Below are positions 1 to 64,000 of a DNA stretch of 64,000 bases, piece after piece. Under the pieces are notes generated by a model. That model did not search any database, had not been told where the DNA came from, and saw only the letters and a list, made by a program, of their open reading frames with translations. The stretch comes from a virus, in IMG/VR virus record IMGVR_UViG_3300035670_000083, positions 36,285 to 100,284 of that record. One strand, 5' to 3'. The number at the start of each line of letters is the position of its first letter. Positions within the stretch are counted from its first letter, which is position 1. Both the position numbers and the translations under genes were made by a program.

Positions 1-46
1 GGAGCTGAAGAATTAATTTTCTAAAATAAAAAATAAAAAAAAAGAT

Positions 47-259
47 ATGAATCAAAAATACTATGAAGCTTTGAAATTAAGATTTGAAGCTAAAATGAAA
101 GAAGCCGAGGCTAATCTAAGCATTTATCTATCTACCGATAATTTGGCTGCTATCGGAGAACATTCAGATTTAATGGAAGAACAAGAGAAATGGATTGAAG
201 TTTGGGTAGATTCCAAAGATAAACTCGAATCTTTAAAAGAGTTAAAAAAAATAATATAA
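47..259 (+). CDS. hypothetical protein (helical)
   Basis: 70-aa ORF, co-oriented with neighbours; no recognisable motif. Confidence 0.6.
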   Translation: MNQKYYEALKLRFEAKMKEAEANLSIYLSTDNLAAIGEHSDLMEEQEKWIEVWVDSKDKLESLKELKKII

Positions 260-263
260 TAAT

Positions 264-926
264 ATGAGTAATGATAAAAAATTCGAAAGTTTAACTGTAA
301 AACCAGATGTAAATTTCTTTGAAAATGAAGAAATGTTTAGAGTCTTAGACTTTGATGTTGAAGCTAACTTGGATTCTAAGGTAGAATCTGTTGAAAATTA
401 CATGATGGAAAATACAGGTGAAGGAAAAACTGAGCAAGAGAAAGATTCTCTTTATGCAAATGCTCAACAACTATATCTTGAATATAAAAATGAATTAAGA
501 GAAGCTAAATTCAATTTTTTCTTTAATCGACCACAATATAACTTATTGACTGATTTACTATTGAAAAAATTGGAGTATGATGTTAATACCTTATTCATAG
601 CTTTGGAACTTAATGAAATGTTAAATTCAATTCATGGAACTAAATTTAAAAATGATAACGATTTAGCTGAAATTAAACTAACAGCAACTGAATTAACTTA
701 TGTTTATCATTTGATACAAACACATAAAGTTAAAGGTTTGACTCAACAAGCTTTTACTTTCGCTTCTCTTTTGACTAGAATTGGAGACGCATCAAAAATC
801 ATAAACTATTATGATGCGAAGGCAAAAACTTTAGTTGAAGAGATTCAAAAATGGGCTTTGTCATTAGATGGTGGTCAACTATTGATGTCAGAAGTTTTAC
901 CAAGTCAAGAAACCAATGAAGGATAA
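264..926 (+). CDS. hypothetical protein
   Basis: 220-aa ORF with phage-like composition. Confidence 0.75.
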   Translation: MSNDKKFESLTVKPDVNFFENEEMFRVLDFDVEANLDSKVESVENYMMENTGEGKTEQEKDSLYANAQQLYLEYKNELREAKFNFFFNRPQYNLLTDLLLKKLEYDVNTLFIALELNEMLNSIHGTKFKNDNDLAEIKLTATELTYVYHLIQTHKVKGLTQQAFTFASLLTRIGDASKIINYYDAKAKTLVEEIQKWALSLDGGQLLMSEVLPSQETNEG

Positions 927-1128
927 CATAAAAGACTTAGTTAGTAGAATTAAAGGATTGAGGCGATTGAGAAATGCCTCAATCCGATATTCTGAATATA
1001 TTTCGGGATCCTTGGATAAAAGCATTTCTTACTCTGATTATTTATCAGATTTGAGTGATTCTTATGGTCCTGATGCAATATCCTATTCAAGTTATTTATC
1101 AGAAAATGTTGAAAAATCAACTAAGTGA
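916..1128 (+). CDS. small protein carrying scaffold-like SISYSEYL repeats
   Basis: SIRYSEYISGSLDKSISYSDYL...ISYSSYLSENVEK resembles the 14-aa repeats of 59458..61581. Confidence 0.6.
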   Translation: MKDNIKDLVSRIKGLRRLRNASIRYSEYISGSLDKSISYSDYLSDLSDSYGPDAISYSSYLSENVEKSTK

Positions 1129-1334
1129 TTAAAATTTTCTTTTATTTTCTGAGGTAGGTTTTTGTGTTTTGTTTTTGCAAAATCTCTTAAAGCTTTTTTA
1201 CCTTTCTTTTTTCCTTTTTTCATAAAGGATTTAGCTACTTTTTTTATTTCTTCTGGAACATCTTTAGTTTGTCCTGTTGCGTAAGCATAGGCTGCTCCCA
1301 TAAGTCTTTGTTGTGATTTAGATTTAGAAGGCAT
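1092..1334 (-). CDS. small basic protein (DUF3008-like)
   Basis: MPSKSKSQQRLMGAA...LRDFAKTKHKNLP pattern; TAATATATA upstream on minus strand. Confidence 0.7.
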   Translation of the reverse strand: MPSKSKSQQRLMGAAYAYATGQTKDVPEEIKKVAKSFMKKGKKKGKKALRDFAKTKHKNLPQKIKENFNHLVDFSTFSDK

Positions 1335-1361
1335 ATAATTTGAGATATTTTTTATTATATA

Positions 1362-1976
1362 TTAAATTGGACAATGTGATGCGGAGTAAATGAATTTCCA
1401 ATTTCTTTTAATATTCAATCCTAATGATTCTGCTGTTGTTATAATATCCTCTAAACACTCAGAATCTGATCCTCCAACGATTTCAATATTTTCACCTTTT
1501 AATTTTTGAAAAATTTCATAAAGTTTTTTTGGTAAATGGAACCATTTATGATTATTGCCAATATAAACTATTATAGTTCCTTCTTTTGTTGGAAAGAATT
1601 CACCTTTTTTCAATAAATTTTTATTTTCTTTTTCTTTTATGTTGTTATAAACTTTTTTATCCAGTATTTTTTTATAGAAATCGGCATTAACATCATAATT
1701 GTATCTTTTTTCAATTAGTTCTTTTTGATTTGTAAAGTGATATAGATCATCATGGATAGGTATTTCGGGTTCTTCGTGATAAAGGTAATCTTTATCTACA
1801 TTCTTACCTTCTACGTGGTTGTCCCAAATTTGATAAACATTTTCAAAGTTATTACAATGCTTCTTTAATTCGTTTAAATAAAGTTCTGTAAAGAATTTAG
1901 AGAATGACTTTTGTACATCAACAATTATAAGTGAAGTTTTAATATTGTGACTTTCAAATGTTTTAAGATATTTCAT
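1362..1976 (-). CDS. isochorismatase/cysteine-hydrolase family protein with capsid-targeting-like N-terminus
   Basis: LIIVDVQ motif, VGG..ECL Cys; starts MKYLKTFES. Confidence 0.65.
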   Translation of the reverse strand: MKYLKTFESHNIKTSLIIVDVQKSFSKFFTELYLNELKKHCNNFENVYQIWDNHVEGKNVDKDYLYHEEPEIPIHDDLYHFTNQKELIEKRYNYDVNADFYKKILDKKVYNNIKEKENKNLLKKGEFFPTKEGTIIVYIGNNHKWFHLPKKLYEIFQKLKGENIEIVGGSDSECLEDIITTAESLGLNIKRNWKFIYSASHCPI

Positions 1977-1990
1977 ACTATTATATATTT

Positions 1991-2019
1991 AAAAACCCAC
2001 TAAAAATTAGTGGGTTTTT
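1991..2019. terminator. intrinsic terminator (hairpin flanked by A/T tracts)
   Basis: AAAAACCCACTAA-AAA-TTAGTGGGTTTTT. Confidence 0.8.
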
Positions 2020-2043
2020 AAATAATTTAAAATTTTGTTTTGA

Positions 2044-2691
2044 TTAAAGTGGAAGTTCTTCTTCTCCTTCTTCACCTTCTGTTTCTTCTCCTTCTATTTC
2101 CTCGAATTCTCCTTGTCCCTGAGCTTGTCCTTGCATCTGAGTTTGTCCCTGAGCTTGTCCTTGCATCTGAGCTTGTCCCTGAGCTTGTCCTTGCATCTGA
2201 GCTTGTCCCTGAGCTTGTCCTTGTCCTTGAGCTTGTCCTTGCATCTGAGATTGTCCTTGCATCTGAGTTTGTCCTTGAGATTGTCCTTGCATTTGAGGTT
2301 CTTCTTGCATCTGTCCCTGTCCTTGCATTTGACCTTGTGGTTGTGCTTCCACTTGAATCTGTGCTTGTTGACCTTGAGGTTGAGTCTGTACTTCTCCTTG
2401 TCCTTGTGCATCACCAGTTAAAGCTCCTGCTGGAATTTGATCAACATTTAAGAAGTTCTGTGTTATATATTTTACAACTTCTTCAGCTATATCAACATCA
2501 CCAAAGAATTGTCTTAGGTTTTTACCAGTGTTGTCTTTCACTTTCTTAACATAAGCGTTAATCATTGATTGTGGTATGTCAATCATTGTTCTCACCTTAT
2601 AGATGTCGTTAACTTGTAGAACAGATTCTTTAATGATCTCTTCTTTTCTTTTTTTGGTTTGATAGTTTCCAAATTTTCTAATATGTTTCAT
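2044..2691 (-). CDS. putative head protein with Gln/Gly-rich and acidic C-terminus
   Basis: MKHIRKF N-terminus, QGQAQMQGQA repeats, EEL-rich end; late promoter motif upstream. Confidence 0.75.
   Translation of the reverse strand: MKHIRKFGNYQTKKRKEEIIKESVLQVNDIYKVRTMIDIPQSMINAYVKKVKDNTGKNLRQFFGDVDIAEEVVKYITQNFLNVDQIPAGALTGDAQGQGEVQTQPQGQQAQIQVEAQPQGQMQGQGQMQEEPQMQGQSQGQTQMQGQSQMQGQAQGQGQAQGQAQMQGQAQGQAQMQGQAQGQTQMQGQAQGQGEFEEIEGEETEGEEGEEELPL
2108..2345 (-). repeat. coding tandem repeat (Gln-Gly-Ala-Met, ~30-bp unit)
   Basis: repeated CTGAGCTTGTCCTTGCATCTGAGCTTGTCC on plus strand. Confidence 0.9.
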
Positions 2692-2742
2692 ATTAATAGA
2701 TAATTTTTTATATACTATATATTAGTTAAAAAAACTCACTTT

Positions 2743-3300
2743 TTACCGAGTTCCGAAGAATATTCCAAGAACAATTGCTGCTGCTGTGGCAACTCCTGTT
2801 GTTGTCCATCCTATTATTTTTTGGGTATTTGATTTATTGAGATCTTTTTTTAATCCTTCGATAATCTCATCTTTATTTTCTATTTGTTGATTTGTTAAAT
2901 CTAATTCTAAAATCTTTGAGGCAACTTGTTGTTTAAGATTGTTTATCTGTGACTTTTGATTATTTAGTTGTTGATTCAAATTTTCAATTTTTACTTCCTG
3001 TATATGTATTTTTCTATCTTGTTCATCAATAACAGCGACAAAATATGAATCTAAAGAATCACATTTCATGCCTTTTTTCTCAAAAAGTTCTAATAGATCA
3101 GTGTTGTTATCTAATATTTGAAGTTGTTTTACTGTTATTATTACTCCTATTGTATCACCATTTTGTACAAAGTATTCTGGTAAATTTTCTTTATTGAAAA
3201 CAACTGATTCTGTATTTGTTTCAGTAGATATTGTATCTATTTCTTGTGAGAAAACATTTATTGTGATAAAGAGTGATAAGATTAAAAAAATTGTTCTCAT
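2743..3300 (-). CDS. secreted/membrane coiled-coil protein (possible spanin-like lysis component)
   Basis: signal peptide ...INVFS|Q, coiled coil, C-terminal hydrophobic segment. Confidence 0.55.
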   Translation of the reverse strand: MRTIFLILSLFITINVFSQEIDTISTETNTESVVFNKENLPEYFVQNGDTIGVIITVKQLQILDNNTDLLELFEKKGMKCDSLDSYFVAVIDEQDRKIHIQEVKIENLNQQLNNQKSQINNLKQQVASKILELDLTNQQIENKDEIIEGLKKDLNKSNTQKIIGWTTTGVATAAAIVLGIFFGTR

Positions 3301-3304
3301 TTTG

Positions 3305-3754
3305 TTATTTTGTTTTTTCTTTGATTGAATCTAATAAAGATTTTCCAGTTCTATTTGGTGGATTTTTTTTAAATTCTTCAATATCTTTATTTAATTTTTC
3401 TTTTTCTGATAAGGCATCTTTCAATTCTTTGTTTTTTCTCATCAGGTTTTTATCAACTTGTATCAATCTAAGGTTCAATTCTTCGTATTCTGATTCAAGT
3501 TTTACTAGTTTGATAGAATCTTTTTCAAATTTCATAAGAAGTGTTTCATATTCTTTTCTTATCTTGTTTTTCTCTTTTTCAATTAATCTATTTTCTTTTT
3601 CAAGTTCTTTTCTTTGTTCTTTGTGAGTATTTCCATCTAACATTGCTTTTGTATAGAAAACTCCACATACTATAAATAGTATAATAATAATAACTGATTT
3701 TAGATCTAATCTAGCGACGAATGTTGTTCCGAACTCTTTTAGGTTTTCTTTCAT
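3305..3754 (-). CDS. N-terminal TM plus coiled-coil protein (i-spanin-like)
   Basis: VIIIILFIVCGVFY helix followed by long heptad region. Confidence 0.55.
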   Translation of the reverse strand: MKENLKEFGTTFVARLDLKSVIIIILFIVCGVFYTKAMLDGNTHKEQRKELEKENRLIEKEKNKIRKEYETLLMKFEKDSIKLVKLESEYEELNLRLIQVDKNLMRKNKELKDALSEKEKLNKDIEEFKKNPPNRTGKSLLDSIKEKTK

Positions 3755-3795
3755 GATTTTTAATAATTTTTTGATTTAGTATTCAAAAAAATAAC

Positions 3796-3803
3796 TATAT
3801 TTG
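3796..3803 (+). promoter_or_regulatory. Bacteroidota-type -7 promoter box TATATTTG
   Basis: matches TAnnTTTG consensus ~30 nt upstream of 3833 ATG. Confidence 0.6.
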
Positions 3804-3832
3804 TAAATATATATCAAAAATAAAACTCCCTA

Positions 3833-4360
3833 ATGATTAAAAGAATTGTATCATATGACTTTGATGGAACTTTATGTTTCACACCTGAACCTATTGAAGG
3901 TGAAAAAGTTTGGAAAAAAGAAACTGGAACCGATTGGCCTTATACTGGTTGGTGGTCAAAAAAAGAAACATTGGATTTGAATATTTTTGATATTCCTGTT
4001 AATCAATTTGTTTATAGGAAATATCTTGATGATATGGCTCGTAAAGAGGAAAAGAATGATACTTTTGTATTGTTGGCAACTGGTAGACTTGAAAGATTAA
4101 GAAAAGAAGTTGAAAAAGTTCTGAATCATCATAACTTATCATTTGATAAGGTTTCTCTTAATACAGGTGGAGATACTTATACATTCAAGAAAAGACTTTT
4201 TGAGGATTTGATTAAAGAATATAATCCTGAGGTTTTTGTTATGTATGATGATAGGCATGAGCATTTGGTAAAATTTGAAGAATGGGCGAAAACACAACCT
4301 TGTCGTGTAGAAATCATAGATGTTACTAAGAGTAATAAAACACCAAAAATTATAAATTAA
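3833..4360 (+). CDS. HAD-superfamily phosphatase-like protein
   Basis: YDFDGTL (motif I), ATGR (II), MYDDR (IV). Confidence 0.8.
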   Translation: MIKRIVSYDFDGTLCFTPEPIEGEKVWKKETGTDWPYTGWWSKKETLDLNIFDIPVNQFVYRKYLDDMARKEEKNDTFVLLATGRLERLRKEVEKVLNHHNLSFDKVSLNTGGDTYTFKKRLFEDLIKEYNPEVFVMYDDRHEHLVKFEEWAKTQPCRVEIIDVTKSNKTPKIIN

Positions 4361-4364
4361 AAAT

Positions 4365-4646
4365 ATGAGTACAATAACAGAAAAAAAATCAAAATCAAAA
4401 GTAGATGAAATACTTTCAAAGCCATTTAAGTTGATTCTTCACAACGATGATTATAATTCCTTCGAATGGGTAATAACTTGTTTGATTAAAGTTTGTGGAC
4501 ATGATCATCAACAAGCTGAGCAGTGTGCTCATATAGTTCATTTTAACGGTGAATGTGATGTTAAAAGAGGTGATTATGAGAAACTATCTGTGATGAAGGA
4601 GAAATTACAGAATGCTGGTTTGTCAGTTACTATAGAATCAAATTAG
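4365..4646 (+). CDS. clpS: ATP-dependent Clp protease adaptor ClpS
   Basis: LILHNDDYNSFEWV...AHIVHFNG signature. Confidence 0.9.
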   Translation: MSTITEKKSKSKVDEILSKPFKLILHNDDYNSFEWVITCLIKVCGHDHQQAEQCAHIVHFNGECDVKRGDYEKLSVMKEKLQNAGLSVTIESN

Positions 4647-4669
4647 TAAAGTATATCAAGAAATAGACT

Positions 4670-4701
4670 GAACCTCACATTACATATACATCTTGTTATA
4701 T
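4670..4701. repeat. attC-like half site A (right arm only)
   Basis: CTCACATTACATATACATCTTGTTA nearly identical to the right arm at 7072-7095. Confidence 0.7.
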
Positions 4702-4779
4702 TCAGTAATTTTTAAATTATTTTCAAAAAATCGTTTTTTTTTTTTATTAATATATAGAATATAAATATTATCAGAAGAA

Positions 4780-4818
4780 ATGAAAAATGTAAAACTATAT
4801 AAAGTGGATACGTATTAA
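4780..4818 (+). pseudogene. truncated cassette remnant MKNVKLYKVDTY
   Basis: late promoter at ~4748, MKxxKL start, stops after 12 codons, followed by a cassette end ACACATAAC. Confidence 0.4.
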
Positions 4819-4830
4819 TTTTTTTATTAC

Positions 4831-4880
4831 ACATAACGTTCCGATTATTTGCGTTCGGTGGGGCGTTACACCACCAATGA
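4831..4880. repeat. attC-like half site B (left arm)
   Basis: ACATAACGTTCCGATTATTTGCG..., no matching right arm/GTTA closing the stem. Confidence 0.55.
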
Positions 4881-4887
4881 TTATTAT

Positions 4888-5720
4888 ATGAGTAAAGAAA
4901 TGAGAAGGTTAATAGTTACTTTTAATAAGTTTGTTATTAAAGAAAAGTCTAATAATATTAAAAAATAGTTTCAAAATATGATGCTCCGTATGGAATTATT
5001 TTTGATGGGGAAAACAAAATATTAGTTGGTGATATGCACCAAACACCAGTTGAATTATCTAAAAAACTTGAAAATAAAGTAGTTAATGTTGCAAACAAAT
5101 ATGGTTATTATGGTGAAGGTATTGGTTTGGAACATAACGAAGCAATCACCAAATCATCTTTTTATGAAAGATTAGACCCCAAAAAACATTATGGTTCTTG
5201 GGATAGAAAATTAATTGAAAGTGGTGAAGTACCTGAAGATAAAAAATATTTTTTTTTGTATGCTTTGTTTTCAAATCCAAAAGAAAATCATAGATTAGAA
5301 AAATTATTGGAAAATACGGAAGAAGAAGATACAATTTTTTATGTCTTACTAAAAACTATACCCGATTGGTCAGCAGATATGGGTAAATTTAGTTTAGGAC
5401 AAAAAGAACTAAATAAATTTCTTAAAGAAATAAGTGAAAATGGAATTGATTTTATTCAAATGTCACAACAAAAAGCAGATGAAAAATCATTATCAGAATT
5501 TTTAGATTTAGGAGAAAAATTACAATGGCCTGAAAAAAATTGGCAAGATTATCCAAATATGGCAGGTAAATTTGCAAGAGTGGCGACAACCATTAGAGAC
5601 CAATTTTTAATTAATGCTGGACCTGGGGTTTATTTTGTCGGTGCGGGACATCTTAAAGATATTGTAAAAATGGGCAAAGAAAAAAAATTATCTTTAATAG
5701 GGGGCGAAAAAATCATGTAA
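4888..5720 (+). pseudogene. frameshifted cassette gene, TraB/GumN(TIKI)-like
   Basis: MSKEMRRLIVTFNKFVIKE... joins the 5034..5720 frame if one A is added in the A6 run 4960-4965; GDMH and YFVGAGHL motifs. Confidence 0.55.
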
Positions 5721-5733
5721 AAAATATTGTGTA

Positions 5734-5781
5734 TAACGTCCGATGATAAACAATCGCTTTAATGTTGTTTATCATTTGTTA
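5734..5781. repeat. attC-like site C (48 bp)
   Basis: TAAC-GTCCG-ATGATAAACAA-TCGCTTTAATG-TTGTTTATCAT-TT-GTTA. Confidence 0.9.
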
Positions 5782-5859
5782 TATTCAGTTAAATTTTTTC
5801 AATTATTTCAAAAAACCGTTTTCTTTATTAATATATAAAAGAAAAATAATATTAAAACT

Positions 5860-6534
5860 ATGAAACATATAAAAAAATATGAAACTTTTCTAGAAAAAAA
5901 ATGGATACTAGGAATAAATGAAAACATTTTTGATAAAATTGAATCACTAGTTAAGGGAAAATCAGACTCTGGTAAAATTATATCCGAATTCTTAACTAAG
6001 AACGGAATTAAAGAAACTGGGACTGCATATTCAATTCTCTATTTGGGCGGTGCTAATCCAGGCAAATCCGAATTAAGTCACCCATTTGATTATTTACATT
6101 ATACACCAGGTATCGCTAAGATTACAGAAGATGGTGTTTTAGTATTAAATGATGAAAAATCTAAATCATTAAAAACACCAGATACATTATCATTTCTAGC
6201 AATTATTGAAAAAGATGATATTGTTAAAAATTGGACATTTGGATTAAAACAAGGGTGTAGTGTAAATAAAAATGATTATACTTTTGATTTAACAAAGGAT
6301 ATTTCAACTCTAACTTTTAAAAAATCTATGTGGTCAATGTTGAAACAAACTTGGATTAAAGGAGAAGATGAAGTTGTAGAACTTGATAATGATATTACTG
6401 AACTTAAAGAGGAAGATACTATATCCTTCAAAACCCCTATGAATATGATAACTCTACAACAATGGGTTGATAAGTTGAATGAGACAGGATGGGTTAAAGA
6501 AAATAGTAAATATTTTAAAGAATATATAAAGTAG
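5860..6534 (+). CDS. cassette gene, hypothetical with capsid-targeting-like N-terminus
   Basis: MKHIKKYETFLE; TAATATATA at 5829-5837. Confidence 0.8.
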   Translation: MKHIKKYETFLEKKWILGINENIFDKIESLVKGKSDSGKIISEFLTKNGIKETGTAYSILYLGGANPGKSELSHPFDYLHYTPGIAKITEDGVLVLNDEKSKSLKTPDTLSFLAIIEKDDIVKNWTFGLKQGCSVNKNDYTFDLTKDISTLTFKKSMWSMLKQTWIKGEDEVVELDNDITELKEEDTISFKTPMNMITLQQWVDKLNETGWVKENSKYFKEYIK

Positions 6535-6617
6535 GCAATAATCCACAAATAAAAAACACCAATTCGTTAAGTGAAATTGATTATTTTATATCCACAATTG
6601 GAAAACGAAACAGAACT

Positions 6618-6665
6618 TAACGGTTGAGAATATGTGTTCGTTTTAATGACACATATTCTTTGTTA
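6618..6665. repeat. attC-like site D (48 bp)
   Basis: TAAC-GGTTG-AGAATATGTGT-TCGTTTTAATG-ACACATATTCT-TT-GTTA. Confidence 0.9.
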
Positions 6666-6691
6666 TATTTAGTATCAAAAATTTTATACAA

Positions 6692-6934
6692 ATGAAAAAA
6701 TGTAAATGTATTAAAGAATCTTCTTGGTTTTTAATTGATGATTCCTTCGATAAGAATTCTAAATTAAATGGTGGTGGATTTTCTTTTCAAGTAGGTAGTG
6801 AATATGATTATTTTGAAGAAGATACACCATTTGGAAATGGTATGTCGGTTATCCATCCTAAACATGGGAAAGAAAATCCTACTGGTTTTGATGAAAGAAG
6901 ATTCTACGAACACTTTGAAATAATAAACTCATAA
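6692..6934 (+). CDS. cassette gene, small hypothetical
   Basis: 80-aa ORF filling the interval between sites D and E. Confidence 0.75.
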   Translation: MKKCKCIKESSWFLIDDSFDKNSKLNGGGFSFQVGSEYDYFEEDTPFGNGMSVIHPKHGKENPTGFDERRFYEHFEIINS

Positions 6935-6952
6935 AATTTTTGATATTGAACC

Positions 6953-7095
6953 TAACGATACTCAGATATATTTAGGTTTTCTTTTTAATGTAGTGTGAGA
7001 TTTGAAACACTACCTGTCAATATACCAACAAACTCTATTAGAAGCACTTACCTTCAATTAACCACCGAATCTCACATTACATATACACCTTGTTA
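6953..7095. repeat. attC-like site E (chimeric, 143 bp)
   Basis: left arm of G/J type, right arm of I/A type, inner stem ATGTAGTGTGAGATT/AATCTCACATTACAT. Confidence 0.75.
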
Positions 7096-7204
7096 TGTGT
7101 AGGTGTGATTATTTACCACCAAACTCTATTCGGAGAACTGAAAGAAAATTTTAGAAAAAAGAAGGGAGGGAAATTTAATTCAGAATATTTTATATATATC
7201 ATCT

Positions 7205-8020
7205 ATGATACTCAAATTTAATCAGTTTATAACTGAAAGACTTTCCTATTCTGAAGATGTTGAGATGATCTCAAAGATTATAATTGAATACTTATATGGT
7301 AAAGAAAACTGGGAATCAGAAGAAGTGATAAAAATAGATAATTCGGTTATAAATGAAGTAAGAATACAATTCATAGATAATTTAAGTAAGTTAGGAAAAA
7401 AATCATCATTTAATCCAAATAAATCAGATTATAATAATCGTATGATATTTTTAGAATTTGATCCAGATGAAATCACCGAAGGATTGTTAAATCATGAAGT
7501 ATTTCATGGGTGGGAATGGATTCGAAATGAAGGAAAACATTTAACTAATTCTTTTCAATTCGCAATTATTCAATTAAATAATTACTTTGAAGAAGATGAA
7601 AACATATCTGAAATTATTCAACTATTTTATTTAATGTCAGATGCTGAAATTAGATCTCATTTAAATAGTGATATATTTGAATTTAAAAGATGGAAAGAGG
7701 ATAAAAATACCACTTCGATGGAAGAAATAGATTTATTAATAGAGGAAACAGATACATTTCAAAATTATCAATTTGTGAAAAAATTTAATCTAAACGAATA
7801 TTTAAATAAATTGAGTACTGAGAAATTAGATGAATTTATATCAGCAGTTGAACAAATGAAGTATATGAAAGATGGTGAAGAGTCTGAAATTATGGTGAAG
7901 AGATTTTCTGATTTAGAGAGAAGTAAATTTATACAAAAGTTAAATATTATACACAAACAACAAAGTGAAAAAATTACTAAATATTTAGGAAAATTAATAT
8001 TATATTTCAGAAACTCTTAA
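7205..8020 (+). CDS. cassette gene, HExxH metallopeptidase-like with capsid-targeting-like N-terminus
   Basis: MILKFNQFITE; LNHEVFHG. Confidence 0.7.
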   Translation: MILKFNQFITERLSYSEDVEMISKIIIEYLYGKENWESEEVIKIDNSVINEVRIQFIDNLSKLGKKSSFNPNKSDYNNRMIFLEFDPDEITEGLLNHEVFHGWEWIRNEGKHLTNSFQFAIIQLNNYFEEDENISEIIQLFYLMSDAEIRSHLNSDIFEFKRWKEDKNTTSMEEIDLLIEETDTFQNYQFVKKFNLNEYLNKLSTEKLDEFISAVEQMKYMKDGEESEIMVKRFSDLERSKFIQKLNIIHKQQSEKITKYLGKLILYFRNS

Positions 8021-8061
8021 ATTTTTTTTAGAAAAAATTTATTTGATACATTTTTAATTAC

Positions 8062-8069
8062 TATATTTG
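8062..8069 (+). promoter_or_regulatory. Bacteroidota-type -7 box TATATTTG
   Basis: TAnnTTTG, with TTTG at 8042-8045 upstream. Confidence 0.55.
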
Positions 8070-8088
8070 CGTATATAATAAAAATAAA

Positions 8089-8342
8089 ATGGAAAATCTC
8101 AAACAAGAAAATAACTACGAAAAATTTGTTATCAGACAGAAGGTGGTTGGGTATTAAAAGAAGGCGTGGCTAAAAAGGAAGAGATAAGTTTTTTTGTTGT
8201 TAGTCCTGATGGTAAAGAACTTACTTGTTTAGATGGTTCAAATATATTCTCTTCTGTTGATAAATCTGATTTGTTAGAATCGTTTAATATGAGGTTTAAA
8301 ACAAACTGTGTTAGTGTAGAAAGACCAAATGTTTTTGAATAA
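8089..8342 (+). pseudogene. frameshifted small cassette gene
   Basis: MENLKQENNYEKFVI then a 1-nt shift near 8135 into EGGWVLKEGVAKKE...PNVFE*. Confidence 0.55.
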
Positions 8343-8368
8343 GAAAATAATTGAAAAATAATTCAATA

Positions 8369-8448
8369 TAACGGTTGCAAATATGAGAAGTAAATTTTTT
8401 CCATAAAAAAATAGAAAAATCAAAATTTATTTCTTATATTTGTTGTTA
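8369..8448. repeat. attC-like site F (80 bp)
   Basis: TAACGGTT-GCAAATATGAGAAGTAAATTTT...AAAATTTATTTCTTATATTTGT-TGTTA. Confidence 0.85.
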
Positions 8449-8474
8449 TATTTAGTAAAAATTAATTTATACAT

Positions 8475-8654
8475 ATGAAATACGAAGCACTTAAAAAAGA
8501 ATATTATGCAGTTTATGAAAAAGAACCAAGACACCAGAATGAAAAGAATGGTGTGATACTTGCACCATATAACACGAAAGAAGAAGCTGAACAAGCGAGA
8601 ATTAAATATGGTTATAGTGATGATAACTACTATGTTGATAAACTCATAAATTAA
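8475..8654 (+). CDS. cassette gene, 59-aa hypothetical (below ORF-track cutoff)
   Basis: MKYEALKKEYYAVYEKEPRHQNEKNGVILAPYNTKEEAEQARIKYGYSDDNYYVDKLIN*, fills the F-G interval. Confidence 0.75.
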   Translation: MKYEALKKEYYAVYEKEPRHQNEKNGVILAPYNTKEEAEQARIKYGYSDDNYYVDKLIN

Positions 8655-8667
8655 TTTTTATTGAATA

Positions 8668-8789
8668 TAACGATACTCAGATATATTTAGGTTTTCTTTT
8701 TAATATATACTAAAAACAATTTATGAAAGATAATAAACACATAAAAAGTTTCAACGATCATCAAGAAAACTTGAATATATCTGATGTTA
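8668..8789. repeat. attC-like site G; loop contains late promoter and gene start
   Basis: TAACGATAC-TCAGATATATTTAGGTTTTC...GAAAACTTGAATATATCTGA-TGTTA; TAATATATA 8701-8709; ATG 8723. Confidence 0.9.
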
Positions 8790-9004
8790 GTGGTAGTGAA
8801 ATATTAAAATATCTTGATGATAAATATCATGTAAAAGATAATCTAATGATTGTTGGTAGATTTGATAAGAACAAAAAATATAATTATATTCAATTGTCTA
8901 ATGAAATATCAAAGGTATTTGGTTTGTCAACACAACAATCATTAGATTTAGTAGAAAAGTGGAAAGATATTAGATTTGAGAAAATTATGAAAAATAGATT
9001 TTAA
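8723..9004 (+). CDS. cassette gene starting inside site G
   Basis: MKDNKHIKSFNDHQENLNISDVS then unique C-terminus. Confidence 0.8.
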   Translation: MKDNKHIKSFNDHQENLNISDVSGSEILKYLDDKYHVKDNLMIVGRFDKNKKYNYIQLSNEISKVFGLSTQQSLDLVEKWKDIRFEKIMKNRF

Positions 9005-9018
9005 TATTTAATTATCAC

Positions 9019-9066
9019 TAACGTCCGATGATAAACAATCGTTTTAATGTTGTTTATCATTTGTTA
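9019..9066. repeat. attC-like site H (48 bp)
   Basis: differs from site C at one loop base. Confidence 0.9.
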
Positions 9067-9177
9067 TGTGTAGGTGTGGATTATTTACTACTAAACTTCA
9101 ATCGGAGAACTGAACAAAAATTTTAAAACAAAAAGAAGGGTGGGTTTTTTAATCTTACTATTTATATATAAAAGAAA

Positions 9178-9606
9178 ATGATGAAAGATTTGAGACAGTT
9201 TATTAAAACAACCATACGTGAGTTTTTGAATGAAGCATACATTGATGAGGATGGTAATTTAAAAGACTTTAATGATAAAATATTCTATGATTTTGATAAA
9301 ATTAAAAAGTTTGTAGATTGGTTTCAAAGTGAATATAGTGATTATACTCATAAACAGGGTTGGTCTATATTCGATTCTGATACAGAAGCACCTAATGAAA
9401 AATATCATAGTGAAAGAACTTTTAATGGTAAAAAATTGAATGGATATTATTGGCAAGTTCAAAGATTAGATTCACCAAGTGATGACGAAGCATTATTTGG
9501 GAAATTACCAAATGATTATAAGGCTGATGATTTAGCAAGAAAGTTAGGTTTAATGGTTGATGAATACGGTGTGGTTTATGGTTGGGATGGACAATCTTTT
9601 TTATAG
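9178..9606 (+). CDS. cassette gene, hypothetical with capsid-targeting-like N-terminus
   Basis: MKDLRQFIKTTIREFLNE; TTATATA upstream. Confidence 0.8.
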   Translation: MMKDLRQFIKTTIREFLNEAYIDEDGNLKDFNDKIFYDFDKIKKFVDWFQSEYSDYTHKQGWSIFDSDTEAPNEKYHSERTFNGKKLNGYYWQVQRLDSPSDDEALFGKLPNDYKADDLARKLGLMVDEYGVVYGWDGQSFL

Positions 9607-9676
9607 TGTGTGGGATTTTTCTTTTAAAATTTTCAACCGAAATATTGATTAGAACGATGAATGGAACACTTACACA

Positions 9677-9766
9677 TAACGGATGGGTGTATATGTAGGT
9701 TTTTTAACTTTAAAATTTAATATATACTTATGAACTGAATAAAAAACTTACATATACACCTTGTTA
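9677..9766. repeat. attC-like site I (90 bp); late promoter in loop
   Basis: TAACGGATG-GGTGTATATGTAGGTTTTTT...AAAAAACTTACATATACACC-TTGTTA; TAATATATA 9718-9726. Confidence 0.9.
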
Positions 9767-9797
9767 TGTGTTAGTAAAAAATAAAAGGAAAAAGAAT

Positions 9798-10103
9798 ATG
9801 AAAAGATTAAAATACATTAAAAGATTCAATGAATCAAATGAAATGGATATTGAAATTGAATTAATTGGTCCTGATATAGATGATATTTTAGATGCAATTA
9901 ACTTCATAAACAATAACTATGATGTGAGTGTAAATCCAACAGATTTTCAAGAAGGTTCTGATATGCCTTATGCTCATAAAAGAAATCAAAATTATTCAAT
10001 TTTTGTTAAGTTAAATCCTAGTGGTGATGAAAAAAGTCATATCAGATTTATTAATGATTTGTTGGATGAAAACGGATTCTCTTGTAGGTTGTATATGATT
10101 TAA
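9798..10103 (+). CDS. cassette gene, acidic hypothetical with capsid-targeting-like N-terminus
   Basis: MKRLKYIKRFNES; ATG 9798 preferred over 9768. Confidence 0.8.
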   Translation: MKRLKYIKRFNESNEMDIEIELIGPDIDDILDAINFINNNYDVSVNPTDFQEGSDMPYAHKRNQNYSIFVKLNPSGDEKSHIRFINDLLDENGFSCRLYMI

Positions 10104-10130
10104 TGATATTATTTATTTTCTTATTACACA

Positions 10131-10260
10131 TAACGATACTCAGATATATTTAGGTTTTCATTTTTAATATATAAACAAAAATAATTTAACAACATGAAAA
10201 GTTCAAATAATGTAAAAAGTTTCAAAGAGTTCAATGAAAACTTGAATATATCTGATGTTA
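10131..10260. repeat. attC-like site J; loop contains late promoter and gene start
   Basis: same arms as site G; TAATATATA 10165-10173; ATG 10194. Confidence 0.9.
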
Positions 10261-10424
10261 GTGATAGTTTTTTGTCACCCGAAGAATTTTTAATTGATTG
10301 GGAAGGTAAAGATGATTCAACACACCCCAATCAAGATATTAGAGACGAATGGACTAAAAGAATTAATCAATTAAAAATTTATTCAAAAATGGTTCTTGAT
10401 AACACTTTAAAAAATTATCACTAA
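10194..10424 (+). CDS. cassette gene starting inside site J
   Basis: MKSSNNVKSFKEFNENLNISDVS...; its stop codon is the TAA of the last TAAC. Confidence 0.8.
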   Translation: MKSSNNVKSFKEFNENLNISDVSDSFLSPEEFLIDWEGKDDSTHPNQDIRDEWTKRINQLKIYSKMVLDNTLKNYH

Positions 10425-10460
10425 CTATATTATATATGTAATGACCTATAAATAATTGAT
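10416..10460. other. candidate attI-like primary integration site
   Basis: final ATCACTAAC not followed by G or a hairpin, just 5' of the integrase. Confidence 0.55.
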
Positions 10461-10461
10461 T

Positions 10462-11265
10462 ATGAATGAAAAGGGTAAGTCAACTTTAAAGATTTGTGAA
10501 CAAAAACTTAATTATCTAAATTATTCTAAAAGAACGATTGATAATTATTTATCACATATTAATAGATTTTTAAAATCACAAAATAAATCATGTTTGCATT
10601 TATCATCTAATGATTTTCAGTCATATTTAGATAATTACAAATTTACTTCTATATCGCAACAAAACCAAGTTATTAATTCTATTCGATTTCTTTATAAAGA
10701 AGTTCTCGGTAAAAAGTATGATAAAGTCTCTTTCAAAAGACCTAAATCTGAAAAGAAACTTCCACAGGTTATAGATGGTGATTATATAAAATCACAATTA
10801 TCTAAAATTGATAATCTTAAACATAAGGCAATCCTCACACTAACATACTCGGTTGGATTAAGGGTTTCTGAAATAACCAATCTTAAAATTGAAGACATTG
10901 ATTCAAAAAGAATGATCATTCATATAAAAAATGCAAAAGGAAAGAAAGATAGGATTGTTCCACTTTCTGAAAATGTTTTAAATTTGCTTAGATATTATTG
11001 GAAACAATATAAACCAAAAGAATACCTTTTCAATGGATTATCCGGTAGATATTCAATTCAATCCTGTCAGAAAATATACAAAAAATATATTGATGAAAAA
11101 TCATCATTTCATACATTAAGACATTCTTCATTTACTAATTTACTTGAGTCAGGAACAGATTTGCGGATAATACAGAAAATAGCAGGTCATTCAAGCTCAA
11201 AAACAACCGAAATATATACTCACGTTTCAAATCAAATTTTAAGGAAAGTTAAATTACCCATCTAA
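10462..11265 (+). CDS. IntI-related tyrosine recombinase (N-terminal SAM-like domain plus catalytic domain)
   Basis: YSKRTIDNY, SQQNQVINSIRFLY, GLRVSE (R), KGKKDR (K), HTLRH, GHSSSKTTEIY. Confidence 0.92.
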   Translation: MNEKGKSTLKICEQKLNYLNYSKRTIDNYLSHINRFLKSQNKSCLHLSSNDFQSYLDNYKFTSISQQNQVINSIRFLYKEVLGKKYDKVSFKRPKSEKKLPQVIDGDYIKSQLSKIDNLKHKAILTLTYSVGLRVSEITNLKIEDIDSKRMIIHIKNAKGKKDRIVPLSENVLNLLRYYWKQYKPKEYLFNGLSGRYSIQSCQKIYKKYIDEKSSFHTLRHSSFTNLLESGTDLRIIQKIAGHSSSKTTEIYTHVSNQILRKVKLPI

Positions 11266-13464
11266 TCCCCAAGATTTTCTAGCTTCTACCATCCTTCTAT
11301 TATAAGAGATTTTATTTCTTCTTATATCCAGTAATTGTTTATAATCAACTCCTTCTTCATATGATATTTTATTTAAAATATCATCAACTTTATTTCTTAT
11401 CTGTATATCTTCTAAATTATCAAAATAATCATCTACCATCCCTCTGAAATCATTCTTACCAAAAATAGATGTTAGGTTAACCAAAGTCATAACCGTATCA
11501 TCATTTTTATTACCATCAGCTTTATAAGTAATATTTCCAGTTCTTGTTGTATGTTTTATAAATGTTGTCATTTCATCTATATTTTCGTTATTATAAATAA
11601 TAATTGATCTATCTTGCATTTTTTCTTGGTAATCTTTCACCATTAGGTTTTTATTCTCACCAACTTTTAATCCTATTTTTTCATCTAACGCATCTACTCT
11701 GTGTTTAAATCTAAAGAATATAGATGATCCATAGTTGTTATTTCCTTCAAATACATTCGGTAAGTGAGCAAGTAACTCATATCCGTATGTATTGACTTCT
11801 AATACAGCTTTTAAATTATCTGTATCAAAATGATCAAAAGCTAAAACATAAAGTAATTCTGATAATTCATTGACGGATATAAGATTGCTTCTATACATTC
11901 CTATTTGTTCAAGTTGAATAAAGTCAAGTATGTTTCTATAATTCTTATTTTGTCTTTCTATTAGATCTATCGGCTTTGATTTTAATTTGAAAATATTTAT
12001 CACCGTATAGTCCTGTCCTAATCCTTCAGATACATCTATACTTAATAGTATCCGATAATTTTTTCTTATTTGTGGATTATAAATTTCTTTATTCGGATGC
12101 CATTTTAGATCTTTGTAAGAGAATTTAAGTTTTTCTTCTATTTCAGGAATTTCCTGCCATTCAAATAATGTTTTTCTATCAGTTAATTCTTTTATTAATC
12201 CATCATCTAATAATGATCTAGATGAGTTAATAAACTTCAAGTCAAATTCTTGGTTAAAAGCTTCTTCACCACCAATATCTTTGATTGTTTGTTTTTTCCA
12301 AGTTGTTATTTCAGCAATTTCTGGTAATTTAATATCATTTATTGTTTCTTTAATGATATCTTCTTCCTGACAATCATCAGAATTAAAAACATGAACAACC
12401 CACTTATTTAACTCGTCATCAAATCTCAGCTCTGATTTATTTTTTGGAAAAGATTCTTTAATCCTACTTAAAACATCTTCTGGTTTGACATTGTAGTGAT
12501 CTAATTTCTTTTGATTCAATCTTATGTATGTCACGAATCTTTTCGGAACTTGCCACCAATAAACTCTTTTTGCCACATAAGATGATTTTTCGCCTTCAGG
12601 CTTTTCAGCTTCTATTAAAAGTTTGTGAAATAAATTAAATCCGTTTGGAGTAGAGGTTATTATAATTTTAGAATTATCGATGTTGGCAATAGTAGGAAAC
12701 ACCGATTTGTAGAATTTATCTGCAATATTATCTGGTAGATAAGCAAACTCATCTAAATATAAAAAGTCAGCAGATTGACCGATAGAAGCGGTTTTTGTTG
12801 TTGCAAATCCTTTTATACGACTTTTATTTTCAAATGACATGAATTTCTCATTCCACTTTTTAATACCTTGTTGTAAGAAAAATGGAAGTCTTTGGTATAT
12901 TTCTTTCATTTTATCAAGGATCTCAGTTGCTGTATCCAACTTATTTGCTGTTACAAGAACGTTTTTGTTATTATTAAAAAGAACAAAATGTAATATGGTT
13001 ATTGCTGATGTGATAGTATTATGTGATAAAATACCATTTGTATAATATCTATGATTTGGATGATCAATAGATAAATCAAACATAGATAGTTTATGATTTG
13101 TTTTTTCTATCATTTTAACTTTTGATATTCCTTGATCAGTTTGTATGTAATCGCCTATTTTTAAATCTTTTATGTATATTTGATTAAAGTCCACATCAAA
13201 TAAAATGTGATTATCAGCACCGTTAAGAAATAGTCCATTTTCTAGTTTTAAATTATATTCACTATAAGGTTGTGTTATATGTATTTGCGGAGCTATTTCA
13301 TAACCAGTGTCTGTTTTCACTGATAAGTTGCAACTTATTGTATTCAATATCTTTTTGGATATATCATGTTCATTCAAATCTAAATTTCTGTATTCGAAAA
13401 CTTCTATATACTCAATTAATTTTTTTATTAAATATATTATGATAAGAGTAAAAAATCTAAACAT
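11254..13464 (-). CDS. terminase large subunit C-terminal part preceded by split-intein IntC (149 aa)
   Basis: ...MFDLSIDHPNHRYYTNGILSHN|TITSA; Walker B LYLDEFA, ITSTPNG, nuclease DVSEGLGQD and DDTVM. Confidence 0.92.
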   Translation of the reverse strand: MFRFFTLIIIYLIKKLIEYIEVFEYRNLDLNEHDISKKILNTISCNLSVKTDTGYEIAPQIHITQPYSEYNLKLENGLFLNGADNHILFDVDFNQIYIKDLKIGDYIQTDQGISKVKMIEKTNHKLSMFDLSIDHPNHRYYTNGILSHNTITSAITILHFVLFNNNKNVLVTANKLDTATEILDKMKEIYQRLPFFLQQGIKKWNEKFMSFENKSRIKGFATTKTASIGQSADFLYLDEFAYLPDNIADKFYKSVFPTIANIDNSKIIITSTPNGFNLFHKLLIEAEKPEGEKSSYVAKRVYWWQVPKRFVTYIRLNQKKLDHYNVKPEDVLSRIKESFPKNKSELRFDDELNKWVVHVFNSDDCQEEDIIKETINDIKLPEIAEITTWKKQTIKDIGGEEAFNQEFDLKFINSSRSLLDDGLIKELTDRKTLFEWQEIPEIEEKLKFSYKDLKWHPNKEIYNPQIRKNYRILLSIDVSEGLGQDYTVINIFKLKSKPIDLIERQNKNYRNILDFIQLEQIGMYRSNLISVNELSELLYVLAFDHFDTDNLKAVLEVNTYGYELLAHLPNVFEGNNNYGSSIFFRFKHRVDALDEKIGLKVGENKNLMVKDYQEKMQDRSIIIYNNENIDEMTTFIKHTTRTGNITYKADGNKNDDTVMTLVNLTSIFGKNDFRGMVDDYFDNLEDIQIRNKVDDILNKISYEEGVDYKQLLDIRRNKISYNRRMVEARKSWGLDG

Positions 13465-14393
13465 TTTTGTATTGTTTCTTTTTTATTCTTACGATATTCA
13501 GAATCCCATATTACTAGAACTTCAAATCCGTGAGATTTTGCTACATCTAACTTTATTTTATCTTTTTCCCAAATTTCTTCCGATTTTCTTCCCTTTCTGA
13601 AAGGATGTGGATAATCATCACTTTTAAAAATATTTGGATTGGCATGATACTGATCACCATTATATTCAATTATCTTTTTATTTTTAAGATAAACAAAATC
13701 ATACATCCAGATACCACCACCATTCTTAGGTAGTCTAAATTCACCACCATTTGTAGCATATAGAGAATCTTTTTTGTTTATACTAATGGAATCAAATAGT
13801 TGCTGGCTACTTTTTGAGTATCCTTGTTTAAGATTTCCATTTTTAAGTAAAGAATTTTGCCATTTAATCTGCCTTTCTGTAAAAATTCTTTCACCATCCT
13901 CAGTTCCATATTTTTCTATACACTTATCTAAGTTAAATGTAGTTTGTCTTTCTCTTCTTTTTTCAATTGATTCATCTTCTGTAAATCCTTTATCTATCCA
14001 ATATTCTAATTTTGTAGGATTTGGTTTTTCTTCGTTAACTGATTTTATAAAATTTAATCTTTCTTCATCAGATTCATAATTTTTGAATTCTTTTGAAAAC
14101 GGACTTCTACTTTTTCTTTCTTCAGATGTAGTATTTGACTTGTGATTAGGATTTTTTTCACCAGAGAACATATCAGAGAACATCTTTTTATATTTTTCTT
14201 CTTTCATGTGTTTTCCGGAGTTTTTAGTAGTTTGTTTTAAATCTGATTTACACATTAATGGTGATCCCGGAAAAAGTTTTTTATATTCTTTTGATGACAT
14301 TCCATTGTGCTTATGTTTTAAGTGTTTACCATATATCCTTTTGCATTTTTCACCACAAATTCTACAAGTTATTAAGTTATCTATTTCTTCCAT
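13437..14393 (-). CDS. free-standing Vsr/DUF559-like homing endonuclease
   Basis: CRICG..HLKHKH zinc finger; IIEYNGDQYH...GFEVLVIWDSEY; lies between the two TerL fragments. Confidence 0.8.
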   Translation of the reverse strand: MEEIDNLITCRICGEKCKRIYGKHLKHKHNGMSSKEYKKLFPGSPLMCKSDLKQTTKNSGKHMKEEKYKKMFSDMFSGEKNPNHKSNTTSEERKSRSPFSKEFKNYESDEERLNFIKSVNEEKPNPTKLEYWIDKGFTEDESIEKRRERQTTFNLDKCIEKYGTEDGERIFTERQIKWQNSLLKNGNLKQGYSKSSQQLFDSISINKKDSLYATNGGEFRLPKNGGGIWMYDFVYLKNKKIIEYNGDQYHANPNIFKSDDYPHPFRKGRKSEEIWEKDKIKLDVAKSHGFEVLVIWDSEYRKNKKETIQKCLDFLLLS

Positions 14394-14407
14394 ATTTTAT
14401 ATATTAT

Positions 14408-14914
14408 TTATGGCTTCTCACCAATTAGGTAAAGTATATCATATAGTTTTATTTTTATTCTTTCTAATAAAGTTAGATCTCTTTCCAATGATGTTAGAAA
14501 ATAGTATAATCTACCAATACGAGTGTGTATTTCTATATCATTATCCTTCAGAATAATTTCCGTATTAAATGATATACATTTTCCGGTCTGACGGCTGGCC
14601 ATTAGTATATTGAATCTGTTGTTAAAAAAATTATCTAAAATTTCTTCTTGATAATCTCTTAATTTAATTTTTACTGGAGATCCTTTTTCTCCCTTTACCC
14701 AACAATAATTCTCAGCGAAATAATGAATATCCATTTTACATTTAATGTATTCATCGATTTCATGTGGAGTCATTTTAAATGAAAGTCCAGATTTTCTCAA
14801 TCCTATTACCTTTTCATGAAAGGGATTTTCGACATTTTTCAATATCTCACCCATGTTCAACATTTCTATCTTTTCATTTACTAATTTAGTTGTCCATATT
14901 ATTTGTTTCGACAT
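14408..14914 (-). CDS. terminase large subunit N-terminal part plus IntN (56 aa)
   Basis: DIHYFAENY, LRDYQ, Walker A SRQTGK followed by intein start CISFNT (Cys codon 14576-14578). Confidence 0.92.
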   Translation of the reverse strand: MSKQIIWTTKLVNEKIEMLNMGEILKNVENPFHEKVIGLRKSGLSFKMTPHEIDEYIKCKMDIHYFAENYCWVKGEKGSPVKIKLRDYQEEILDNFFNNRFNILMASRQTGKCISFNTEIILKDNDIEIHTRIGRLYYFLTSLERDLTLLERIKIKLYDILYLIGEKP

Positions 14915-15071
14915 AAACTTTGATTATTTTTCTTGATTCTTTCAAGTGTTTCTTTATTAACTTGTTGACCAAGTGAGATCTATTGATAGAATTTTCTTCA
15001 CAGAACTTTTTCAAATCATTTGAAACTTCTTTATCCAGCGAGAATCCTATATTTTCTTTGTTTAATCCCAT
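14886..15071 (-). CDS. ribbon-helix-helix (CopG-like) DNA-binding protein
   Basis: IGFSLDKEV..LKKFC...NRSHLVNKLI pattern. Confidence 0.65.
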   Translation of the reverse strand: MGLNKENIGFSLDKEVSNDLKKFCEENSINRSHLVNKLIKKHLKESRKIIKVYVETNNMDN

Positions 15072-15140
15072 AATGTATATATAATTAAGTAAAAATGGTA
15101 TTTTTCAGTTTAATATATATAAGTAAATAAATTTAATCTT

Positions 15141-15740
15141 ATGACTAAAAAAGAAAAAGAAATGAATAGATTGACAGATGAGTTTGATCTTATACAAGAA
15201 GACACCTCTGATTTTGATATAAGCCAGCACTTAGCAACAATGGATGATCTTCCCGACTTAGGACAGATAGAGTTATATGATTATGATGCGGATATTAAAA
15301 CAGCTTCTAAAAAAGGTAATGAGGTATTAGAATCATTAGTTGATCTTTACTTGGGAGAGTTTCCGGAGTTGAAAAATAATCAATATATTAGAAATAAGAT
15401 GAAGGAAGATGCTTTGGTTTATGCTGAAACACTTTTCTTACAGAAAATGACAAGAAAAAACTTTTTATCACAATTAAGACAAGTTGATAATGGTGATAAT
15501 TCAGCAAGAATGCACGAAGTTATAAATCAAACTATTAAGGAAGTAAGAGAAAACTCTAAATTTGCTTCAACAATGAGAAGTGATCTTGAGAAATTCTATA
15601 AAGAGTTGAGAACAGATATAACTGAAGGAATTGTTTCAAAAGGAGATAAAACAAAAGAAGATGATTTTGATGGTGAGATAGTAAATACTTCTCAATTGAA
15701 TGATCTTATTAATGAAGCAATAATGAAGAAAAGGGATTAA
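15141..15740 (+). CDS. probable terminase small subunit (T4 gp16-like)
   Basis: ARMHEVINQTIKE and C-terminal NTSQLNDLI resemble gp16 motifs; divergent from TerL. Confidence 0.55.
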   Translation: MTKKEKEMNRLTDEFDLIQEDTSDFDISQHLATMDDLPDLGQIELYDYDADIKTASKKGNEVLESLVDLYLGEFPELKNNQYIRNKMKEDALVYAETLFLQKMTRKNFLSQLRQVDNGDNSARMHEVINQTIKEVRENSKFASTMRSDLEKFYKELRTDITEGIVSKGDKTKEDDFDGEIVNTSQLNDLINEAIMKKRD

Positions 15741-16588
15741 TCTAAAAATTTGAAATTTTCAAAAGTTTTTATAACATTTGAAAACTCTAAAGGAATCAAA
15801 GTTTCTTCAAATTTATTTGACTTATTGTGTGTGTAAAATTTACATACAACTAAATTTTCTGCATTTCTTATTTTATCTTTAACGATCATTTTAACCTCTT
15901 TTTCACTTTTTAAAAGTAAGTTTTCCAATAATGTGTTTATGTTCTTAGTTAATTCTATTGATTTCTTATCATCGTCATAAAAATAAACCTTTTCATAATC
16001 AGTTATTTCCTCTGATGTTATTTTATCATTTTGGGTTTTAAGTCCTATTAGGTGTTGTAATAGTAATTTAACTTTCTTGTAAGCAATATCATCTTTATCC
16101 TTATTATAAAATGTTTCAGATAGAAAATAATAATCTTTAACTTTTAATCCTATTGATATAAGTTCCTCTTCAATTTTATCTAAGTGTTTTTGATAGTATT
16201 TCTTTTTATTCTTACCGCATATTATGTAAATATCATCATCGGTATTTATTATGTTATTAAACACTTCCATATCAATCTCAGAATCAATCTTTTCAATTAT
16301 TGATGGATTCAAATATTCTTGCATTGAAATAGCAAGATTTGATATGTCTTGTTTATATTTTTTTGATTTTATTTTTAGTTTATTCATAAAATCATTTGGT
16401 AGCCAAAAATTTTCACCATTAAATGATATTTTATTATTATGGCTTCTGAATATTCCTGACTTGAATGATTTAAATTGATATGGTTCAATTTTCATTATAG
16501 GAATGTTTGGATTATCTTTTGATACAATCCAAGGTTTAGTTTTCATATCCAATATTATATCTAAATCTATAAAATGTGCAGATCTCAT
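15737..16588 (-). CDS. HAD-like hypothetical protein
   Basis: FIDLD near N-terminus, FYDDD; ATG 16588 preferred. Confidence 0.55.
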   Translation of the reverse strand: MRSAHFIDLDIILDMKTKPWIVSKDNPNIPIMKIEPYQFKSFKSGIFRSHNNKISFNGENFWLPNDFMNKLKIKSKKYKQDISNLAISMQEYLNPSIIEKIDSEIDMEVFNNIINTDDDIYIICGKNKKKYYQKHLDKIEEELISIGLKVKDYYFLSETFYNKDKDDIAYKKVKLLLQHLIGLKTQNDKITSEEITDYEKVYFYDDDKKSIELTKNINTLLENLLLKSEKEVKMIVKDKIRNAENLVVCKFYTHNKSNKFEETLIPLEFSNVIKTFENFKFLD

Positions 16589-16600
16589 ACTACTATATAT

Positions 16601-16630
16601 AAAAAAACCCACTTAATTAAGTGGGTTTTT
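16601..16630. terminator. intrinsic terminator
   Basis: AAAACCCACTTAATTAAGTGGGTTTTT palindrome. Confidence 0.8.
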
Positions 16631-16635
16631 AGTTT

Positions 16636-17082
16636 TTAAGCTATTTCTTTTTCTAAGGCAAAATTATAAAGTGTTGCCAAGTTAAGATATTTGATAAATC
16701 CTTCTCTTATGTCTTTGAATGTTTTTGATTTTTTTATAATAGAATAAACTAATATTCCAAATTCTTCTTGGAATTTCAAATAACATTCTCCCCAGTTACA
16801 TTTATATTCCTCACCAAATCTCCATTCTTTATCACCACCAGAAAGCCAGTATAACGATTTTGAGGGTTCTATATCATAATAATTTATTTCATCGATTTTA
16901 ATGTTCCATACTGGATCGTTCCAATTTTTCATTTGTAACATTATAGCTATTGCCTCGCCAATATCAGATGTCATTTCATTGCCAATTTCAAAATGATAAC
17001 TATTATATTCTTTACTTATCTTAATCAATTCTGAGTTCCAAACGTTGTTGGGTCTCATCACAGTCACTTTTTTTCTTCTCAT
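16636..17082 (-). CDS. hypothetical protein
   Basis: 148-aa ORF. Confidence 0.7.
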   Translation of the reverse strand: MRRKKVTVMRPNNVWNSELIKISKEYNSYHFEIGNEMTSDIGEAIAIMLQMKNWNDPVWNIKIDEINYYDIEPSKSLYWLSGGDKEWRFGEEYKCNWGECYLKFQEEFGILVYSIIKKSKTFKDIREGFIKYLNLATLYNFALEKEIA

Positions 17083-17093
17083 TTTTGTTTTGA

Positions 17094-17399
17094 TTAATTT
17101 TTATATCCTTCAGATTGTAGATTTATACCGGAGTACCATTTACCCTTGAAAACTCCGTTTTCAAATATTCCATTTATAAAATTTCCGTAAAATGATCCAC
17201 CTTTAAATATTCCATAGTGCCAGTCTCCGGTGAAATAATTACCAGAGTGCCAAATTAAAGTATTATTCTTAATCTCGATATTGGCTTCTTCAAATTCTGA
17301 ATCTATAAGCCAGTAGAGCTTAAACTCTTTTAAAATAGAGTTTATTTGTTTTTCCGATTTGATTGATTTATTATCAATTATTAGTTGAGTGAATCTCAT
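17094..17399 (-). CDS. hypothetical protein with GxF/GxW pentapeptide-like repeats
   Basis: GNYFTGDWHYGIFKGGSFYGNFINGIFENGVFKGKW. Confidence 0.7.
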   Translation of the reverse strand: MRFTQLIIDNKSIKSEKQINSILKEFKLYWLIDSEFEEANIEIKNNTLIWHSGNYFTGDWHYGIFKGGSFYGNFINGIFENGVFKGKWYSGINLQSEGYKN

Positions 17400-17478
17400 A
17401 GTTAGAACATAAATTCTTGTTTTTATATATTAAAACATGATTTTCAGAATACTTCTGATATGGATTTTTTAGGAAAAT

Positions 17479-17508
17479 AAAAAAACCCGACTAAATTTAG
17501 TCGGGTTT
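17479..17508 (-). terminator. intrinsic terminator
   Basis: AAACCCGACTAAATTTAGTCGGGTTT. Confidence 0.75.
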
Positions 17509-17527
17509 GTATTTACTTTAATCTACA

Positions 17528-17902
17528 TTAGAATTTGTGAAGGTATTCAAACTCTTCCATGGTAAGTGAGTTTCTACCGTATTTTGAAACTTTTTCTAAG
17601 ATTGAATCAAGTTCTAAAACAACTGGAAGTTCCAATTCTTCCATACCTTCTATCATCTCAAAGAAACTTGGATCATCGCCAATTCTGAATTCGCCTTCAA
17701 TCTCAATATCATCAATAAATACTTTATCATTTTTATTGATTCTCAAAAACTCAATAAGATTTTTATCATCACCTTCGGCAAAAACTACAACTTTATCTCC
17801 ATTCATTTTACAATCATTTAAGAGACTTAGTGGTATTTTATATTCAGAGAAAATAAATTCAAGTTGAATGAGTGGTTTAGTCAAGTCTATTTTGAATCGC
17901 AT
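17528..17902 (-). CDS. hypothetical protein (early-type promoter)
   Basis: C-terminal LDSILEKVSKYGRNSLT..E; TATATTTG at 17931-17924 on minus strand. Confidence 0.7.
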   Translation of the reverse strand: MRFKIDLTKPLIQLEFIFSEYKIPLSLLNDCKMNGDKVVVFAEGDDKNLIEFLRINKNDKVFIDDIEIEGEFRIGDDPSFFEMIEGMEELELPVVLELDSILEKVSKYGRNSLTMEEFEYLHKF

Positions 17903-17994
17903 TGTCTTAGTTTGTTTGTTTTACAAATATAATAATTTTTTATCAAAAAAAGAAATTTAATTTTAATATATAAAAAAAATTAAATTGTTTCCTA

Positions 17995-20457
17995 ATGCGA
18001 AAAATACTAACAAGAAATCAGTTTTTAGATACTGTAAGAACGCAATCATATACAAAATATACTGGAATTGGTAAAACAAATGAAGCTTTTGCTAATGATG
18101 TGAATTGGGGAGATTCTTGGGTTGGTATATTAATCAGTTCTTTGAATAGAAAAGTTAAAACCAAAAGAAATCTTAAAAAGATGGATGGTGTTATAAAATT
18201 GATAAAAGAGAAATTTGATGAATTGGTAGATTTGTGTAAGATAGAAGTTGACGAGATTACTGAAGCAGTTACAATAACAGCATATTATCTAGATGAACTT
18301 GAAAGATCTATCATTAATAAGATGGAGGTTTCTGAGATTATTATAATTTGTAATCGTCTTATCACATTTATTAATGATTCTGATATTTTTACTGATAAGG
18401 ATTATCTTTTGAAGCCAATAAATAATTTCCTTAATTTTTTGAAGACTATCAAAGTTTCTGACTCTGATGACTCTAATGATGACTCTGATGTTGCTTCTGA
18501 TGATGACTCAGAAAAATCTACAGTCAACCCAGAAGATGATAAATTGATCAATGAGATACTTGCTCTTGATGTTGCTAAGAAAAATCCTTTACAATTAAAG
18601 CCTTATGTTGAAAAGGTAAAAAACTCGATTCAGATAGTTGAAGATCGATTAAAATCACCATCAAAGGTTAAAAGTGGTGTCGATGAAAAAGAGATATCAA
18701 AGATTTTTAATGAGATTATTAAATTAGTTCATCCAGATACTAAACATCCTTTATTTCCAGAAGAAAAATCAACAGATTTTAAAGTAAAGGCTGATGAATT
18801 TAAGAAAAAATATGACTTAGAAAACTTGAAAAATCTTCTTATACAAGTTAAATTGATAATCAAACAAATTGAGATTTATAATAAATTAAAAGAAGGTGAT
18901 AAAAAAGCAATCCAAAGTGAGTTTGATAAAAAAGTTGAATCTATTTACCAAGAATTAGTTAAAAAAGAGAAAGAAAAACAAAAAAAGGCAGGTAAAAATA
19001 CCAATCTAGGTGAGGGAACAAGAAAAAGATTACGTAGAGATGCTGAAGAAATGGCTAGAAAGAAAGAATTAGTTAGCTCTAATGAATCTAAAATATCAAA
19101 TTACTTAGATTTTATTATTGAAAAAGACTTGGTTCCTTATAAGAAGTCAGAAATTGTTAAATCCGAAGGATCTGATAAATCAGACGATTCAAGTGATAAA
19201 TCAGGAAAAGCAGAAAAGAATAAAACCGAAAAAACAGATATTTATGTAGAAATTGATGCTAAATTTAATGAATTTTTCACAGATGAAATAAGATCCAAAT
19301 TTGAAGTTGACGAGGAAACTGGCGAATATATTAAGAAGCAAGGTAAAGTAACTGAAAGTTTCACACTTACTAATGAGAATCAGATAATTGAATTGGTGAG
19401 GTTATTTATGAGAGCTTGGAGAATTCATACACCAGGTAGAATACCATCGGGTAGAACAGGTGGTAAGGTTGCTGGAAGAGTTTTCGACCAATATGAGTAT
19501 GTGGGTAAAGGTAATGAGGGTACTCCAGATGCTCCAGGTCCGGGACCATATAGGAATATTGAAATATATCAAAAATTTGAAACAGCTATGTTTGATATAA
19601 TGGCTGATACAAAATATACATCAACAATTTTTAGTGATGATGCTAAGTTTTATTTCAGTGAAGACAAAAAATCTCCAATAAAATTGTCAGAAGTTACTGT
19701 TGAGAAATTAGGAAGTCGTGGATATAATTCAGAGGATTATATGAAGGCGGCTAAACCTCTAGGTAAGATATTATTAAGGTTTATTAGAAATATGATTGAC
19801 AATCCACAAATGTATAGGGAAGGTTCCATTGGTAAGTTTTTGAATGAGTATTTTGGCATTGGTGGTGATATGAAGGAATCTGAATTACAATTTAAAGGAT
19901 TTGATGATGTTGATAAAAATGCTGAAACAACTGGAAATCAGAGAGATAAGATGAGAGCAAAGTTTGTCAAAATTAATGATCAAGAAGAATATAAATCAAT
20001 AGAAGAAAAAGTCAGAAACGAAAAGGATAAGAATTTTTTATTGAAATTAAAATTCAAAGGAGAGAAAAAAAATACTTACTTGCTTTATTTAGGTTTTTTT
20101 AATAAGAACTATTACTTCTTTAAGACACAAAGTAACGAGATACTTGATAAAAATGGAAGTAGTATTGATATTGAAAAACTACCTTTTGAAAAATTAAATA
20201 CTATTTATATTATCGAAACTGAAGATATTAAAGAATTGAAGAGTCGGGGTAATTTTAAATTTAAACAATCTGGTAATCTTAAAGATAAAGATTCTCTTGA
20301 CAATTTCAAATTTGAAGATTATCAAATAGAAGGTAATAAACCATTCATAGAACAGGATATAGAGATATTAGTGGGATTTAAAGATGAAGAGCCGCTTAAT
20401 GATATAAGTTTTGGTAAACAATACAATTCTATTTTTGAAAAAAAGGTTAAAAAATAA
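17995..20457 (+). CDS. large late protein with J-domain-like HPD segment
   Basis: 820 aa; FNEIIKLVHPDTK; late promoter at ~17964. Confidence 0.7.
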   Translation: MRKILTRNQFLDTVRTQSYTKYTGIGKTNEAFANDVNWGDSWVGILISSLNRKVKTKRNLKKMDGVIKLIKEKFDELVDLCKIEVDEITEAVTITAYYLDELERSIINKMEVSEIIIICNRLITFINDSDIFTDKDYLLKPINNFLNFLKTIKVSDSDDSNDDSDVASDDDSEKSTVNPEDDKLINEILALDVAKKNPLQLKPYVEKVKNSIQIVEDRLKSPSKVKSGVDEKEISKIFNEIIKLVHPDTKHPLFPEEKSTDFKVKADEFKKKYDLENLKNLLIQVKLIIKQIEIYNKLKEGDKKAIQSEFDKKVESIYQELVKKEKEKQKKAGKNTNLGEGTRKRLRRDAEEMARKKELVSSNESKISNYLDFIIEKDLVPYKKSEIVKSEGSDKSDDSSDKSGKAEKNKTEKTDIYVEIDAKFNEFFTDEIRSKFEVDEETGEYIKKQGKVTESFTLTNENQIIELVRLFMRAWRIHTPGRIPSGRTGGKVAGRVFDQYEYVGKGNEGTPDAPGPGPYRNIEIYQKFETAMFDIMADTKYTSTIFSDDAKFYFSEDKKSPIKLSEVTVEKLGSRGYNSEDYMKAAKPLGKILLRFIRNMIDNPQMYREGSIGKFLNEYFGIGGDMKESELQFKGFDDVDKNAETTGNQRDKMRAKFVKINDQEEYKSIEEKVRNEKDKNFLLKLKFKGEKKNTYLLYLGFFNKNYYFFKTQSNEILDKNGSSIDIEKLPFEKLNTIYIIETEDIKELKSRGNFKFKQSGNLKDKDSLDNFKFEDYQIEGNKPFIEQDIEILVGFKDEEPLNDISFGKQYNSIFEKKVKK

Positions 20458-20468
20458 TAATATATTAA

Positions 20469-21866
20469 ATGTCTGATATTAAAAAAATAAATGAATTTTT
20501 CAGCAAAAACTACGAATTTGATAAGAGAGCTAAAGAAGTTTTTCAGAAATTGATAAAATCTATAGATTCTTTAGATGTTATTAAATATGGTGATCATAAA
20601 AGAGAAGTTTCTGTGAATGGTTCTAATCCTAAATCAAAATCTGATCCAACTCCTAAGCCAAATCCTGATCCCGAACCAAATCCATTACCTGTATCTCCAA
20701 AGCCATTGCCACCTGGACCTGTGACTCCAAAGCCATTGCCACCTGGACCTGTACCTCCAAAGCCATTGCCACCTGGACCTGTACCTCCAAAGCCATTGCC
20801 ACCTGGACCTGTACCTCCAAAGCCATTGCCACCTGGACCTGTGCCTCCAAAGCCTTCACCATTTGAAGAGATAAAGAATTTCAATAGAAATGGGCAAATA
20901 GCTTATGTTCTATCAAAATTTGGTGATGATTGGGATATAACTAAATATACAAAAAAGAAAATTCCACCTCGTGGTAAGTTCAGTGATAATTATATTAAGA
21001 AAATAATTTCTGATAAAGAAACTAGTAAAGATTTAAGAGATTTATTGAAAATCATTTTATATTTTAGAAAAAGTGATTCTAAACAAGATAGATTTTTGAG
21101 ATTCATTGAAAGTCAATTTGAAGGAATCGAATTCGGAAAAAGAGTTAAGGCAATATCAACAAGACCTGCAGTTGATACTGCAGCACCTATAGGTGATAGT
21201 TTTAAATATAATGAATATGAACTTTTAAATGAAAATAATAAAGAGACGTTTAATAAATTTTTAGAAAATCATCCAATAAGTGAAAAGATTTTAAATAAAA
21301 ACAAAATCTTAATTTTAGGACTTATTTCATCTATGTATAGATCAAAGAAAAATCCTAACTATTCTATAGAAATAAAAGGTTTGGATAAAGAAAGTCTTGA
21401 TAAGGTTGAGCGTTTTGCTTTTTCTGATTTAAGTCGTAAAAATTATATCTTTCTTGATGAATCTAAAGTATTCAAATTCTCACAATTTAACGAAAAAATA
21501 GATAGTAAATTTAGAGATAGGGTAGGGACTAAAAAAACAAAAATAGTAAATACCACAAAAAAGGTAATAGATAGCACTATTAAAGATAATGAAACTCAAG
21601 TAGTTGTTCATAAAAACAAAGGTGGTGGAAGAGATTGGAGATTATTCAATGGATCAAGTGATAATTATGTTCTGGTAATAAATGGTGAGCACATGATTGA
21701 CGGTGAAGGTAATCCGAAAGTAAATCCTAAAATAACTAAGGTTTTCTGGGAATTTTTAGATTCTTTAAAAGATATTCAATACTCTTATAAAAAGAAAAAC
21801 TTGAGTGATAAAGAGTATAAGGATAAACTAAATCAATTGAAAACCTCATTCCAGAACAAAATTTAG
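20469..21866 (+). CDS. hypothetical protein with Pro-rich repeat
   Basis: MSDIKKINEF; PKPLPPGPVP x5. Confidence 0.75.
   Translation: MSDIKKINEFFSKNYEFDKRAKEVFQKLIKSIDSLDVIKYGDHKREVSVNGSNPKSKSDPTPKPNPDPEPNPLPVSPKPLPPGPVTPKPLPPGPVPPKPLPPGPVPPKPLPPGPVPPKPLPPGPVPPKPSPFEEIKNFNRNGQIAYVLSKFGDDWDITKYTKKKIPPRGKFSDNYIKKIISDKETSKDLRDLLKIILYFRKSDSKQDRFLRFIESQFEGIEFGKRVKAISTRPAVDTAAPIGDSFKYNEYELLNENNKETFNKFLENHPISEKILNKNKILILGLISSMYRSKKNPNYSIEIKGLDKESLDKVERFAFSDLSRKNYIFLDESKVFKFSQFNEKIDSKFRDRVGTKKTKIVNTTKKVIDSTIKDNETQVVVHKNKGGGRDWRLFNGSSDNYVLVINGEHMIDGEGNPKVNPKITKVFWEFLDSLKDIQYSYKKKNLSDKEYKDKLNQLKTSFQNKI
20696..20853 (+). repeat. 30-bp coding tandem repeat (~5 copies)
   Basis: CTCCAAAGCCATTGCCACCTGGACCTGTAC units. 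Confidence 0.95.
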
Positions 21867-21890
21867 GATGTAAAATTTTATATATAGAGT

Positions 21891-22496
21891 ATGAAATGGT
21901 TAAAGAAATACTCTATTTTCTTAGAACAAGATGAAACTTCTGATGATATCAATTCAACAGAAGAAACTTCTTTGATAGATGATAATGACAAAACAAATCA
22001 AGAATCGTTAGATCTCATTCAAAAAGATTTATCAGAATTTGGATCAAAAAAAGGAGTTGTTGAGGATATTTTATCTGATATGGAGAAGAATGATTCTCAA
22101 ATTGATTCTGAATTACAACAAAAGGTTTTTAACAATCAAAGAGAAGATTCTAAAAGAAATAAGTATCTAAGAATGTTAGTATCTCTTCATAAATTAAAAA
22201 GAAGAACAGATAAACTTGCTTTAGCTATTGAAACTGATGTAGAAAAAAAGTCAGAAGTTCAAAAGCAAATCTCAGATCTTATAGAAAGATTCAATCAATT
22301 AGAAAATCCATCTCAGAAAGTCAAAGTTGATTCACAGAGAAAGAAATCAGAAGAATATCTGAAGGAATTGAATCTGAAAATCAATGATAATAAAAAGGAA
22401 TTGGCTTTATCAGAAAAGAACTATGATAAGAAAAAAGAAGATTTTGAGAAACAAATGAAAATAGAAGAGGAAAAGATAAAATCATTACAAAAATAG
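21891..22496 (+). CDS. coiled-coil protein with capsid-targeting-like N-terminus
   Basis: MKWLKKYSIFLE. Confidence 0.75.
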   Translation: MKWLKKYSIFLEQDETSDDINSTEETSLIDDNDKTNQESLDLIQKDLSEFGSKKGVVEDILSDMEKNDSQIDSELQQKVFNNQREDSKRNKYLRMLVSLHKLKRRTDKLALAIETDVEKKSEVQKQISDLIERFNQLENPSQKVKVDSQRKKSEEYLKELNLKINDNKKELALSEKNYDKKKEDFEKQMKIEEEKIKSLQK

Positions 22497-22554
22497 AAAA
22501 ATATGGTTTTTTTCTTTTTATATATACCAATAAATAAAAAATAATTATAAGAAT

Positions 22555-25500
22555 ATGGCAATTCAAATCGGTAAATACAAAAGACCAGGCATCTTTATTG
22601 AAGAGTTTGATCAATCAGTGATTTCAAGCCCTACAGTTGAAGGAATAACAAATACTGTAATTGGTGTTTCGAGAAAAGGACCAGTTAATACTCCAATTCG
22701 TTTAACTAATGTTGCGGATTTAGAAAGAGTATTTGGACAACTTGATAGACAATTGGAAAGAAAGGGTTCTTTCTTCCATAGAACAATATCTAAAATGTTG
22801 GAAGCATCTCCAGTTTTCGCAATCAATTTACTTCTAACTGATGATACTTTGGATACTATTGAGTATCAATCATTATCTTGTGCTACTACAGAACAAAACG
22901 ATATTGAAAGAGAAGGACCTTATAGAAGATTTTTCGATACTACAGGTTTCTGGAGAAGAGATACTGAATCTTTTATAAATCTAACAAAAAATAACGTTGG
23001 TTATGAAAATAGACTATTGAATTTTACAAACTTATCTGATAAGTATGTTACTATTTTTGTTTTCAAATCTGAAAGAACTGGATTCGATATCTCTTTATTG
23101 GATTGGTATGGTGCTCAAGAAAAAGTACCTCCATATGTAAATCCAAAGGATTTAGCATCTGATTATTTAGTTGATGTTGTTGTTATTGCCGGTGATTATT
23201 CTGATTATAGAAATCTTTCTGTAGATCCAAGATTTTCACAATATTTCTCACCAAGTGGTCTTAGAAAAGATCAAGTTAGAAATTTCTCTAATGATAGAAA
23301 TGTTACAACATTGGCTTACGCTGAAGGACTCTCATTGATTCCTTATTTCAGAGATTTGAATGGTAATAATATTTTTATTGAAACTGTTATTAATAGAGGA
23401 ACTGATCAACACGGTGTATTCTGTGCTTTCAACGTTGATTTATTTGAGACTGATTATCCAAATGGATTAGTTGATTTAATTGGTAATAACTTTGTTGGAG
23501 ATGATTTGACAGCAAATCCACCAACATCAGGATTTACTAACTACGGAGAACTTGATTCAAATGATGGTACTTCAGATGGTGAGGTTAAAATCAACTTCCT
23601 TTCTTATAATGAGACTATTACTGAAAGTAATCCTTTCCAAACAACAGTATTGGATAGACCAGGTAATGTTATGGCTTTGTTTAGTGGTACTTCATCAAAT
23701 CCAAGTTCTATAAGTACACATACATTGAATCCAAACAGTGGTTCATTAGGTGGATATTTACAAGGTTATCCAAAAGATGTTGCTGGTAAATATGAAAGAA
23801 CTTATTGGTTTAATGAAGATTATGTTAATGATGTTTATGTTTCTTCTACGGCATCTACTGGACAAACTATATCAGTAACTTATGATGTTGCTACTGATAA
23901 TGGATACGTTGTTATAGGTGGTGAATATGTTTCTATAACTGACACATCTTCACAAGGAGGTTTGAATGGTCAGATTGATTTAGTTTCAACTTACTATTCA
24001 TCTTCATTGACAGTTACTCAATCTTATGTAGCTGCTTTTGTTGTTGATTCTAATGGACAGATTAAGTCTGTTCAGACAACTACACCAGGTGTAAATCCAC
24101 TTGTAAACGCTACTGATGTTGTTTTAGGATATGCTACATTCAGTTGTTTTGCTGGAACTTTCTCTGGTGTTAACTTCGTTCCAGTTTCTATTGATTTTGA
24201 TACAACTTTGAGTAGTGGTGGTGATTCTGCTTATTTACCTTTGGTATATGGAGTAGGTGGTGACTACTATTACACTGTTAATGGTTCACAATCATTGACT
24301 GTAACCTTTGATGATACAAATCAATCAATATCACCAAGAGATTATGAAAGATATAGAAGGTTAAAGACATTCAATCATATGGTAGATTATTTATCTTCTG
24401 ATACAGGAGTTTTACTTTTAGATCCAAATGGTTTATTGGGAGGTGAACAAGAAAAATTAGATTTATCTTTTGTTGAGATAGATAACATAATTAATACTAA
24501 TACACAAAATAGATCATTTGATTTATTGGTTGATGTTCCAGTGACAAATCCATCTACAAATACAGTTGTTGAGGATAATTACGTTGATAATTATTTTGCA
24601 ACAAACTCTGATGTAATCACATTAGCGACTGCTTCTATACCACTTGTTATATATAAGGTAGATGATGAATTCATTCTTGGTAAAGAAAGTGCTATCACTA
24701 AATCTACTCCTGCTGGATTAACTCAAGGAGTAGTTGCAAGGTACTCTACAATGTACCAAAGATACGAACAAGGTTTAATAAACAGCACTGATGTTATTTA
24801 TCAAAAGGTTAATTACTCACCAGTTCAAGTACAATTCATTGCTGGTGAATCTGTAACTGCTTCTCTATCAGGATATGATTATATCGTATTCGGTGTAAAT
24901 CAAAACGAAGAAGATTACTTAGGAAATCCTAGAACTGATATAATAAATCAGAATGATGCTTTCTTTACTGATGTAAATGATTTGTCTGGATATAAATTCT
25001 TATTATCAACTCCTGATAATAGTGGTGTATTCACTTACAAATCAGATGAAGGTTTAAATACAACAATTAATACACTGTTGACTTTACCAGCACCATACAA
25101 CGGATTTGGAAATAACTATACATCAGAACAAAGAGCGGATTTATTAGACACTTTATCTGGACAAGCTTTTGGATTCAGTGCTTCAGCTACTTACTCTTAT
25201 TACGCCTTTGAGGTGAATGAGAATATCACAGAAGAATTTGTAAATGCTGTTAATAACATATTCTCTTATAATTCAAACTTAGCCGATGCTCCAATTTACT
25301 TGGATATGCACTTAGATAATGAATTAAATATGGTTGTTACTTTTGAAGATAATCTTTTACAATCTTCAGTGCCATTTGATAGTGTAGTGACATCTACTAC
25401 TCCAGAACCACTATGGGCAAACTCAACAATAGTAGTTAAATCTTTGGATTCTAATTACAGACAATCTGTTGAAGTTGAATACCCTGCAAACTGGACTCCA

Positions 25501-26808
25501 GAGCCTAATAAGATTCTTGTAAGAGCTAGTAGATATACAGAATTGAGTGTAGGTGATTATTTAGAAGCATTCTATGATGAGTCATCACTTCAACCAAATG
25601 AAATGCCAAGAAAGCTTACAAGAGTTCTTAGAAAAAGACTTTGGAGTGGAGATTCTACTCTAGCTGAAATAACTTGTGATGCAGAAATCAAAATATCTGA
25701 CTTCGGATCAGGTGATAAGCAAACATTTATGTACACTCAACTTGATGACTATGTTTCTACTTATAAAGCTATTAGTTTGAAAGGATTTAGAATAAGACAA
25801 GATTCTTTACCAGATGGTACAGAAACTAAACAATCACAGATTCTTGATTTAGTTGCTAAGGGAACTCCACTTTTCAAAGCAGCTACAAACAAAGAAGCTT
25901 TTGATTTCAGATACTTGATAGATTCATTCGGATTAGGATTGACTGAAAGAAGTAAGCAACAATTAGTTGATATTTGTGGAGAAAGATTGGATTGTTTCGG
26001 TATATTGAATATGCCATCAATGAGATCATTCAAGAATTCTTCATCTCCATCATTTGTTAATAATGAAGGAGTTCTACAAACATCATTTATAGCATCAGGT
26101 GGTGATCCTAATTCATCTCCAGCTTTCCTTTACTCTTTAGGTGATGGAAGAGGTGTTTCCTCAGTTGGTTATTTCACACCATACTTGACTGTAAATGACA
26201 ATGGAAGACCTATTGATGTTCCACCATCAGCTTATGTTGGATTGACTTATATGAGAAAACATAACTCAACAGTTACTAATATTGTTCCTTGGACAATTGC
26301 GGCTGGTGTTACAAATGGTAGAATTACTAATATCGCAGGACTTGAACAGGATTTCAATCCTGAAGATATTGAGAACTTTAATCAGGCTCAAATGAATCCA
26401 ATTGTATTCAAGAGAAATAGAGGATTCACAATTGAAACTGAGAATACAGCTCAAACTCTATATTCATCAGCACTTTCTTTCATTCACGTTAGAGAAGTTC
26501 TTATTGAACTTGAAAGAGAGTTGTCTAGAATGTTACTTGATTTCCAATGGAGATTCAATACTCCTGAGGTTAGAGCAGAAATTAAGTTGAGAGCTGATGT
26601 TATCTGTGAGAGATATGTATCAAGAAATGGACTTTATAACTACTTTAACAAGTGTGATGAAGAAAATAACACTAACGAGATAATAGATAATCAAATAGGT
26701 GTACTTGATACTTATGTGGAGCCAATAAAGGGTATGGGTATTATAGTTAACAATATCACTATTCTTAGAACTGGAGCTATTCAAGCAGGTGGATTTATCC
26801 AACAGTAA
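22555..26808 (+). CDS. contractile tail sheath protein (gp18-like) with large insertion
   Basis: RPGIFIEEFD, KGPVNTP, C-terminal VPPS..AGVTNG..NPIV..IHVRE..CDEENN..VEPIKG. Confidence 0.92.
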   Translation: MAIQIGKYKRPGIFIEEFDQSVISSPTVEGITNTVIGVSRKGPVNTPIRLTNVADLERVFGQLDRQLERKGSFFHRTISKMLEASPVFAINLLLTDDTLDTIEYQSLSCATTEQNDIEREGPYRRFFDTTGFWRRDTESFINLTKNNVGYENRLLNFTNLSDKYVTIFVFKSERTGFDISLLDWYGAQEKVPPYVNPKDLASDYLVDVVVIAGDYSDYRNLSVDPRFSQYFSPSGLRKDQVRNFSNDRNVTTLAYAEGLSLIPYFRDLNGNNIFIETVINRGTDQHGVFCAFNVDLFETDYPNGLVDLIGNNFVGDDLTANPPTSGFTNYGELDSNDGTSDGEVKINFLSYNETITESNPFQTTVLDRPGNVMALFSGTSSNPSSISTHTLNPNSGSLGGYLQGYPKDVAGKYERTYWFNEDYVNDVYVSSTASTGQTISVTYDVATDNGYVVIGGEYVSITDTSSQGGLNGQIDLVSTYYSSSLTVTQSYVAAFVVDSNGQIKSVQTTTPGVNPLVNATDVVLGYATFSCFAGTFSGVNFVPVSIDFDTTLSSGGDSAYLPLVYGVGGDYYYTVNGSQSLTVTFDDTNQSISPRDYERYRRLKTFNHMVDYLSSDTGVLLLDPNGLLGGEQEKLDLSFVEIDNIINTNTQNRSFDLLVDVPVTNPSTNTVVEDNYVDNYFATNSDVITLATASIPLVIYKVDDEFILGKESAITKSTPAGLTQGVVARYSTMYQRYEQGLINSTDVIYQKVNYSPVQVQFIAGESVTASLSGYDYIVFGVNQNEEDYLGNPRTDIINQNDAFFTDVNDLSGYKFLLSTPDNSGVFTYKSDEGLNTTINTLLTLPAPYNGFGNNYTSEQRADLLDTLSGQAFGFSASATYSYYAFEVNENITEEFVNAVNNIFSYNSNLADAPIYLDMHLDNELNMVVTFEDNLLQSSVPFDSVVTSTTPEPLWANSTIVVKSLDSNYRQSVEVEYPANWTPEPNKILVRASRYTELSVGDYLEAFYDESSLQPNEMPRKLTRVLRKRLWSGDSTLAEITCDAEIKISDFGSGDKQTFMYTQLDDYVSTYKAISLKGFRIRQDSLPDGTETKQSQILDLVAKGTPLFKAATNKEAFDFRYLIDSFGLGLTERSKQQLVDICGERLDCFGILNMPSMRSFKNSSSPSFVNNEGVLQTSFIASGGDPNSSPAFLYSLGDGRGVSSVGYFTPYLTVNDNGRPIDVPPSAYVGLTYMRKHNSTVTNIVPWTIAAGVTNGRITNIAGLEQDFNPEDIENFNQAQMNPIVFKRNRGFTIETENTAQTLYSSALSFIHVREVLIELERELSRMLLDFQWRFNTPEVRAEIKLRADVICERYVSRNGLYNYFNKCDEENNTNEIIDNQIGVLDTYVEPIKGMGIIVNNITILRTGAIQAGGFIQQ

Positions 26809-26827
26809 TAAGTTATTGAAATAAATT

Positions 26828-26864
26828 AAATCCCTTCAAATTTGATTTGAAGGGATTTTTTTTT
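26828..26864 (+). terminator. intrinsic terminator after sheath
   Basis: AAATCCCTTCAAAT-TTG-ATTTGAAGGGATTT plus T run. Confidence 0.85.
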
Positions 26865-26953
26865 CAAACATATATCGGTATATTTAATATAGGGATCTGG
26901 TAATAAAAAAATGGTTTTTTTTTTAATATATAACAAAAAGATAATTTAAAATT

Positions 26954-27334
26954 ATGAAACATTTAAGAAAATTCAATGAAGGTTTTATGGACATCTTTAA
27001 GAAAAAGAAAAAAGAAGAAGATCCTAAAGAAAATTTGGAAAAAATAAGAGTTACTGATTGTGATTTTTGGGCAGAAAAAGGTCGATCCGAAGATACCTAC
27101 TATATCTATCATGGTTGGGGATTTGGTGCTAAGCCAATGGGATATGTTAAAGAAATTGATGGAAACTTAATTCTTAATATGAGAGATTATTTTGGAAATG
27201 GTATAAATAAAGTAAAAGTTAAAAGTGTGGAGCAAGCTCTTAAATACTTGGATAAATTAAACAAAGAGAAGAAACAAAAATATAGAGAGGAAGAAAAAAG
27301 ATTTGATAAGGATATATCAGATGAAGAACTTTAG
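26954..27334 (+). CDS. hypothetical with capsid-targeting-like N-terminus
   Basis: MKHLRKFNEGFMDIFKKKK. Confidence 0.75.
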   Translation: MKHLRKFNEGFMDIFKKKKKEEDPKENLEKIRVTDCDFWAEKGRSEDTYYIYHGWGFGAKPMGYVKEIDGNLILNMRDYFGNGINKVKVKSVEQALKYLDKLNKEKKQKYREEEKRFDKDISDEEL

Positions 27335-27363
27335 AAAAAACCTCCCTTTAAGGGAGGTTTTTT
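27335..27363. terminator. bidirectional terminator between convergent genes
   Basis: AAAAAACCTCCCTTTAAGGGAGGTTTTTT. Confidence 0.85.
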
Positions 27364-27366
27364 ATT

Positions 27367-29583
27367 TTAAAAACTTTCCATAAACACTGAATCAAACTTT
27401 TTAAATTCATAATGTTGATAAGCATCTTCCGCTAAGAATGGTGTCATTGGTGCTAATACTTTCATCATTTTTTCTGCACAATCTTTTAAAACATATTGAC
27501 AATCCATTCTTTCATTTGAATCAAGTTCATATTCATAAAGGAATGATTTCGTAACATCATCTAAGTAAAAAGATGATACTTCTGATACCCATTTCATAAC
27601 TTCTCTAAGAACAAATTTGAAATCATAATCATCATAATATTTCATACAATTTTCATACATTTCTTGATTCATATCTAAACACTTTCTATCCCTCTCAGAT
27701 AGTCTAGGTTCATATCCTTCTTCAAATCCGTACATATTACCTAAAAAGTATTTCATAGTATTCCTCAATTTAAAATAAGAAGAACTACAAGTATTTAGAA
27801 CAGCATCTCCTAATGTAACATCATTTCCATATGATGTTTGTGCTACCCATAATCTTAAAACATCTGTATTTGTTTTTTCTTGAACATCTTTTGGATCAAC
27901 AACATTACCTAATGATTTTGACATTTTTCTTCCCTGTTGATCCATTACAAATCCGTGTGTTAATACTTTCTTATATGGAGCTCTTCCTTTCATCGCTACT
28001 GATGTCAAAAGTGAAGATTGATACCAACCACGAAATTGATCAGATCCCTCTAAATACATATCTGAAACTTCTCCGTTCATTACGGATAACCAAGATGATC
28101 CACTATCAAACCATACATCAAGTGTATAATTACATTTTTCCAAACCTTTTCCTCTCCACTTTACTGGTAAAAGTTCATCATCAGTCAATTCAAACCAAAC
28201 ATCACATCCGGATTCTTCAAATAGTCCATATAAATGTTGATAAACCTCTTTATCTAATACCGGTTTTCCATCTTTAAGAAAAACAGCGAAAGGAAATCCC
28301 CATTGTCTTTGTCTTGATAAGCACCATTTATCTCGTCCTTTCAGCATATTTGTCAATCTGTTTTTCCATCTTTCTTCTGACATATCAACTTCTTCAAGTG
28401 ATTCGAGTGCCGATTCATTCAATTCTTTAAGGTTGAGAAAGAATTGTTCTGTCAATCTATAATATACTGGTTTCTTTGTTCTCCAGTCGTGTGGGTAAGA
28501 GTGTTTGTATTCTTCAGATCTTACCAACATTCCAAGTTGATTCATTTCTTCTACTACATCGTTTGAGTAATCTAAACAGAATTTTCCATTTACTTTTCCG
28601 GAATTATCTGTTAGATCTTCTCCTTCAAGATTGTTTCTTTTACAAACTTCAAAGTCTTCATCACCGTGTGCTGGACAAAGGTGAACTAATCCAGTTCCGC
28701 TATCTGATTTCACAAAATCATCTAATAATACAACTCCTTTTTCTCCTGTGAGTTTATTCACATAATTTAATCCTTCAAGTTCATTTCCTTTGAATTCTCT
28801 TGATGTTTCACCTTCAACAACATCTGAGAATTCACCAACTACATATGTTTGATTTTCTTTTACAACCTCTTTATATGTTAGATTAGGATTTACACATACA
28901 GCTTTATTTCCAAGTAAAGTCCAAGGTTGTGTTGTCCAAGCAACTAACTTTCTTCCATCTTCTAAATCAAATGTAAAGTAAGCAGATACATCAGTTCTAT
29001 CTTGATATTCTAATTCTGATTCAGCAAGAACGGTTCTTGTTGATGGTGAATAATGAACTGGTCTGTTATCAAGATAAACCAATCCTTTATTCATAAGAAA
29101 ATAAAGCAATTCTAATTGTTTTACTTCAAATTCTTTTTTATTGGTTTGATATTTATTTTCCCAGTCGGCAAAAACTCCTAAAGATTTGAATGTTTCCATT
29201 TGTTTTTCAACAAAACCATTTGCTAACTTGTGGCATTCTTTTCTCAAATCTGAATGAGATAGCTTTTCTTTGAATTTTTTCTGAACTGCTAACTCAGTTG
29301 GTAAGCCGTGACAATCCCAACCTGGTCGGAAATCCACTTTATACCCATTCATTAATTTCCATTTGACTACCATATCTTTGAGGACTTTATTTAAAACGTG
29401 TCCAACGTGTAATTCACCATTTGCATAAGGTGGTCCATCATGTAAAAGAAATCTTTTTTGATTTAATTTATTTCTTTCATTTAAAGTATTTTCCCATAAT
29501 TTTAACAATTCTGGTTCTTTTGTTTTGTGTTCAGATCTTTGTGTAAAGTCTGTTTTCGGCATGTTCAATTTTTTTGTTTCCAT
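27367..29583 (-). CDS. ileS: isoleucyl-tRNA synthetase (IleRS1-type, short C-terminus)
   Basis: HDGPPYANG.LHVGH, GWDCHGLP, WCLSRQRQWG, EGSDQFRGW, KMSKSLGN; ATG 29583. Confidence 0.93.
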   Translation of the reverse strand: METKKLNMPKTDFTQRSEHKTKEPELLKLWENTLNERNKLNQKRFLLHDGPPYANGELHVGHVLNKVLKDMVVKWKLMNGYKVDFRPGWDCHGLPTELAVQKKFKEKLSHSDLRKECHKLANGFVEKQMETFKSLGVFADWENKYQTNKKEFEVKQLELLYFLMNKGLVYLDNRPVHYSPSTRTVLAESELEYQDRTDVSAYFTFDLEDGRKLVAWTTQPWTLLGNKAVCVNPNLTYKEVVKENQTYVVGEFSDVVEGETSREFKGNELEGLNYVNKLTGEKGVVLLDDFVKSDSGTGLVHLCPAHGDEDFEVCKRNNLEGEDLTDNSGKVNGKFCLDYSNDVVEEMNQLGMLVRSEEYKHSYPHDWRTKKPVYYRLTEQFFLNLKELNESALESLEEVDMSEERWKNRLTNMLKGRDKWCLSRQRQWGFPFAVFLKDGKPVLDKEVYQHLYGLFEESGCDVWFELTDDELLPVKWRGKGLEKCNYTLDVWFDSGSSWLSVMNGEVSDMYLEGSDQFRGWYQSSLLTSVAMKGRAPYKKVLTHGFVMDQQGRKMSKSLGNVVDPKDVQEKTNTDVLRLWVAQTSYGNDVTLGDAVLNTCSSSYFKLRNTMKYFLGNMYGFEEGYEPRLSERDRKCLDMNQEMYENCMKYYDDYDFKFVLREVMKWVSEVSSFYLDDVTKSFLYEYELDSNERMDCQYVLKDCAEKMMKVLAPMTPFLAEDAYQHYEFKKFDSVFMESF

Positions 29584-29612
29584 ATTTTTAATTTTTTTTT
29601 TTAACAATAAAA

Positions 29613-29727
29613 AACCCAAGGACTCTTTTGAATCCTTGGGTTACTATTAGATAATATAATCACATTATCTTTGGGGTATCCAAGGATTTAATCTGTGAAT
29701 TATAATTATGTTTCTTTTCATTTTCAT
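29613..29727 (-). promoter_or_regulatory. ribosome-mediated Ile attenuator (leader peptide, antiterminator, terminator)
   Basis: terminator hairpin 29613-29642 with U tract; competing AATCCTTGG at 29688-29680. Confidence 0.85.
29665..29727 (-). CDS. ileS leader peptide MKMKRNIIIIHRLNPWIPQR
   Basis: four consecutive Ile codons ATA ATT ATA ATT, just downstream of TATATTTG (29739-29732). Confidence 0.85.
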   Translation of the reverse strand: MKMKRNIIIIHRLNPWIPQR

Positions 29728-29758
29728 TTTACAAATATATTAATTATATATGAATTTT

Positions 29759-31420
29759 TTACACCTTTGTTAAATTTTTTTCAAATTTTATTTTACCACA
29801 ATTCCAAACTTTATTTATTTGTAGTGATGATTCAGAAACACCTGTTATAGATTTTCTAAATCTTGATTTGTGTATCAATTCATTTTGAAAAAGGTATTTA
29901 TAATCTGGTTCAGTCTCATGAATTTTTTCAAATTCTAATTTATAGTATAAATCTCCTTCAGACCAGTCTTTATCTGCATAACTTATTATTCTTGTGGGTT
30001 TAAATTCCTTAATAAAAAAAGAAAGTAATTTTGAAGCTCCTCCAACAACAGAGTAATTTACCTTATTGCAAAACCTAGACAAATTCCATTCGTCATTACT
30101 CATTTTTTTTCTACCCTCGAAATGATCAAATAACATTATTGATACCAATTCATTTCTGTAGTATAATCCTAATTTAATATTTGATTTTACAAACCCTTGT
30201 ATATGATTTTTGTCTAAAAAGTCTCTTATAGATTTGATATCTTTAATCTCTTTTACTTCACATTTTCTTGCTGGTATTTTCTTACTCTTACCAATTATAT
30301 TACTTATCTGTGACTTTATTATTTCTTTCCTATTTGTCCAATCATTTTCCCATATATTTATTATCCTTATTCCTTTTTCCTTGAAATAATTTAGTTTGTT
30401 TATATGGTAATTTTTATCTTTAAATTTATCAGAATGCCAATATATTCCATTGAACTCAAACCCAATTTTAAATTCTGGTAAGTAGATATCTATTTCAAAT
30501 TTGTCTCTGAATGAACTTATTAATTCTCCATCATAGATTGATTCTATGAAATCAAAAATCTCTTTTTCCTTTATGGAAATAAGTTCGTTTATAGGAAAAC
30601 AAATTGTGCATAATGGAATATTGTTTTCTAATCTTGACTTGAAGTTATTATAAAGTATTTCAAATTCATGTTCTTTTTCACAATCACATTTAAAAATAGA
30701 AATACTATTTCCTTTATATTCTTTATAGTTTTCATGATTTGAGATATCATAATTATTTCTGAATGTGTTGGAATTAAAAACATTCATCCTATTTATATTA
30801 GATTTCTCAATATTTAAGGTGCTTTTAACTCCCCATTTTTCTAAATTTGTTGATTCTTTTTTATCTTTTATAGTTTGACTTTGTGAGAAATGTTCTAATC
30901 CCCATTTACTTAAATTGGATTCTTTTTGTTTTTGATAAAATTCTTCAGTTTTTGAGAAGTTTTCAGCTCCCCATTTTTCTAAATTTGTTTGCTTAAATTT
31001 GGATTTTATCTTTTCATTTTGTAATACGTGCTCAACTCCCCATTTTTTTAGATTTGTTTGTTTTCTTTTTTTAAGAATTTTTTCTAATTTTGATTTATCT
31101 ATTTTCCTACCTTTGTTAGGATTTATTTTTTTAGGTTCTAATTCTATTGTTTCTTTGAACTTTTCATTTCCGCACTTACGAGAGCAAGCATATTTATTCA
31201 ATTTACTTTTATAAACTATCCTATTATAATCAACAAATTTCCTTTCATGTTCTTTATTACAATAATCACATTTTACTAAAACGTTTATATTAATTGATTT
31301 AGGTAAATCTATTATCTTAACCTCTATTTCATCTAAAGAAATATCATATCCTAAAGACTCATAGTGTTTTAGTTTTTTGTTAGCAAACGTTTTTACTAAT
31401 ACTGTTTTTGATAATATCAT
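29759..31420 (-). CDS. putative homing endonuclease (Hef-like) with TNLEKWG repeats
   Basis: CDYC, repeated TNL(K/E)KWG, EIDIYLPE..GFEFNGIYWHS, RFCNK..VGGASKLL. Confidence 0.75.
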   Translation of the reverse strand: MILSKTVLVKTFANKKLKHYESLGYDISLDEIEVKIIDLPKSININVLVKCDYCNKEHERKFVDYNRIVYKSKLNKYACSRKCGNEKFKETIELEPKKINPNKGRKIDKSKLEKILKKRKQTNLKKWGVEHVLQNEKIKSKFKQTNLEKWGAENFSKTEEFYQKQKESNLSKWGLEHFSQSQTIKDKKESTNLEKWGVKSTLNIEKSNINRMNVFNSNTFRNNYDISNHENYKEYKGNSISIFKCDCEKEHEFEILYNNFKSRLENNIPLCTICFPINELISIKEKEIFDFIESIYDGELISSFRDKFEIDIYLPEFKIGFEFNGIYWHSDKFKDKNYHINKLNYFKEKGIRIINIWENDWTNRKEIIKSQISNIIGKSKKIPARKCEVKEIKDIKSIRDFLDKNHIQGFVKSNIKLGLYYRNELVSIMLFDHFEGRKKMSNDEWNLSRFCNKVNYSVVGGASKLLSFFIKEFKPTRIISYADKDWSEGDLYYKLEFEKIHETEPDYKYLFQNELIHKSRFRKSITGVSESSLQINKVWNCGKIKFEKNLTKV

Positions 31421-31456
31421 TAACTATATATTATAATTTAACAGGTTTCTCAAAGG

Positions 31457-31708
31457 TTATTGTTTAAATTTATTTGCCATGCTATTCATTTGACTCATAT
31501 AAGAGCTTGGATTAAAATTAGGCATAGATTTTTGTTGTTGTTCTTCTTGTTTATTTCTTTGTTTTTCTTCATCCTCTGATAACTCATTGATAATTGAAAC
31601 ATTTTCCTCTAACATCCAAAAAGGCCAATCATTAATTGCAAACTCATTTACATGATAATGCTTTTGTAAAAGAAGTTTATTCTTTAATAAAGGTCTCAAA
31701 GGCATCAT
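31457..31708 (-). CDS. small baseplate/tail assembly protein (gp51-like)
   Basis: overlaps end of hub-like gene; INDWPFW...E-rich pattern. Confidence 0.45.
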   Translation of the reverse strand: MMPLRPLLKNKLLLQKHYHVNEFAINDWPFWMLEENVSIINELSEDEEKQRNKQEEQQQKSMPNFNPSSYMSQMNSMANKFKQ

Positions 31709-32621
31709 GAATAACGAAAATACCCGACGCTCCGTTGGGAAATGTCATATCAGTGCGGACCTCCACACCGCACGAATAACATTGTTTTTTCAATTCTTTT
31801 ATTCCGAAAGTCATTTTACTGACAGCAGAATTAAGAAATTGAAATGAGATATCATCCATTTGTTGAAATTCTTTCAACTTTGATTTGATACCATCGTTTG
31901 TAATTGAAGATCTTCCAACTAACATAAATGGAATTATTTTCAAGAAAGCCAGATTAGGTTGTCTTTTTTCTTGATTTTCTTTGATAATATAATCAGCAAA
32001 TGCTTTTTGTATTCCAATATTTGGTGGAGTTAATTCAAATTCTTTATCATTTTTAGTGTTGAATATGAATGTTCCTCTGCTTGAATTATAGAATCTATCA
32101 AGTTTTTCATCAATTTGGTGAAAAGAGAAGTTTTCTCTTTTTAATTCGACTGAATTCTCGGCCCCACAAGAACAAGTCACATTGACTGCTAATGCGTTTC
32201 CTTTTTGGAAAGTAAGTTCTCTAATAAGGAAAATTGCATAAAGTCTATCTTGATCTTTCAAATCTAAATAAGATCCCATTTTACCATCTTGGTATTTTAT
32301 TCTTACACAAGCTTGTAACATATCATTCATCTTTTCAACGATATCATAGAAATTATTATCATCTACCATTGCATAAGCTTGAATTTCTTTTACTTGTGCT
32401 GCTCTTACCATTAGAAGTGTTCCTTTTGGATAAAATTTACCACAAGGTAATTCTTTTATATCAAAACTAAGGAATTGAAGATCTTCAACTCTTGAAGTAG
32501 TATTTTTATTTGTCATTGCATCGAAAATATCATTTTCTTCAGTGATATTTTGTTTCGATGATTCAACTTCTTGAATGTGTTGTTTTAGGTAGTCTTCTGG
32601 GGACATATTTTCATTAGGCAT
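31677..32621 (-). CDS. baseplate hub assembly protein (gp26-like)
   Basis: LPCGKFY..VRAAQVKE, DR.Y..FLIR, two CxxC pairs. Confidence 0.55.
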   Translation of the reverse strand: MPNENMSPEDYLKQHIQEVESSKQNITEENDIFDAMTNKNTTSRVEDLQFLSFDIKELPCGKFYPKGTLLMVRAAQVKEIQAYAMVDDNNFYDIVEKMNDMLQACVRIKYQDGKMGSYLDLKDQDRLYAIFLIRELTFQKGNALAVNVTCSCGAENSVELKRENFSFHQIDEKLDRFYNSSRGTFIFNTKNDKEFELTPPNIGIQKAFADYIIKENQEKRQPNLAFLKIIPFMLVGRSSITNDGIKSKLKEFQQMDDISFQFLNSAVSKMTFGIKELKKQCYSCGVEVRTDMTFPNGASGIFVIHDAFETFIKE

Positions 32622-32694
32622 ATTATTTGAATTATTTTTTATGCAGTATATATAGTTATATTTTTTTTCTCTTGTTAGTTTAATATATAAGTTT

Positions 32695-33324
32695 ATGGTT
32701 TATATAAAATTATTTGAAAAATTTCAACAAGATGATACTATTCCTGTTGAATTTCATTCAGATTTTAAAAAATTGGAAAAACTTATAAAGAGTAAGAACT
32801 TCAAAGAAGTTAAGAAATTGTTAAGAAAATTCAAAGTTTCATCTAAAAGTGATTATAAGGATTCTATCTTTTTCAAAACTGAATTTCCTTCTGAAGAATT
32901 GGAGAAAAAATCAAAAGTTAAAAATTTATCAAAAAAATGGAAATTGCCATTCAATTTCAATGAGGAAGAATTAGAGAACCTTATTGGAATTTTCATAGAA
33001 GATGAGAAAGTAACTGATATTTTCTTTAAAGAGATTGTAAAGTTGAATCCACAATTAGAAATTTTTAATGATATAAATTTTAAAGAAGGAGATTATTATC
33101 CTAAGAATAATGTTATTGGAGGTGTTTGTTCCAGGTTTAATTTGAGAGATATTTTAGATTTTGTTGATAATAGGAGAAGTATAGATTATGTAGAAGATGG
33201 TAATTATATTTTCAAATCTATTGATGATTTTTACTCGAACATTTATAATTCGGTAAAGAAAAGTGTTAAAGATATAGGATATTTTCCTTCACCTTACACA
33301 TTGATAAAGATTTTAGATAGGTGA
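32695..33324 (+). CDS. hypothetical with capsid-targeting-like N-terminus
   Basis: MVYIKLFEKF; TAATATATA at 32681. Confidence 0.7.
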   Translation: MVYIKLFEKFQQDDTIPVEFHSDFKKLEKLIKSKNFKEVKKLLRKFKVSSKSDYKDSIFFKTEFPSEELEKKSKVKNLSKKWKLPFNFNEEELENLIGIFIEDEKVTDIFFKEIVKLNPQLEIFNDINFKEGDYYPKNNVIGGVCSRFNLRDILDFVDNRRSIDYVEDGNYIFKSIDDFYSNIYNSVKKSVKDIGYFPSPYTLIKILDR

Positions 33325-33432
33325 TATTAGAAAAAATTGACTTTTTATTTATTATATATACTTTGTATGAGTGTTAAATATGAGCAAGAGACATATTTAG
33401 TATTAATATATATTAAAAAATAACTTAATGAT

Positions 33433-34059
33433 ATGCCATTACCACATTTTACTCAACTTAACATGACGGGTTCACCTGGCGGTCCAGGTACTCAGCCACA
33501 AGAACCGGTTTATAAGAATTTGTTTGAAATAACTTTTATTCTACCAACAATTTTACAAGCACAGGGTAGAGATCCTGTTCTTTTATTACAACAGGCATTG
33601 AAAGTTAATTTGTCAAATACAAATAAAACTTTAGAGACTACAAAACAAAGATTCAAGTATTCTGAAAGAGCTTTCATCAAGGCTGGTCCTGGAGATACAA
33701 CCGCAGATCTTAACATAGACTTTGAGGTTAATGTTAATAATCAAGGATCTATGGAGGTTTGGAATACATTAAGAGCTTGGTACGATCTAGCTTGGAATTC
33801 TCAGAATGGATATCTTCATTATAAGGCTGATACTATTGGTACTATCGTTGTAAATCAACATGATAAGAAAGGATTGGTTCTAAGAAGGGTAACATATCAG
33901 AACTGTCAATTATTAGATGTGGGTGGATTTGGTGATTTAGAATGGGCTCAATCTGGTGACATTGAAAGAGTAAGTACTAAATTCATAGCAGATTACTGGG
34001 TTGATGAGTACATTGACAATAACTTTACAATTGCTCCTCCATTTGTGGCTGGTTATTAA
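33433..34059 (+). CDS. tail tube protein (gp19-like)
   Basis: EPVYKNLFEITF, W.D.....G, DL.W, F.ADYW. Confidence 0.75.
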   Translation: MPLPHFTQLNMTGSPGGPGTQPQEPVYKNLFEITFILPTILQAQGRDPVLLLQQALKVNLSNTNKTLETTKQRFKYSERAFIKAGPGDTTADLNIDFEVNVNNQGSMEVWNTLRAWYDLAWNSQNGYLHYKADTIGTIVVNQHDKKGLVLRRVTYQNCQLLDVGGFGDLEWAQSGDIERVSTKFIADYWVDEYIDNNFTIAPPFVAGY

Positions 34060-34077
34060 AATTGATTATTTTAATTT

Positions 34078-34110
34078 AAAAACCGATAATTTTTATTATC
34101 GGTTTTTTTT
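34078..34110 (+). terminator. intrinsic terminator
   Basis: AAAAACCGATAAT-TTTT-ATTATCGGTTTTT. Confidence 0.8.
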
Positions 34111-34121
34111 ATATATAGAAC

Positions 34122-34835
34122 ATGAGATATTTGAGTTTATATGGTAATTTTATAAAGAGTAAAATTCTTCTTGAGAACTTCACATTAGATGATTTAGAAA
34201 TGCCTATGTCAAATTTTCTTGATGACTACAATAGTAATATTTCAAATATTCAAAACTTTAATCTCGTTGTGTTGAAAAATCATACAGATACATTAAGACA
34301 CATTTATAATTTGTTTAGATATGATAAAAATTTTGAAAAACTAGATGAAACATTTTTCTCAAATTTAGAAGAAATAGAAAGCGATAAATTGAGAAAAACT
34401 CCTGGATATATTAATCAAAATATAATTTTCACTTCTTCTGATCATCATATAGATATACATATACAAGATAAAATTTATTATGAATATCTTGTTGATCACA
34501 TATATTCATTAATAAAAGAAGAAAGAATAAAATACTATCCGATAGTTAAAGTTGATTTTGATGGAATTAAAATGTTTACAGAGACTAAGGAATTTAAAGA
34601 TTTTAAAGAATCATTGAAATCTATTTTTTATCAGACCGGATTAAGACCGATAGGACACGCTTGGTATGAAGATTATTTAGATGAGGATGATGAAGAAAAA
34701 ATATATCATTTATTTTTTACTGAAGAGTTGATTTTCATAGATTGTGATTCTGATGAAGAATATAAAAATCTTTATAAGATATTTAATTTCAAAGAGGATC
34801 AGGCGGGTAAAGAGTTTTTTGAAATTTTCATTTAA
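34122..34835 (+). CDS. hypothetical protein
   Basis: MRYLSLYGNF...LLEN. Confidence 0.7.
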   Translation: MRYLSLYGNFIKSKILLENFTLDDLEMPMSNFLDDYNSNISNIQNFNLVVLKNHTDTLRHIYNLFRYDKNFEKLDETFFSNLEEIESDKLRKTPGYINQNIIFTSSDHHIDIHIQDKIYYEYLVDHIYSLIKEERIKYYPIVKVDFDGIKMFTETKEFKDFKESLKSIFYQTGLRPIGHAWYEDYLDEDDEEKIYHLFFTEELIFIDCDSDEEYKNLYKIFNFKEDQAGKEFFEIFI

Positions 34836-34845
34836 TATATACAAT

Positions 34846-35277
34846 ATGAAGTATATAAAAAAATTTGAAAAATTTAATAAAATTAATGAAGAATTCATAG
34901 GATTTGTAGCTGGTGCTGCTCTCTGGGCAATCTATTACATTCTTATAGGTAGAAAATATCCTTTTCTTTCATATAACTTTTTTGAGAATATAAAAAGATG
35001 GTATCAGTTAAGTAAAGTTGTTAAAAAGTACGATAAATTATTGAAAGAATTAGATTCTCAATTCAAAGGAGATCCAGAATTAGAATCTTTTTATAGTGAA
35101 ATTAAAAAACTCGGACATAATTCTATTGGAAGTCAAATTCAAACTAAGCCTGGTGTTTATGTTGATGATTTAAAAGATTATATTTTGAGTAATGTTTCTC
35201 AAGATATTAAATCTGAATTTGAAGAGATGTTAGAAGAGATGAAAGAAGAGATAAATCAAATAGTTCCAAATTTGTAA
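34846..35277 (+). CDS. hypothetical with capsid-targeting-like N-terminus and one hydrophobic helix
   Basis: MKYIKKFEKFNKINEE; FVAGAALWAIYYILI; ATG 34846 after TAATATATA. Confidence 0.75.
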   Translation: MKYIKKFEKFNKINEEFIGFVAGAALWAIYYILIGRKYPFLSYNFFENIKRWYQLSKVVKKYDKLLKELDSQFKGDPELESFYSEIKKLGHNSIGSQIQTKPGVYVDDLKDYILSNVSQDIKSEFEEMLEEMKEEINQIVPNL

Positions 35278-35280
35278 AAC

Positions 35281-36396
35281 ATGAGATATTTAAAAACATA
35301 TGAGAATTTTGAACAACCCGAAGGAACAGGAACAGAAAGCTCTTGGGAAGTTGAAATAGATGGCAATCCTGTAAAGGTAACATTAACTGAGTTGATAGAT
35401 TATATTGATGGTGTTGTTGAGATTGATCCTAATGAAATTAAAGAATTACTTATAGATACTGATAGAGATCCAAAAAGAGTAGATGCGGCGGATTTAGATT
35501 ATCCGATTATTTTAAGTATGAAAAATGGTGAATATAAGAATATAATAGATGGACAGCACAGAGTTGTAAAAGCTTTAAAAGATGAGGTTCCTTTAAAAGC
35601 AAAAATTTTAAATCTTGATGATGCTCCTGAAAAGTATAGAAAAATATTTGATTCAAAATCAAATGAAAGTTATTTTAATTTATATCTTGATTCTAAAATA
35701 GGAGTAGATGAACTTATCAATAGTTTAGAATTAAGAATTGATGAGAATATAATTTCTAATTTTAAGTCTTTTATTGATAAGGGTAAGAAATTAACAGAAG
35801 AATCTATAAATAAGATATTAGGATGGATATCTAAACAACTTGAAGTTGAATCTTATATTTTTGATAAAATTATTGAAAATTTAAAAAAGGTAGGTAGTAA
35901 AATCATAGAACTTTTATTGGCAGTTTTAAAAAGAATAAAAGATTTTAAAGATAAACATCCTAAAATATTCAAAGCGATTGTAATTATTCTTACTATAGTT
36001 ATTATTATACTTATATCTGCGGTTGTTGCTTATTCACAAACCACTGGTCAACCTGTGAGTATTGAGGAATTCGGTATAAACTCAGAGATGTTAGATGCGA
36101 TGATAGGATTCTCATCTCAGTATAAGTTAGATCCAAAAATACAAGCAGCATTGGTTGACTTAAAAGATGGATCAATTGATTTAGATTGGAATAATGTTGA
36201 GACATCTAAATCATATATTGAATCAATAAGAAAATCAATGATATCTATGAAAGATGAGGAATATTTTTGGCATAGATTCAGTAATTGGATTGAAATAGGT
36301 GAAAAATATGTTGATGTAATTCACAAAAAAGTTACAATGGTTGGACAAGATTCAAGTTTTCAAAGTGATACTTATAGTTTTTATACAAAAAAATAG
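35281..36396 (+). CDS. ParB/Srx-like N-terminal domain protein with TM helix
   Basis: MRYLKTYENFE; YPII...IIDGQHRVVKA; AIVIILTIVIIILISAVVA. Confidence 0.65.
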   Translation: MRYLKTYENFEQPEGTGTESSWEVEIDGNPVKVTLTELIDYIDGVVEIDPNEIKELLIDTDRDPKRVDAADLDYPIILSMKNGEYKNIIDGQHRVVKALKDEVPLKAKILNLDDAPEKYRKIFDSKSNESYFNLYLDSKIGVDELINSLELRIDENIISNFKSFIDKGKKLTEESINKILGWISKQLEVESYIFDKIIENLKKVGSKIIELLLAVLKRIKDFKDKHPKIFKAIVIILTIVIIILISAVVAYSQTTGQPVSIEEFGINSEMLDAMIGFSSQYKLDPKIQAALVDLKDGSIDLDWNNVETSKSYIESIRKSMISMKDEEYFWHRFSNWIEIGEKYVDVIHKKVTMVGQDSSFQSDTYSFYTKK

Positions 36397-36480
36397 AACA
36401 ACAATCATTTAATTTCATATAAACTAAATAAAAATTATGTAGTTTTTCTGCTCATATTTTACAAAAAATAATTTTAAAAT

Positions 36481-37593
36481 TTGAAAGTTTATATGATTAC
36501 AGACACTCATTTTGGTGTCTATTTGAACAATTTAGATAAGTGGCAAAACATGATGGAATCAACTTTTTATGAGTTTGTTATTCCATTTTTGAAAAAAAAT
36601 GTTCAGGAAGGTGATATACTAATACATTTAGGTGATTTATTTGACAATAGAACTAGTATTCCCATAATAACTTTAAATAAGGTAGAAAAAATTCTCAAAG
36701 AAATAAGTCAGATTTTACCAATACATATGATTGTTGGTAATCACGATTTGTTTAATAAAGGTAGTAATGAGGTAAATTCAGTTAGATTATTTTCATACAT
36801 ATCTGATAATATCTACGTTTATGAAAAGACACACACGTTAGAAATATTTGATAAGAAATTAGTTCTTATGCCTTGGGTTGAAAAAAGGTTAGATATGATA
36901 AATGAGATTAAAAATAATTCTGGAGATTATTTATTCTGTCATTCTGATTTAAATGGTTGTAGGATGCACTTGAACTCAGTTGCTCATAGAAATCCAGATA
37001 AGATTGATGTTGATGAGTTTAGAAAATTTAAAAGAGTTTTTTCAGGACACATACACATAAGACAAGTCAGTGATAATTTTGAATTTATAGGATCATTATA
37101 TCAAATGGATAGAAATGATATAGGTGATAAAAAAGGTATAACAGTATTGGATTTAATTAACGGTGAAGTTGAGTTTGTAGAAAATACATATTCGCCTACT
37201 TTTAGAAAATTCACCGTAAAAGAAGAAGATGATGTAGAAAAACTAGAACTCATTAAAGATTCTAAAGATTACATTGATTTGGTTATCTCCAATAATTTGC
37301 TTGTTAATGATAGGAAGTTAAGAAGAAAGTTAGAAACTCTTTTAGAGGTAGGTAGTTTTACCTCTGTTGAGTATTTAGATGATATAGTTTCTGAAGATGC
37401 GTCTGAGAAAGAAGAAGAACTAACTCAAGAAGAGTTAGAGATATCGATACACTTAGACTATAAAGAGTTTATTTCAAATTATATTAAGAATCAAAATTAT
37501 GATAATGATAAGTTCAGAGGTGGTGTATTAGGTGAGTTCAATGAAATTATCAGAATTTATAATGAAAATTATAAATCTAAATCTGATACTTAA
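36481..37593 (+). CDS. recombination nuclease, Mre11/SbcD (T4 gp47-like)
   Basis: DTHFG, LGDLFD, VGNHD, SGHIH. Confidence 0.9.
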   Translation: MKVYMITDTHFGVYLNNLDKWQNMMESTFYEFVIPFLKKNVQEGDILIHLGDLFDNRTSIPIITLNKVEKILKEISQILPIHMIVGNHDLFNKGSNEVNSVRLFSYISDNIYVYEKTHTLEIFDKKLVLMPWVEKRLDMINEIKNNSGDYLFCHSDLNGCRMHLNSVAHRNPDKIDVDEFRKFKRVFSGHIHIRQVSDNFEFIGSLYQMDRNDIGDKKGITVLDLINGEVEFVENTYSPTFRKFTVKEEDDVEKLELIKDSKDYIDLVISNNLLVNDRKLRRKLETLLEVGSFTSVEYLDDIVSEDASEKEEELTQEELEISIHLDYKEFISNYIKNQNYDNDKFRGGVLGEFNEIIRIYNENYKSKSDT

Positions 37594-38117
37594 TCTTCTA
37601 AGTCTCCATCATAACCTTCATCATTATTTATTTCAAAGCATATTCTTAGTGTTTCTAGATCCATGCCGAAGGTAACATCTAAGCAATTTGAAAATTCCTT
37701 CAATCTTGGTGTGGTTTTATTTAAAAGAACTGAGAAAAGTTCAACTATTTTCTTTTGTGCTCTAATTGAATCATCTATTGCTAATTTTGCTTTTTCCAAT
37801 TTTGATATTTGATATTCTATATTTGGTATAGTATCTGGATAACCTTCATCATTTATTGATTCAGGTGAATCATAATCTGGAATTATATCCATTAGATAGT
37901 TATAAGAGAATGAGATATCCTCAGGGTAAATATCTAAGTTTAAAGGTGGTAAATTAACATGACAATCAAAAAATGGATCTTCTTCATTTGAATAGTCATG
38001 AAATGATAATTCAATATTTGAAAATTGATCTTCAATATCTACTTCTAAAATTAATTTAAAATCTTCGAAATCTAACTCTTGAGATATATTTTCATTGAAT
38101 TTTTTCAAATGTTTCAT
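37590..38117 (-). CDS. acidic hypothetical with capsid-targeting-like N-terminus
   Basis: MKHLKKFNEN. Confidence 0.75.
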   Translation of the reverse strand: MKHLKKFNENISQELDFEDFKLILEVDIEDQFSNIELSFHDYSNEEDPFFDCHVNLPPLNLDIYPEDISFSYNYLMDIIPDYDSPESINDEGYPDTIPNIEYQISKLEKAKLAIDDSIRAQKKIVELFSVLLNKTTPRLKEFSNCLDVTFGMDLETLRICFEINNDEGYDGDLED

Positions 38118-38380
38118 AGTTTTATCAATTTAATTTTTAAGTCACCATTTCCTTTAATTAGTCTATGATAAACTCCTTTTGGTATATATATTTTTTCTTT
38201 TATCAATTTTGGCAATTCATTATCAAGTTGAATTCTCCAATTTGTTTCACCGATTGGTGATATTATACGATCTTCTTTATCGCGATGCCACATAAAATCA
38301 ACTGAGTCGGTTTCATGTTTGAATACTCTTATGAATTCATTTCCTTTAATATGTTCTTCTTCGAATGGTAGTTTCATCAT
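38114..38380 (-). CDS. small cupin-like protein
   Basis: WHRDKEDR...IPKGVYHRLIKG. Confidence 0.65.
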   Translation of the reverse strand: MMKLPFEEEHIKGNEFIRVFKHETDSVDFMWHRDKEDRIISPIGETNWRIQLDNELPKLIKEKIYIPKGVYHRLIKGNGDLKIKLIKL

Positions 38381-38847
38381 ATAAGTTCTTTATTGAAGTC
38401 ATGATCGTATAGTTTACTAAAATCACTATCTGTTGCTATTAGTGCTGGACTACCTTCCATTTCGGCATAAAAAACATTTATTTGTTCTTTTGTACCATCA
38501 GGATTGGTTTTTATTAACCAAGTTTTAGCAATTCTTGATTCATTCGGAAACTCAAGTTTATTAGAAAATAATTTCCATGGTGTTTTAGCCAATCCAAAAA
38601 GGATATTTCGTTTGGATTGATCTAACATCTTTACTGCTTCAGTTCCATCTTCAGGAGTTATAAAGTAATATTTGCCTCTCAATCTTGGTGTGTATTCGTG
38701 TATTGCTTGTGATACATCTGCTCCGGCATCACCAAATTCTTTATCTATTTTCCAAAGGCTCCTTAACTCAGGCATTTTTGCTCTTGGGTATAATCCACGT
38801 ACTTTCAATTCTTCGTTTAGAAATGTATTAAAATTTAATATTTTCAT
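38377..38847 (-). CDS. hypothetical with capsid-targeting-like N-terminus
   Basis: MKILNFNTFLNEE. Confidence 0.7.
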   Translation of the reverse strand: MKILNFNTFLNEELKVRGLYPRAKMPELRSLWKIDKEFGDAGADVSQAIHEYTPRLRGKYYFITPEDGTEAVKMLDQSKRNILFGLAKTPWKLFSNKLEFPNESRIAKTWLIKTNPDGTKEQINVFYAEMEGSPALIATDSDFSKLYDHDFNKELI

Positions 38848-38865
38848 TTTTAACTTTTTTTTTAT

Positions 38866-39540
38866 TTACCAGTAGCCGGGATAGGTACGTCCGCCAAATA
38901 AATGCGCAAATTTATTCAAGCGACACGCCCAGTACCCTGGTTTTGTTTTATCTTTCTTTAAGTGACATTTATGGCGGGCGGCAAATTTCTTTCTAGCTTC
39001 TGGATCTGAAACTTTAGCAGATAGTCCACCTTTAACATCACCAAAGGTTACTTTTTTGATATTCTTGGTTTTTGGATCTCTTACATATACATAATACTTT
39101 TTACCACTTCCAGTATTTCTTTTGGGGTAGTTTAATTTTACTTTTTTCCCCTTATACTCAGCGGATTCTAATAAACTTTCAATATTTTCAAATGGTATAT
39201 CCAAAGGAACCATTTTACCTTCATACATTGCAAACTCACCTAAATCTGTATTTTCGAATATATTTTTATCATCTTCTGATAATAATTCTGTGAAATTTTT
39301 TGCTTCTGATATCAATTCAAGGAAAGCTTCAGATCCTGGTCTGAAAACATTATCTAAAATTGATATTTTATTTTCTAAGTGAAACTTTAGATTTTCCGAA
39401 GGATTGAATCCGAATTCAGAGAATTTCTTAATACTTTTTATTTGTTTTTCAATTTCTTTTTCATCTGTTTTTACCACAGGTGTATATGAAGTCAGATCAT
39501 TGAAATCTTCTATATTAAATGTTTTTTCATTTTCTTTCAC
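38866..39540 (-). CDS. conserved T4-like phage hypothetical
   Basis: KKYYVYV..KKVTFGD..ARHKC..YWAC C-terminal domain. Confidence 0.7.
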   Translation of the reverse strand: MKENEKTFNIEDFNDLTSYTPVVKTDEKEIEKQIKSIKKFSEFGFNPSENLKFHLENKISILDNVFRPGSEAFLELISEAKNFTELLSEDDKNIFENTDLGEFAMYEGKMVPLDIPFENIESLLESAEYKGKKVKLNYPKRNTGSGKKYYVYVRDPKTKNIKKVTFGDVKGGLSAKVSDPEARKKFAARHKCHLKKDKTKPGYWACRLNKFAHLFGGRTYPGYW

Positions 39541-40876
39541 GTTTGATCAAGTAATTTTTTATAAGAAGTTTCCAGGCTTCTTCTTTTTCGCCTCCAATTT
39601 CAATTATTTCATCATTACCTGCTCTTAAATTTATAGAGTGTATCAAAGTTCTGATATTTAGATCGAATTTGACTGGAAATGTTTCTGTAACATAAATCAG
39701 ATAATTTAAAGCCTCATTCTTAATATCATCATCAAGTTCTGGTGATATTTTCTTCATTATTTGCCTCATTCTATCATAAAGTTCTGATTTTGATAGATTC
39801 ACATCTACGTGTAAAGATCTTGAGAGAATAGCTTTATCGAATTTAGATTCAGGTAAATTAGATATAAAAATTATTTGTCCTTTGAATTGGAATTTATTTG
39901 GCAATTTACTTGGATCCTCTTCATACTTTTGTTGTATTTCTTCATCTGACATTCCAAATGAGTCAAATGTATTTCCTTTGGTATGTTTAGCAATTTCTCT
40001 TACTTTATAAGTATCTAATGCTCCTTTCAATATATTAACAGAGTTAATTTCCGAGAAAACAGCATCACAATCATCAAAAATTATCAATTTATTTCTATGT
40101 TTAAATAAAATTTCATACAATCCAGCAGTAGTGATTGTTCCAGTTGATGTGTAATAATCAGCATTTTCTATGAAATGTATATTAGTTAATGTTTCTTTCA
40201 CGGTTGCTGTTTTACCTACACCAGCTTGTCCAGATATTATCAAAGAATTACTTCTTTTGTAAGCTACTTGTTTTGTATAAAGTTCAATAGATTTAAAAAT
40301 GTCTAATTGTAAATTTTTCATTTTTATATCATCACTTTCAAGTTTTCTAGATTCGTCTGATGCGATTGCTGCTCTTAATCTATCAATTTGTGTTTTGATT
40401 TTTTCTTGGCTTGATGGTTTTCTGGACCTACTCAATTTTAATTCAAGTTCTTTTAACCTTTCATCACTATCATTTTCCTGTAATACTTCTTGTTTGGATA
40501 ATTCTATGAATGATTCAGGATTTTTAAAGAATTCTACAATTTGTGGAAGTGATTTAACAACGGAATTCTCTTCTAAAAAAAGCGTATAATTTGGATTTGA
40601 TTCAAATGTAAATTCATTCCATAAATCAATTGAGTGTATCTCACTTCTTAAATCATTTTCTAACCAATTTAATCTAATAGCAGTATTCTCAAATAAACTT
40701 AAAAAAAGTTGTCCATTAAGTATTACATCATATTTTTTTATTTCGAATATTTCATGATAAGGATAAAATTGAACACCAATATTTCTTTCTAAGTAATATA
40801 TTATTTTTCCTATTGCTTTTTCTTTATCAGAACTTTTGAAGGCTTCTAAAAACATTTCATACTTTTTATAGATCAT
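39527..40876 (-). CDS. AAA+ ATPase
   Basis: Walker A GQAGVGKT, Walker B IIFDDCD, FISN, arginine finger SR; starts MIYKKYEMFLE. Confidence 0.85.
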   Translation of the reverse strand: MIYKKYEMFLEAFKSSDKEKAIGKIIYYLERNIGVQFYPYHEIFEIKKYDVILNGQLFLSLFENTAIRLNWLENDLRSEIHSIDLWNEFTFESNPNYTLFLEENSVVKSLPQIVEFFKNPESFIELSKQEVLQENDSDERLKELELKLSRSRKPSSQEKIKTQIDRLRAAIASDESRKLESDDIKMKNLQLDIFKSIELYTKQVAYKRSNSLIISGQAGVGKTATVKETLTNIHFIENADYYTSTGTITTAGLYEILFKHRNKLIIFDDCDAVFSEINSVNILKGALDTYKVREIAKHTKGNTFDSFGMSDEEIQQKYEEDPSKLPNKFQFKGQIIFISNLPESKFDKAILSRSLHVDVNLSKSELYDRMRQIMKKISPELDDDIKNEALNYLIYVTETFPVKFDLNIRTLIHSINLRAGNDEIIEIGGEKEEAWKLLIKNYLIKRERK

Positions 40877-40963
40877 AATAAAATTAGTTATTTGTCTTAT
40901 ATATTAAGTTAATAACCGAGAAACTTTAATTTTATATATAATTGAAACTCTAATAATAACTGA

Positions 40964-43900
40964 ATGGATAATCTTGTTTTTTACGACAAAGAAGGCAATT
41001 ACTTGAATTTTAATTGGAATCAAACACTTGAAAGATACGAAGGAGATATTTTATTTCACGAAAATTCAAATGATACTTTTAAAACACAAGCTCTTTATAC
41101 TTTTGAGAAAATACCTTCTTTTGAATATGAAGACCAAAATTCATTGACATTAAGAAGATGGCAATTATTCAATGAGTTTGGGTTTCATTTTTATAACTCA
41201 GAATATGTTGATCAGAAAATCACTTTAATAGAACCAACAAATAATAGAAATGATTATTTCTCAAAGTGGATTTATGGTGATAATTTTCACGAGAAGTTTC
41301 CAAATGGAACTCTTATAAGATTCAATCAATCTATTTTTGAATTCACGAATTCTGATAGACTTTATACAGTTGTTTCTTCAAAAAGAGATGCTATATTGAT
41401 AATCTCAACTACTGATAATCAAACATTTAATTCAACTTACCCATTTTTTTCAACTTATCCTTATGGAAATGAAACAATATCTTCAGTTGATGTAATAGGT
41501 ATTTATGATTATGTTAATTCATCAACATTGACTTCAAATTTATCTAATTGGAATGAAAGAGATTTTTTCAATAGACTTTATAAAGAAAGAAAATTAAATA
41601 TTGTAAATTCATTTAATAATGATAATTATCAAATAACAGATAACCAAGTACCTAAAAGGTATATAGATGCTGAAGTAGTTTCTGTTAAAAATGAGAATAT
41701 ACAAGACCTAAGACACTTTGAATGGAGAGGAACAAACCTTCCATTAAATAATGAATTAAACATATCAGTTAAATTACTTACCGACTTACCTGTTATTTAT
41801 ACTGGGATTGTTGAGTTTTATGATTCATTAACACCATTAAATATAGGTGGTTTCAATTATCAGAATGTTATAAGGTTTGGATCAGGAGTTCCAGAAATAC
41901 TTTTACCTGGAGTTCAATTCAATGTTAGAAATACTGCTTTGAACCAACAAAATTATACAGTATCAAGTATTCCTCAATTTTTAGGAAATGCTAATTTGAT
42001 AACTTACAACGAGGGTGTTCAAGTTATTTGGGATAATCGAATTTATCAATGTATTCAAACACATGATTGGGTTTTGAATGCGGTTGATGTTGATTTAACA
42101 CTTCCTAGTCCAAGAACAAATGCTAATCCTGATAATACTGTTTTTTGGTCACCTAATCCAAGTTATGTCCCAGTAAATTCAAATACAACATCAGAAGGTC
42201 CTTTAAATACTGATGTTTATTTGACAAGTGATGTATTTATATTTACTCAATCTTTTACACAATCTTCAGAAATAACTTTAGCATTGGCAGTGGATAGATT
42301 TTCAGAAAGATTATCATCATTGAATATAGATCTTATGTATGAAAATGGAACAATAAGAGCTGATTTGATTTATCCAAGTCAATATGCTTTAGTCAATTTC
42401 ACTGGTTTTGATACTTCGGTTTCGCCGCCAGTATCGACTAATATTACTTCACAAACTAATGTATGGGAAAGAGCAATTGAAGTTGAAGAGAATTTAAATT
42501 TAGAGTATAATTATGATTTTTCAGAAAACTTTGAATATAATTTAGTTTTCACAGACATAGATGAGTTTGGTATTGTTATAACAATAAATGGTGAAAGGTA
42601 TGATGAGGACGTTGAGTTTGTTTTTTCTTCTGGACAGGTTGATATGGAAAGAACAATACATCAAACTCTTATAAATTGGTATCAATCTTGGGCTCCTCAG
42701 CTTGTTTCTTTAGGTATTTTTGTTAGCTTACAAACAATTGATATAATTTCGTTATATTTTAATTCAATTAAATTGGAAACTGAGTATCCGAATATACCAC
42801 TTGATTTTAAAGTTCAAGTTGGAATAACTGCTGATTTTTATATTCAGAATAAAAGACTTCAATTTTATGAGCCTTCTCAGTTGGCTTCAACAATTCCTGG
42901 TTATGCAGGAGCTTCATTCAGTTTAGGAAATTATATTAATATAGTTGTTAATAATCGTTCATATGGTATAACACATTCTTTACCTGATCCTATTTCATCA
43001 CTATCAACAACTCTGGATAATTGGGTTACTACTTATAGTGATATATTGGATGATTTTGGAATTTATGTTGAGAACAATGCTTCATCAATTGAATTCAGAA
43101 CTAAATCACAAACACAAAGATGTGATATAGAAGTAAGAGTCGGTTCTTCTGTTTTGCCAGGAGATAAAAGTTATGAGATAATAAACCTTCAACCAGGAAA
43201 TCACGGAACTCTTTTAACCTCTAATGAGATATTATTGGGAACATTTTCAAGTGCTACTCAATCATTAGAAGGAGCTGGTTTTGCAACTGGTATGATTACA
43301 GGAATAAATGGAACTTTTTACCCTCTACAGAATGTAGAGTATAATATTCTTTATTTAGAACCACAGATTATTAATTTAAGTTATGAAGGTCCTTTCTGGG
43401 GATTGACATCAGGAGTTTGTTTGAATTCACCATTTACTGTTTTAGCTTTTAATTCTGGATTCCAAAAATCTATTTGTGCAACTTCATCACAAGGAGGACA
43501 ATTTAATCAATTCCAATTTAACAGTTCTTTTAATATACAATCACAAAGTACAACATATTCTACTAATTTTATCAATGGTTTAGCTAATATGGTTGATTTG
43601 GTTTGGGTTCCACCGACAAACTCAATTTTTGTCTTAGGTTCTTCTTCAACAACAGGAGATGTATTTGTTTATGATTCAATAACATCAAATCAGATTGTTG
43701 ATTTGAATCTTCCTAATAACTCTCAGCCTTTGAAGATTATTTATAACTGGGTTGATAATTATGTTTGGGCTTTATCTGTTAATCATCTTTGGCAAATTGA
43801 TCCTTATTCTAATAGTGTGATTCAATCATTTCCAATTACCTCTAATGCCTTTAGCTTGGACTTCAATAGAAATAATGGAGAAGTTTGGGTAACAACTAAT

Positions 43901-46831
43901 AATTCAATTCAGATTTTCAACACATCGGGATTGATAACCTCTATTTCTTATGCTCCAGGATTTTATCATCTGGTTTTTAATGATTTTGAAGGTGATTTTT
44001 ATATAAGTAGTAGAAATGGTTTGGATGTTCTTAGATATAATGGAAATACAAGAACACTTTCAAATACATATCCAATAGTTGGATTGACAGCTGATCCTTT
44101 AATTTATGAAACTATAAATGAATCTGTTTATGTTTGGGGAACAAACCTTAATAGAATCGATAATAACTTAGTTATTACTTTATTTCCGACTAGTGGAACA
44201 TTCAATGATTTTGAATTCTCTAATATAACCAATGGAATTTACTTATCTACAGATTCTGAATTCAGTTTATGGGATATCAATAATGATACATATGAATTCA
44301 ATACTACTCCAGGATATTATGGATTCCAGGCTTTGAATTTATATGATGGTGATATTTATATTTCTAACCAAGATCCTGTTAATCCTGGAATTTACACATT
44401 AGGTTCACAAAATGGAAGTTTGAATAATGTTGTATTTTTGTCAGATCCAACGACAAAGATAATTTCCAATCCAGATAGGAATTCAGTTTGGGCTATACAA
44501 CCTAATACAAATGGTATAATAGAGGTTCAACCGTTGGTTACTAATATAATTACACCAATAAGTTCAACTTTTTCTCCTATCACTGCAAATTATTTTGGAA
44601 GTTTGGATCCTAATTTTATACAAAGAAATTATCTTTGGTTACATACAAAAGATTTTTTAAGAAGACCAAGACTTAATTTCAATGGTGATGTCAGAGGAAC
44701 TTTATATTGGAAGTGGTTTTCTGATAATGTTCCTGAGTTCTTTTTGTATGATTTCTCAGGTGACTTACTAAATGAAGGAGGTGTTTTATCATATGTAGGT
44801 CCTAAACCACTACCTAAGGTACATTTGAATAGAAATCCGAATAGAGATATTGATAAGGTTAATTTACCAGAGTATCAACAAACTATATTTCCGATTGTTT
44901 ATGAGGAATTGAGTTATATTGATGATAATGATGATCTTTCTATTGTTCCTGAGCCAATTGAGACTTATATTGGTTTTAATTCACAATTAGAAGGTGGATT
45001 AAGAAGTATTTTACAACTTTATATAAAAGAAGATATTGATTTCACTTTGAATACTAAGTTAGACACAACTGATGTTATGACTTTTCAAACAGTTATAAAT
45101 CAGAATGGTGAAAGAATAGGCGAAATATCATTAGATGTTTTATCAAATTCTAATTTTTTCACTGATGTTAATGGTGTGACAAGAGGATTGAAAGTCGGAC
45201 AACATCTTGCAATTTTTGTGAATGATGTTTCAAATACAAAAAATCAATACATTTCACCTAATAACGGTTATTTGGTTAGAATAAAACAGATACTTTATAA
45301 AAAGATCAGAGTTGAATTCTTCAAAGAAATTGATGCTTTTTCTTTAGAGTCCAGTATTGTTCAGGATTATCCTAAATCAGGACAAGTAACCTATTTATCT
45401 GTTAGATTCAGAGTTTGGGATAAAGAAATCGGAAGATTCAATGTTTATGGACAAACTGAGATTGAGGATATAAGATATAAAATTGAATTAGGAAATGTTG
45501 GTAAATTAGTATCATCTGATGATGTTTATATTTTCAAAGAATATGATATTGAAGAAGAAGGTATAGATTGGACTTTTTTAAATAAAAAGAGAAAAGAGAT
45601 GTTGATGATGAAATCATTAATTTATCCTTATATAGGTTCTTATAAAGCAATTATAAATGCTATCAACTATTTCGGATATAATGATTTAGAGTTAAATGAA
45701 TATTACAGGAATATAAATCCTTTATCAAAGAATTATTTTAAGTTATTTAAAGTTGAGATTCCTGATATTTTTTCTCCTTATGTGGATACTTGGAATGAAA
45801 GTGATTTCTTAAAAAATACTTTTCCGAATCCAAATTATGAAGAAACCAATCTATTCAACTTGACTTATAGAATTACGGATAGACAAGGTAATAATGTTCT
45901 CAATTATACTTTAAAAGAAGTTCAGATAAAACTACAAGGTTTGAAACATTGGCTAGAGAAAAACATTATTCCGATAACACATAAGATATTGGATATAACA
46001 GGAAGAGCTGATTTTGTTGGTACTACAACAATAAGTCATATTGTAAGAGATGTTAATATTATTAAAACACATGAGGATTTTACTCCTGTTTCTTTTAAAT
46101 TAAATGAATTATATTTGATGCCAGTAAATAATGGATCAACTGTTTATAATTGTGTTCTTGATTTTTATTTAAAGGATGATAATAATCAGTTTTATCCTGG
46201 AGTTTCAAAGACATTACCAGATTATTACACAATTGATATCAGAAGTTATCAAATTTACAGAGAATGGTATCCATTCAAAAATTATCAAACTGGTGATAAA
46301 GTTGTTTATTTTAATAAATTGTATGAGTCTCAGATTGATAATAACAAAACAAATAATCCAAGAAAATATGAATCAGTAAATTCTTGGCAATCTGGAACAA
46401 TTTATTCTGTTGGTGATGTTGTTGAATACCAAAGAGATTATTATGTTTATTCTGGGTATGGATTCACTGGTTCGGGTTTAACTGGATCAGCTCCTACGGC
46501 TTCAGTTGTTAGTCCTTTATTGGATTCTGATTTTGGAACAGCTTCTTGGCTGAATATAACAGAATGGAAGCAAATTGATATGCGACCAATTCAGAAAATA
46601 ACAGAAAGAAGAAGGATTGATAATCTTTATCCGTTTAATTTTACTATAGATTCAAATATAGATCCTTATCTTGTTATAGAGGTTTCTTCAGAAAATGGTT
46701 ATGGTGGTTCTTATAGAGATAAGAATAATTATGAGATAAAAGGAATATTGGATATAAGAGAATTAGAATCTTTCAGTAATCTAACATCAAAACAATATAC
46801 TAACTTAGTAATTCCTATTGTTAATCCATAA
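40964..46831 (+). CDS. very large structural protein (baseplate wedge/tail associated)
   Basis: 1955 aa; beta-propeller-like region, CBM-like WQSGTIYSVGDVVEY, YIGSYKAIINAINYFGY. Confidence 0.65.
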   Translation: MDNLVFYDKEGNYLNFNWNQTLERYEGDILFHENSNDTFKTQALYTFEKIPSFEYEDQNSLTLRRWQLFNEFGFHFYNSEYVDQKITLIEPTNNRNDYFSKWIYGDNFHEKFPNGTLIRFNQSIFEFTNSDRLYTVVSSKRDAILIISTTDNQTFNSTYPFFSTYPYGNETISSVDVIGIYDYVNSSTLTSNLSNWNERDFFNRLYKERKLNIVNSFNNDNYQITDNQVPKRYIDAEVVSVKNENIQDLRHFEWRGTNLPLNNELNISVKLLTDLPVIYTGIVEFYDSLTPLNIGGFNYQNVIRFGSGVPEILLPGVQFNVRNTALNQQNYTVSSIPQFLGNANLITYNEGVQVIWDNRIYQCIQTHDWVLNAVDVDLTLPSPRTNANPDNTVFWSPNPSYVPVNSNTTSEGPLNTDVYLTSDVFIFTQSFTQSSEITLALAVDRFSERLSSLNIDLMYENGTIRADLIYPSQYALVNFTGFDTSVSPPVSTNITSQTNVWERAIEVEENLNLEYNYDFSENFEYNLVFTDIDEFGIVITINGERYDEDVEFVFSSGQVDMERTIHQTLINWYQSWAPQLVSLGIFVSLQTIDIISLYFNSIKLETEYPNIPLDFKVQVGITADFYIQNKRLQFYEPSQLASTIPGYAGASFSLGNYINIVVNNRSYGITHSLPDPISSLSTTLDNWVTTYSDILDDFGIYVENNASSIEFRTKSQTQRCDIEVRVGSSVLPGDKSYEIINLQPGNHGTLLTSNEILLGTFSSATQSLEGAGFATGMITGINGTFYPLQNVEYNILYLEPQIINLSYEGPFWGLTSGVCLNSPFTVLAFNSGFQKSICATSSQGGQFNQFQFNSSFNIQSQSTTYSTNFINGLANMVDLVWVPPTNSIFVLGSSSTTGDVFVYDSITSNQIVDLNLPNNSQPLKIIYNWVDNYVWALSVNHLWQIDPYSNSVIQSFPITSNAFSLDFNRNNGEVWVTTNNSIQIFNTSGLITSISYAPGFYHLVFNDFEGDFYISSRNGLDVLRYNGNTRTLSNTYPIVGLTADPLIYETINESVYVWGTNLNRIDNNLVITLFPTSGTFNDFEFSNITNGIYLSTDSEFSLWDINNDTYEFNTTPGYYGFQALNLYDGDIYISNQDPVNPGIYTLGSQNGSLNNVVFLSDPTTKIISNPDRNSVWAIQPNTNGIIEVQPLVTNIITPISSTFSPITANYFGSLDPNFIQRNYLWLHTKDFLRRPRLNFNGDVRGTLYWKWFSDNVPEFFLYDFSGDLLNEGGVLSYVGPKPLPKVHLNRNPNRDIDKVNLPEYQQTIFPIVYEELSYIDDNDDLSIVPEPIETYIGFNSQLEGGLRSILQLYIKEDIDFTLNTKLDTTDVMTFQTVINQNGERIGEISLDVLSNSNFFTDVNGVTRGLKVGQHLAIFVNDVSNTKNQYISPNNGYLVRIKQILYKKIRVEFFKEIDAFSLESSIVQDYPKSGQVTYLSVRFRVWDKEIGRFNVYGQTEIEDIRYKIELGNVGKLVSSDDVYIFKEYDIEEEGIDWTFLNKKRKEMLMMKSLIYPYIGSYKAIINAINYFGYNDLELNEYYRNINPLSKNYFKLFKVEIPDIFSPYVDTWNESDFLKNTFPNPNYEETNLFNLTYRITDRQGNNVLNYTLKEVQIKLQGLKHWLEKNIIPITHKILDITGRADFVGTTTISHIVRDVNIIKTHEDFTPVSFKLNELYLMPVNNGSTVYNCVLDFYLKDDNNQFYPGVSKTLPDYYTIDIRSYQIYREWYPFKNYQTGDKVVYFNKLYESQIDNNKTNNPRKYESVNSWQSGTIYSVGDVVEYQRDYYVYSGYGFTGSGLTGSAPTASVVSPLLDSDFGTASWLNITEWKQIDMRPIQKITERRRIDNLYPFNFTIDSNIDPYLVIEVSSENGYGGSYRDKNNYEIKGILDIRELESFSNLTSKQYTNLVIPIVNP

Positions 46832-46862
46832 TATATATTAGTAAAAAATAAATATTAGTTAT

Positions 46863-47138
46863 ATGAAATATTTGAGAAAATACAATGAAGAGTTTATGGA
46901 TTTCTTTAAGAAAAAGAAAAGGAAGGAGAGTAGTTACGATTTTAATCATAGAAGTGAAGAATATCGAGGATTTAAATTGAATCAGTCAACCTTTCCAGAA
47001 GATTGGAAGTATGATCCTGAGTGGGCAGGTAAAACAAGATATCAGATATGGACTATACCATCTGATATTGGACCTGCGTATGAGGGTGAGGGTGATATAG
47101 AAGCAGCAAAGAAATTTTTAGATAGTGAATTAAAATAA
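46863..47138 (+). CDS. small hypothetical with capsid-targeting-like N-terminus
   Basis: MKYLRKYNEEFMDFFKKKK, similar to the start of 26954. Confidence 0.7.
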   Translation: MKYLRKYNEEFMDFFKKKKRKESSYDFNHRSEEYRGFKLNQSTFPEDWKYDPEWAGKTRYQIWTIPSDIGPAYEGEGDIEAAKKFLDSELK

Positions 47139-47139
47139 T

Positions 47140-47517
47140 TTAATCAATTAAAGCATAAACTTCATAATCAGCTAATTTGAATTCAACAACCATAACATCT
47201 TGGTATCTTTCTGGATCTTCTTCAAATGTTACATCTAATTGATAATTAACATCTTTAAGTTCTGGTATGTATTCGTTTATTTGATCAATTATAATTGATC
47301 TAACCGCGGGTGCTGATATCTTAGTTTCGTAAAGTAATCTTTCAAGATCTGCTCCGAAATTCGGATCACCAAGTAATTCACCTTTGTTAGTGAAAATTAA
47401 CATTTCATACTTTTGTATGATAACTCTTATCAGATCATCAGTAATTATCTTATTCACTGTGAACTTAGGATGTCCTTCATATCCTATATAAAAGTCTCTA
47501 AAATCGAATTCTGCCAT
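47140..47517 (-). CDS. baseplate wedge protein (gp25-like)
   Basis: TNKGELLGDPNFGADLERLLYE. Confidence 0.8.
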   Translation of the reverse strand: MAEFDFRDFYIGYEGHPKFTVNKIITDDLIRVIIQKYEMLIFTNKGELLGDPNFGADLERLLYETKISAPAVRSIIIDQINEYIPELKDVNYQLDVTFEEDPERYQDVMVVEFKLADYEVYALID

Positions 47518-47548
47518 GAATTATATATAAAATAATAATATATAGACT

Positions 47549-48496
47549 ATGAAAATTTTAAATTATTCTTCATTTATAAATGAGATATTCAATTATCCAA
47601 AAGAAACACCACATAAAAGTGATAAATCAATTCAATATGAAAAGGATAAATACGCAAAGTATTATGATTCTTTGAATCGTGAGTATGAATTAACTTATAA
47701 ACATTCTGATTTTCAAAAGATTTGGAAAAGGTTGGAAAAGGATTGTAAACCCTTTTTAGATGAGGTAAAAAGAACAAATTCAGATTTGATTTATAGAGGA
47801 GTTTATGGTGGACTTCAGAGTAATGAAACTTATGGAATGGATAAGAAAAAAGTTAGGAAAGATAGATATTCTAAAGATATGAATACAGATATTCAAATTT
47901 TGTTTGATAAAGAGTTTGATAGACAATTTGGTGTTAAATTAAGATCTGAATGTGTTTTTACGACTAAAGATCCTTTACAAGCAGAGGCTTATGCTAGTTA
48001 TTCACGGGAAAGAAAAAGAAAACAACCTTATTTGTTTTTTCCAATTGGTGAATATAAATACTTTTGGAATCCAGATATTGATGATCTTTACACAAAAATT
48101 GAGGATGAACCTTGGTATTACAAATGGTATTATATAAAGGAAATAGATAATATATCTGATTATGATTTAAGTTATGAGAAATCTGATTGGTTTAAGATAT
48201 ATGGTGATCCTGAGAAACAATCTGGTGGTTGGAATAATGTCGATGGTGGTGGAAAGGGGAAAAGAGTAGATGGTGAGTGGATTCCTGATGTTTCGTTTGA
48301 AGATTATGTTAAAAATTTAGTAATTGATATAGAAAAGGAAGGAAAAAGTGAAATTCAAAGAATGGTATCTGGTTATAAGCAGGTTGGATTATCAGAAATA
48401 AAACACCAAGAGATAACTTTTGACTGTAATGAATATTACTTAGTTGATGATGTTTTTCTTTATAAGATATTAAAGAAGTTAAAAAGAATGAAATAA
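47549..48496 (+). CDS. hypothetical with capsid-targeting-like N-terminus
   Basis: MKILNYSSFINE; IYRG...RSECVFTT..AY. Confidence 0.7.
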   Translation: MKILNYSSFINEIFNYPKETPHKSDKSIQYEKDKYAKYYDSLNREYELTYKHSDFQKIWKRLEKDCKPFLDEVKRTNSDLIYRGVYGGLQSNETYGMDKKKVRKDRYSKDMNTDIQILFDKEFDRQFGVKLRSECVFTTKDPLQAEAYASYSRERKRKQPYLFFPIGEYKYFWNPDIDDLYTKIEDEPWYYKWYYIKEIDNISDYDLSYEKSDWFKIYGDPEKQSGGWNNVDGGGKGKRVDGEWIPDVSFEDYVKNLVIDIEKEGKSEIQRMVSGYKQVGLSEIKHQEITFDCNEYYLVDDVFLYKILKKLKRMK

Positions 48497-48922
48497 TTCA
48501 TTCAATTTATTTTCTCTTAAAACTTGATTTAACGTCAAGTTTAAATCATCCTCAAATATAACATCATATTTATCACCAAATTCAAAAATAACTATATTAT
48601 CATCAAAGAATATCGGAAAACAATTGAATTTCTTTAAAAAGTATCTTTTAGTTATATCTTCGGATTTACAAGTAATAATATATCGATTAATAAATATCTC
48701 TTTATTTTTAAGATTTTTAATTTGATATAATATATCATTATCTAAAATTGTCATTTCTATAGAGTTGTCTCCAAACACTCTTGCCGATCTTCTTTGATGT
48801 CCAGATCTTCCAATCTTTGTATGGAAGTGTGTTCTAATATAGAAAGGATCAATTACGTATCTTACCTTGTCGTATTTGTTGGTTCTTTTATAATTTATCC
48901 CTTCGTATAAATCAAATATCAT
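48479..48922 (-). CDS. hypothetical protein
   Basis: ends LRENKLNEL. Confidence 0.6.
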   Translation of the reverse strand: MIFDLYEGINYKRTNKYDKVRYVIDPFYIRTHFHTKIGRSGHQRRSARVFGDNSIEMTILDNDILYQIKNLKNKEIFINRYIITCKSEDITKRYFLKKFNCFPIFFDDNIVIFEFGDKYDVIFEDDLNLTLNQVLRENKLNELFHSF

Positions 48923-49878
48923 AATAAAATATCTCTGAATTTACCTATTAGTGTCATTCCTAAGATCAAAGGATCTGTTTGTGAGTCTAATTTATCTCTA
49001 AGATCTGAGATAACATAATTACATTTGAATAGAGAATTGACATTTTTATTTTCTTTCAATGACCAATCAATGAATGTTTTACCTAAAATATTAAAAAGTA
49101 AATCTATTTTTTCAGCACCATAAGCTGACATTAAAAAATGATATATTTTTTCATAGCTGGCTGTTTTGTCATAAATAAGATTGTAAGTATCTAATATTAG
49201 TTTATTATTTATATTAGATGTCGTGTTGGACATTTCACCTGTTTCTTTGATATTTTGTAATTCTACAAAAATAGATCTGATGTCTGGAAATTGTTTATTT
49301 ATAAGTGAAACTAAAACTTCTTTGGTAATTGGGATATTTTCTTGTTCTGAGATTTCCATAATTCTTTTGTAAGTTCCAGTTTTTACAAATTTCTCTTCTT
49401 CACTATTCAAACAATCAAAGTTTATTGAAGTGAATCGCGATTTTATCCCATCTGATATTTTATTGAAGTGGTTTGTAGTTAAGATGAATCTCACATTATG
49501 GTGATATTTTTCTATGAATGCTTTAAGTGCGTCTTGATATTGTGGTGAAACTCTTTCAAACTCATCTAAGAAAACATATTTTATCGGATCTTCTGATTCG
49601 AACATAGGAACGGTTTTACAGAATTTCTCAATTTCACTTCTTAAAACATCGATAGATGTATAAAGAGATGAGTTTATTTCCAAGAAAGATTTATCTTTTG
49701 TGTATTTTCCGATAAGAATTCTCGCCAGTGAAGTTTTACCTGTTCCATAATTACCATAGAATATAAAATTCTTAGTAACTCCATTATTAAAATGGTTTTT
49801 AATTCTTAGAGGTAATATAGTTTCTTCTAAATTTTTTGGTCTCCATTTTTCCCAAAGTAAAAGATTATTTATTGACAT
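48919..49878 (-). CDS. sliding-clamp loader ATPase (T4 gp44/RFC-like)
   Basis: LWEKWRP, GNYGTGKT, FLDE, SRF, FPDIR. Confidence 0.9.
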   Translation of the reverse strand: MSINNLLLWEKWRPKNLEETILPLRIKNHFNNGVTKNFIFYGNYGTGKTSLARILIGKYTKDKSFLEINSSLYTSIDVLRSEIEKFCKTVPMFESEDPIKYVFLDEFERVSPQYQDALKAFIEKYHHNVRFILTTNHFNKISDGIKSRFTSINFDCLNSEEEKFVKTGTYKRIMEISEQENIPITKEVLVSLINKQFPDIRSIFVELQNIKETGEMSNTTSNINNKLILDTYNLIYDKTASYEKIYHFLMSAYGAEKIDLLFNILGKTFIDWSLKENKNVNSLFKCNYVISDLRDKLDSQTDPLILGMTLIGKFRDILL

Positions 49879-49938
49879 AAAGAGAAGTTTAATTATTTAT
49901 ATATACTTTATTAAAAAAAAGTGGATTGTTTATTATAA

Positions 49939-50691
49939 ATGGCTAAAATTGGAGAAAGTTTTAATTATGATGATTCTTATTTCAGAGATTTAACAATCTG
50001 TGTTTTAGATACCTTAGAAGGAAGAGTAAAATGGACAAATAAATTTACATCTGGTGATGTTGAAGTTGATGTTCCTTTTTATTATTCATTAACTGGTGAT
50101 GAAAGATTCTTGTTGGATTCTTTTCAAGATGATATCGTATCCAACAATAGGTTTGTTGAATTGAATACGGACATCATTCCAAGAGGGCATATCACTTTGA
50201 CTAATTGGCAAATAAGATCTGATGAATTTAGAAATCCTAATATTTGGTTAAGAAATGTGGTTGAGAATGATCAAGAGGTTAAAAGAGTTTTGAATAAGGT
50301 AAGAGCTATTCCGATAACTGCCACTTATGAATTGACGATACTTTTAAAAACAGAGATAGATGTTTTTAAATGTTCTCAATCCATTATGAATACACTTTGG
50401 TTGTATAAGTATATGTATTTTGAGCATAATTACATGCATATAGATGCTATAATGTTACAACCTGATAACAATCAAATTGAAATCGTAAGAGAGAAAAACT
50501 TGTCAAGTGACAATACTATCAAATTAACCGCTACTATTGAGGTTCAAAGTTATTATCCTGCTTTTGTTACGGATCAGGAAATAAAGCCTTTCAGAACTCG
50601 ATGGTTCAACAATATTATCTCACTCAGAACAGGAAGTCCTAGACCGGGGAATCCTAACGCTGGTTTAGATAACTTAAATAAAAATGACTAA
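49939..50691 (+). CDS. tail terminator/sheath-stabiliser-like protein (gp15-like)
   Basis: VPFYY, IPRGHI, AIP..A.YEL pattern; structural context. Confidence 0.5.
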   Translation: MAKIGESFNYDDSYFRDLTICVLDTLEGRVKWTNKFTSGDVEVDVPFYYSLTGDERFLLDSFQDDIVSNNRFVELNTDIIPRGHITLTNWQIRSDEFRNPNIWLRNVVENDQEVKRVLNKVRAIPITATYELTILLKTEIDVFKCSQSIMNTLWLYKYMYFEHNYMHIDAIMLQPDNNQIEIVREKNLSSDNTIKLTATIEVQSYYPAFVTDQEIKPFRTRWFNNIISLRTGSPRPGNPNAGLDNLNKND

Positions 50692-50758
50692 CTAAAAATT
50701 GAAAAAATTGACTTTTTTAATGTAATATATAGTTATAAGAAAAAATAATATTTTTAAT

Positions 50759-52039
50759 ATGAAGAATCTAAAACTTGAACTTTTCAACTTCAAAAAGTCT
50801 TTGAATTATGAACAAGAAGACGTAGAAAGAGTGATTGAAGGACACTTAAATAACTTTGTTGAGTTTGGTGAAAAACACATGATCCAATCTTTGAACGAGA
50901 AATTAAAACCTTATACTTATGATAAGGACGTAAAAACATTTCTAGAATCATTGAATGATGACATAGCTCAGTATGAATTGGTTTATGAGCTTAAAAGCTT
51001 ATATAATGTATTGAACTCCAAGAATCAAGGAGAACTTTACAGACAACCTATAAATGTTTTATTACAAACAATTAATCTTGAAACTGATCAAGATAGAATG
51101 TCAAAAATCTTAAATGAATTGGCAGTTTATGATTGGGTTCCAGAAGTAAAATTGTTTGTTCATAATTTAACAAAATCACCAGAGAAAAGAAATAATCTTT
51201 TAAGTGGTGGTAAAGCAGAATCTGTTTATACTATTGTAGAGCAAGTTGAAGATGGACATTTGGCTTTTATTAAGGATTCTTGGTTCCTATTATCTGATAA
51301 TGAAATTGAAAAAACTCTTTTAGAAAATCATGTTAAGGATGAATCTAGATTAAGAACTATGAGAAATTTACAAACAGCTCTTCAATTCTGTGAAGTTTCA
51401 GAAAGCAGAGTTGATTTTAGAATCTCTGAGTATCTTACAGTTGGTTTAGGTGTTTCAAATAAAAGTATTTATATCAATGAAGATGAATTGAATGAGGAAT
51501 CTACTTTAGAAAGTATTTTCTCTTCTCCTATTGTTCCTATTGTTAATAAGAATTTCTATCCTTTGATTCAAGAGGTTTCGAGTAATATCGATTCTTTTGT
51601 AGAATTAGATGTTGTTAAAAGAGTTTCTAATTTAGTTAATCCTACTTTGGAGGTTTTTGCTTTCAATTTCAAAGATAATCTTTATGTTTACAGATGTGAT
51701 GAAAGATATGGTTATTCATTCTTTAAATATGAATCAGCTTTAGAGTTGGTTAACGAGGTGAGAAATGAATTGAACTTTGATTTAGGTTATTTCTATGAGA
51801 ATAAGTTAGATTCTGAATTAGTTGCAAAAAGAAAACTTGAAGATAAAGAAAGACAAATTGAGTTGAAATTAGAAGATGTTAACTTCAATATTTCTAAGAT
51901 TAAAGCTTCTATCCAAATGATTGGAGAAACAAAAGTTTTAAATGAGGCTCTTTCTAACTTGGAAAAAAGATCAGAAAACCTTCAATCAGAATTACAAGCT
52001 GTTAAAGAGCTTCAGTACAATGAGAGAATTAAACTTTAA
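50759..52039 (+). CDS. hypothetical late protein, C-terminal coiled coil
   Basis: 426 aa with extended late promoter upstream. Confidence 0.7.
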   Translation: MKNLKLELFNFKKSLNYEQEDVERVIEGHLNNFVEFGEKHMIQSLNEKLKPYTYDKDVKTFLESLNDDIAQYELVYELKSLYNVLNSKNQGELYRQPINVLLQTINLETDQDRMSKILNELAVYDWVPEVKLFVHNLTKSPEKRNNLLSGGKAESVYTIVEQVEDGHLAFIKDSWFLLSDNEIEKTLLENHVKDESRLRTMRNLQTALQFCEVSESRVDFRISEYLTVGLGVSNKSIYINEDELNEESTLESIFSSPIVPIVNKNFYPLIQEVSSNIDSFVELDVVKRVSNLVNPTLEVFAFNFKDNLYVYRCDERYGYSFFKYESALELVNEVRNELNFDLGYFYENKLDSELVAKRKLEDKERQIELKLEDVNFNISKIKASIQMIGETKVLNEALSNLEKRSENLQSELQAVKELQYNERIKL

Positions 52040-52061
52040 GTTTTAGTTTATATTTTTTTTT

Positions 52062-52100
52062 AACACCACATTTTTTTTTAAGTGTGGTGTTTTTTTTTTT
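52062..52100 (+). terminator. intrinsic terminator
   Basis: AACACCACA...TGTGGTGTT plus T run. Confidence 0.7.
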
Positions 52101-52158
52101 AAACTTTTTAAAAAAAGTTTTGTATAACATGAAACCTTCAAAAAATTATCAAATATGA

Positions 52159-52524
52159 ATGTATTTAAATAACAAAGACCTCTACGTGGAAATAATCGTT
52201 TCAAAAGCACAAGGAAAATTAACAAGAAAAGCAGAAAGAATGTTAGAAATTCTTGGAAAAGAAACAATAAAAAAAATGAGATATTGGTCTTATGATGATA
52301 AGATGGATTGTTTCCAGTCAGGACTTTTAGATATGTACCAAAATTGGTATAATTTTAACGAACAAAAATCAGTAAACGCTTTCGCTTATTTTACTGAGAT
52401 ATTTAAAAGGGGATTAGCTAAAGGATACAACGAGCTTTACAAAAAGAAAGGGGATGCTGACCATCAGATAAAGTTAGTTTCATTAGAATCATCAAATGAT
52501 GGACAAGGATTACATTCACTTTAA
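52159..52524 (+). CDS. late-transcription sigma factor (T4 gp55-like)
   Basis: YLNNKDL...NFNEQKSVNAFAYFTEI. Confidence 0.75.
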   Translation: MYLNNKDLYVEIIVSKAQGKLTRKAERMLEILGKETIKKMRYWSYDDKMDCFQSGLLDMYQNWYNFNEQKSVNAFAYFTEIFKRGLAKGYNELYKKKGDADHQIKLVSLESSNDGQGLHSL

Positions 52525-52566
52525 ACTAATCAATTTCTAATCTATATAAATAGAAAATTTAAATTG

Positions 52567-53607
52567 ATGAGTAAAGTTGCACTAATCACAGGTATCACCG
52601 GTCAGGATGGTAGTTATTTGGCTGAACTTTTATTATCCAAAGGATATATAGTTCACGGAATTAAAAGAAGGAGTTCTTCTTTGAATACTGAGAGGATTGA
52701 TAGTATATATGAAAAAACTAAAGATTCTAACAACTTTTTTTTACATTATGGTGACTTAACAGATTCTACAAATTTAATTAGAATCATTCAAGAAGTACAA
52801 CCAGATGAGATTTATAATTTAGCTGCTCAATCACACGTTAAAGTTTCTTTTGAGACTCCAGAATATACGGCAAATTCTGATGCTTTAGGAACTCTAAGAA
52901 TATTAGAGGCAATTAGAATCTTGAAGCTTGAGAAAAAGACTAAATTCTATCAGGCTTCAACATCAGAAATGTTTGGTAAAGTGCAAGAAGTTCCACAGAA
53001 AGAAACAACTCCTTTTTATCCAAGAAGTCCTTATGGAGTTGCTAAATTATATGCACATTGGATTACTATAAATTATAGAGAATCTTATGGAATTTTTGCT
53101 TGCTCTGGAATACTTTTTAATCACGAAAGTCCAGTCAGAGGAGAAACATTTGTTACGAGAAAAATAACACAAGCAGTTGTTAAAATAAGTTTAGGTTTAC
53201 AAGATAAACTAAAGTTAGGTAATTTAGATTCTGAGCGTGATTGGGGTCATGCAAAAGATTATGTTGAGGGTATGTGGTTAATGTTACAACAGGATAAACC
53301 TGATGATTATGTTTTATCTACTGGTATAAAAATTTCAGTAAGAGATTTTGTAGAGATGTCTTTTAAGCAAGTAGGTATCAATATAGAATGGGTAGGTGAT
53401 GGTATTGATGAGGTTGGAATTTGTTCTGAAACAAAAAAAGTATTAGTTGAAGTCGATCCAAAATATTTTAGACCCACTGAGGTAGATGAACTTTTGGGTG
53501 ATTCTACAAAAGCAAGAAAAGTATTGGGATGGTCTCCTAAATATTCAGTAGAGGATTTATGTAAAGAAATGATAGACTCAGATTTAAAAAAGATTAAAAA
53601 TGGATAA
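52567..53607 (+). CDS. gmd: GDP-mannose 4,6-dehydratase
   Basis: [36 protein letters not shown]. Confidence 0.97.
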
Positions 53608-54532
53608 CTTATCAAAAATTTATGTTGCTGGTCACAATGGGATGGTGGGTTCAGCAATAGTTAGAAAATTAGAATCAGAAGGATTTAGTGAAATTTTAAA
53701 ACAAACTTCTAAAGAATTAGATTTAACAAATCAAAAAGAAGTAGATTGTTGGTTTTCTGTTTATAAACCTGACTATGTTTTTTTGGCAGCCGCTAAGGTA
53801 GGTGGAATACTAGCAAATAATGATTTTAAAGCAGACTTTATTTATCAGAATCTACAGATTCAAAATAATGTCATTCATTCTTCTTATAAATATGGTGTCA
53901 AAAAGCTTTTATTTTTAGGTTCATCTTGTATTTATCCTAAATTATCTAATCAACCGATAAAGGAAGATTATCTATTAACTGGTGAGTTAGAAGAAACTAA
54001 TGATGCTTATGCGATTGCAAAGATTGCTGGAATCAAAATGTGTCAATCATATAATAATCAATATGGTACTAACTTTATATCTGTAATGCCTACAAATCTA
54101 TTTGGTAAGAATGACAATTATGATTTAAATTCCTCTCACGTACTTCCGGCTTTGATTCGTAAGATACATGAAGCTAAAATGAATGAATCTAAAACTGTAG
54201 ATATTTGGGGAACTGGTTTACCAAGAAGAGAATTTCTTTATGTTGATGAATTAGCTGATGCTTGTTTCTTTCTTATGAATAATTACAATGATTCTGAAAT
54301 TATAAACATTGGTGTAGGTGAAGATATTTCTATCAAGGAACTTGCTTATCTTATATCTGATATTATCGGTTATGATGGTGACTTTTATTTTAACTCAGAA
54401 AAACCGGATGGAACGCCAAGAAAACTATTAGATGTTACAAAATTGAATAATCTTGGTTGGAAATCTAAACTTTCATTGAAAGAATCGATAAAATTGACAT
54501 ATAATCACTTTTTAAAAGATTTCAATGAATAA
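53600..54532 (+). CDS. fcl: GDP-L-fucose synthase
   Basis: [37 protein letters not shown]. Confidence 0.95.
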
Positions 54533-54833
54533 ATGTTATTTACAAAGATGGGAAGAATCTGAAAGAGGATGGGGTGTCCGTCCGGATGGAGCTTCAATTC
54601 ATATCAATATGAAATATTATAAATCTTATGTAGATTCTATCTATGAGAGTAGAGACTCTAAAAATATTCCTGATGAATATGAAAGGGTATCTGGTCCTGT
54701 ATTAGAGGTTTATATTGAGGATGGTTTATATCATAAATTAGTAGATAAGAAGAATATAAGATTGGGTGAACATCAACTAAACAATTTGATAAATTTAGAA
54801 GAAATGATTTTAGATAAGTCCGAATTTCTTTAA
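54525..54833 (+). CDS. hypothetical protein
   Basis: [14 protein letters not shown] motif. Confidence 0.7.
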
Positions 54834-55346
54834 AACTTCTTCTGTTATAACAACAAATTCCCAACCCTTTTTATCACAGAATTTTATCATGGTTTCCCAT
54901 TTTTTCATATTTTTGTGAGCCATTTTAACATCGTATTCTATATTTTTTAGTTTCTTTACAGTAGCATTGTCAGGAACACTTAGTTTCTTTTCTTGTATGG
55001 CTTTTACCATGTTGAATTCTTTTTGAGGCTTTACCTCAGCAACCACTTTTTTAGTTAATTCAGAGCCAGTATCTAACTCATAATAGAAGTCTGGATAGTA
55101 AGTATGTGATTTTAGATTTATGTCTCCACCTTTTTCATAATGGGTTAATTGATATGGTATTGATATACATTCTGCTCCCCATTTCTTAATCTTAGGATTG
55201 TTATCCAACCAAACCATGAATTTTAATTCCCAAGAAGATCTATAATAGATACCACCTTGAGAATTTAGTTTTATTACTTTATCCTTGTATTTAGGAATAT
55301 AATTACCATTGTGATAATTTGAATTACTTGGTTTAGAGTTCAACAT
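54810..55346 (-). CDS. head completion nuclease (T4 gp4-like, TnsA fold)
   Basis: YRSSWE..FM.WLD, YYPDF, EVKP, KW....C. Confidence 0.85.
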   Translation of the reverse strand: MLNSKPSNSNYHNGNYIPKYKDKVIKLNSQGGIYYRSSWELKFMVWLDNNPKIKKWGAECISIPYQLTHYEKGGDINLKSHTYYPDFYYELDTGSELTKKVVAEVKPQKEFNMVKAIQEKKLSVPDNATVKKLKNIEYDVKMAHKNMKKWETMIKFCDKKGWEFVVITEEVLKKFGLI

Positions 55347-55361
55347 ATAATATATATTAAT

Positions 55362-56057
55362 ATGGGAGCTCTTGAAGAAAAACGAAAACTAAGTCAAATA
55401 GTTCATGGAAGAGATTTGGTAGATTACTATAAGAATAATACAAATTTCATGTATTTCAAGTATGCTGAATCTGATTCAGATTGTGAATCTATAAATAAGG
55501 TTGATATAAGAACTGGTGGTTTCTACTTCTTACATTATTTAGATGACTCTAATTGGATGAAATATTCTCCTATTTTTTGTTGTGATTGGAGAAAGTTTGG
55601 AAATATGATAGTGATACTTGGTGTCAATTTTAATTTCATTCCTTTAGAGTTAAGAACAAGAATATTCGATAAATTCATAAAAGAAGAAGATTTTGAAAAA
55701 AACTCATTTTTAGAGGTTGATTTCAAAGGAATGTACACTGAATTGTTAAAATATGGATTTGAGTATTCAATACAAGAATATAATGTTGCTCAAATAAAAT
55801 TGGTTCATAGAATCAGTTTAGAACTTTTACCAAGGTTTCTTAATTCATCACATCCTAAAAATACTTATGATCCAGTAAAGTTGATGGAAATATGGGAAAC
55901 AAAACTATCAACAAAAGAACAAAGGCATAAAGAAATCATTTCGTCTGTTTTAAAAGACTTTTATGATGTCAATAAAGATATATCAGAAGGTTATAAAGAG
56001 TTGGGTGATCATATCTCAAGGTTAAGAAAGTCATATCAGAAATATGGTAAGCCATAA
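55362..56057 (+). CDS. possible DNA end protector (T4 gp2-like)
   Basis: PIF...GVNFNFIPLELR resembles gp2 GLNLHYLP; adjacent to gp4-like gene. Confidence 0.5.
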   Translation: MGALEEKRKLSQIVHGRDLVDYYKNNTNFMYFKYAESDSDCESINKVDIRTGGFYFLHYLDDSNWMKYSPIFCCDWRKFGNMIVILGVNFNFIPLELRTRIFDKFIKEEDFEKNSFLEVDFKGMYTELLKYGFEYSIQEYNVAQIKLVHRISLELLPRFLNSSHPKNTYDPVKLMEIWETKLSTKEQRHKEIISSVLKDFYDVNKDISEGYKELGDHISRLRKSYQKYGKP

Positions 56058-56090
56058 TAATATATAGTTTATAAAAATTAATTAAAAATC

Positions 56091-56306
56091 ATGAATCATA
56101 TTAAAAAATTTACAGAAAATCTTGAAACAGAAGTTCAAAACTCAGAAGATAGAAAACAAAGAAAAAATTCTGATCCTGTTTCAGACAGAAAAGAAGTTGT
56201 ACAATCCGTTATAGATTGTTTAGTAAAAGATCAAAACAATCATCCAGGGTATCAATCTTTCAGAGAAGAATTAGAAGATTTTTTAAGCACATTTCCAAAA
56301 GAGTGA
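56091..56306 (+). CDS. small protein with capsid-targeting-like N-terminus
   Basis: MNHIKKFTENLE. Confidence 0.7.
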   Translation: MNHIKKFTENLETEVQNSEDRKQRKNSDPVSDRKEVVQSVIDCLVKDQNNHPGYQSFREELEDFLSTFPKE

Positions 56307-56352
56307 GGGGAAGTGGATTTTTTATATATACTCTTAAAATTTAACACATTTA

Positions 56353-58065
56353 ATGGCATCATATAATCCGGCAAATAACGCAAATCAATTTCAATATAAT
56401 ATAAACTCTGCAGTTGAGAATAGAGGACTTTTTTCAAGAATTCTTAGAAACCTATCATCTTGGAGTATGAATTATGATGATATGATAATGAGAAATCAAG
56501 TTGGTGTTGGTATTAATGAAGATCCTTATTCACAACAAGGTGATTCTATGTATGATTTCTTTTCAAAAAGAGCTGTTGCTTCTATTTTAAATAAGAAATC
56601 TATTCCTTATTTAGATAGAGCCTACGCTGATAAAAGAAGAATTCTAAGAGAATATTCTATAAAAGATGAGATAAGGGATTTTATATCTACGGTGTGTGAT
56701 GAGGCTATTATTTATTCAGATAAAGACTTTTGTAATCCGAAAGCTCTTTCGAATGATTATTCACAGGATATAAAAGACAAATACCAAGAATATTTTGAAA
56801 AGATTTATAATAGATATGGTTTTGCTGATTCTGTTTCGGCGTGGCAAATGATGAAAGATTTTTTAATTGATGGTTATGTTGCTATGGAAATTGTTTGGGA
56901 CGATAAAAAGAAAAACATAATTGCTTTCAATAGACTAAGACCAGAAACAATAACTCCTGCTTACGAGCCTTCAATTGGGATGTTATGGATTCAATATCCA
57001 GAAGATCCACAACTAAGAAGAATATTCTTGGACTCACAAATAGTTTTTATTTCTTATTCCTCACAGAATGATTATTCAGAGACTTCATATGTAGAGGGTT
57101 TGATAAAACCTTATAATCAAGTAAAGATTCTAGAACAAACAAAAATAATGTTCAATATAATCAATGCTACTATTTATCAGAAATTTACTATTCCTATTAA
57201 AGGATTGGGTCGTCAAAGAGCAGAGGAACAAATTGGTCAATTGATACAAGATTATTCTGAAGAAGTAGAATGGGATGATTCTATGGGTACTTTAAGAATA
57301 AATGGACAAAAACACCTTCCTTATAATAAACAATTTTGGTTTCCAGAAGGAGAGGGTGGAACCCCTCAAATGGAACTTATGTCACCACAAGGGCATAATT
57401 TAAATGAGGATGATATGTTAAAATGGTTTTTCAATATTCTAAAAAGAGCTTCTAAGATACCAGCACAAAGATTTCAGTCCGAAGAAAATGGAGGTGGAAG
57501 TGTTTTTGCAGATGCTGCTGAAATAACTAGAGATGAAGCCAAATTTGGTAATTTTGTTCAGAGATTAAGAGCTAACTTCAGAGAGTTGATTGTAAAACCA
57601 TTAAGACTTCAGATGTTAGTTGAATTTCCTGAGTTAAAGGAAGATGAAAGATTTTTGAATGAGGTTGATATAAAATTCTTATCAAATCAATTGTTTGAAG
57701 AGTGGAAAAAACTAGGTAATCTTTCTAAGAAAGCTGAAATACTTTCTCAATTAACTGCTGTTCAAAAATCTGATGGTGAGCCTTATTTCCACATAGAATA
57801 TTTGATTGATACTGTTTTACAATTATCACCAGAAGAAAAAGAAGAAAATATGAAGTATTGGATGAAAGATGGTAAAGGAGCTGGTGCTGGTCCAGAAGGC
57901 GGTGAAGGTGGTGAAGGTGGTGAAGGTGGTGAAGGTGGTGAGTTCGGTGAAGCTGGAGGAGAAGCTGGAGGAGAAGCTGGAGGAGAAGCTGGGGGTGAAG
58001 AACCAGGAGGTGAAGAAGCTGGTGGAGAAGCTGGTGGAGCTGAAGGTGGAGAATTTGAATTCTAA
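56353..58065 (+). CDS. portal protein (T4 gp20-like)
   Basis: FLIDG, IKPYNQ..LE, FWFPEGEGG, ASKIP, EITRDE.KF; Gly/Glu-rich tail. Confidence 0.92.
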   Translation: MASYNPANNANQFQYNINSAVENRGLFSRILRNLSSWSMNYDDMIMRNQVGVGINEDPYSQQGDSMYDFFSKRAVASILNKKSIPYLDRAYADKRRILREYSIKDEIRDFISTVCDEAIIYSDKDFCNPKALSNDYSQDIKDKYQEYFEKIYNRYGFADSVSAWQMMKDFLIDGYVAMEIVWDDKKKNIIAFNRLRPETITPAYEPSIGMLWIQYPEDPQLRRIFLDSQIVFISYSSQNDYSETSYVEGLIKPYNQVKILEQTKIMFNIINATIYQKFTIPIKGLGRQRAEEQIGQLIQDYSEEVEWDDSMGTLRINGQKHLPYNKQFWFPEGEGGTPQMELMSPQGHNLNEDDMLKWFFNILKRASKIPAQRFQSEENGGGSVFADAAEITRDEAKFGNFVQRLRANFRELIVKPLRLQMLVEFPELKEDERFLNEVDIKFLSNQLFEEWKKLGNLSKKAEILSQLTAVQKSDGEPYFHIEYLIDTVLQLSPEEKEENMKYWMKDGKGAGAGPEGGEGGEGGEGGEGGEFGEAGGEAGGEAGGEAGGEEPGGEEAGGEAGGAEGGEFEF

Positions 58066-58457
58066 GAAAGAAAAAACTTAATTACACTTGATTCTCTAAC
58101 AACTGGATATAACTTTAAATTATTTTTAATTTTGGAATAAGTTTCTCCTCCTTGTGTTGTTAAAAATCTAACATTTACTTTAATTTCTCTTATGATTGAA
58201 TCTTTATTTATTATGATTTGAATTGATTTTATTGCACCAATAGCATCTCTCAAAAGAATATCATCTTTAGAATTACTATCTATAAACATATGTTGAACAT
58301 CAGTTATGTTCAACATACAACTTTCATTCAATATTGAATGTAACTTTATATCTCTTAAAATATCTTTTTGAGGATTCATCCTTTTTATCAGATTTGTCCA
58401 ACTTTCAATTGATTTTAAATCTTCATTTAATTCTACTGAGTATGTAAATTCTTCCAT
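58062..58457 (-). CDS. hypothetical protein
   Basis: 131-aa ORF. Confidence 0.6.
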   Translation of the reverse strand: MEEFTYSVELNEDLKSIESWTNLIKRMNPQKDILRDIKLHSILNESCMLNITDVQHMFIDSNSKDDILLRDAIGAIKSIQIIINKDSIIREIKVNVRFLTTQGGETYSKIKNNLKLYPVVRESSVIKFFLS

Positions 58458-58458
58458 A

Positions 58459-58812
58459 CTATTTTTTTCTATCAGACAAGGTTTGTTTCATTTTTTTGAA
58501 AATTTCCTTATTCTGAATAGGATATTCAACACCGTATGAATCTTTTAAAGATTCTTTTCTTTTCTTTTCAGAACATTTTCTACAATAGTAATATCCCCAT
58601 TTATTATCATACTTTACATAATTCTTGAATATTACATCTTTAATTATACCACATCCATCACATTCACACTTTATTTTATGATGAGATCCTTTTGATAAGA
58701 GTTCTACCGGTATTTTAATTTCTTCTCCTATTACAACATCATATCCTAAATCATCAAAATATTGAAAATTTGAAGTATTTACTTTAATTGTTATTTCTCT
58801 GGTAAGAATCAT
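58459..58812 (-). CDS. N-terminal fragment of Hef-like endonuclease family
   Basis: MILTRE..LGYD..CECDGC..CRKC..YGVEYP parallels the start of 29759..31420. Confidence 0.6.
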   Translation of the reverse strand: MILTREITIKVNTSNFQYFDDLGYDVVIGEEIKIPVELLSKGSHHKIKCECDGCGIIKDVIFKNYVKYDNKWGYYYCRKCSEKKRKESLKDSYGVEYPIQNKEIFKKMKQTLSDRKK

Positions 58813-58859
58813 AAAAAACCGTTAGAATTTAAAGTATATATTCTGATGTGGCATGTCTC

Positions 58860-59345
58860 CTAACAATTTTTGATGTAAAAAATCCAGTTCCCACTTTATT
58901 TTCCCGCAATCCCAGACTCTTGGTAAATTCAATTTAGATTCAGATATTCCTGTAACGGACTTTTTGAAATTTGATTTATGTATTCTTATGAAATCAACCA
59001 GATATTTATAATCTGGTTTGGTTTCATAAACTTTTCTAAATTAGTTTCCTTTATTTTATTTTGTATTTCTTTTGATTGTGATATAAACTCAACTCCGAAC
59101 TTTTCTAAGTTTGTTTTTTTGGTTTTTTCTTTTACTCCATCAAGTTGAAATACATTTTCTACTCCAAACTTTTCAAGGTTGTTTTTCTTTAACTTACATT
59201 TTCTACATAGGTATTCTCCATCAGAATAACCATAAGAAGTGTAAAGTTTAAACTTTACACTTTTTTCAATTCCACAGTCATCACATTTGACTGTTATTTC
59301 TTTTTTACTCCATTTCCCTAATCCTTCTATGTTACTAAGTATCAT
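58860..59345 (-). pseudogene. internally deleted Hef-like endonuclease
   Basis: N-terminal NLEKFGVE repeats joined out of frame to YETKPDYKYL...SVTGISES...VWDCGKIKW, matching the C-terminus of 29759..31420. Confidence 0.75.
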
Positions 59346-59457
59346 ATAAGTTATATATAATTTTACTTCAATTGTCTTTATTCCTATAAAAAATCCACCC
59401 TTTATTTTCTTTGGTTTTTTACAATCAATATATACTAAAAAATAAAGACAAAATTTC

Positions 59458-61581
59458 ATGAAACAAGTCCTAATTGTAGAAAACGCAACTAACTCATTAT
59501 CTCTTAATGAGAATAGTTCACCAAGTAAAGGGGAATATGTTTTGGGTGGAACATTCACTGAGTTCGATATTAAGAATCGTAACGAAAGAATTTACACGGC
59601 AGAGAAGTTTATTCCAGCTTTAGACGAGTTGAACGAAAGGATAAATTCTTTGGGTGTTGTTTATGGTGAGTTCGATCACCCCGACGTGTTTGACACCTCT
59701 TTATCGAGATCTTCACACATTTTAAAGAAGGCTCAATATGTAAGAGAAAATAACCGAGTTGAAGGTGAGATTAGACTTTTAAGTACTTATTGGGGAAAAG
59801 AAGCTAAATCATTAGTAAATGATGGTTGTCCAATATTTGTATCATCAAGAGCTGCCGGTGTTACTGAAGCTAACGGTACAGTTACTTTAAAGAAATTATT
59901 CACTTATGACATTGTAGCAGATCCTGGATTTTCATCAGCTAAGATGAATGTTGTGACTTTAAACGAATCGTTGGGTTACAACAAAAAATCAAATTTCAGA
60001 ATCTACGAGATGACAGATGAATCAAAAATTAATGAATTATTTAATATGAACACAAATGATTTTGTAACAAAGAAACAATTGACCGATTACTCAAACTATT
60101 TAGTTAATGAGTTAGCTTCTACGAAGAAGTCAGTAAAATCGGCATTGACAAAAGGGAATCTAAACCCTAAGAAATTAGAACAACTATTAGAGTATTATGA
60201 TGAACTCAACAACACTAATTCTCAAATTGTTAAGTATTTAGATTACTTAGCTGAGAAAGTTCAAGTTGTTGTTAATGAGAATAACTCATTGAGATCTACT
60301 ACTGATAAATTAATTAAACACAGTGATTACTTAGCAGAGAATTTAGAGAAATCAATCAATTATGCTGAGTACTTAGCAGAGAATCTTGATAAGAACATTG
60401 AGTATGCTGAATATATCGCAGAAAACTTGGATAAGAACATTTCTTACTCTGAGTACATTGCAGAGAATTTAGATAAATCAATCTCTTATGGAGAGTATTT
60501 AGCTGAGAACTTAGATAAGAACATTGCTTACTCTGAGTACTTAGCAGAGAATCTTGATAAGAATATCGAGTACTCTGAGTACATCGCTGAAAACTTAGAT
60601 AAGAATATTTCTTACTCTGAGTACATCGCAGAGCATTTGGATAACTCAATTGCTTATTCTGAATATTTAGCAGAGCATGTTGAAGGAAACATTGCATATG
60701 CTGAGTACATCGCAGAAAACTTAGATGACAATATAGCTTACTCTGAATACTTAGCAGAGAATCTTGACAATTCAATTTCTTACCAAGGATTGATAGTTGA
60801 AAGACTTAATTCTGGTAGATTGAATGAATCAATGGGTGGAGAAAAAGTTCCATCGTTGGAAGATATGGGATTCGAGCAAGTAGAAGAAGAGGAAGAAGAA
60901 ATGATGATGATGGGTGATGAAGATATGTACCCATCAAAAGAAGAAACTCCTGAATTGGATATGATGGAAGACGAAGAAGAAGAATCTGAAGAAGAGGTTA
61001 TGGAATCTCAAGAATCTGAAGAGGAAGAAGAGGAAGAATCATATGAAGTTAAAGGAGACTCTGATACTGAATTATCACAATCTATTGATAAATTGATCGA
61101 AGAAGCTAAAAAACGAAAAGCTGCTGAAACAACCGATCTACACTTTTTAAAGTTCTTAAACAAATCTCAGGTTGATAGTTTCTATAATCTTACACAAGAA
61201 GAGCAAGAAACTGTTAAACTTTATGTAAGCGAAAAAAGTTTCTTCAGTACTAAAGAAGTATTGAACCTGATATCTGAAGCTTTAAGTTCAAAAGAAGAAA
61301 CTCTTGAAGAAAGAGTAATCAGATTGATGCCAGAAAATGTAAAACCGATCTGGAATCAATTAAATGAGAGTTCTAGAAAGTCAGTCCTATCACAGGCAAG
61401 ACTTTACCCAGATGATGTGTTGAAAACAGAATCACAAGTTGAACACTTTTGGTTAACAAGAAATCTCAAGAAAAATGAGTCTGTTACTAAGAAATTAGTT
61501 TCACATGAGGCTTTAATCCAAGAAGATAAATTATCTGACAAGGAGTTAACAGCAATCATGGAAAGATTCAAAAGCCTTTAA
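59458..61581 (+). CDS. prohead protease (gp21-like) fused to scaffold
   Basis: NRNERIY, GEFDHP, VSSRAAG, YDIVADPGF; then 14-aa repeats and acidic linker. Confidence 0.9.
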   Translation: MKQVLIVENATNSLSLNENSSPSKGEYVLGGTFTEFDIKNRNERIYTAEKFIPALDELNERINSLGVVYGEFDHPDVFDTSLSRSSHILKKAQYVRENNRVEGEIRLLSTYWGKEAKSLVNDGCPIFVSSRAAGVTEANGTVTLKKLFTYDIVADPGFSSAKMNVVTLNESLGYNKKSNFRIYEMTDESKINELFNMNTNDFVTKKQLTDYSNYLVNELASTKKSVKSALTKGNLNPKKLEQLLEYYDELNNTNSQIVKYLDYLAEKVQVVVNENNSLRSTTDKLIKHSDYLAENLEKSINYAEYLAENLDKNIEYAEYIAENLDKNISYSEYIAENLDKSISYGEYLAENLDKNIAYSEYLAENLDKNIEYSEYIAENLDKNISYSEYIAEHLDNSIAYSEYLAEHVEGNIAYAEYIAENLDDNIAYSEYLAENLDNSISYQGLIVERLNSGRLNESMGGEKVPSLEDMGFEQVEEEEEEMMMMGDEDMYPSKEETPELDMMEDEEEESEEEVMESQESEEEEEEESYEVKGDSDTELSQSIDKLIEEAKKRKAAETTDLHFLKFLNKSQVDSFYNLTQEEQETVKLYVSEKSFFSTKEVLNLISEALSSKEETLEERVIRLMPENVKPIWNQLNESSRKSVLSQARLYPDDVLKTESQVEHFWLTRNLKKNESVTKKLVSHEALIQEDKLSDKELTAIMERFKSL
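60325..60783 (+). repeat. 42-bp/14-aa repeat EY(I/L)AENLDKNI(S/A/E)YS, about 11 copies
   Basis: visible in protein and DNA. Confidence 0.9.
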
Positions 61582-61623
61582 TCTACAGGTTTAAGTAGAT
61601 AATAAAAAAGAATAAAAAAAATT

Positions 61624-63351
61624 ATGTCACATATTAGAATAGACAAACAAAAAGCGGTTAAGAAGTGGACTCCAGTATTGGAGAACATGGGTGTTACTGG
61701 TGACAGAGTTGAATGGATGTCAGAATTGGCTGAATTCCACTCTATTAACGAGAACGCTTACGCTAACGCAACTACTGCAGGTATGGGTGGTGTTTTCTCA
61801 CCACAACCAAGTTCGCTTCCAGGTAACTTAAATCTTGGAAACACAATTGGTGTTAATGGTGTTGGATCAGGTGATCTTGGACAGAACTTACTTCCAGTAG
61901 CTATGAAAATTGCAGCTCAAACAATCGGTCTTGACCTTGTTGCTGTAAAACCTACTCCAGGTCCAAAAATCGATTTACTTTACATCGACTTCCAGTACGA
62001 TGATTTGAATATGACTGGTGGTGCTGGTAGACCTCAAGTATTTAAATTGAATGCTACAACTATTGCGCCAATTAGTGCAACTCTTTCAGCTTATGCAATT
62101 GGACAGGGTGCTAGACTTACTCAAGGTGGATTGGATGGTAGACAAGTATTTGTTGCTTTCAACAGCAGTGGTGCAGGTACAGCAGGTACATTCTACACAG
62201 CGGATCCTGGTGCTGGTGTCAACCAACAAGGTATCTTAGAATTCCTTGGATTCTCAAGAATAGATGGATTGCCAATGTTCAGAGCTTTTAGACAAGCTAA
62301 CTCAACTGTTCAGGGATCATTGTCATACCCATACACATTCACTCAGACTTTGAATACCTTCGATCAGACTGCTATCACAACACAGTTAACAAATGGTAAT
62401 TTTGGTGGATTTACTGCATCTACTTTTGGAACAGCAGCTGTTGAATTGATTTCAGCTCTTGAAGATCACTTACCAGGATTCTCAGCAAACTGGTCATCTA
62501 GTCTTTCTTCAGGTGATTACCCAATGGGTCGTCAACAAGATGATGATACATACTCTGGTGTAATCGGTCCAAAAATCTCTTCTAAATCAGTAGCAGTAGG
62601 TACTATTGAAGTATCAACAGCTCTTAGAAGAACTGAAATCGAGGATATCAAAGCTAACACTGGTATGGATATCGTTCAAAAGATGGAGTCTATCCTTGTT
62701 AACGAACTTTCTCAAACTATCTCAAGACAAATCGTTAAGAGAGTATTTGAATTAGGTGATGCTAACAGAGCAACTGCTCCAGCTTACGGTGGTTCAGCAT
62801 CTTTCACAGGTGTTCCAGGAACAGCAACAATCTTTGACTTAGATACATCATATGTTCTTGCAAATGGTGGTATCGGTGGTGAGACTACTCACGCTGTTCA
62901 AAGAAAGCTTATCACTAAGTTATCTCACGCTTCTAACTACATCGCAACAGAAGGTCGTATCGGACCAGCTCAGTTCGCTGTAACAAACGGGGGTCTTGCG
63001 GCAGCTCTTATGGATATCGCTGGTTACACTATTAACCCAGTTAAATCTAAAGTGAACGGTCAAGGTCAATTATATCCTGTAGGAACAATCGGAGACATTC
63101 AAATCTACGTTGATCCATATCAGAGATACAATGACAACAGAATCGTACTTGGTAGAAAGAATAACCCAGACCAACCAGGTCTTATCTTCGTACCTTACTT
63201 GATGGCTCAGTCTATCAGTGTAATTTCTGAAGCTACTTTCGCTCCAAGAATGTTACTACGTTCAAGATACGCGATTACTGATGTTGGTTTCTTCCCAGAG
63301 AAACAATTCATGACTCTTTATGTAGTTGATGAACAACAATTCCTTAACTAA
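61624..63351 (+). CDS. major capsid protein (T4 gp23-like)
   Basis: KWTPVLE, AAQTIGLDLVAVKP, NELSQ.I, IYVDPY, G.IFVPY, PRM...SRY. Confidence 0.93.
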   Translation: MSHIRIDKQKAVKKWTPVLENMGVTGDRVEWMSELAEFHSINENAYANATTAGMGGVFSPQPSSLPGNLNLGNTIGVNGVGSGDLGQNLLPVAMKIAAQTIGLDLVAVKPTPGPKIDLLYIDFQYDDLNMTGGAGRPQVFKLNATTIAPISATLSAYAIGQGARLTQGGLDGRQVFVAFNSSGAGTAGTFYTADPGAGVNQQGILEFLGFSRIDGLPMFRAFRQANSTVQGSLSYPYTFTQTLNTFDQTAITTQLTNGNFGGFTASTFGTAAVELISALEDHLPGFSANWSSSLSSGDYPMGRQQDDDTYSGVIGPKISSKSVAVGTIEVSTALRRTEIEDIKANTGMDIVQKMESILVNELSQTISRQIVKRVFELGDANRATAPAYGGSASFTGVPGTATIFDLDTSYVLANGGIGGETTHAVQRKLITKLSHASNYIATEGRIGPAQFAVTNGGLAAALMDIAGYTINPVKSKVNGQGQLYPVGTIGDIQIYVDPYQRYNDNRIVLGRKNNPDQPGLIFVPYLMAQSISVISEATFAPRMLLRSRYAITDVGFFPEKQFMTLYVVDEQQFLN

Positions 63352-63373
63352 TCTAAGATTAGTAGGTAAATTT

Positions 63374-63407
63374 AAAAACACCTTCCTTTCGGGAGGTGTT
63401 TTTTTTT
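63374..63407 (+). terminator. intrinsic terminator after capsid gene
   Basis: AAAAACACCTTCC-TTTC-GGGAGGTGTTTTTTT. Confidence 0.85.
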
Positions 63408-63478
63408 ATTCAAATAAATAATTTTTTAGTATAAGATAAACGGATCGAAAGTTTCTTGATATATATATATATATTGTA

Positions 63479-64000
63479 ATGAATTGTGAAAGATTAAAAG
63501 AAATAAATGAAATATTAGATGGTAGTTCTAATAGGATGAAATTAAGTTACTTTGATAAAAACTACCCGGAAACTTCAGAAAAGATTCAAAAATTTTGCTA
63601 CAAACTTGATTTACCTTTCAAACAAATGATATGGCATTGGGTTAATGACTATCCAAATTATTATTTATGTAAATGTGGTGAAAAAGTATCATTTAATAGA
63701 AATTGGTTGGATGGTTATAAGAAATCTTGTTCTGCTAAATGTGCTCAAAGTAATGAATCAGCTAAAGAAAAAAGAAAAAAGACAAACTTAAAAAAGTGGG
63801 GAGTTGATAATGTTGCTAAATTAGATTTAATAAAAGAAAAACAAGCTTCCACAAATAAGGAAAGGTATGGTACTACATCATCTTTTCAAAATAAAGATGT
63901 TCGTGATAAATGGAAAGAATCTTTTAAATCAAAATGGGGAGTTGATAATCCCTTCTATTTAGAAGACTTTAAAGAAAAATCGAAGAAAACCAGTTTAAAA
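63479..64000 (+). CDS. partial homing-endonuclease-like protein (runs off the window)
   Basis: open frame MNCERLKE..CKCG..CSAKC..TNLKKWGVDN repeats. Confidence 0.7.
   Translation, partial: MNCERLKEINEILDGSSNRMKLSYFDKNYPETSEKIQKFCYKLDLPFKQMIWHWVNDYPNYYLCKCGEKVSFNRNWLDGYKKSCSAKCAQSNESAKEKRKKTNLKKWGVDNVAKLDLIKEKQASTNKERYGTTSSFQNKDVRDKWKESFKSKWGVDNPFYLEDFKEKSKKTSLK

Follow-up and report, generated by a model that had tools for sequence, protein, structure and literature searches.

A viral tyrosine recombinase lacking the IntI-specific insertion adjoins an integron-like array of hairpin-separated cassettes

The stretch of DNA considered here (64,000 nucleotides, referred to as the window) comprises bases 36285-100284 of a 100,284-bp IMG/VR virus record with a CheckV completeness of 18%, and its GC content is ~27%. 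It contains a gene for a tyrosine recombinase that is preceded, on the same strand, by an array of small open reading frames (ORFs) and hairpin sites, and that is followed by a convergent gene for the large terminase. The features of this region, numbered from the first base of the window, are as follows.

4668..10425, + strand: cassette array of about ten small, co-oriented ORFs separated by hairpin sites (from ORFs and a site scan)
5734..5781, + strand: 48-nt site made up of TAACG, a 3-nt bulge, a 13-bp stem, the loop TCGCTTTAATG and T-GTTA
6618..6665, + strand: 48-nt site with the geometry and loop of the site at 5734 and a different, fully compensated stem
6953..7095, + strand: eighth, irregular long site, the arms of which do not pair with each other
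8369..8448, + strand: 80-nt site with a 22-bp stem
8668..8789, + strand: 122-nt site with a TAATATATA promoter-like motif and the start codon (ATG) of ORF 8723 in its loop; the right arm is coding
9019..9066, + strand: 48-nt site, 98% identical to that at 5734, with different flanks
9677..9766, + strand: 90-nt site with a 22-bp stem
10131..10260, + strand: 130-nt site, a paralogue of that at 8668, the loop of which holds a promoter-like motif and the ATG of ORF 10194
10414..10461, + strand: candidate attI-like site with a promoter-like motif and no hairpin; TAAC at 10422-10425, then T and ATATTATATATG
10462..11265, + strand: tyrosine recombinase of 267 aa with PF13495 and PF00589 and without the IntI-specific insertion (from the ORF, profiles, alignments and a model)
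11254..13464, - strand: C-terminal part of the large terminase, the convergent neighbour downstream of the recombinase, given for context only (from the ORF and profiles)

Seven of the sites, all on the + strand between 5734 and 10260, share one plan: TAAC, 4-5 nt, a stem of 13-23 bp, a loop, the return stem, 1 nt, and GTTA. In the irregular eighth site, the left arm resembles the sites at 8668 and 10131, and the right arm resembles that at 9677. The ORFs of the array point to the recombinase, and most of their ATGs are preceded, 20-25 nt upstream, by TAATATATA-like motifs, for which there are no expression data. Apart from one sub-threshold SPOR match, no Pfam or PHROG family was found among the cassette ORFs. 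Metagenome contigs contain joints near the cores (8792 to 9019, and 8449 to 9018), but with sides of only 20-39 letters, and with contigs as their only source, these are not counted as evidence. Gaps in coverage at contig-covered cores carry no meaning.

Besides the large terminase, the products encoded in the window include homing endonucleases and a tail-sheath protein of 1417 aa, and related records are complete genomes of 281-362 kb, one of which has direct terminal repeats. Given these genes and the size of the relatives, the window is taken to be part of a jumbo myovirus genome. In four complete or near-complete genomes of 281-362 kb, the recombinase is the sole tyrosine recombinase, and neither a serine recombinase nor a Y1 transposase was found in the same four genomes. 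One related 281-kb record is labeled a provirus in IMG/VR.

The recombinase ORF ends at 11265 and could begin at 10456 (TTG) or 10462 (ATG). The latter start matches those of homologues (MNEKG/MNKKG) and yields a protein of 267 aa. An initial annotation, made from the sequence alone, had described a protein of about this length with an IntI-like N-terminal domain and all catalytic residues, and both descriptions hold: profile searches recover the two domains that it named (PF13495, E 4.6e-13; PF00589, E 6e-34), and the catalytic residues R136, K161, H219, R222, H245, and Y254 (269-aa numbering) show little or no variation in an alignment of 113 relatives. Alignments to solved structures agree with this R-K-H-R-H/W-Y set. 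The enzyme has no arm-binding domain.

The IntI-specific insertion is missing from the recombinase. This had been proposed from the short segment between EYLF and HTLRH, and it is confirmed by alignments of several kinds. In a MAFFT alignment of the recombinase, its relatives, four true IntI, and two XerC/D, the distance from R166 (in KGKKDR) to H219 (in HTLRH) is 52 residues in the recombinase and 53-58 in the relatives, compared with 63-66 in XerC/D and 100 in the four IntI. The IntI blocks LPxALERKYP...W.W.VFP and DPRSG..RRHH were not found in the recombinase in the same alignment. Its alignment to VchIntIA (PDB 2a3v) consists of two pieces, query 21-175 with 16-174 and query 212-260 with 260-308, and therefore places 36 residues of the recombinase opposite 85 of IntI. 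Similarly, the IntI profile TIGR02249 is matched only at profile positions 3-180 and 254-312, with 181-253 unmatched. The structure predicted by AlphaFold (pLDDT 95.3, pTM 0.87) has only a short beta-hairpin at the place of the insertion. The top Foldseek fold match is the integron integrase 2a3v (E 5e-14, TM 0.76), followed by XerA and XerH, and archaeal XerA (4a8e) aligns with the recombinase from end to end (E 8e-33).

All NCBIfam matches of the recombinase fall under the cut-offs of their families. The scores are 160.3 bits against TIGR02249 (cut-off 265), 98.8 against NF011946, a second IntI profile (cut-off 435), 175.8 against NF040815 for XerA (cut-off 220), 140.7 against XerC (cut-off 335), and 140.1 against XerD (cut-off 330). 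As with TIGR02249, the match to NF011946 is split around the missing insertion. A significant match to intI_Cterm would have refuted the initial annotation; TIGR02249 and the alignment to IntI served as proxies for this profile, and no significant match was obtained with either of the two IntI profiles. True IntI, present in 111 of 301 sampled genomes, score 270-509; three unpublished genomes (G042, G144, and G299) are counted in this tally only, and a locus of the first (L181) was kept out of the phylogeny described below. IntI was not found in 14 control genomes, and the IntI rows of the phylogeny were therefore drawn from the ~300 sampled genomes, which are of one class.

The tree (IQ-TREE, LG+C20, quick search) has 146 rows, namely 20 jumbo-phage enzymes, 11 cluster representatives, 79 cellular relatives, 24 IntI above cut-off, 10 XerC/D, and 2 flavophage integrases; archaeal XerA and the integrase of phage Leef are not among them. 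IntI (24 rows) and XerC/D each form a clade of their own with SH-aLRT support of 100. The jumbo-phage enzymes, including the recombinase, fall together with the integrases of phages Freya and Ingeline and with the representatives in a clade with support of 99, nested among enzymes of Bacteroidota, which bears out the earlier proposal of a different recombinase clade. The deep branches that join IntI, the Bacteroidota group, and XerC/D are weak (SH-aLRT 78), and therefore no claim is made that IntI is the sister group. On this placement, the recombinase is best regarded as belonging to a distinct clade of simple, two-domain tyrosine recombinases of Bacteroidota phages that is neither IntI nor XerC/D. 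The insertion is considered the hallmark that divides integron integrases from Xer-type enzymes, and it has been described as "not fully conserved" within an integron-like subgroup (PMC8138268), a remark with which a clade devoid of the insertion is consistent.

Relatives of the recombinase at 60-97% identity number in the thousands in metagenomes, on contigs of up to 362 kb. Beyond these, the closest representatives are Bacteroidota enzymes with 43-48% identity, which have the same two domains, often with an N-terminal extension, and which likewise lack the IntI insertion. Because the nearest cellular relatives of the recombinase occur in this phylum, its sequence suggests Bacteroidota as the host phylum of the phage.

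The initial annotation had also paired the recombinase with non-canonical hairpin sites, an idea that would have failed if homologues were never associated with such arrays. A survey of 80 related phage loci identified 280 TAAC..stem..GTTA sites upstream of the recombinase and on its strand (478 kb), as opposed to 12 downstream (678 kb) and 3 on the other strand. A separate set of 80 loci, from cellular relatives, yielded 5 sites in 818 kb, on both strands, which corresponds to background. Loci of representatives with 45-54% identity were reached by an alignment query. In four loci (L026, L027, L052, and L080), the strict TAAC..GTTA pattern detected zero sites; these zeros were traced to the pattern and not to real absence, since a generic hairpin scan of the four recovered variant cores, in which the left side reads CAAC or CAAT and the right side TGTTG. 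What is conserved throughout is thus AAC-G...T-GTT, with the triplets found in the R boxes of attC. With the CAAC/GTTG variants included, the association is maintained from 100% down to ~48% recombinase identity. A scan of a complete genome of 310.5 kb (G706) for the full core, [TC]AACG...TGTT[AG] with a stem of at least 10, identified 8 sites, all on the + strand and all at most 17 kb upstream of the recombinase, and none on the - strand. The pairing of enzyme and sites thus stands, whereas the sites cannot be called wholly non-canonical because the AAC/GTT cores of attC are kept. Overall, these comparisons support the interpretation of a different clade paired with hairpin arrays. As the phages are related, the adjacency of recombinase and array could partly reflect inherited synteny.

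The sites are also framed by outer arms, ATTG-N4-(T/C)AAC and GTT(A)-N4-CAGT, in which N4 is specific to the cassette. The hairpin stems covary, and the AACG/TGTT cores, the bulge, and a G.T pair at outer-arm position 7 (present in 121 of 139 cassettes) stay fixed. Among the non-Watson-Crick pairs of the inner stems, which were detected without regard to the type of mismatch, there are 191 G.T versus 31 A.C, and in the outer stems, the arms of which played no part in detection, there are 205 versus 26. From this bias it follows that the + strand, which is both the coding strand and the sense strand of the recombinase, would be the one that folds. The wobble bias offers only indirect support for a single-stranded, folded substrate, and recombination on the folded strand remains an inference. 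In plasmid R100, the order on the sense strand of intI1 is array, attI, intI1. The geometry of the window platform thus matches that of an integron, but its cassette ORFs have the inverse orientation with regard to the sites.

The two ends of a given cassette were found to be complementary. The 12 nt that follow GTTA and the 12 nt that lead up to the next TAAC pair at 10 of 12 positions (median), against 6 of 12 for pairing across the same hairpin and 6 of 12 for random ends (n = 212 distinct cassettes, Wilcoxon p 1e-24). If a cassette is circularized in silico, the junction forms one continuous hairpin with a 3-nt 5' bulge, and its fold has an energy of -26.0, -27.9, or -19.6 kcal/mol, versus -15.6, -15.8, and -10.0 kcal/mol, respectively, in the array context. 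Such end pairing and fold stability are to be expected if the cassettes exist, or once existed, as circles opened at the core.

Comparison of loci places the variation at the same core. At ~40-55 nt before the ATG of the recombinase, almost all loci carry an xTAAC without any hairpin, and the letters after it are T (in place of G) and A(T)TATATA. This attI-like region (10414..10461 in the window) is where near-identical phages diverge: there are nine pairs of loci with at least 93% identity over the 45 nt after the terminal TAAC, and eight of them are <50% identical over the 40 nt before it. With respect to the hairpins, 1128 pairs with at least 90% identity share neither flank, 50 share the downstream flank only, and 2 share the upstream flank only. 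Given this ratio of 50 to 2, and the ORF starts that lie inside the loops of two window sites, the mobile unit seems to be a hairpin plus its downstream ORF, cut at AAC on the + strand. The 1128 pairs without a shared flank imply that the hairpins represent a few widely reused families; exchange may take place on both sides of a hairpin, or the hairpins may propagate in another way.

Cultured phages offer a closer view of such exchange. The integrases of Freya and Leef, which infect Polaribacter, and of Ingeline, which infects Cellulophaga (Bartlau et al. 2021, PMC8776804), are 34-40% identical to the recombinase, and those of Freya and Ingeline were placed in its clade, as described above. 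Unlike the window phage, all three are small siphoviruses of ~38-49 kb with short arrays, or, in Freya_1, none. The genomes of the Polaribacter phages Freya_1 to Freya_10 are 43,978-48,920 bp long. Freya has a single recombinase and, as in the window, a variable cassette region directly upstream of its gene with junctions immediately after xAAC. In Freya_10, the integrase is separated from a conserved gene by a 4.9-kb stretch that holds 12 small ORFs; the stretch is absent from Freya_1, and the flanks are 99.9-100% identical.

Freya_1, _6, and _10 differ by whole cassettes, with 99.4-100% identity in the aligned shared flanks and junctions that fall exactly after xAAC. With the breakpoint marked by a slash, the junction in Freya_1 is ...tattgtttaCAAC / ACCCCTATAAC..., those in Freya_10 are ...tattgtttaCAAC / GGATATGG... 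and ...attgttgcTAAC / ACCCCTATAAC..., and that in Freya_6 is ...attactacCAAC / ACCCC...; another divergence between Freya_6 and Freya_10 lies directly after CAAC. Freya_10 also contains three similarly built sites of 126 nt, and it has one stem family in common with the jumbo phages. No hairpin sites were found next to the integrase gene of Ingeline. The Freya and Ingeline enzymes were annotated as lysogeny integrases and read only as a sign of a temperate lifestyle (PMC8776804).

Considered together, the sequence comparisons make it probable that the recombinase is dedicated to an integron-like cassette platform carried by the phage. Its role as the catalyst is inferred, not shown, as every link between enzyme and sites is comparative and none comes from an experiment. 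On the strand of the recombinase, the proposed platform would run from the cassette array, through a terminal xTAAC with T and a TATATA-rich, promoter-like motif (the attI-like site), to the recombinase gene. A cassette would comprise, in order, G, a bulge of 3-4 nt, the inner stem-loop, T-GTT(A), the outer arm N4-CAGT, the ORF, the outer arm ATTG-N4, and (T/C)AAC. Upon circularization, the outer arms and the AAC/GTT core would close into one long hairpin with a small 5' bulge, equivalent in shape to a folded attC. The enzyme would then bind the folded + strand and cleave at the AAC core, such that insertion would be strand exchange between a folded site and the attI-like site, and excision would be strand exchange between two folded sites. 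This scheme would depart from the integron model in that the folding strand is the coding strand and the cassettes seemingly carry their own promoters. The extrahelical bases that IntI reads with helix I2 might be replaced by the core-adjacent bulge of 3-4 nt and the fixed G.T wobble, and the reading of hairpins without that helix is likewise inferred.

Several other explanations have to be weighed. The recombinase could be an ordinary housekeeping or lysogeny enzyme that lies beside a hypervariable region in which cassettes are shuffled by other means. It might then be an arm-less integrase, or cyclise the genome as Cre does, or resolve concatemers or plasmid prophages in the manner of Xer. 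This is thought unlikely, although PHROGs places the recombinase under integrases, its Freya and Ingeline relatives have been taken as signs of temperate phages, and its gene adjoins the terminase genes. In phage P1, for example, cre/loxP is located near pac. A 51%-identical relative does occur inside a prophage of a Bacteroidota chromosome, but no jumbo-clade homologue with >52% identity was found in 401 sampled Bacteroidota genomes, nor any with >48% in a scan of species representatives. Moreover, in the provirus G704 the prophage end holds a second tyrosine recombinase (401 aa), and the array enzyme lies in mid-genome. The marks of a temperate integrase (a gene at the prophage end and homologues in integrated prophages) are thus not met for the jumbo clade in the sampled genomes. 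The lack of an arm-binding domain also speaks against this role, as do the near-identical phages that differ at TAAC ~40 nt before the gene, with phage DNA on both sides, and the complete genome in which all full-core sites are just upstream of the recombinase.

Alternatively, the hairpins could be regulatory cassettes of promoters and terminators, like the PeSLs of T4-type phages, that are exchanged by homologous recombination between repeated hairpins without any site-specific enzyme. PeSLs drive modular shuffling and form mini-circles in T4-type phages (PMC2839356), and the phage system fits this description in its TAATATATA promoter-like motifs within or after hairpins, 20-25 nt before ATGs, in its few hairpin families repeated across many contexts, and in the high summed metagenome depth at hairpin positions. 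Homologous exchange is nevertheless hard to reconcile with breakpoints at one nucleotide, directly after AAC, which occur even at the hairpin-less attI-like site that shares only the core with incoming cassettes. It is also at odds with stems that covary around fixed AACG/TGTT cores, bulge, and outer-position-7 G.T, with the strong + strand wobble bias, which points to a folded single strand, and with arrays that are found only beside the recombinase gene in the complete genome. The explanation is accordingly judged improbable. Hardly any credence is given to a third possibility, namely a true IntI that has degenerated or been misaligned, with a canonical integron array that was taken up from a bacterium. 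The best structural match of the enzyme is VchIntIA, its N-terminal PF13495 is shared with IntI, and the site cores are AAC/GTT, but the insertion is missing in every one of >100 aligned clade members, which are conserved at 60-97% identity with intact catalytic residues, and the nearest cellular relatives, Bacteroidota enzymes without arrays, lack it as well. A degenerate IntI is contradicted by the scores under both IntI cut-offs, by the position outside the IntI clade, and by the spacing of 52 versus 100 residues.

The reading of a dedicated recombinase with its own cassette platform may be carried further. A broader hypothesis, toward which the balance tips only slightly, is that a second, IntI-independent lineage of integron-type gene capture exists in viruses. 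Its recombinase would be minimal and Xer-like, and would dispense with helix I2: folded, single-stranded hairpins would be read through the bulge next to the core and through a 12-bp arm marked by the wobble. Among phages of Bacteroidota, which range from siphoviruses of 44 kb to jumbo phages of 360 kb, this enzyme would shuffle ORFan cassettes that bring their own promoters. If so, the IntI insertion would not be a prerequisite for hairpin-cassette recombination, or this lineage would resemble an integron ancestor that predates the insertion, and the cultured Polaribacter phage Freya would be a tractable model. A phage-host pair for testing the hypothesis is already available, since whole cassettes distinguish the ten cultured Freya isolates at the core.

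The literature, of which coverage was incomplete, yielded no account of arrays of this kind paired with a recombinase other than IntI. Integron detectors depend on the IntI insertion. If a conserved and abundant phage lineage does run such an array without it, the number of cassette platforms would be underestimated by present surveys, above all in viruses and in Bacteroidota. It would also provide a natural comparison for studies of folded-site recognition and of the origins of integrons. In addition, a large pool of mobile phage ORFans, possibly with roles in host takeover or counter-defence, would be moving as units between phages.

Among known systems, XerA and XerC/XerD are similar to the recombinase in domain plan and length. 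The recombinase nevertheless scores under the Xer family cut-offs, branches apart from the XerC/D clade, and has a beta4-beta5 region that is shorter still than that of XerC/D; its partner sites form hairpin arrays, as opposed to the lone dif site of the Xer enzymes. The PeSLs of T4-type phages (PMC2839356, PMC4122927) resemble the window sites as modules of stem-loop and promoter between ORFan genes, in hyperplastic regions of large myoviruses, that undergo modular shuffling and form mini-circles. In contrast, PeSL exchange is credited to homologous recombination between PeSLs with no dedicated recombinase, whereas in the window system a single conserved recombinase gene lies beside the array, and the AAC core is the fixed position of the breakpoints.

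Canonical IntI genes and integrase-less attC clusters (CALINs) have been reported in phages by the use of IntegronFinder and HattCI (Qi et al. 2023, PMC9892861). One of the candidates in that study, P12002L_attC1, has the same form and loop as the 48-nt sites of the window (TAACG..TCGTTTTAATG..TGTTA), and it was the only one of six tested phage attC candidates without an IntI1-mediated junction. No link between the sites and a non-IntI recombinase was drawn there, and Freya and the jumbo phages are not mentioned in its main text and one supplement. The Polaribacter phage P12002L possesses at least 5 sites of this family, and no tyrosine recombinase was found in it. A phage that bears the sites therefore need not encode the enzyme, so P12002L represents a CALIN-like case of this site family.

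The closest parallels are with integrons (IntI1, VchIntIA, 2a3v), which likewise combine a tyrosine recombinase gene with an adjacent insertion point and with ORFan cassettes, mostly of one gene each, that are arrayed in one direction. Their sites, too, are imperfect hairpins with AAC...GTT cores, conserved in structure and variable in sequence, of which one strand folds better. The order of array, attI, and recombinase on the sense strand of the recombinase is the same as for intI1 of R100, and the recombinase-proximal cassette is the most variable. The defining behavior of integrons, in which cassettes are gained and lost as units at the core and preferentially at attI, is met on comparative evidence only. 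Differences are equally clear. The platform is hosted by a virus, and its enzyme lacks the IntI insertion (52 versus 100 residues between KGxKDR and HxLRH) and lies outside the IntI clade. The phage ORFs are on the folding strand and point to the recombinase, and the cassettes appear to have their own promoters, sometimes within a hairpin loop. In place of single extrahelical bases within the stem, the phage sites have a 3-4 nt, core-adjacent 5' bulge and a fixed G.T in a 12-bp outer arm (ATTG-N4-TAAC), and each cassette keeps its own 4-nt outer-arm signature. The comparison as a whole supports an integron-type platform in viruses that is served by a different recombinase clade and carries inverted, promoter-bearing cassettes.

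In the Freya phages, ten cultured isolates that represent one species of Polaribacter phage, the content of small ORFs directly upstream of the integrase, a gene of the same clade as the window recombinase, differs by up to 4.9 kb. When Freya_10 (L286/L288, MT732472.1) is compared with Freya_1 (L208/L287), Freya_8 (L289) and Freya_6 (L290), the junctions of the variable region fall exactly at xAAC|, the putative exchange point at the core of the hairpin sites.

A prophage in a Bacteroidota chromosome (L294, G522:C1:239500-259499, reverse-complemented) is related to the provirus record G704. Its recombinase (51% identity) is preceded by the site TAAC|TATTATATATC, as in related loci. Upstream of this gene, a 426-aa ORF occurs in three tandem copies with the same hairpins accompanying each, an arrangement that suggests cassette duplication, as far as sequence alone can indicate it. 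A 281,114-bp relative (G708, locus L034) is classed as a provirus by IMG/VR; should that classification hold, integration may occur in part of the jumbo lineage.

Within the window array, two otherwise unrelated cassette ORFs (8723-8797 and 10194-10268) have in common an N-terminal leader, MK...KSF..ENLNISDVS; in each case its codons lie in the loop and the right arm of a hairpin, and the two hairpins (122-130 nt) are paralogues. The hairpin site itself thus provides a promoter-like motif as well as the start of the reading frame, from the initiation codon through codon ~22. Summed depth in metagenome contigs is 5-80 times as high over the hairpin sites at 5720-5943 and 8408-9079 as over neighbouring cassettes, so that in those communities the hairpin families are present at high copy number.

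The large terminase of the window phage consists of two ORFs within 11254-14914 on the minus strand, separated by a third:

14408-14914, minus strand: large terminase, N-terminal part
13437-14393, minus strand: 318-aa ORF between the terminase parts; matches phrog_22677 and is zinc-finger-like at its N-terminus
11254-13464, minus strand: large terminase, C-terminal part

This arrangement suggests that an intron/homing endonuclease has inserted into the gene or that the terminase is a split one. Elsewhere, repeats with a 12/18-nt period (CTTGTCCTTGAGC-like), present in 14-17 copies, form a long array within the ORF at 2044-2691 (minus strand), and the inferred product of this ORF is thus a low-complexity repeat protein. 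The tail-sheath homologue (22555-26808) is unusually long at 1417 aa, with the sheath-family match confined to its last ~350 residues, and the 1955-aa ORF at 40964-46831 matched no PHROG family.

Sites of the window's family also occur in Polaribacter phage P12002L (L313, NC_028924), where at least five lie amid methyltransferase genes at 32281-39245 on the minus strand; no tyrosine recombinase was found in P12002L. One of them has been published as ‘P12002L_attC1’, which IntI1 did not recombine (PMC9892861). An experimental model is already at hand in the Freya isolates.

What the first reader, a model, noticed from the sequence alone, without database searches (positions are those of the whole stretch)
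29583..29740. Phage IleRS controlled by a classic Ile leader-peptide attenuator
Seen on the minus strand: a host-type promoter TATATTTG (29739-29732), then leader MKMKRNIIIIHRLNPWIPQR* with ATA-ATT-ATA-ATT. AATCCTTGG in the leader can pair with CCAAGGATT, the 5' arm of the terminator AACCCAAGGATTC-AAAA-GAGTCCTTGGGTT-TTTT. Stalling at Ile codons would leave the antiterminator free (established mechanism). Inference: the phage senses Ile-tRNA charging, notably at AUA codons, and induces its own synthetase, which could counter starvation, tRNA-cleaving defences or IleRS inhibition. I am not aware of this being commonly described in phages.
Basis: partly seen in the sequence, partly recalled or inferred. 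Interest (0 to 1): 0.85.

Follow-up and report, generated by a model that had tools for sequence, protein, structure and literature searches.

The report
Isoleucine-sensing attenuator before phage IleRS
A huge bacteriophage puts a tiny test gene with four isoleucine codons and a switchable transcription stop in front of its own isoleucyl-tRNA synthetase gene, so it probably makes the enzyme only when ribosomes run short of charged isoleucine tRNA; I found no paper describing this textbook bacterial control in a virus.

Summary
On the minus strand lie a 20-codon ORF (29727-29665) with four consecutive Ile codons, a 13-bp terminator hairpin with a T-run (29642-29609), and the IleRS start 31 nt later (29583).

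All nine loci of this about 735-aa phage IleRS clade for which I had upstream DNA (IleRS 61-97% identical) keep the same layout. It consists of an 18-21-codon ORF with exactly four Ile codons in varying ATA/ATT mixes, TCCTTGG 11-12 nt later, and a terminator whose 5' arm holds CCAAGGA.

Folds with a ribosome stalled on the Ile codons form the antiterminator in 9 of 9.

In sister phages, Val, Leu, His, Asp and Asn leaders precede ValRS-, LeuRS-, HisRS-like, AspRS and AsnRS genes. Mixed leaders precede tRNA arrays.

Weak points:
- The antiterminator core never varies, so it gives no covariation evidence.
- The special role proposed for AUA codons is not supported.
- There are no transcript data.

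The mechanism is the classical trp/pheST type. The setting, a virus regulating its own synthetase, appears unpublished. Earlier unchecked notes of this scan reported similar attenuators in other phage genomes.

The parts
29732..29739 (-). Bacteroidota-type -7 promoter box (TAnnTTTG). If it sits at -12 to -5 as in Flavobacterium, transcription starts at 29727, the A of the leader ATG.
   Evidence: Sequence. Box position taken from PMC9723704. The same box lies 4-5 nt before the leader ATG in L001, L171, L169, L185 and L182, and 16-43 nt before it in L005, L008, L024, L162 and L176. It is not enriched genome-wide.
29665..29727 (-). Leader ORF of 20 codons plus a TAA stop.
   Evidence: An ORF of 18-21 codons is kept in all nine clade loci, while its N-terminal residues vary.
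29698..29709 (-). Four consecutive Ile codons (ATA ATT ATA ATT), the proposed stalling site.
   Evidence: There are exactly four Ile codons in 9 of 9 relatives, in differing ATA/ATT mixes. None of 35 non-clade phage ileS upstream regions has this except L058, which looks like a second true case.
29680..29688 (-). Antiterminator 5' strand (AATCCTTGG, core TCCTTGG), which can pair with 29639-29631.
   Evidence: The core is invariant in 9 of 9. In L007 it lies in another reading frame, so the constraint is on the RNA and not on the peptide.
29650..29664 (-). Segment after the stop codon that pairs back onto the Ile-codon tract. This leader hairpin forms when no ribosome is stalled.
   Evidence: It appears in the minimum-energy fold and in the ribosome-free folds of 8 of 9 relatives.
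29609..29642 (-). Intrinsic terminator: a 13-bp G+C-rich hairpin (29642-29613) with a run of six T (29614-29609).
   Evidence: -19.7 kcal/mol. A terminator of -13.8 to -19.7 kcal/mol with 6-9 T is present in all nine loci.
27367..29583 (-). Isoleucyl-tRNA synthetase gene (738 aa), the only gene behind the switch.
   Evidence: Pfam tRNA-synt_1, E 2e-112. NCBIfam ileS equivalog above its cut-off. HIGH, KMSKS and editing-domain motifs are invariant in the clade alignment. A convergent gene and a two-way terminator at 26828-26858 close the unit.
29759..31420 (-). Homing-endonuclease gene inserted directly upstream (context, not part of the switch).
   Evidence: phrog_3339, E 8e-101. It is absent from L001, the relative with 97% identical IleRS. 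There the upstream gene has its own terminator, followed by TTTG and a TAnnTTTG box.

Best explanation
This is a ribosome-mediated (leader-peptide) transcription attenuator that makes synthesis of the phage's own IleRS depend on how fast Ile codons are decoded. Transcription starts at or just before the leader ATG, and a ribosome translates the 20-codon leader close behind the polymerase. When charged tRNA-Ile is plentiful, the ribosome runs to the stop codon at 29667-29665. There it covers the 3' end of TCCTTGG and the small hairpin behind it, the terminator hairpin forms, and transcription ends at the T-run, 31 nt before the ileS start. When charged tRNA-Ile is scarce, the ribosome stalls on codons 7-10. 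This leaves AATCCTTGG free 11-12 nt downstream to pair with CCAAGGATT as soon as that is transcribed. The terminator cannot form, and the polymerase reads into ileS. With no ribosome at all, the Ile-codon tract pairs with the segment after the stop codon and the terminator forms. What is shown: the sequence elements, their conservation, their spacing, and the predicted alternative folds. What is inferred: translation of the leader, coupling to transcription, and the direction and size of the response.
For: Anatomy.

Conservation: nine loci of the clade (IleRS 61-97% identical; window, L001, L002 = LR745206.1, L004-L008, L024) all carry an 18-21-codon ORF with exactly four Ile codons in varying ATA/ATT mixes. 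TCCTTGG follows 11-12 nt later, then a stop codon, then a terminator holding CCAAGGA with 6-9 T. In L007 the TCCTTGG lies in a different reading frame, so it is an RNA signal.

Specificity: an exact pattern for the element hits 7 contigs in all of IMG/VR, every one upstream of a clade ileS. It hits 3 places in 596 Gb of GTDB genomes, all inside coding sequence and without a terminator.

Folding: with a ribosome footprint placed on Ile codons 1-4 and the transcript cut before the 3' arm, the antiterminator is the minimum-energy fold in 9 of 9 (-15 to -23 kcal/mol). With the ribosome at the stop codon the energy falls to between -2 and -12 kcal/mol.

Cognate logic elsewhere: in sister phages, leaders with Val x3-4 precede four ValRS-like genes. 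Leu x4 precedes a LeuRS-like gene, His-rich leaders precede two HisRS-like genes, Asp-Asp precedes two AspRS genes, and Asn x3-4 precedes two AsnRS genes. The same three-state folding behaviour holds in 10 of 11 of these, with unrelated primary sequences. A whole-genome scan of the 508-kb sister phage G001 finds these cassettes, plus mixed leaders before tRNA arrays.

Cassette independence: in L001 the upstream gene has its own terminator before the promoter-like box, so the second hairpin is not simply the end of the upstream gene.

Host plausibility: the relative LR745206.1 has the length (634,780 bp) of one of the largest genomes in PMC7162821, which that paper predicts replicate in Bacteroidetes. 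Leader-peptide attenuation is indicated in Flavobacterium (PMC9723704).
Against: The 7-bp antiterminator core never varies, so it gives no covariation support. The terminator has one compensatory pair.

In 5 of 9 loci, including the window, the truncated ribosome-free transcript also prefers the antiterminator, so basal read-through may be high.

A ribosome stalled on the fourth Ile codon would cover the first 1-2 nt of the 9-bp helix.

The predicted transcript is leaderless, a class that makes up only 5.5% of Flavobacterium mRNAs. In the window the endonuclease insertion has also removed the TTTG at -33 that is seen in L001.

The host and the polymerase that transcribes this gene are unknown.
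Confidence: 0.85

Rival explanations
1. The hairpin is an ordinary constitutive terminator or insulator for the upstream gene. The short ORF with four Ile codons is then a by-product of A+T-rich DNA.
For: A run of four Ile occurs 28 times in the six-frame translation of the window, about 0.037 per 170 nt. ATAATT repeated is low-complexity sequence. There is no room for a promoter between the T-run and the ileS ATG, so some read-through is needed under any model.
Against: The ORF, the four Ile codons, the spacing and the complementary heptamers are kept in 9 of 9 loci, down to 61% IleRS identity, while the flanks differ. L001 has a separate terminator for the upstream gene. A+T-rich control loci lack such ORFs. 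Other synthetases carry leaders in their own amino acid.
Confidence: 0.03
2. The same switch exists, but its physiological signal is damage to or shortage of tRNA-Ile (for example host anticodon nucleases, or competition with phage tRNAs) rather than isoleucine starvation. It would then be part of a phage system that watches the translation apparatus.
For: The sister phage G001 carries 61 tRNA genes, including tRNA-Ile with anticodons GAT and TAT. Its tRNA arrays sit behind leaders whose residues mirror the tRNAs that follow. A leader ribosome reports charged tRNA of any origin, so the sequence does not tell the causes apart.
Against: Nothing in the sequence favours tRNA damage over amino-acid shortage. 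The held 100-kb record of this phage has no tRNA gene. AUA, the codon of the minor tRNA, is not enriched in the leader.
Confidence: 0.3
3. The leader region acts through a direct RNA sensor (T-box-like tRNA binding or a metabolite riboswitch) or a protein, and the short ORF is irrelevant.
For: In Firmicutes and Actinobacteria, ileS is controlled by T-box leaders that also end in a terminator/antiterminator pair (my own knowledge, and PMC1262725, listed).
Against: An Rfam scan of 29300-30000 with permissive thresholds gives only weak sub-threshold matches, to sRNA, miRNA and snoRNA families (best E 0.062, 22.2 against 39 bits), and no T-box or riboswitch. Nor does a scan of 20 other phage ileS loci. 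The leader has about 115 nt between the ATG and the T-run, too short for a T-box. The only element shared across the different synthetase leaders is a run of cognate codons inside an ORF.
Confidence: 0.04
4. The short ORF encodes a functional small hydrophobic peptide, and the terminator only sets its expression.
For: The ORF is conserved in length, and part of its C-terminal half recurs (Pro-Trp in 8 of 9).
Against: The N-terminal residues vary freely. In L007 the C-terminal half is read in another frame while the nucleotides CCTTGG are kept. The Pro-Trp codons are the antiterminator strand itself.
Confidence: 0.03

Closest known systems
E. coli pheST leader (pheM) attenuator
   Same: A short leader ORF rich in the cognate codon lies upstream of an aminoacyl-tRNA synthetase operon, with alternative terminator and antiterminator hairpins. 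The response is more synthetase when the cognate charged tRNA is scarce. This comparison rests on my own knowledge and was not tested here.
   Different: It is chromosomal and proteobacterial, not viral. It senses Phe, not Ile. There is no sequence similarity (no Rfam leader family matches). The present leader is predicted to be leaderless, behind a Bacteroidota-type promoter.
Classical amino-acid operon leaders (trpL, hisL, leuL; ilvL and ivbL with Ile, Val and Leu codons)
   Same: The layout has four segments: regulatory codons in segment 1, a 1:2 hairpin, a 2:3 antiterminator and a 3:4 terminator. The stop codon is placed so that a finishing ribosome blocks 2:3.
   Different: Those leaders control biosynthetic enzymes and are often multivalent. 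This one controls a synthetase, uses one amino acid only, and sits in a phage genome.
T-box leaders of ileS in Firmicutes and Actinobacteria
   Same: The gene and the logic are the same: uncharged tRNA-Ile leads to read-through of a terminator before ileS.
   Different: In a T-box the sensor is the RNA itself, which binds the tRNA. Here the sensor is a translating ribosome, and no T-box signature is present.
His leader peptides before hisS paralogues and hisZ in Bacillus (Naville and Gautheret 2010, PMC2965389)
   Same: These are computationally found leader peptides with cognate codons before a synthetase-family gene. They parallel the His-rich leaders before the phage HisRS-like genes.
   Different: They are cellular, they sense His, and their sequences are unrelated.
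Leader-peptide attenuators before phage tRNA arrays and synthetases, reported in earlier notes of this scan
   Same: The cassette is the same (promoter, short cognate ORF, switchable terminator) and occurs in huge or large phages. I reproduced the pattern in sister phage G001.
   Different: Those notes concern other genomes and mostly tRNA arrays. They are unchecked AI notes, not publications.

Membership tests
Leader-peptide (ribosome-mediated) transcription attenuator | A short ORF with start and stop codons lies just upstream of the regulated gene. | tested here: met
   A 20-codon ATG ORF at 29727-29665; kept in 9 of 9 relatives.
Leader-peptide (ribosome-mediated) transcription attenuator | The leader holds tandem codons for the amino acid that the regulated gene handles. 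| tested here: met
   Four Ile codons before an ileS equivalog, in 9 of 9 relatives. Cognate runs also precede ValRS-, LeuRS- and HisRS-like, AspRS and AsnRS genes in sister phages.
Leader-peptide (ribosome-mediated) transcription attenuator | An intrinsic terminator lies between the leader ORF and the gene. | tested here: met
   A 13-bp hairpin plus T-run at 29642-29609; present in all nine loci.
Leader-peptide (ribosome-mediated) transcription attenuator | An antiterminator helix excludes the terminator and is favoured when a ribosome stalls on the regulatory codons. | tested here: met
   29688-29680 pairs with 29639-29631 over 9 bp (1 of 500 shuffles reaches this). It is the minimum-energy fold in 9 of 9 under a stalled-ribosome mask. 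This is prediction only.
Leader-peptide (ribosome-mediated) transcription attenuator | Base-pair covariation supports the alternative helices. | tested here: inconclusive
   The antiterminator core is invariant and has no compensatory change. The terminator has one compensatory pair. Support comes instead from unrelated sequences keeping the same design in other synthetase leaders.
Leader-peptide (ribosome-mediated) transcription attenuator | The leader is translated, and read-through depends on the regulatory codons and on charged tRNA. | not testable with these tools
   No RNA data could be obtained. A reporter assay, Term-seq or ribosome profiling is needed.
Any described Rfam leader or riboswitch family (including T-box) | A match to a curated covariance model. 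| tested here: not met
   A permissive cmscan of 29300-30000 gives only sub-threshold chance-level hits (best 22.2 bits against a gathering score of 39).
Isoleucine--tRNA ligase (TIGR00392 equivalog) | A whole-protein score above the curated cut-off, with the catalytic motifs present. | tested here: met
   704.9 bits against 621.4. HxGH, KMSKS and the editing-domain motifs are invariant in the clade alignment. The C-terminal zinc-finger domain PF06827 is absent from the clade.

The most novel reading that the evidence does not exclude
Huge phages of the Mahaphage type run a self-contained feedback network. Each of their synthetase genes and tRNA blocks sits behind its own leader peptide, written in the matching codons, so the virus would measure decoding speed codon by codon during infection. 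It would top up only the parts of the translation apparatus that are limiting. The IleRS switch in this window is one node of that network.
Probability: 0.6. Interest if true: 0.85.

Novelty: new variant of a known kind. Interest (0 to 1): 0.7.

Why it matters
Huge phages are known to carry tRNAs and up to 15 synthetases (PMC7162821), but how and when they use them is unknown. A cognate leader-peptide switch implies that these genes are not simply expressed on a timetable. They would be induced on demand, by the same ribosome-stalling signal that bacteria use.

This gives three things:
- It gives a direct, testable handle on what limits phage translation in the cell, whether amino-acid supply, tRNA charging or tRNA damage.
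- It is evidence that transcription and translation are coupled during infection of Bacteroidota-like hosts.
- It gives a compact family of natural amino-acid-specific switches with a shared design and different sequences.

It would also be, to my knowledge, the first leader-peptide attenuator described for an ileS gene and for a viral gene.

Tried and rejected
Tools that did not run or gave nothing useful:
- The metagenome scan with the clade alignment used patterns that were too general and returned only cellular IleRS at 34-40% identity. I reused these as controls.

Readings tested and dropped:
- Rfam gave no family.
- The covariation tests on the nine-sequence alignment were uninformative for the antiterminator.
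- My automatic picking of leaders and terminators failed for some non-Ile loci, and I replaced it. L170 has a hairpin but no T-run by my criteria.
- A genome-wide excess of TAnnTTTG, or of TAnnTTTG-N4-ATG, was looked for in the 100-kb record and not found.
- No other leader cassette exists in the 100-kb record of this phage.
- A giant eukaryotic virus origin was considered early and rejected. The window encodes a T4-type portal, major capsid protein, tail sheath and large terminase.
- L012 (a short TTG ORF with three Ile) was judged not to be a leader.

I reran it using coordinates and short patterns.
Full report
WHAT THE WINDOW IS. The window has 25-35% G+C. It encodes a T4-type portal, a gp23-like major capsid protein, a prohead protease, a tail-sheath-like protein and a large terminase. 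It is part of a 100,284-bp IMG/VR virus record that CheckV rates 18% complete, which implies a genome of roughly half a megabase. The closest deposited relative of its IleRS, at 64% identity, is in LR745206.1, an uncultured phage of 634,780 bp. Al-Shayeb et al. (PMC7162821) describe largest genomes of 634-735 kb, place them in their Mahaphage clade and predict that they replicate in Bacteroidetes. Taking LR745206.1 to be their 634-kb genome is my inference from its length. The window is therefore a bacteriophage, probably with a Bacteroidota host, and the host assignment is likewise inferred.

THE OBSERVATION.
- TATATTTG lies at 29739-29732.
- A 20-codon ATG ORF spans 29727-29665.
- Its codons 7-10 are ATA ATT ATA ATT (29709-29698).
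- AATCCTTGG lies at 29688-29680.
- A 13-bp hairpin lies at 29642-29613, and its 5' arm contains the exact complement CCAAGGATT (29639-29631).
- A run of six T lies at 29614-29609.
- The ATG of a 738-aa protein lies at 29583, 31 nt after the start of the T-run.

The protein scores 704.9 bits on the NCBIfam ileS equivalog, above the cut-off of 621.4. The 157-nt leader folds with z = -5.6 against shuffles.

The unit contains only ileS. A convergent gene and a two-way terminator follow at 26828-26858.

IS IT MORE THAN CHANCE? In this A+T-rich DNA, four Ile in a row is expected about 0.037 times per 170 nt on one strand. The window alone is therefore only suggestive, and the decisive evidence is comparative.

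The IleRS belongs to a clade of about 735-aa proteins with roughly 100 cluster representatives, on contigs of up to 711 kb. I could read upstream DNA for nine loci: the window, L001, L002, L004, L005, L006, L007, L008 (L009 is identical to it) and L024. Their IleRS identity to the window ranges from 61 to 97%.

All nine have the following:
- An ORF of 18-21 codons.
- Exactly four consecutive Ile codons in it, with different ATA/ATT mixes from locus to locus.
- The heptamer TCCTTGG 11-12 nt after the last Ile codon.
- A stop codon 12-21 nt further on.
- A terminator of -13.8 to -19.7 kcal/mol whose 5' arm holds CCAAGGA (CCAGGGA in L006, which keeps a G-U pair), followed by 6-9 T.

The residues before the Ile run differ freely. 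In L007 the heptamer is read in another frame, so it is constrained as RNA and not as peptide.

Three controls bear on chance:
- Of 35 phage ileS loci outside the clade, many equally A+T-rich, none has such an ORF except L058.
- An exact pattern for the element (Ile run, CCTTGG, CCAAGG with the observed spacings) hits seven contigs in the whole of IMG/VR, and all are clade ileS loci.
- The same pattern hits three places in 596 Gb of GTDB genomes, all inside long ORFs and without a terminator.

The flanks upstream of the cassette are unrelated among the loci. In L001 the upstream gene ends with its own terminator before a TTTG and a TAnnTTTG box. The cassette therefore travels with ileS and is not the tail of a neighbouring gene.

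HOW IT PROBABLY WORKS. I folded each leader with a 28-nt ribosome footprint masked and with the transcript cut just before the 3' arm of the terminator.
- With the ribosome on any of the four Ile codons, the minimum-energy fold in 9 of 9 pairs TCCTTGG (7-10 bp with its flanks) with the terminator 5' arm, at -15 to -23 kcal/mol.
- With the ribosome at the stop codon, that helix is clipped and the internal hairpin that supports it is melted, leaving -2 to -12 kcal/mol.
- With no ribosome and the full transcript, the Ile-codon tract pairs with the segment after the stop codon and the terminator forms. This holds in 8 of 9, and for the window.

This is the three-state logic of the trp leader. The conserved gap of 11-12 nt between the last Ile codon and the heptamer matches the downstream edge of a stalled ribosome. 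This last point is inference from general knowledge of ribosome footprints.

The predicted outcome is more IleRS when charged tRNA-Ile is scarce.

THE SAME DESIGN ON OTHER SYNTHETASES. I searched LR745206.1 and three IMG/VR relatives for other synthetase families and named the hits with NCBIfam. The leaders match the enzymes as follows:

| Gene behind the leader | Loci | Leader content |
|---|---|---|
| ValRS-like | L168, L169, L170, L162 | Val x3-4 |
| LeuRS-like | L171 | Leu x4 |
| HisRS-like | L180, L176 | His-rich |
| AspRS | L181, L184 | Asp-Asp |
| AsnRS | L182, L185 | Asn x3-4 |

Each leader is followed by a hairpin, which by my criteria is an intrinsic terminator in all but L170. Their primary sequences are unrelated to the Ile leader. 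Yet in 10 of 11, the stalled-ribosome fold pairs the terminator 5' arm with a segment at the end of the leader ORF, and the ribosome-at-stop fold does not.

Not every synthetase has a leader. One LeuRS-like gene, SerRS, LysRS, GlnRS, GluRS and one AsnRS lack one, and several of these sit just behind tRNA genes.

L058, a second phage IleRS lineage (36% identical, with a Shine-Dalgarno site), also has a four-Ile leader and a terminator.

I assembled the 508-kb sister phage G001 from fetched stretches and scanned it. The scan recovers the Ile, Leu, Asp, Val and His cassettes. It also finds leaders before tRNA arrays whose residues mirror the tRNAs that follow. Examples are a Gln-rich leader before four tRNA-Gln genes, with a GlnRS gene next, and a Ser/Arg/Thr leader before a Ser/Arg array. 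That the enriched amino acid matches the enzyme in six independent synthetase types is very unlikely by chance.

THE PROMOTER AND THE START OF THE LEADER. TAnnTTTG is the sigma-A -7 box of Bacteroidota and lies at -12 to -5 in Flavobacterium psychrophilum (PMC9723704). In the window this places +1 on 29727, the A of the leader ATG, so the leader ORF would be translated from a leaderless mRNA. The second ATG, at codon 3, is an alternative start.

The box is not enriched in the record as a whole: there are 185 sites, about the number expected from composition. It does recur within 45 nt upstream of about 11 of 20 leaders, five times with the same 4-nt gap. I regard the promoter call as plausible but not established. 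Four Ile loci show only an ATATATA-type motif at that place.

In the window, a homing-endonuclease gene (phrog_3339) has been inserted directly upstream. The TTTG at -33 seen in L001 is lost.

WHAT IS NOT SUPPORTED.
- AUA emphasis: ATA makes up 42% of Ile codons in the phage's long ORFs and half of the leader's. The L058 leader has none.
- Covariation: the antiterminator core is invariant, so the test says nothing either way. The terminator shows one compensatory pair.
- Tight switching: in five loci, including the window, the ribosome-free truncated transcript also prefers the antiterminator, so the switch may be leaky.
- Physiological trigger: whether it is starvation, tRNA damage or IleRS inhibition cannot be read from the sequence.

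COMPARISON WITH WHAT IS KNOWN. The mechanism is that of the classical leader-peptide attenuators. The nearest functional precedent is the pheST leader of E. coli, a synthetase operon behind a Phe-rich leader (my own knowledge). The nearest precedent for the gene is the T-box of ileS in Gram-positive bacteria, which uses a different sensor and is absent here. Leader peptides before hisS paralogues in Bacillus were predicted by Naville and Gautheret.

Four full-text searches found no paper that describes leader-peptide attenuation of a phage gene, of a phage synthetase, or of ileS. The huge-phage paper does not mention attenuation.

Earlier notes of this scan report the same kind of cassette before tRNA arrays and a few synthetases in other phage genomes. 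They are unchecked, but my scan of G001 agrees with them.

One acidobacterial ileS locus (L116) has a four-Ile short ORF and a terminator. This hints that cellular ileS leaders may exist.

VERDICT. It is a new variant of a known kind of switch: classical in mechanism, new in gene and in biological setting, and apparently one node of a wider phage system.

Noticed in passing
window 29759-31420 (-): A 553-aa homing-endonuclease gene (phrog_3339, Pfam DUF7487) sits directly before the leader. Its last codons run into sequence that is homologous to the promoter region of L001, whose IleRS is 97% identical and which lacks the insert.
   Followed up: partly
window 27367-29583 (-) and proteins P0001-P0099: The phage IleRS clade is uniformly short (about 735 aa against 900-1000 aa in bacteria) and lacks the C-terminal zinc-finger domain PF06827. 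It keeps the HIGH, KMSKS and editing motifs. It has about 100 cluster representatives, on contigs of up to 711 kb.
   Followed up: partly
L168, L169, L170, L162, L171, L172 (sister phages): These are ValRS-like and LeuRS-like proteins of only 420-510 aa. They match the catalytic core and the anticodon-binding part of the models but skip the editing domain, and they score below the equivalog cut-offs. Whether they charge tRNA is open.
   Followed up: no
L180, L176, L174: These 207-211-aa proteins match only the N-terminal half of HisRS (or HisZ). Two of the three sit behind His-rich leaders.
   Followed up: no
G001 (IMGVR_UViG_3300049793_000366) 319910, 393928, 407257, 412151, 419437 (+): Short ORFs followed by terminators stand before tRNA arrays, and their residues mirror the tRNAs that follow. 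Examples are a Gln-rich leader before four tRNA-Gln genes, and a leader rich in Glu, Tyr, Gly, Ile and Ala before an array of those tRNAs.
   Followed up: partly
G001 121630-121702 and 420871-420944: ARAGORN calls a tRNA with anticodon CTA, which reads TAG and hints at stop-codon recoding. It also calls a tRNA-Ile with anticodon TAT, which would read AUA directly.
   Followed up: no
L116 about 825-925 (Ga0197142_1000016; IleRS nearest to Pyrinomonadaceae, Acidobacteriota): A cellular ileS gene is preceded by a short ORF with four Ile codons, a hairpin that overlaps the ORF's stop codon, and a terminator. This may be a bacterial ileS leader-peptide attenuator. It was the only such case among 75 metagenome ileS upstream regions.
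   Followed up: partly
L058 1204-1330 (IMGVR_UViG_3300031088_000737): A second phage IleRS lineage (36% identical, with a Shine-Dalgarno site) has its own four-Ile leader (ATT ATT ATT ATC) and a terminator. This suggests independent origin or old ancestry of the device.
   Followed up: partly
L163 (LR745206.1 about 404795-405469): A LeuRS-like reading frame has two in-frame TAA codons and an extra short ORF between a Leu-rich leader with its terminator and the gene. It may be broken or rearranged.
   Followed up: no
window 40964-46831 (+) and 22555-26808 (+): There are two very large ORFs. The 1955-aa one has only a weak CBM_5_12 match. In the 1417-aa one, only the last 350 residues match tail-sheath families.
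   Followed up: no
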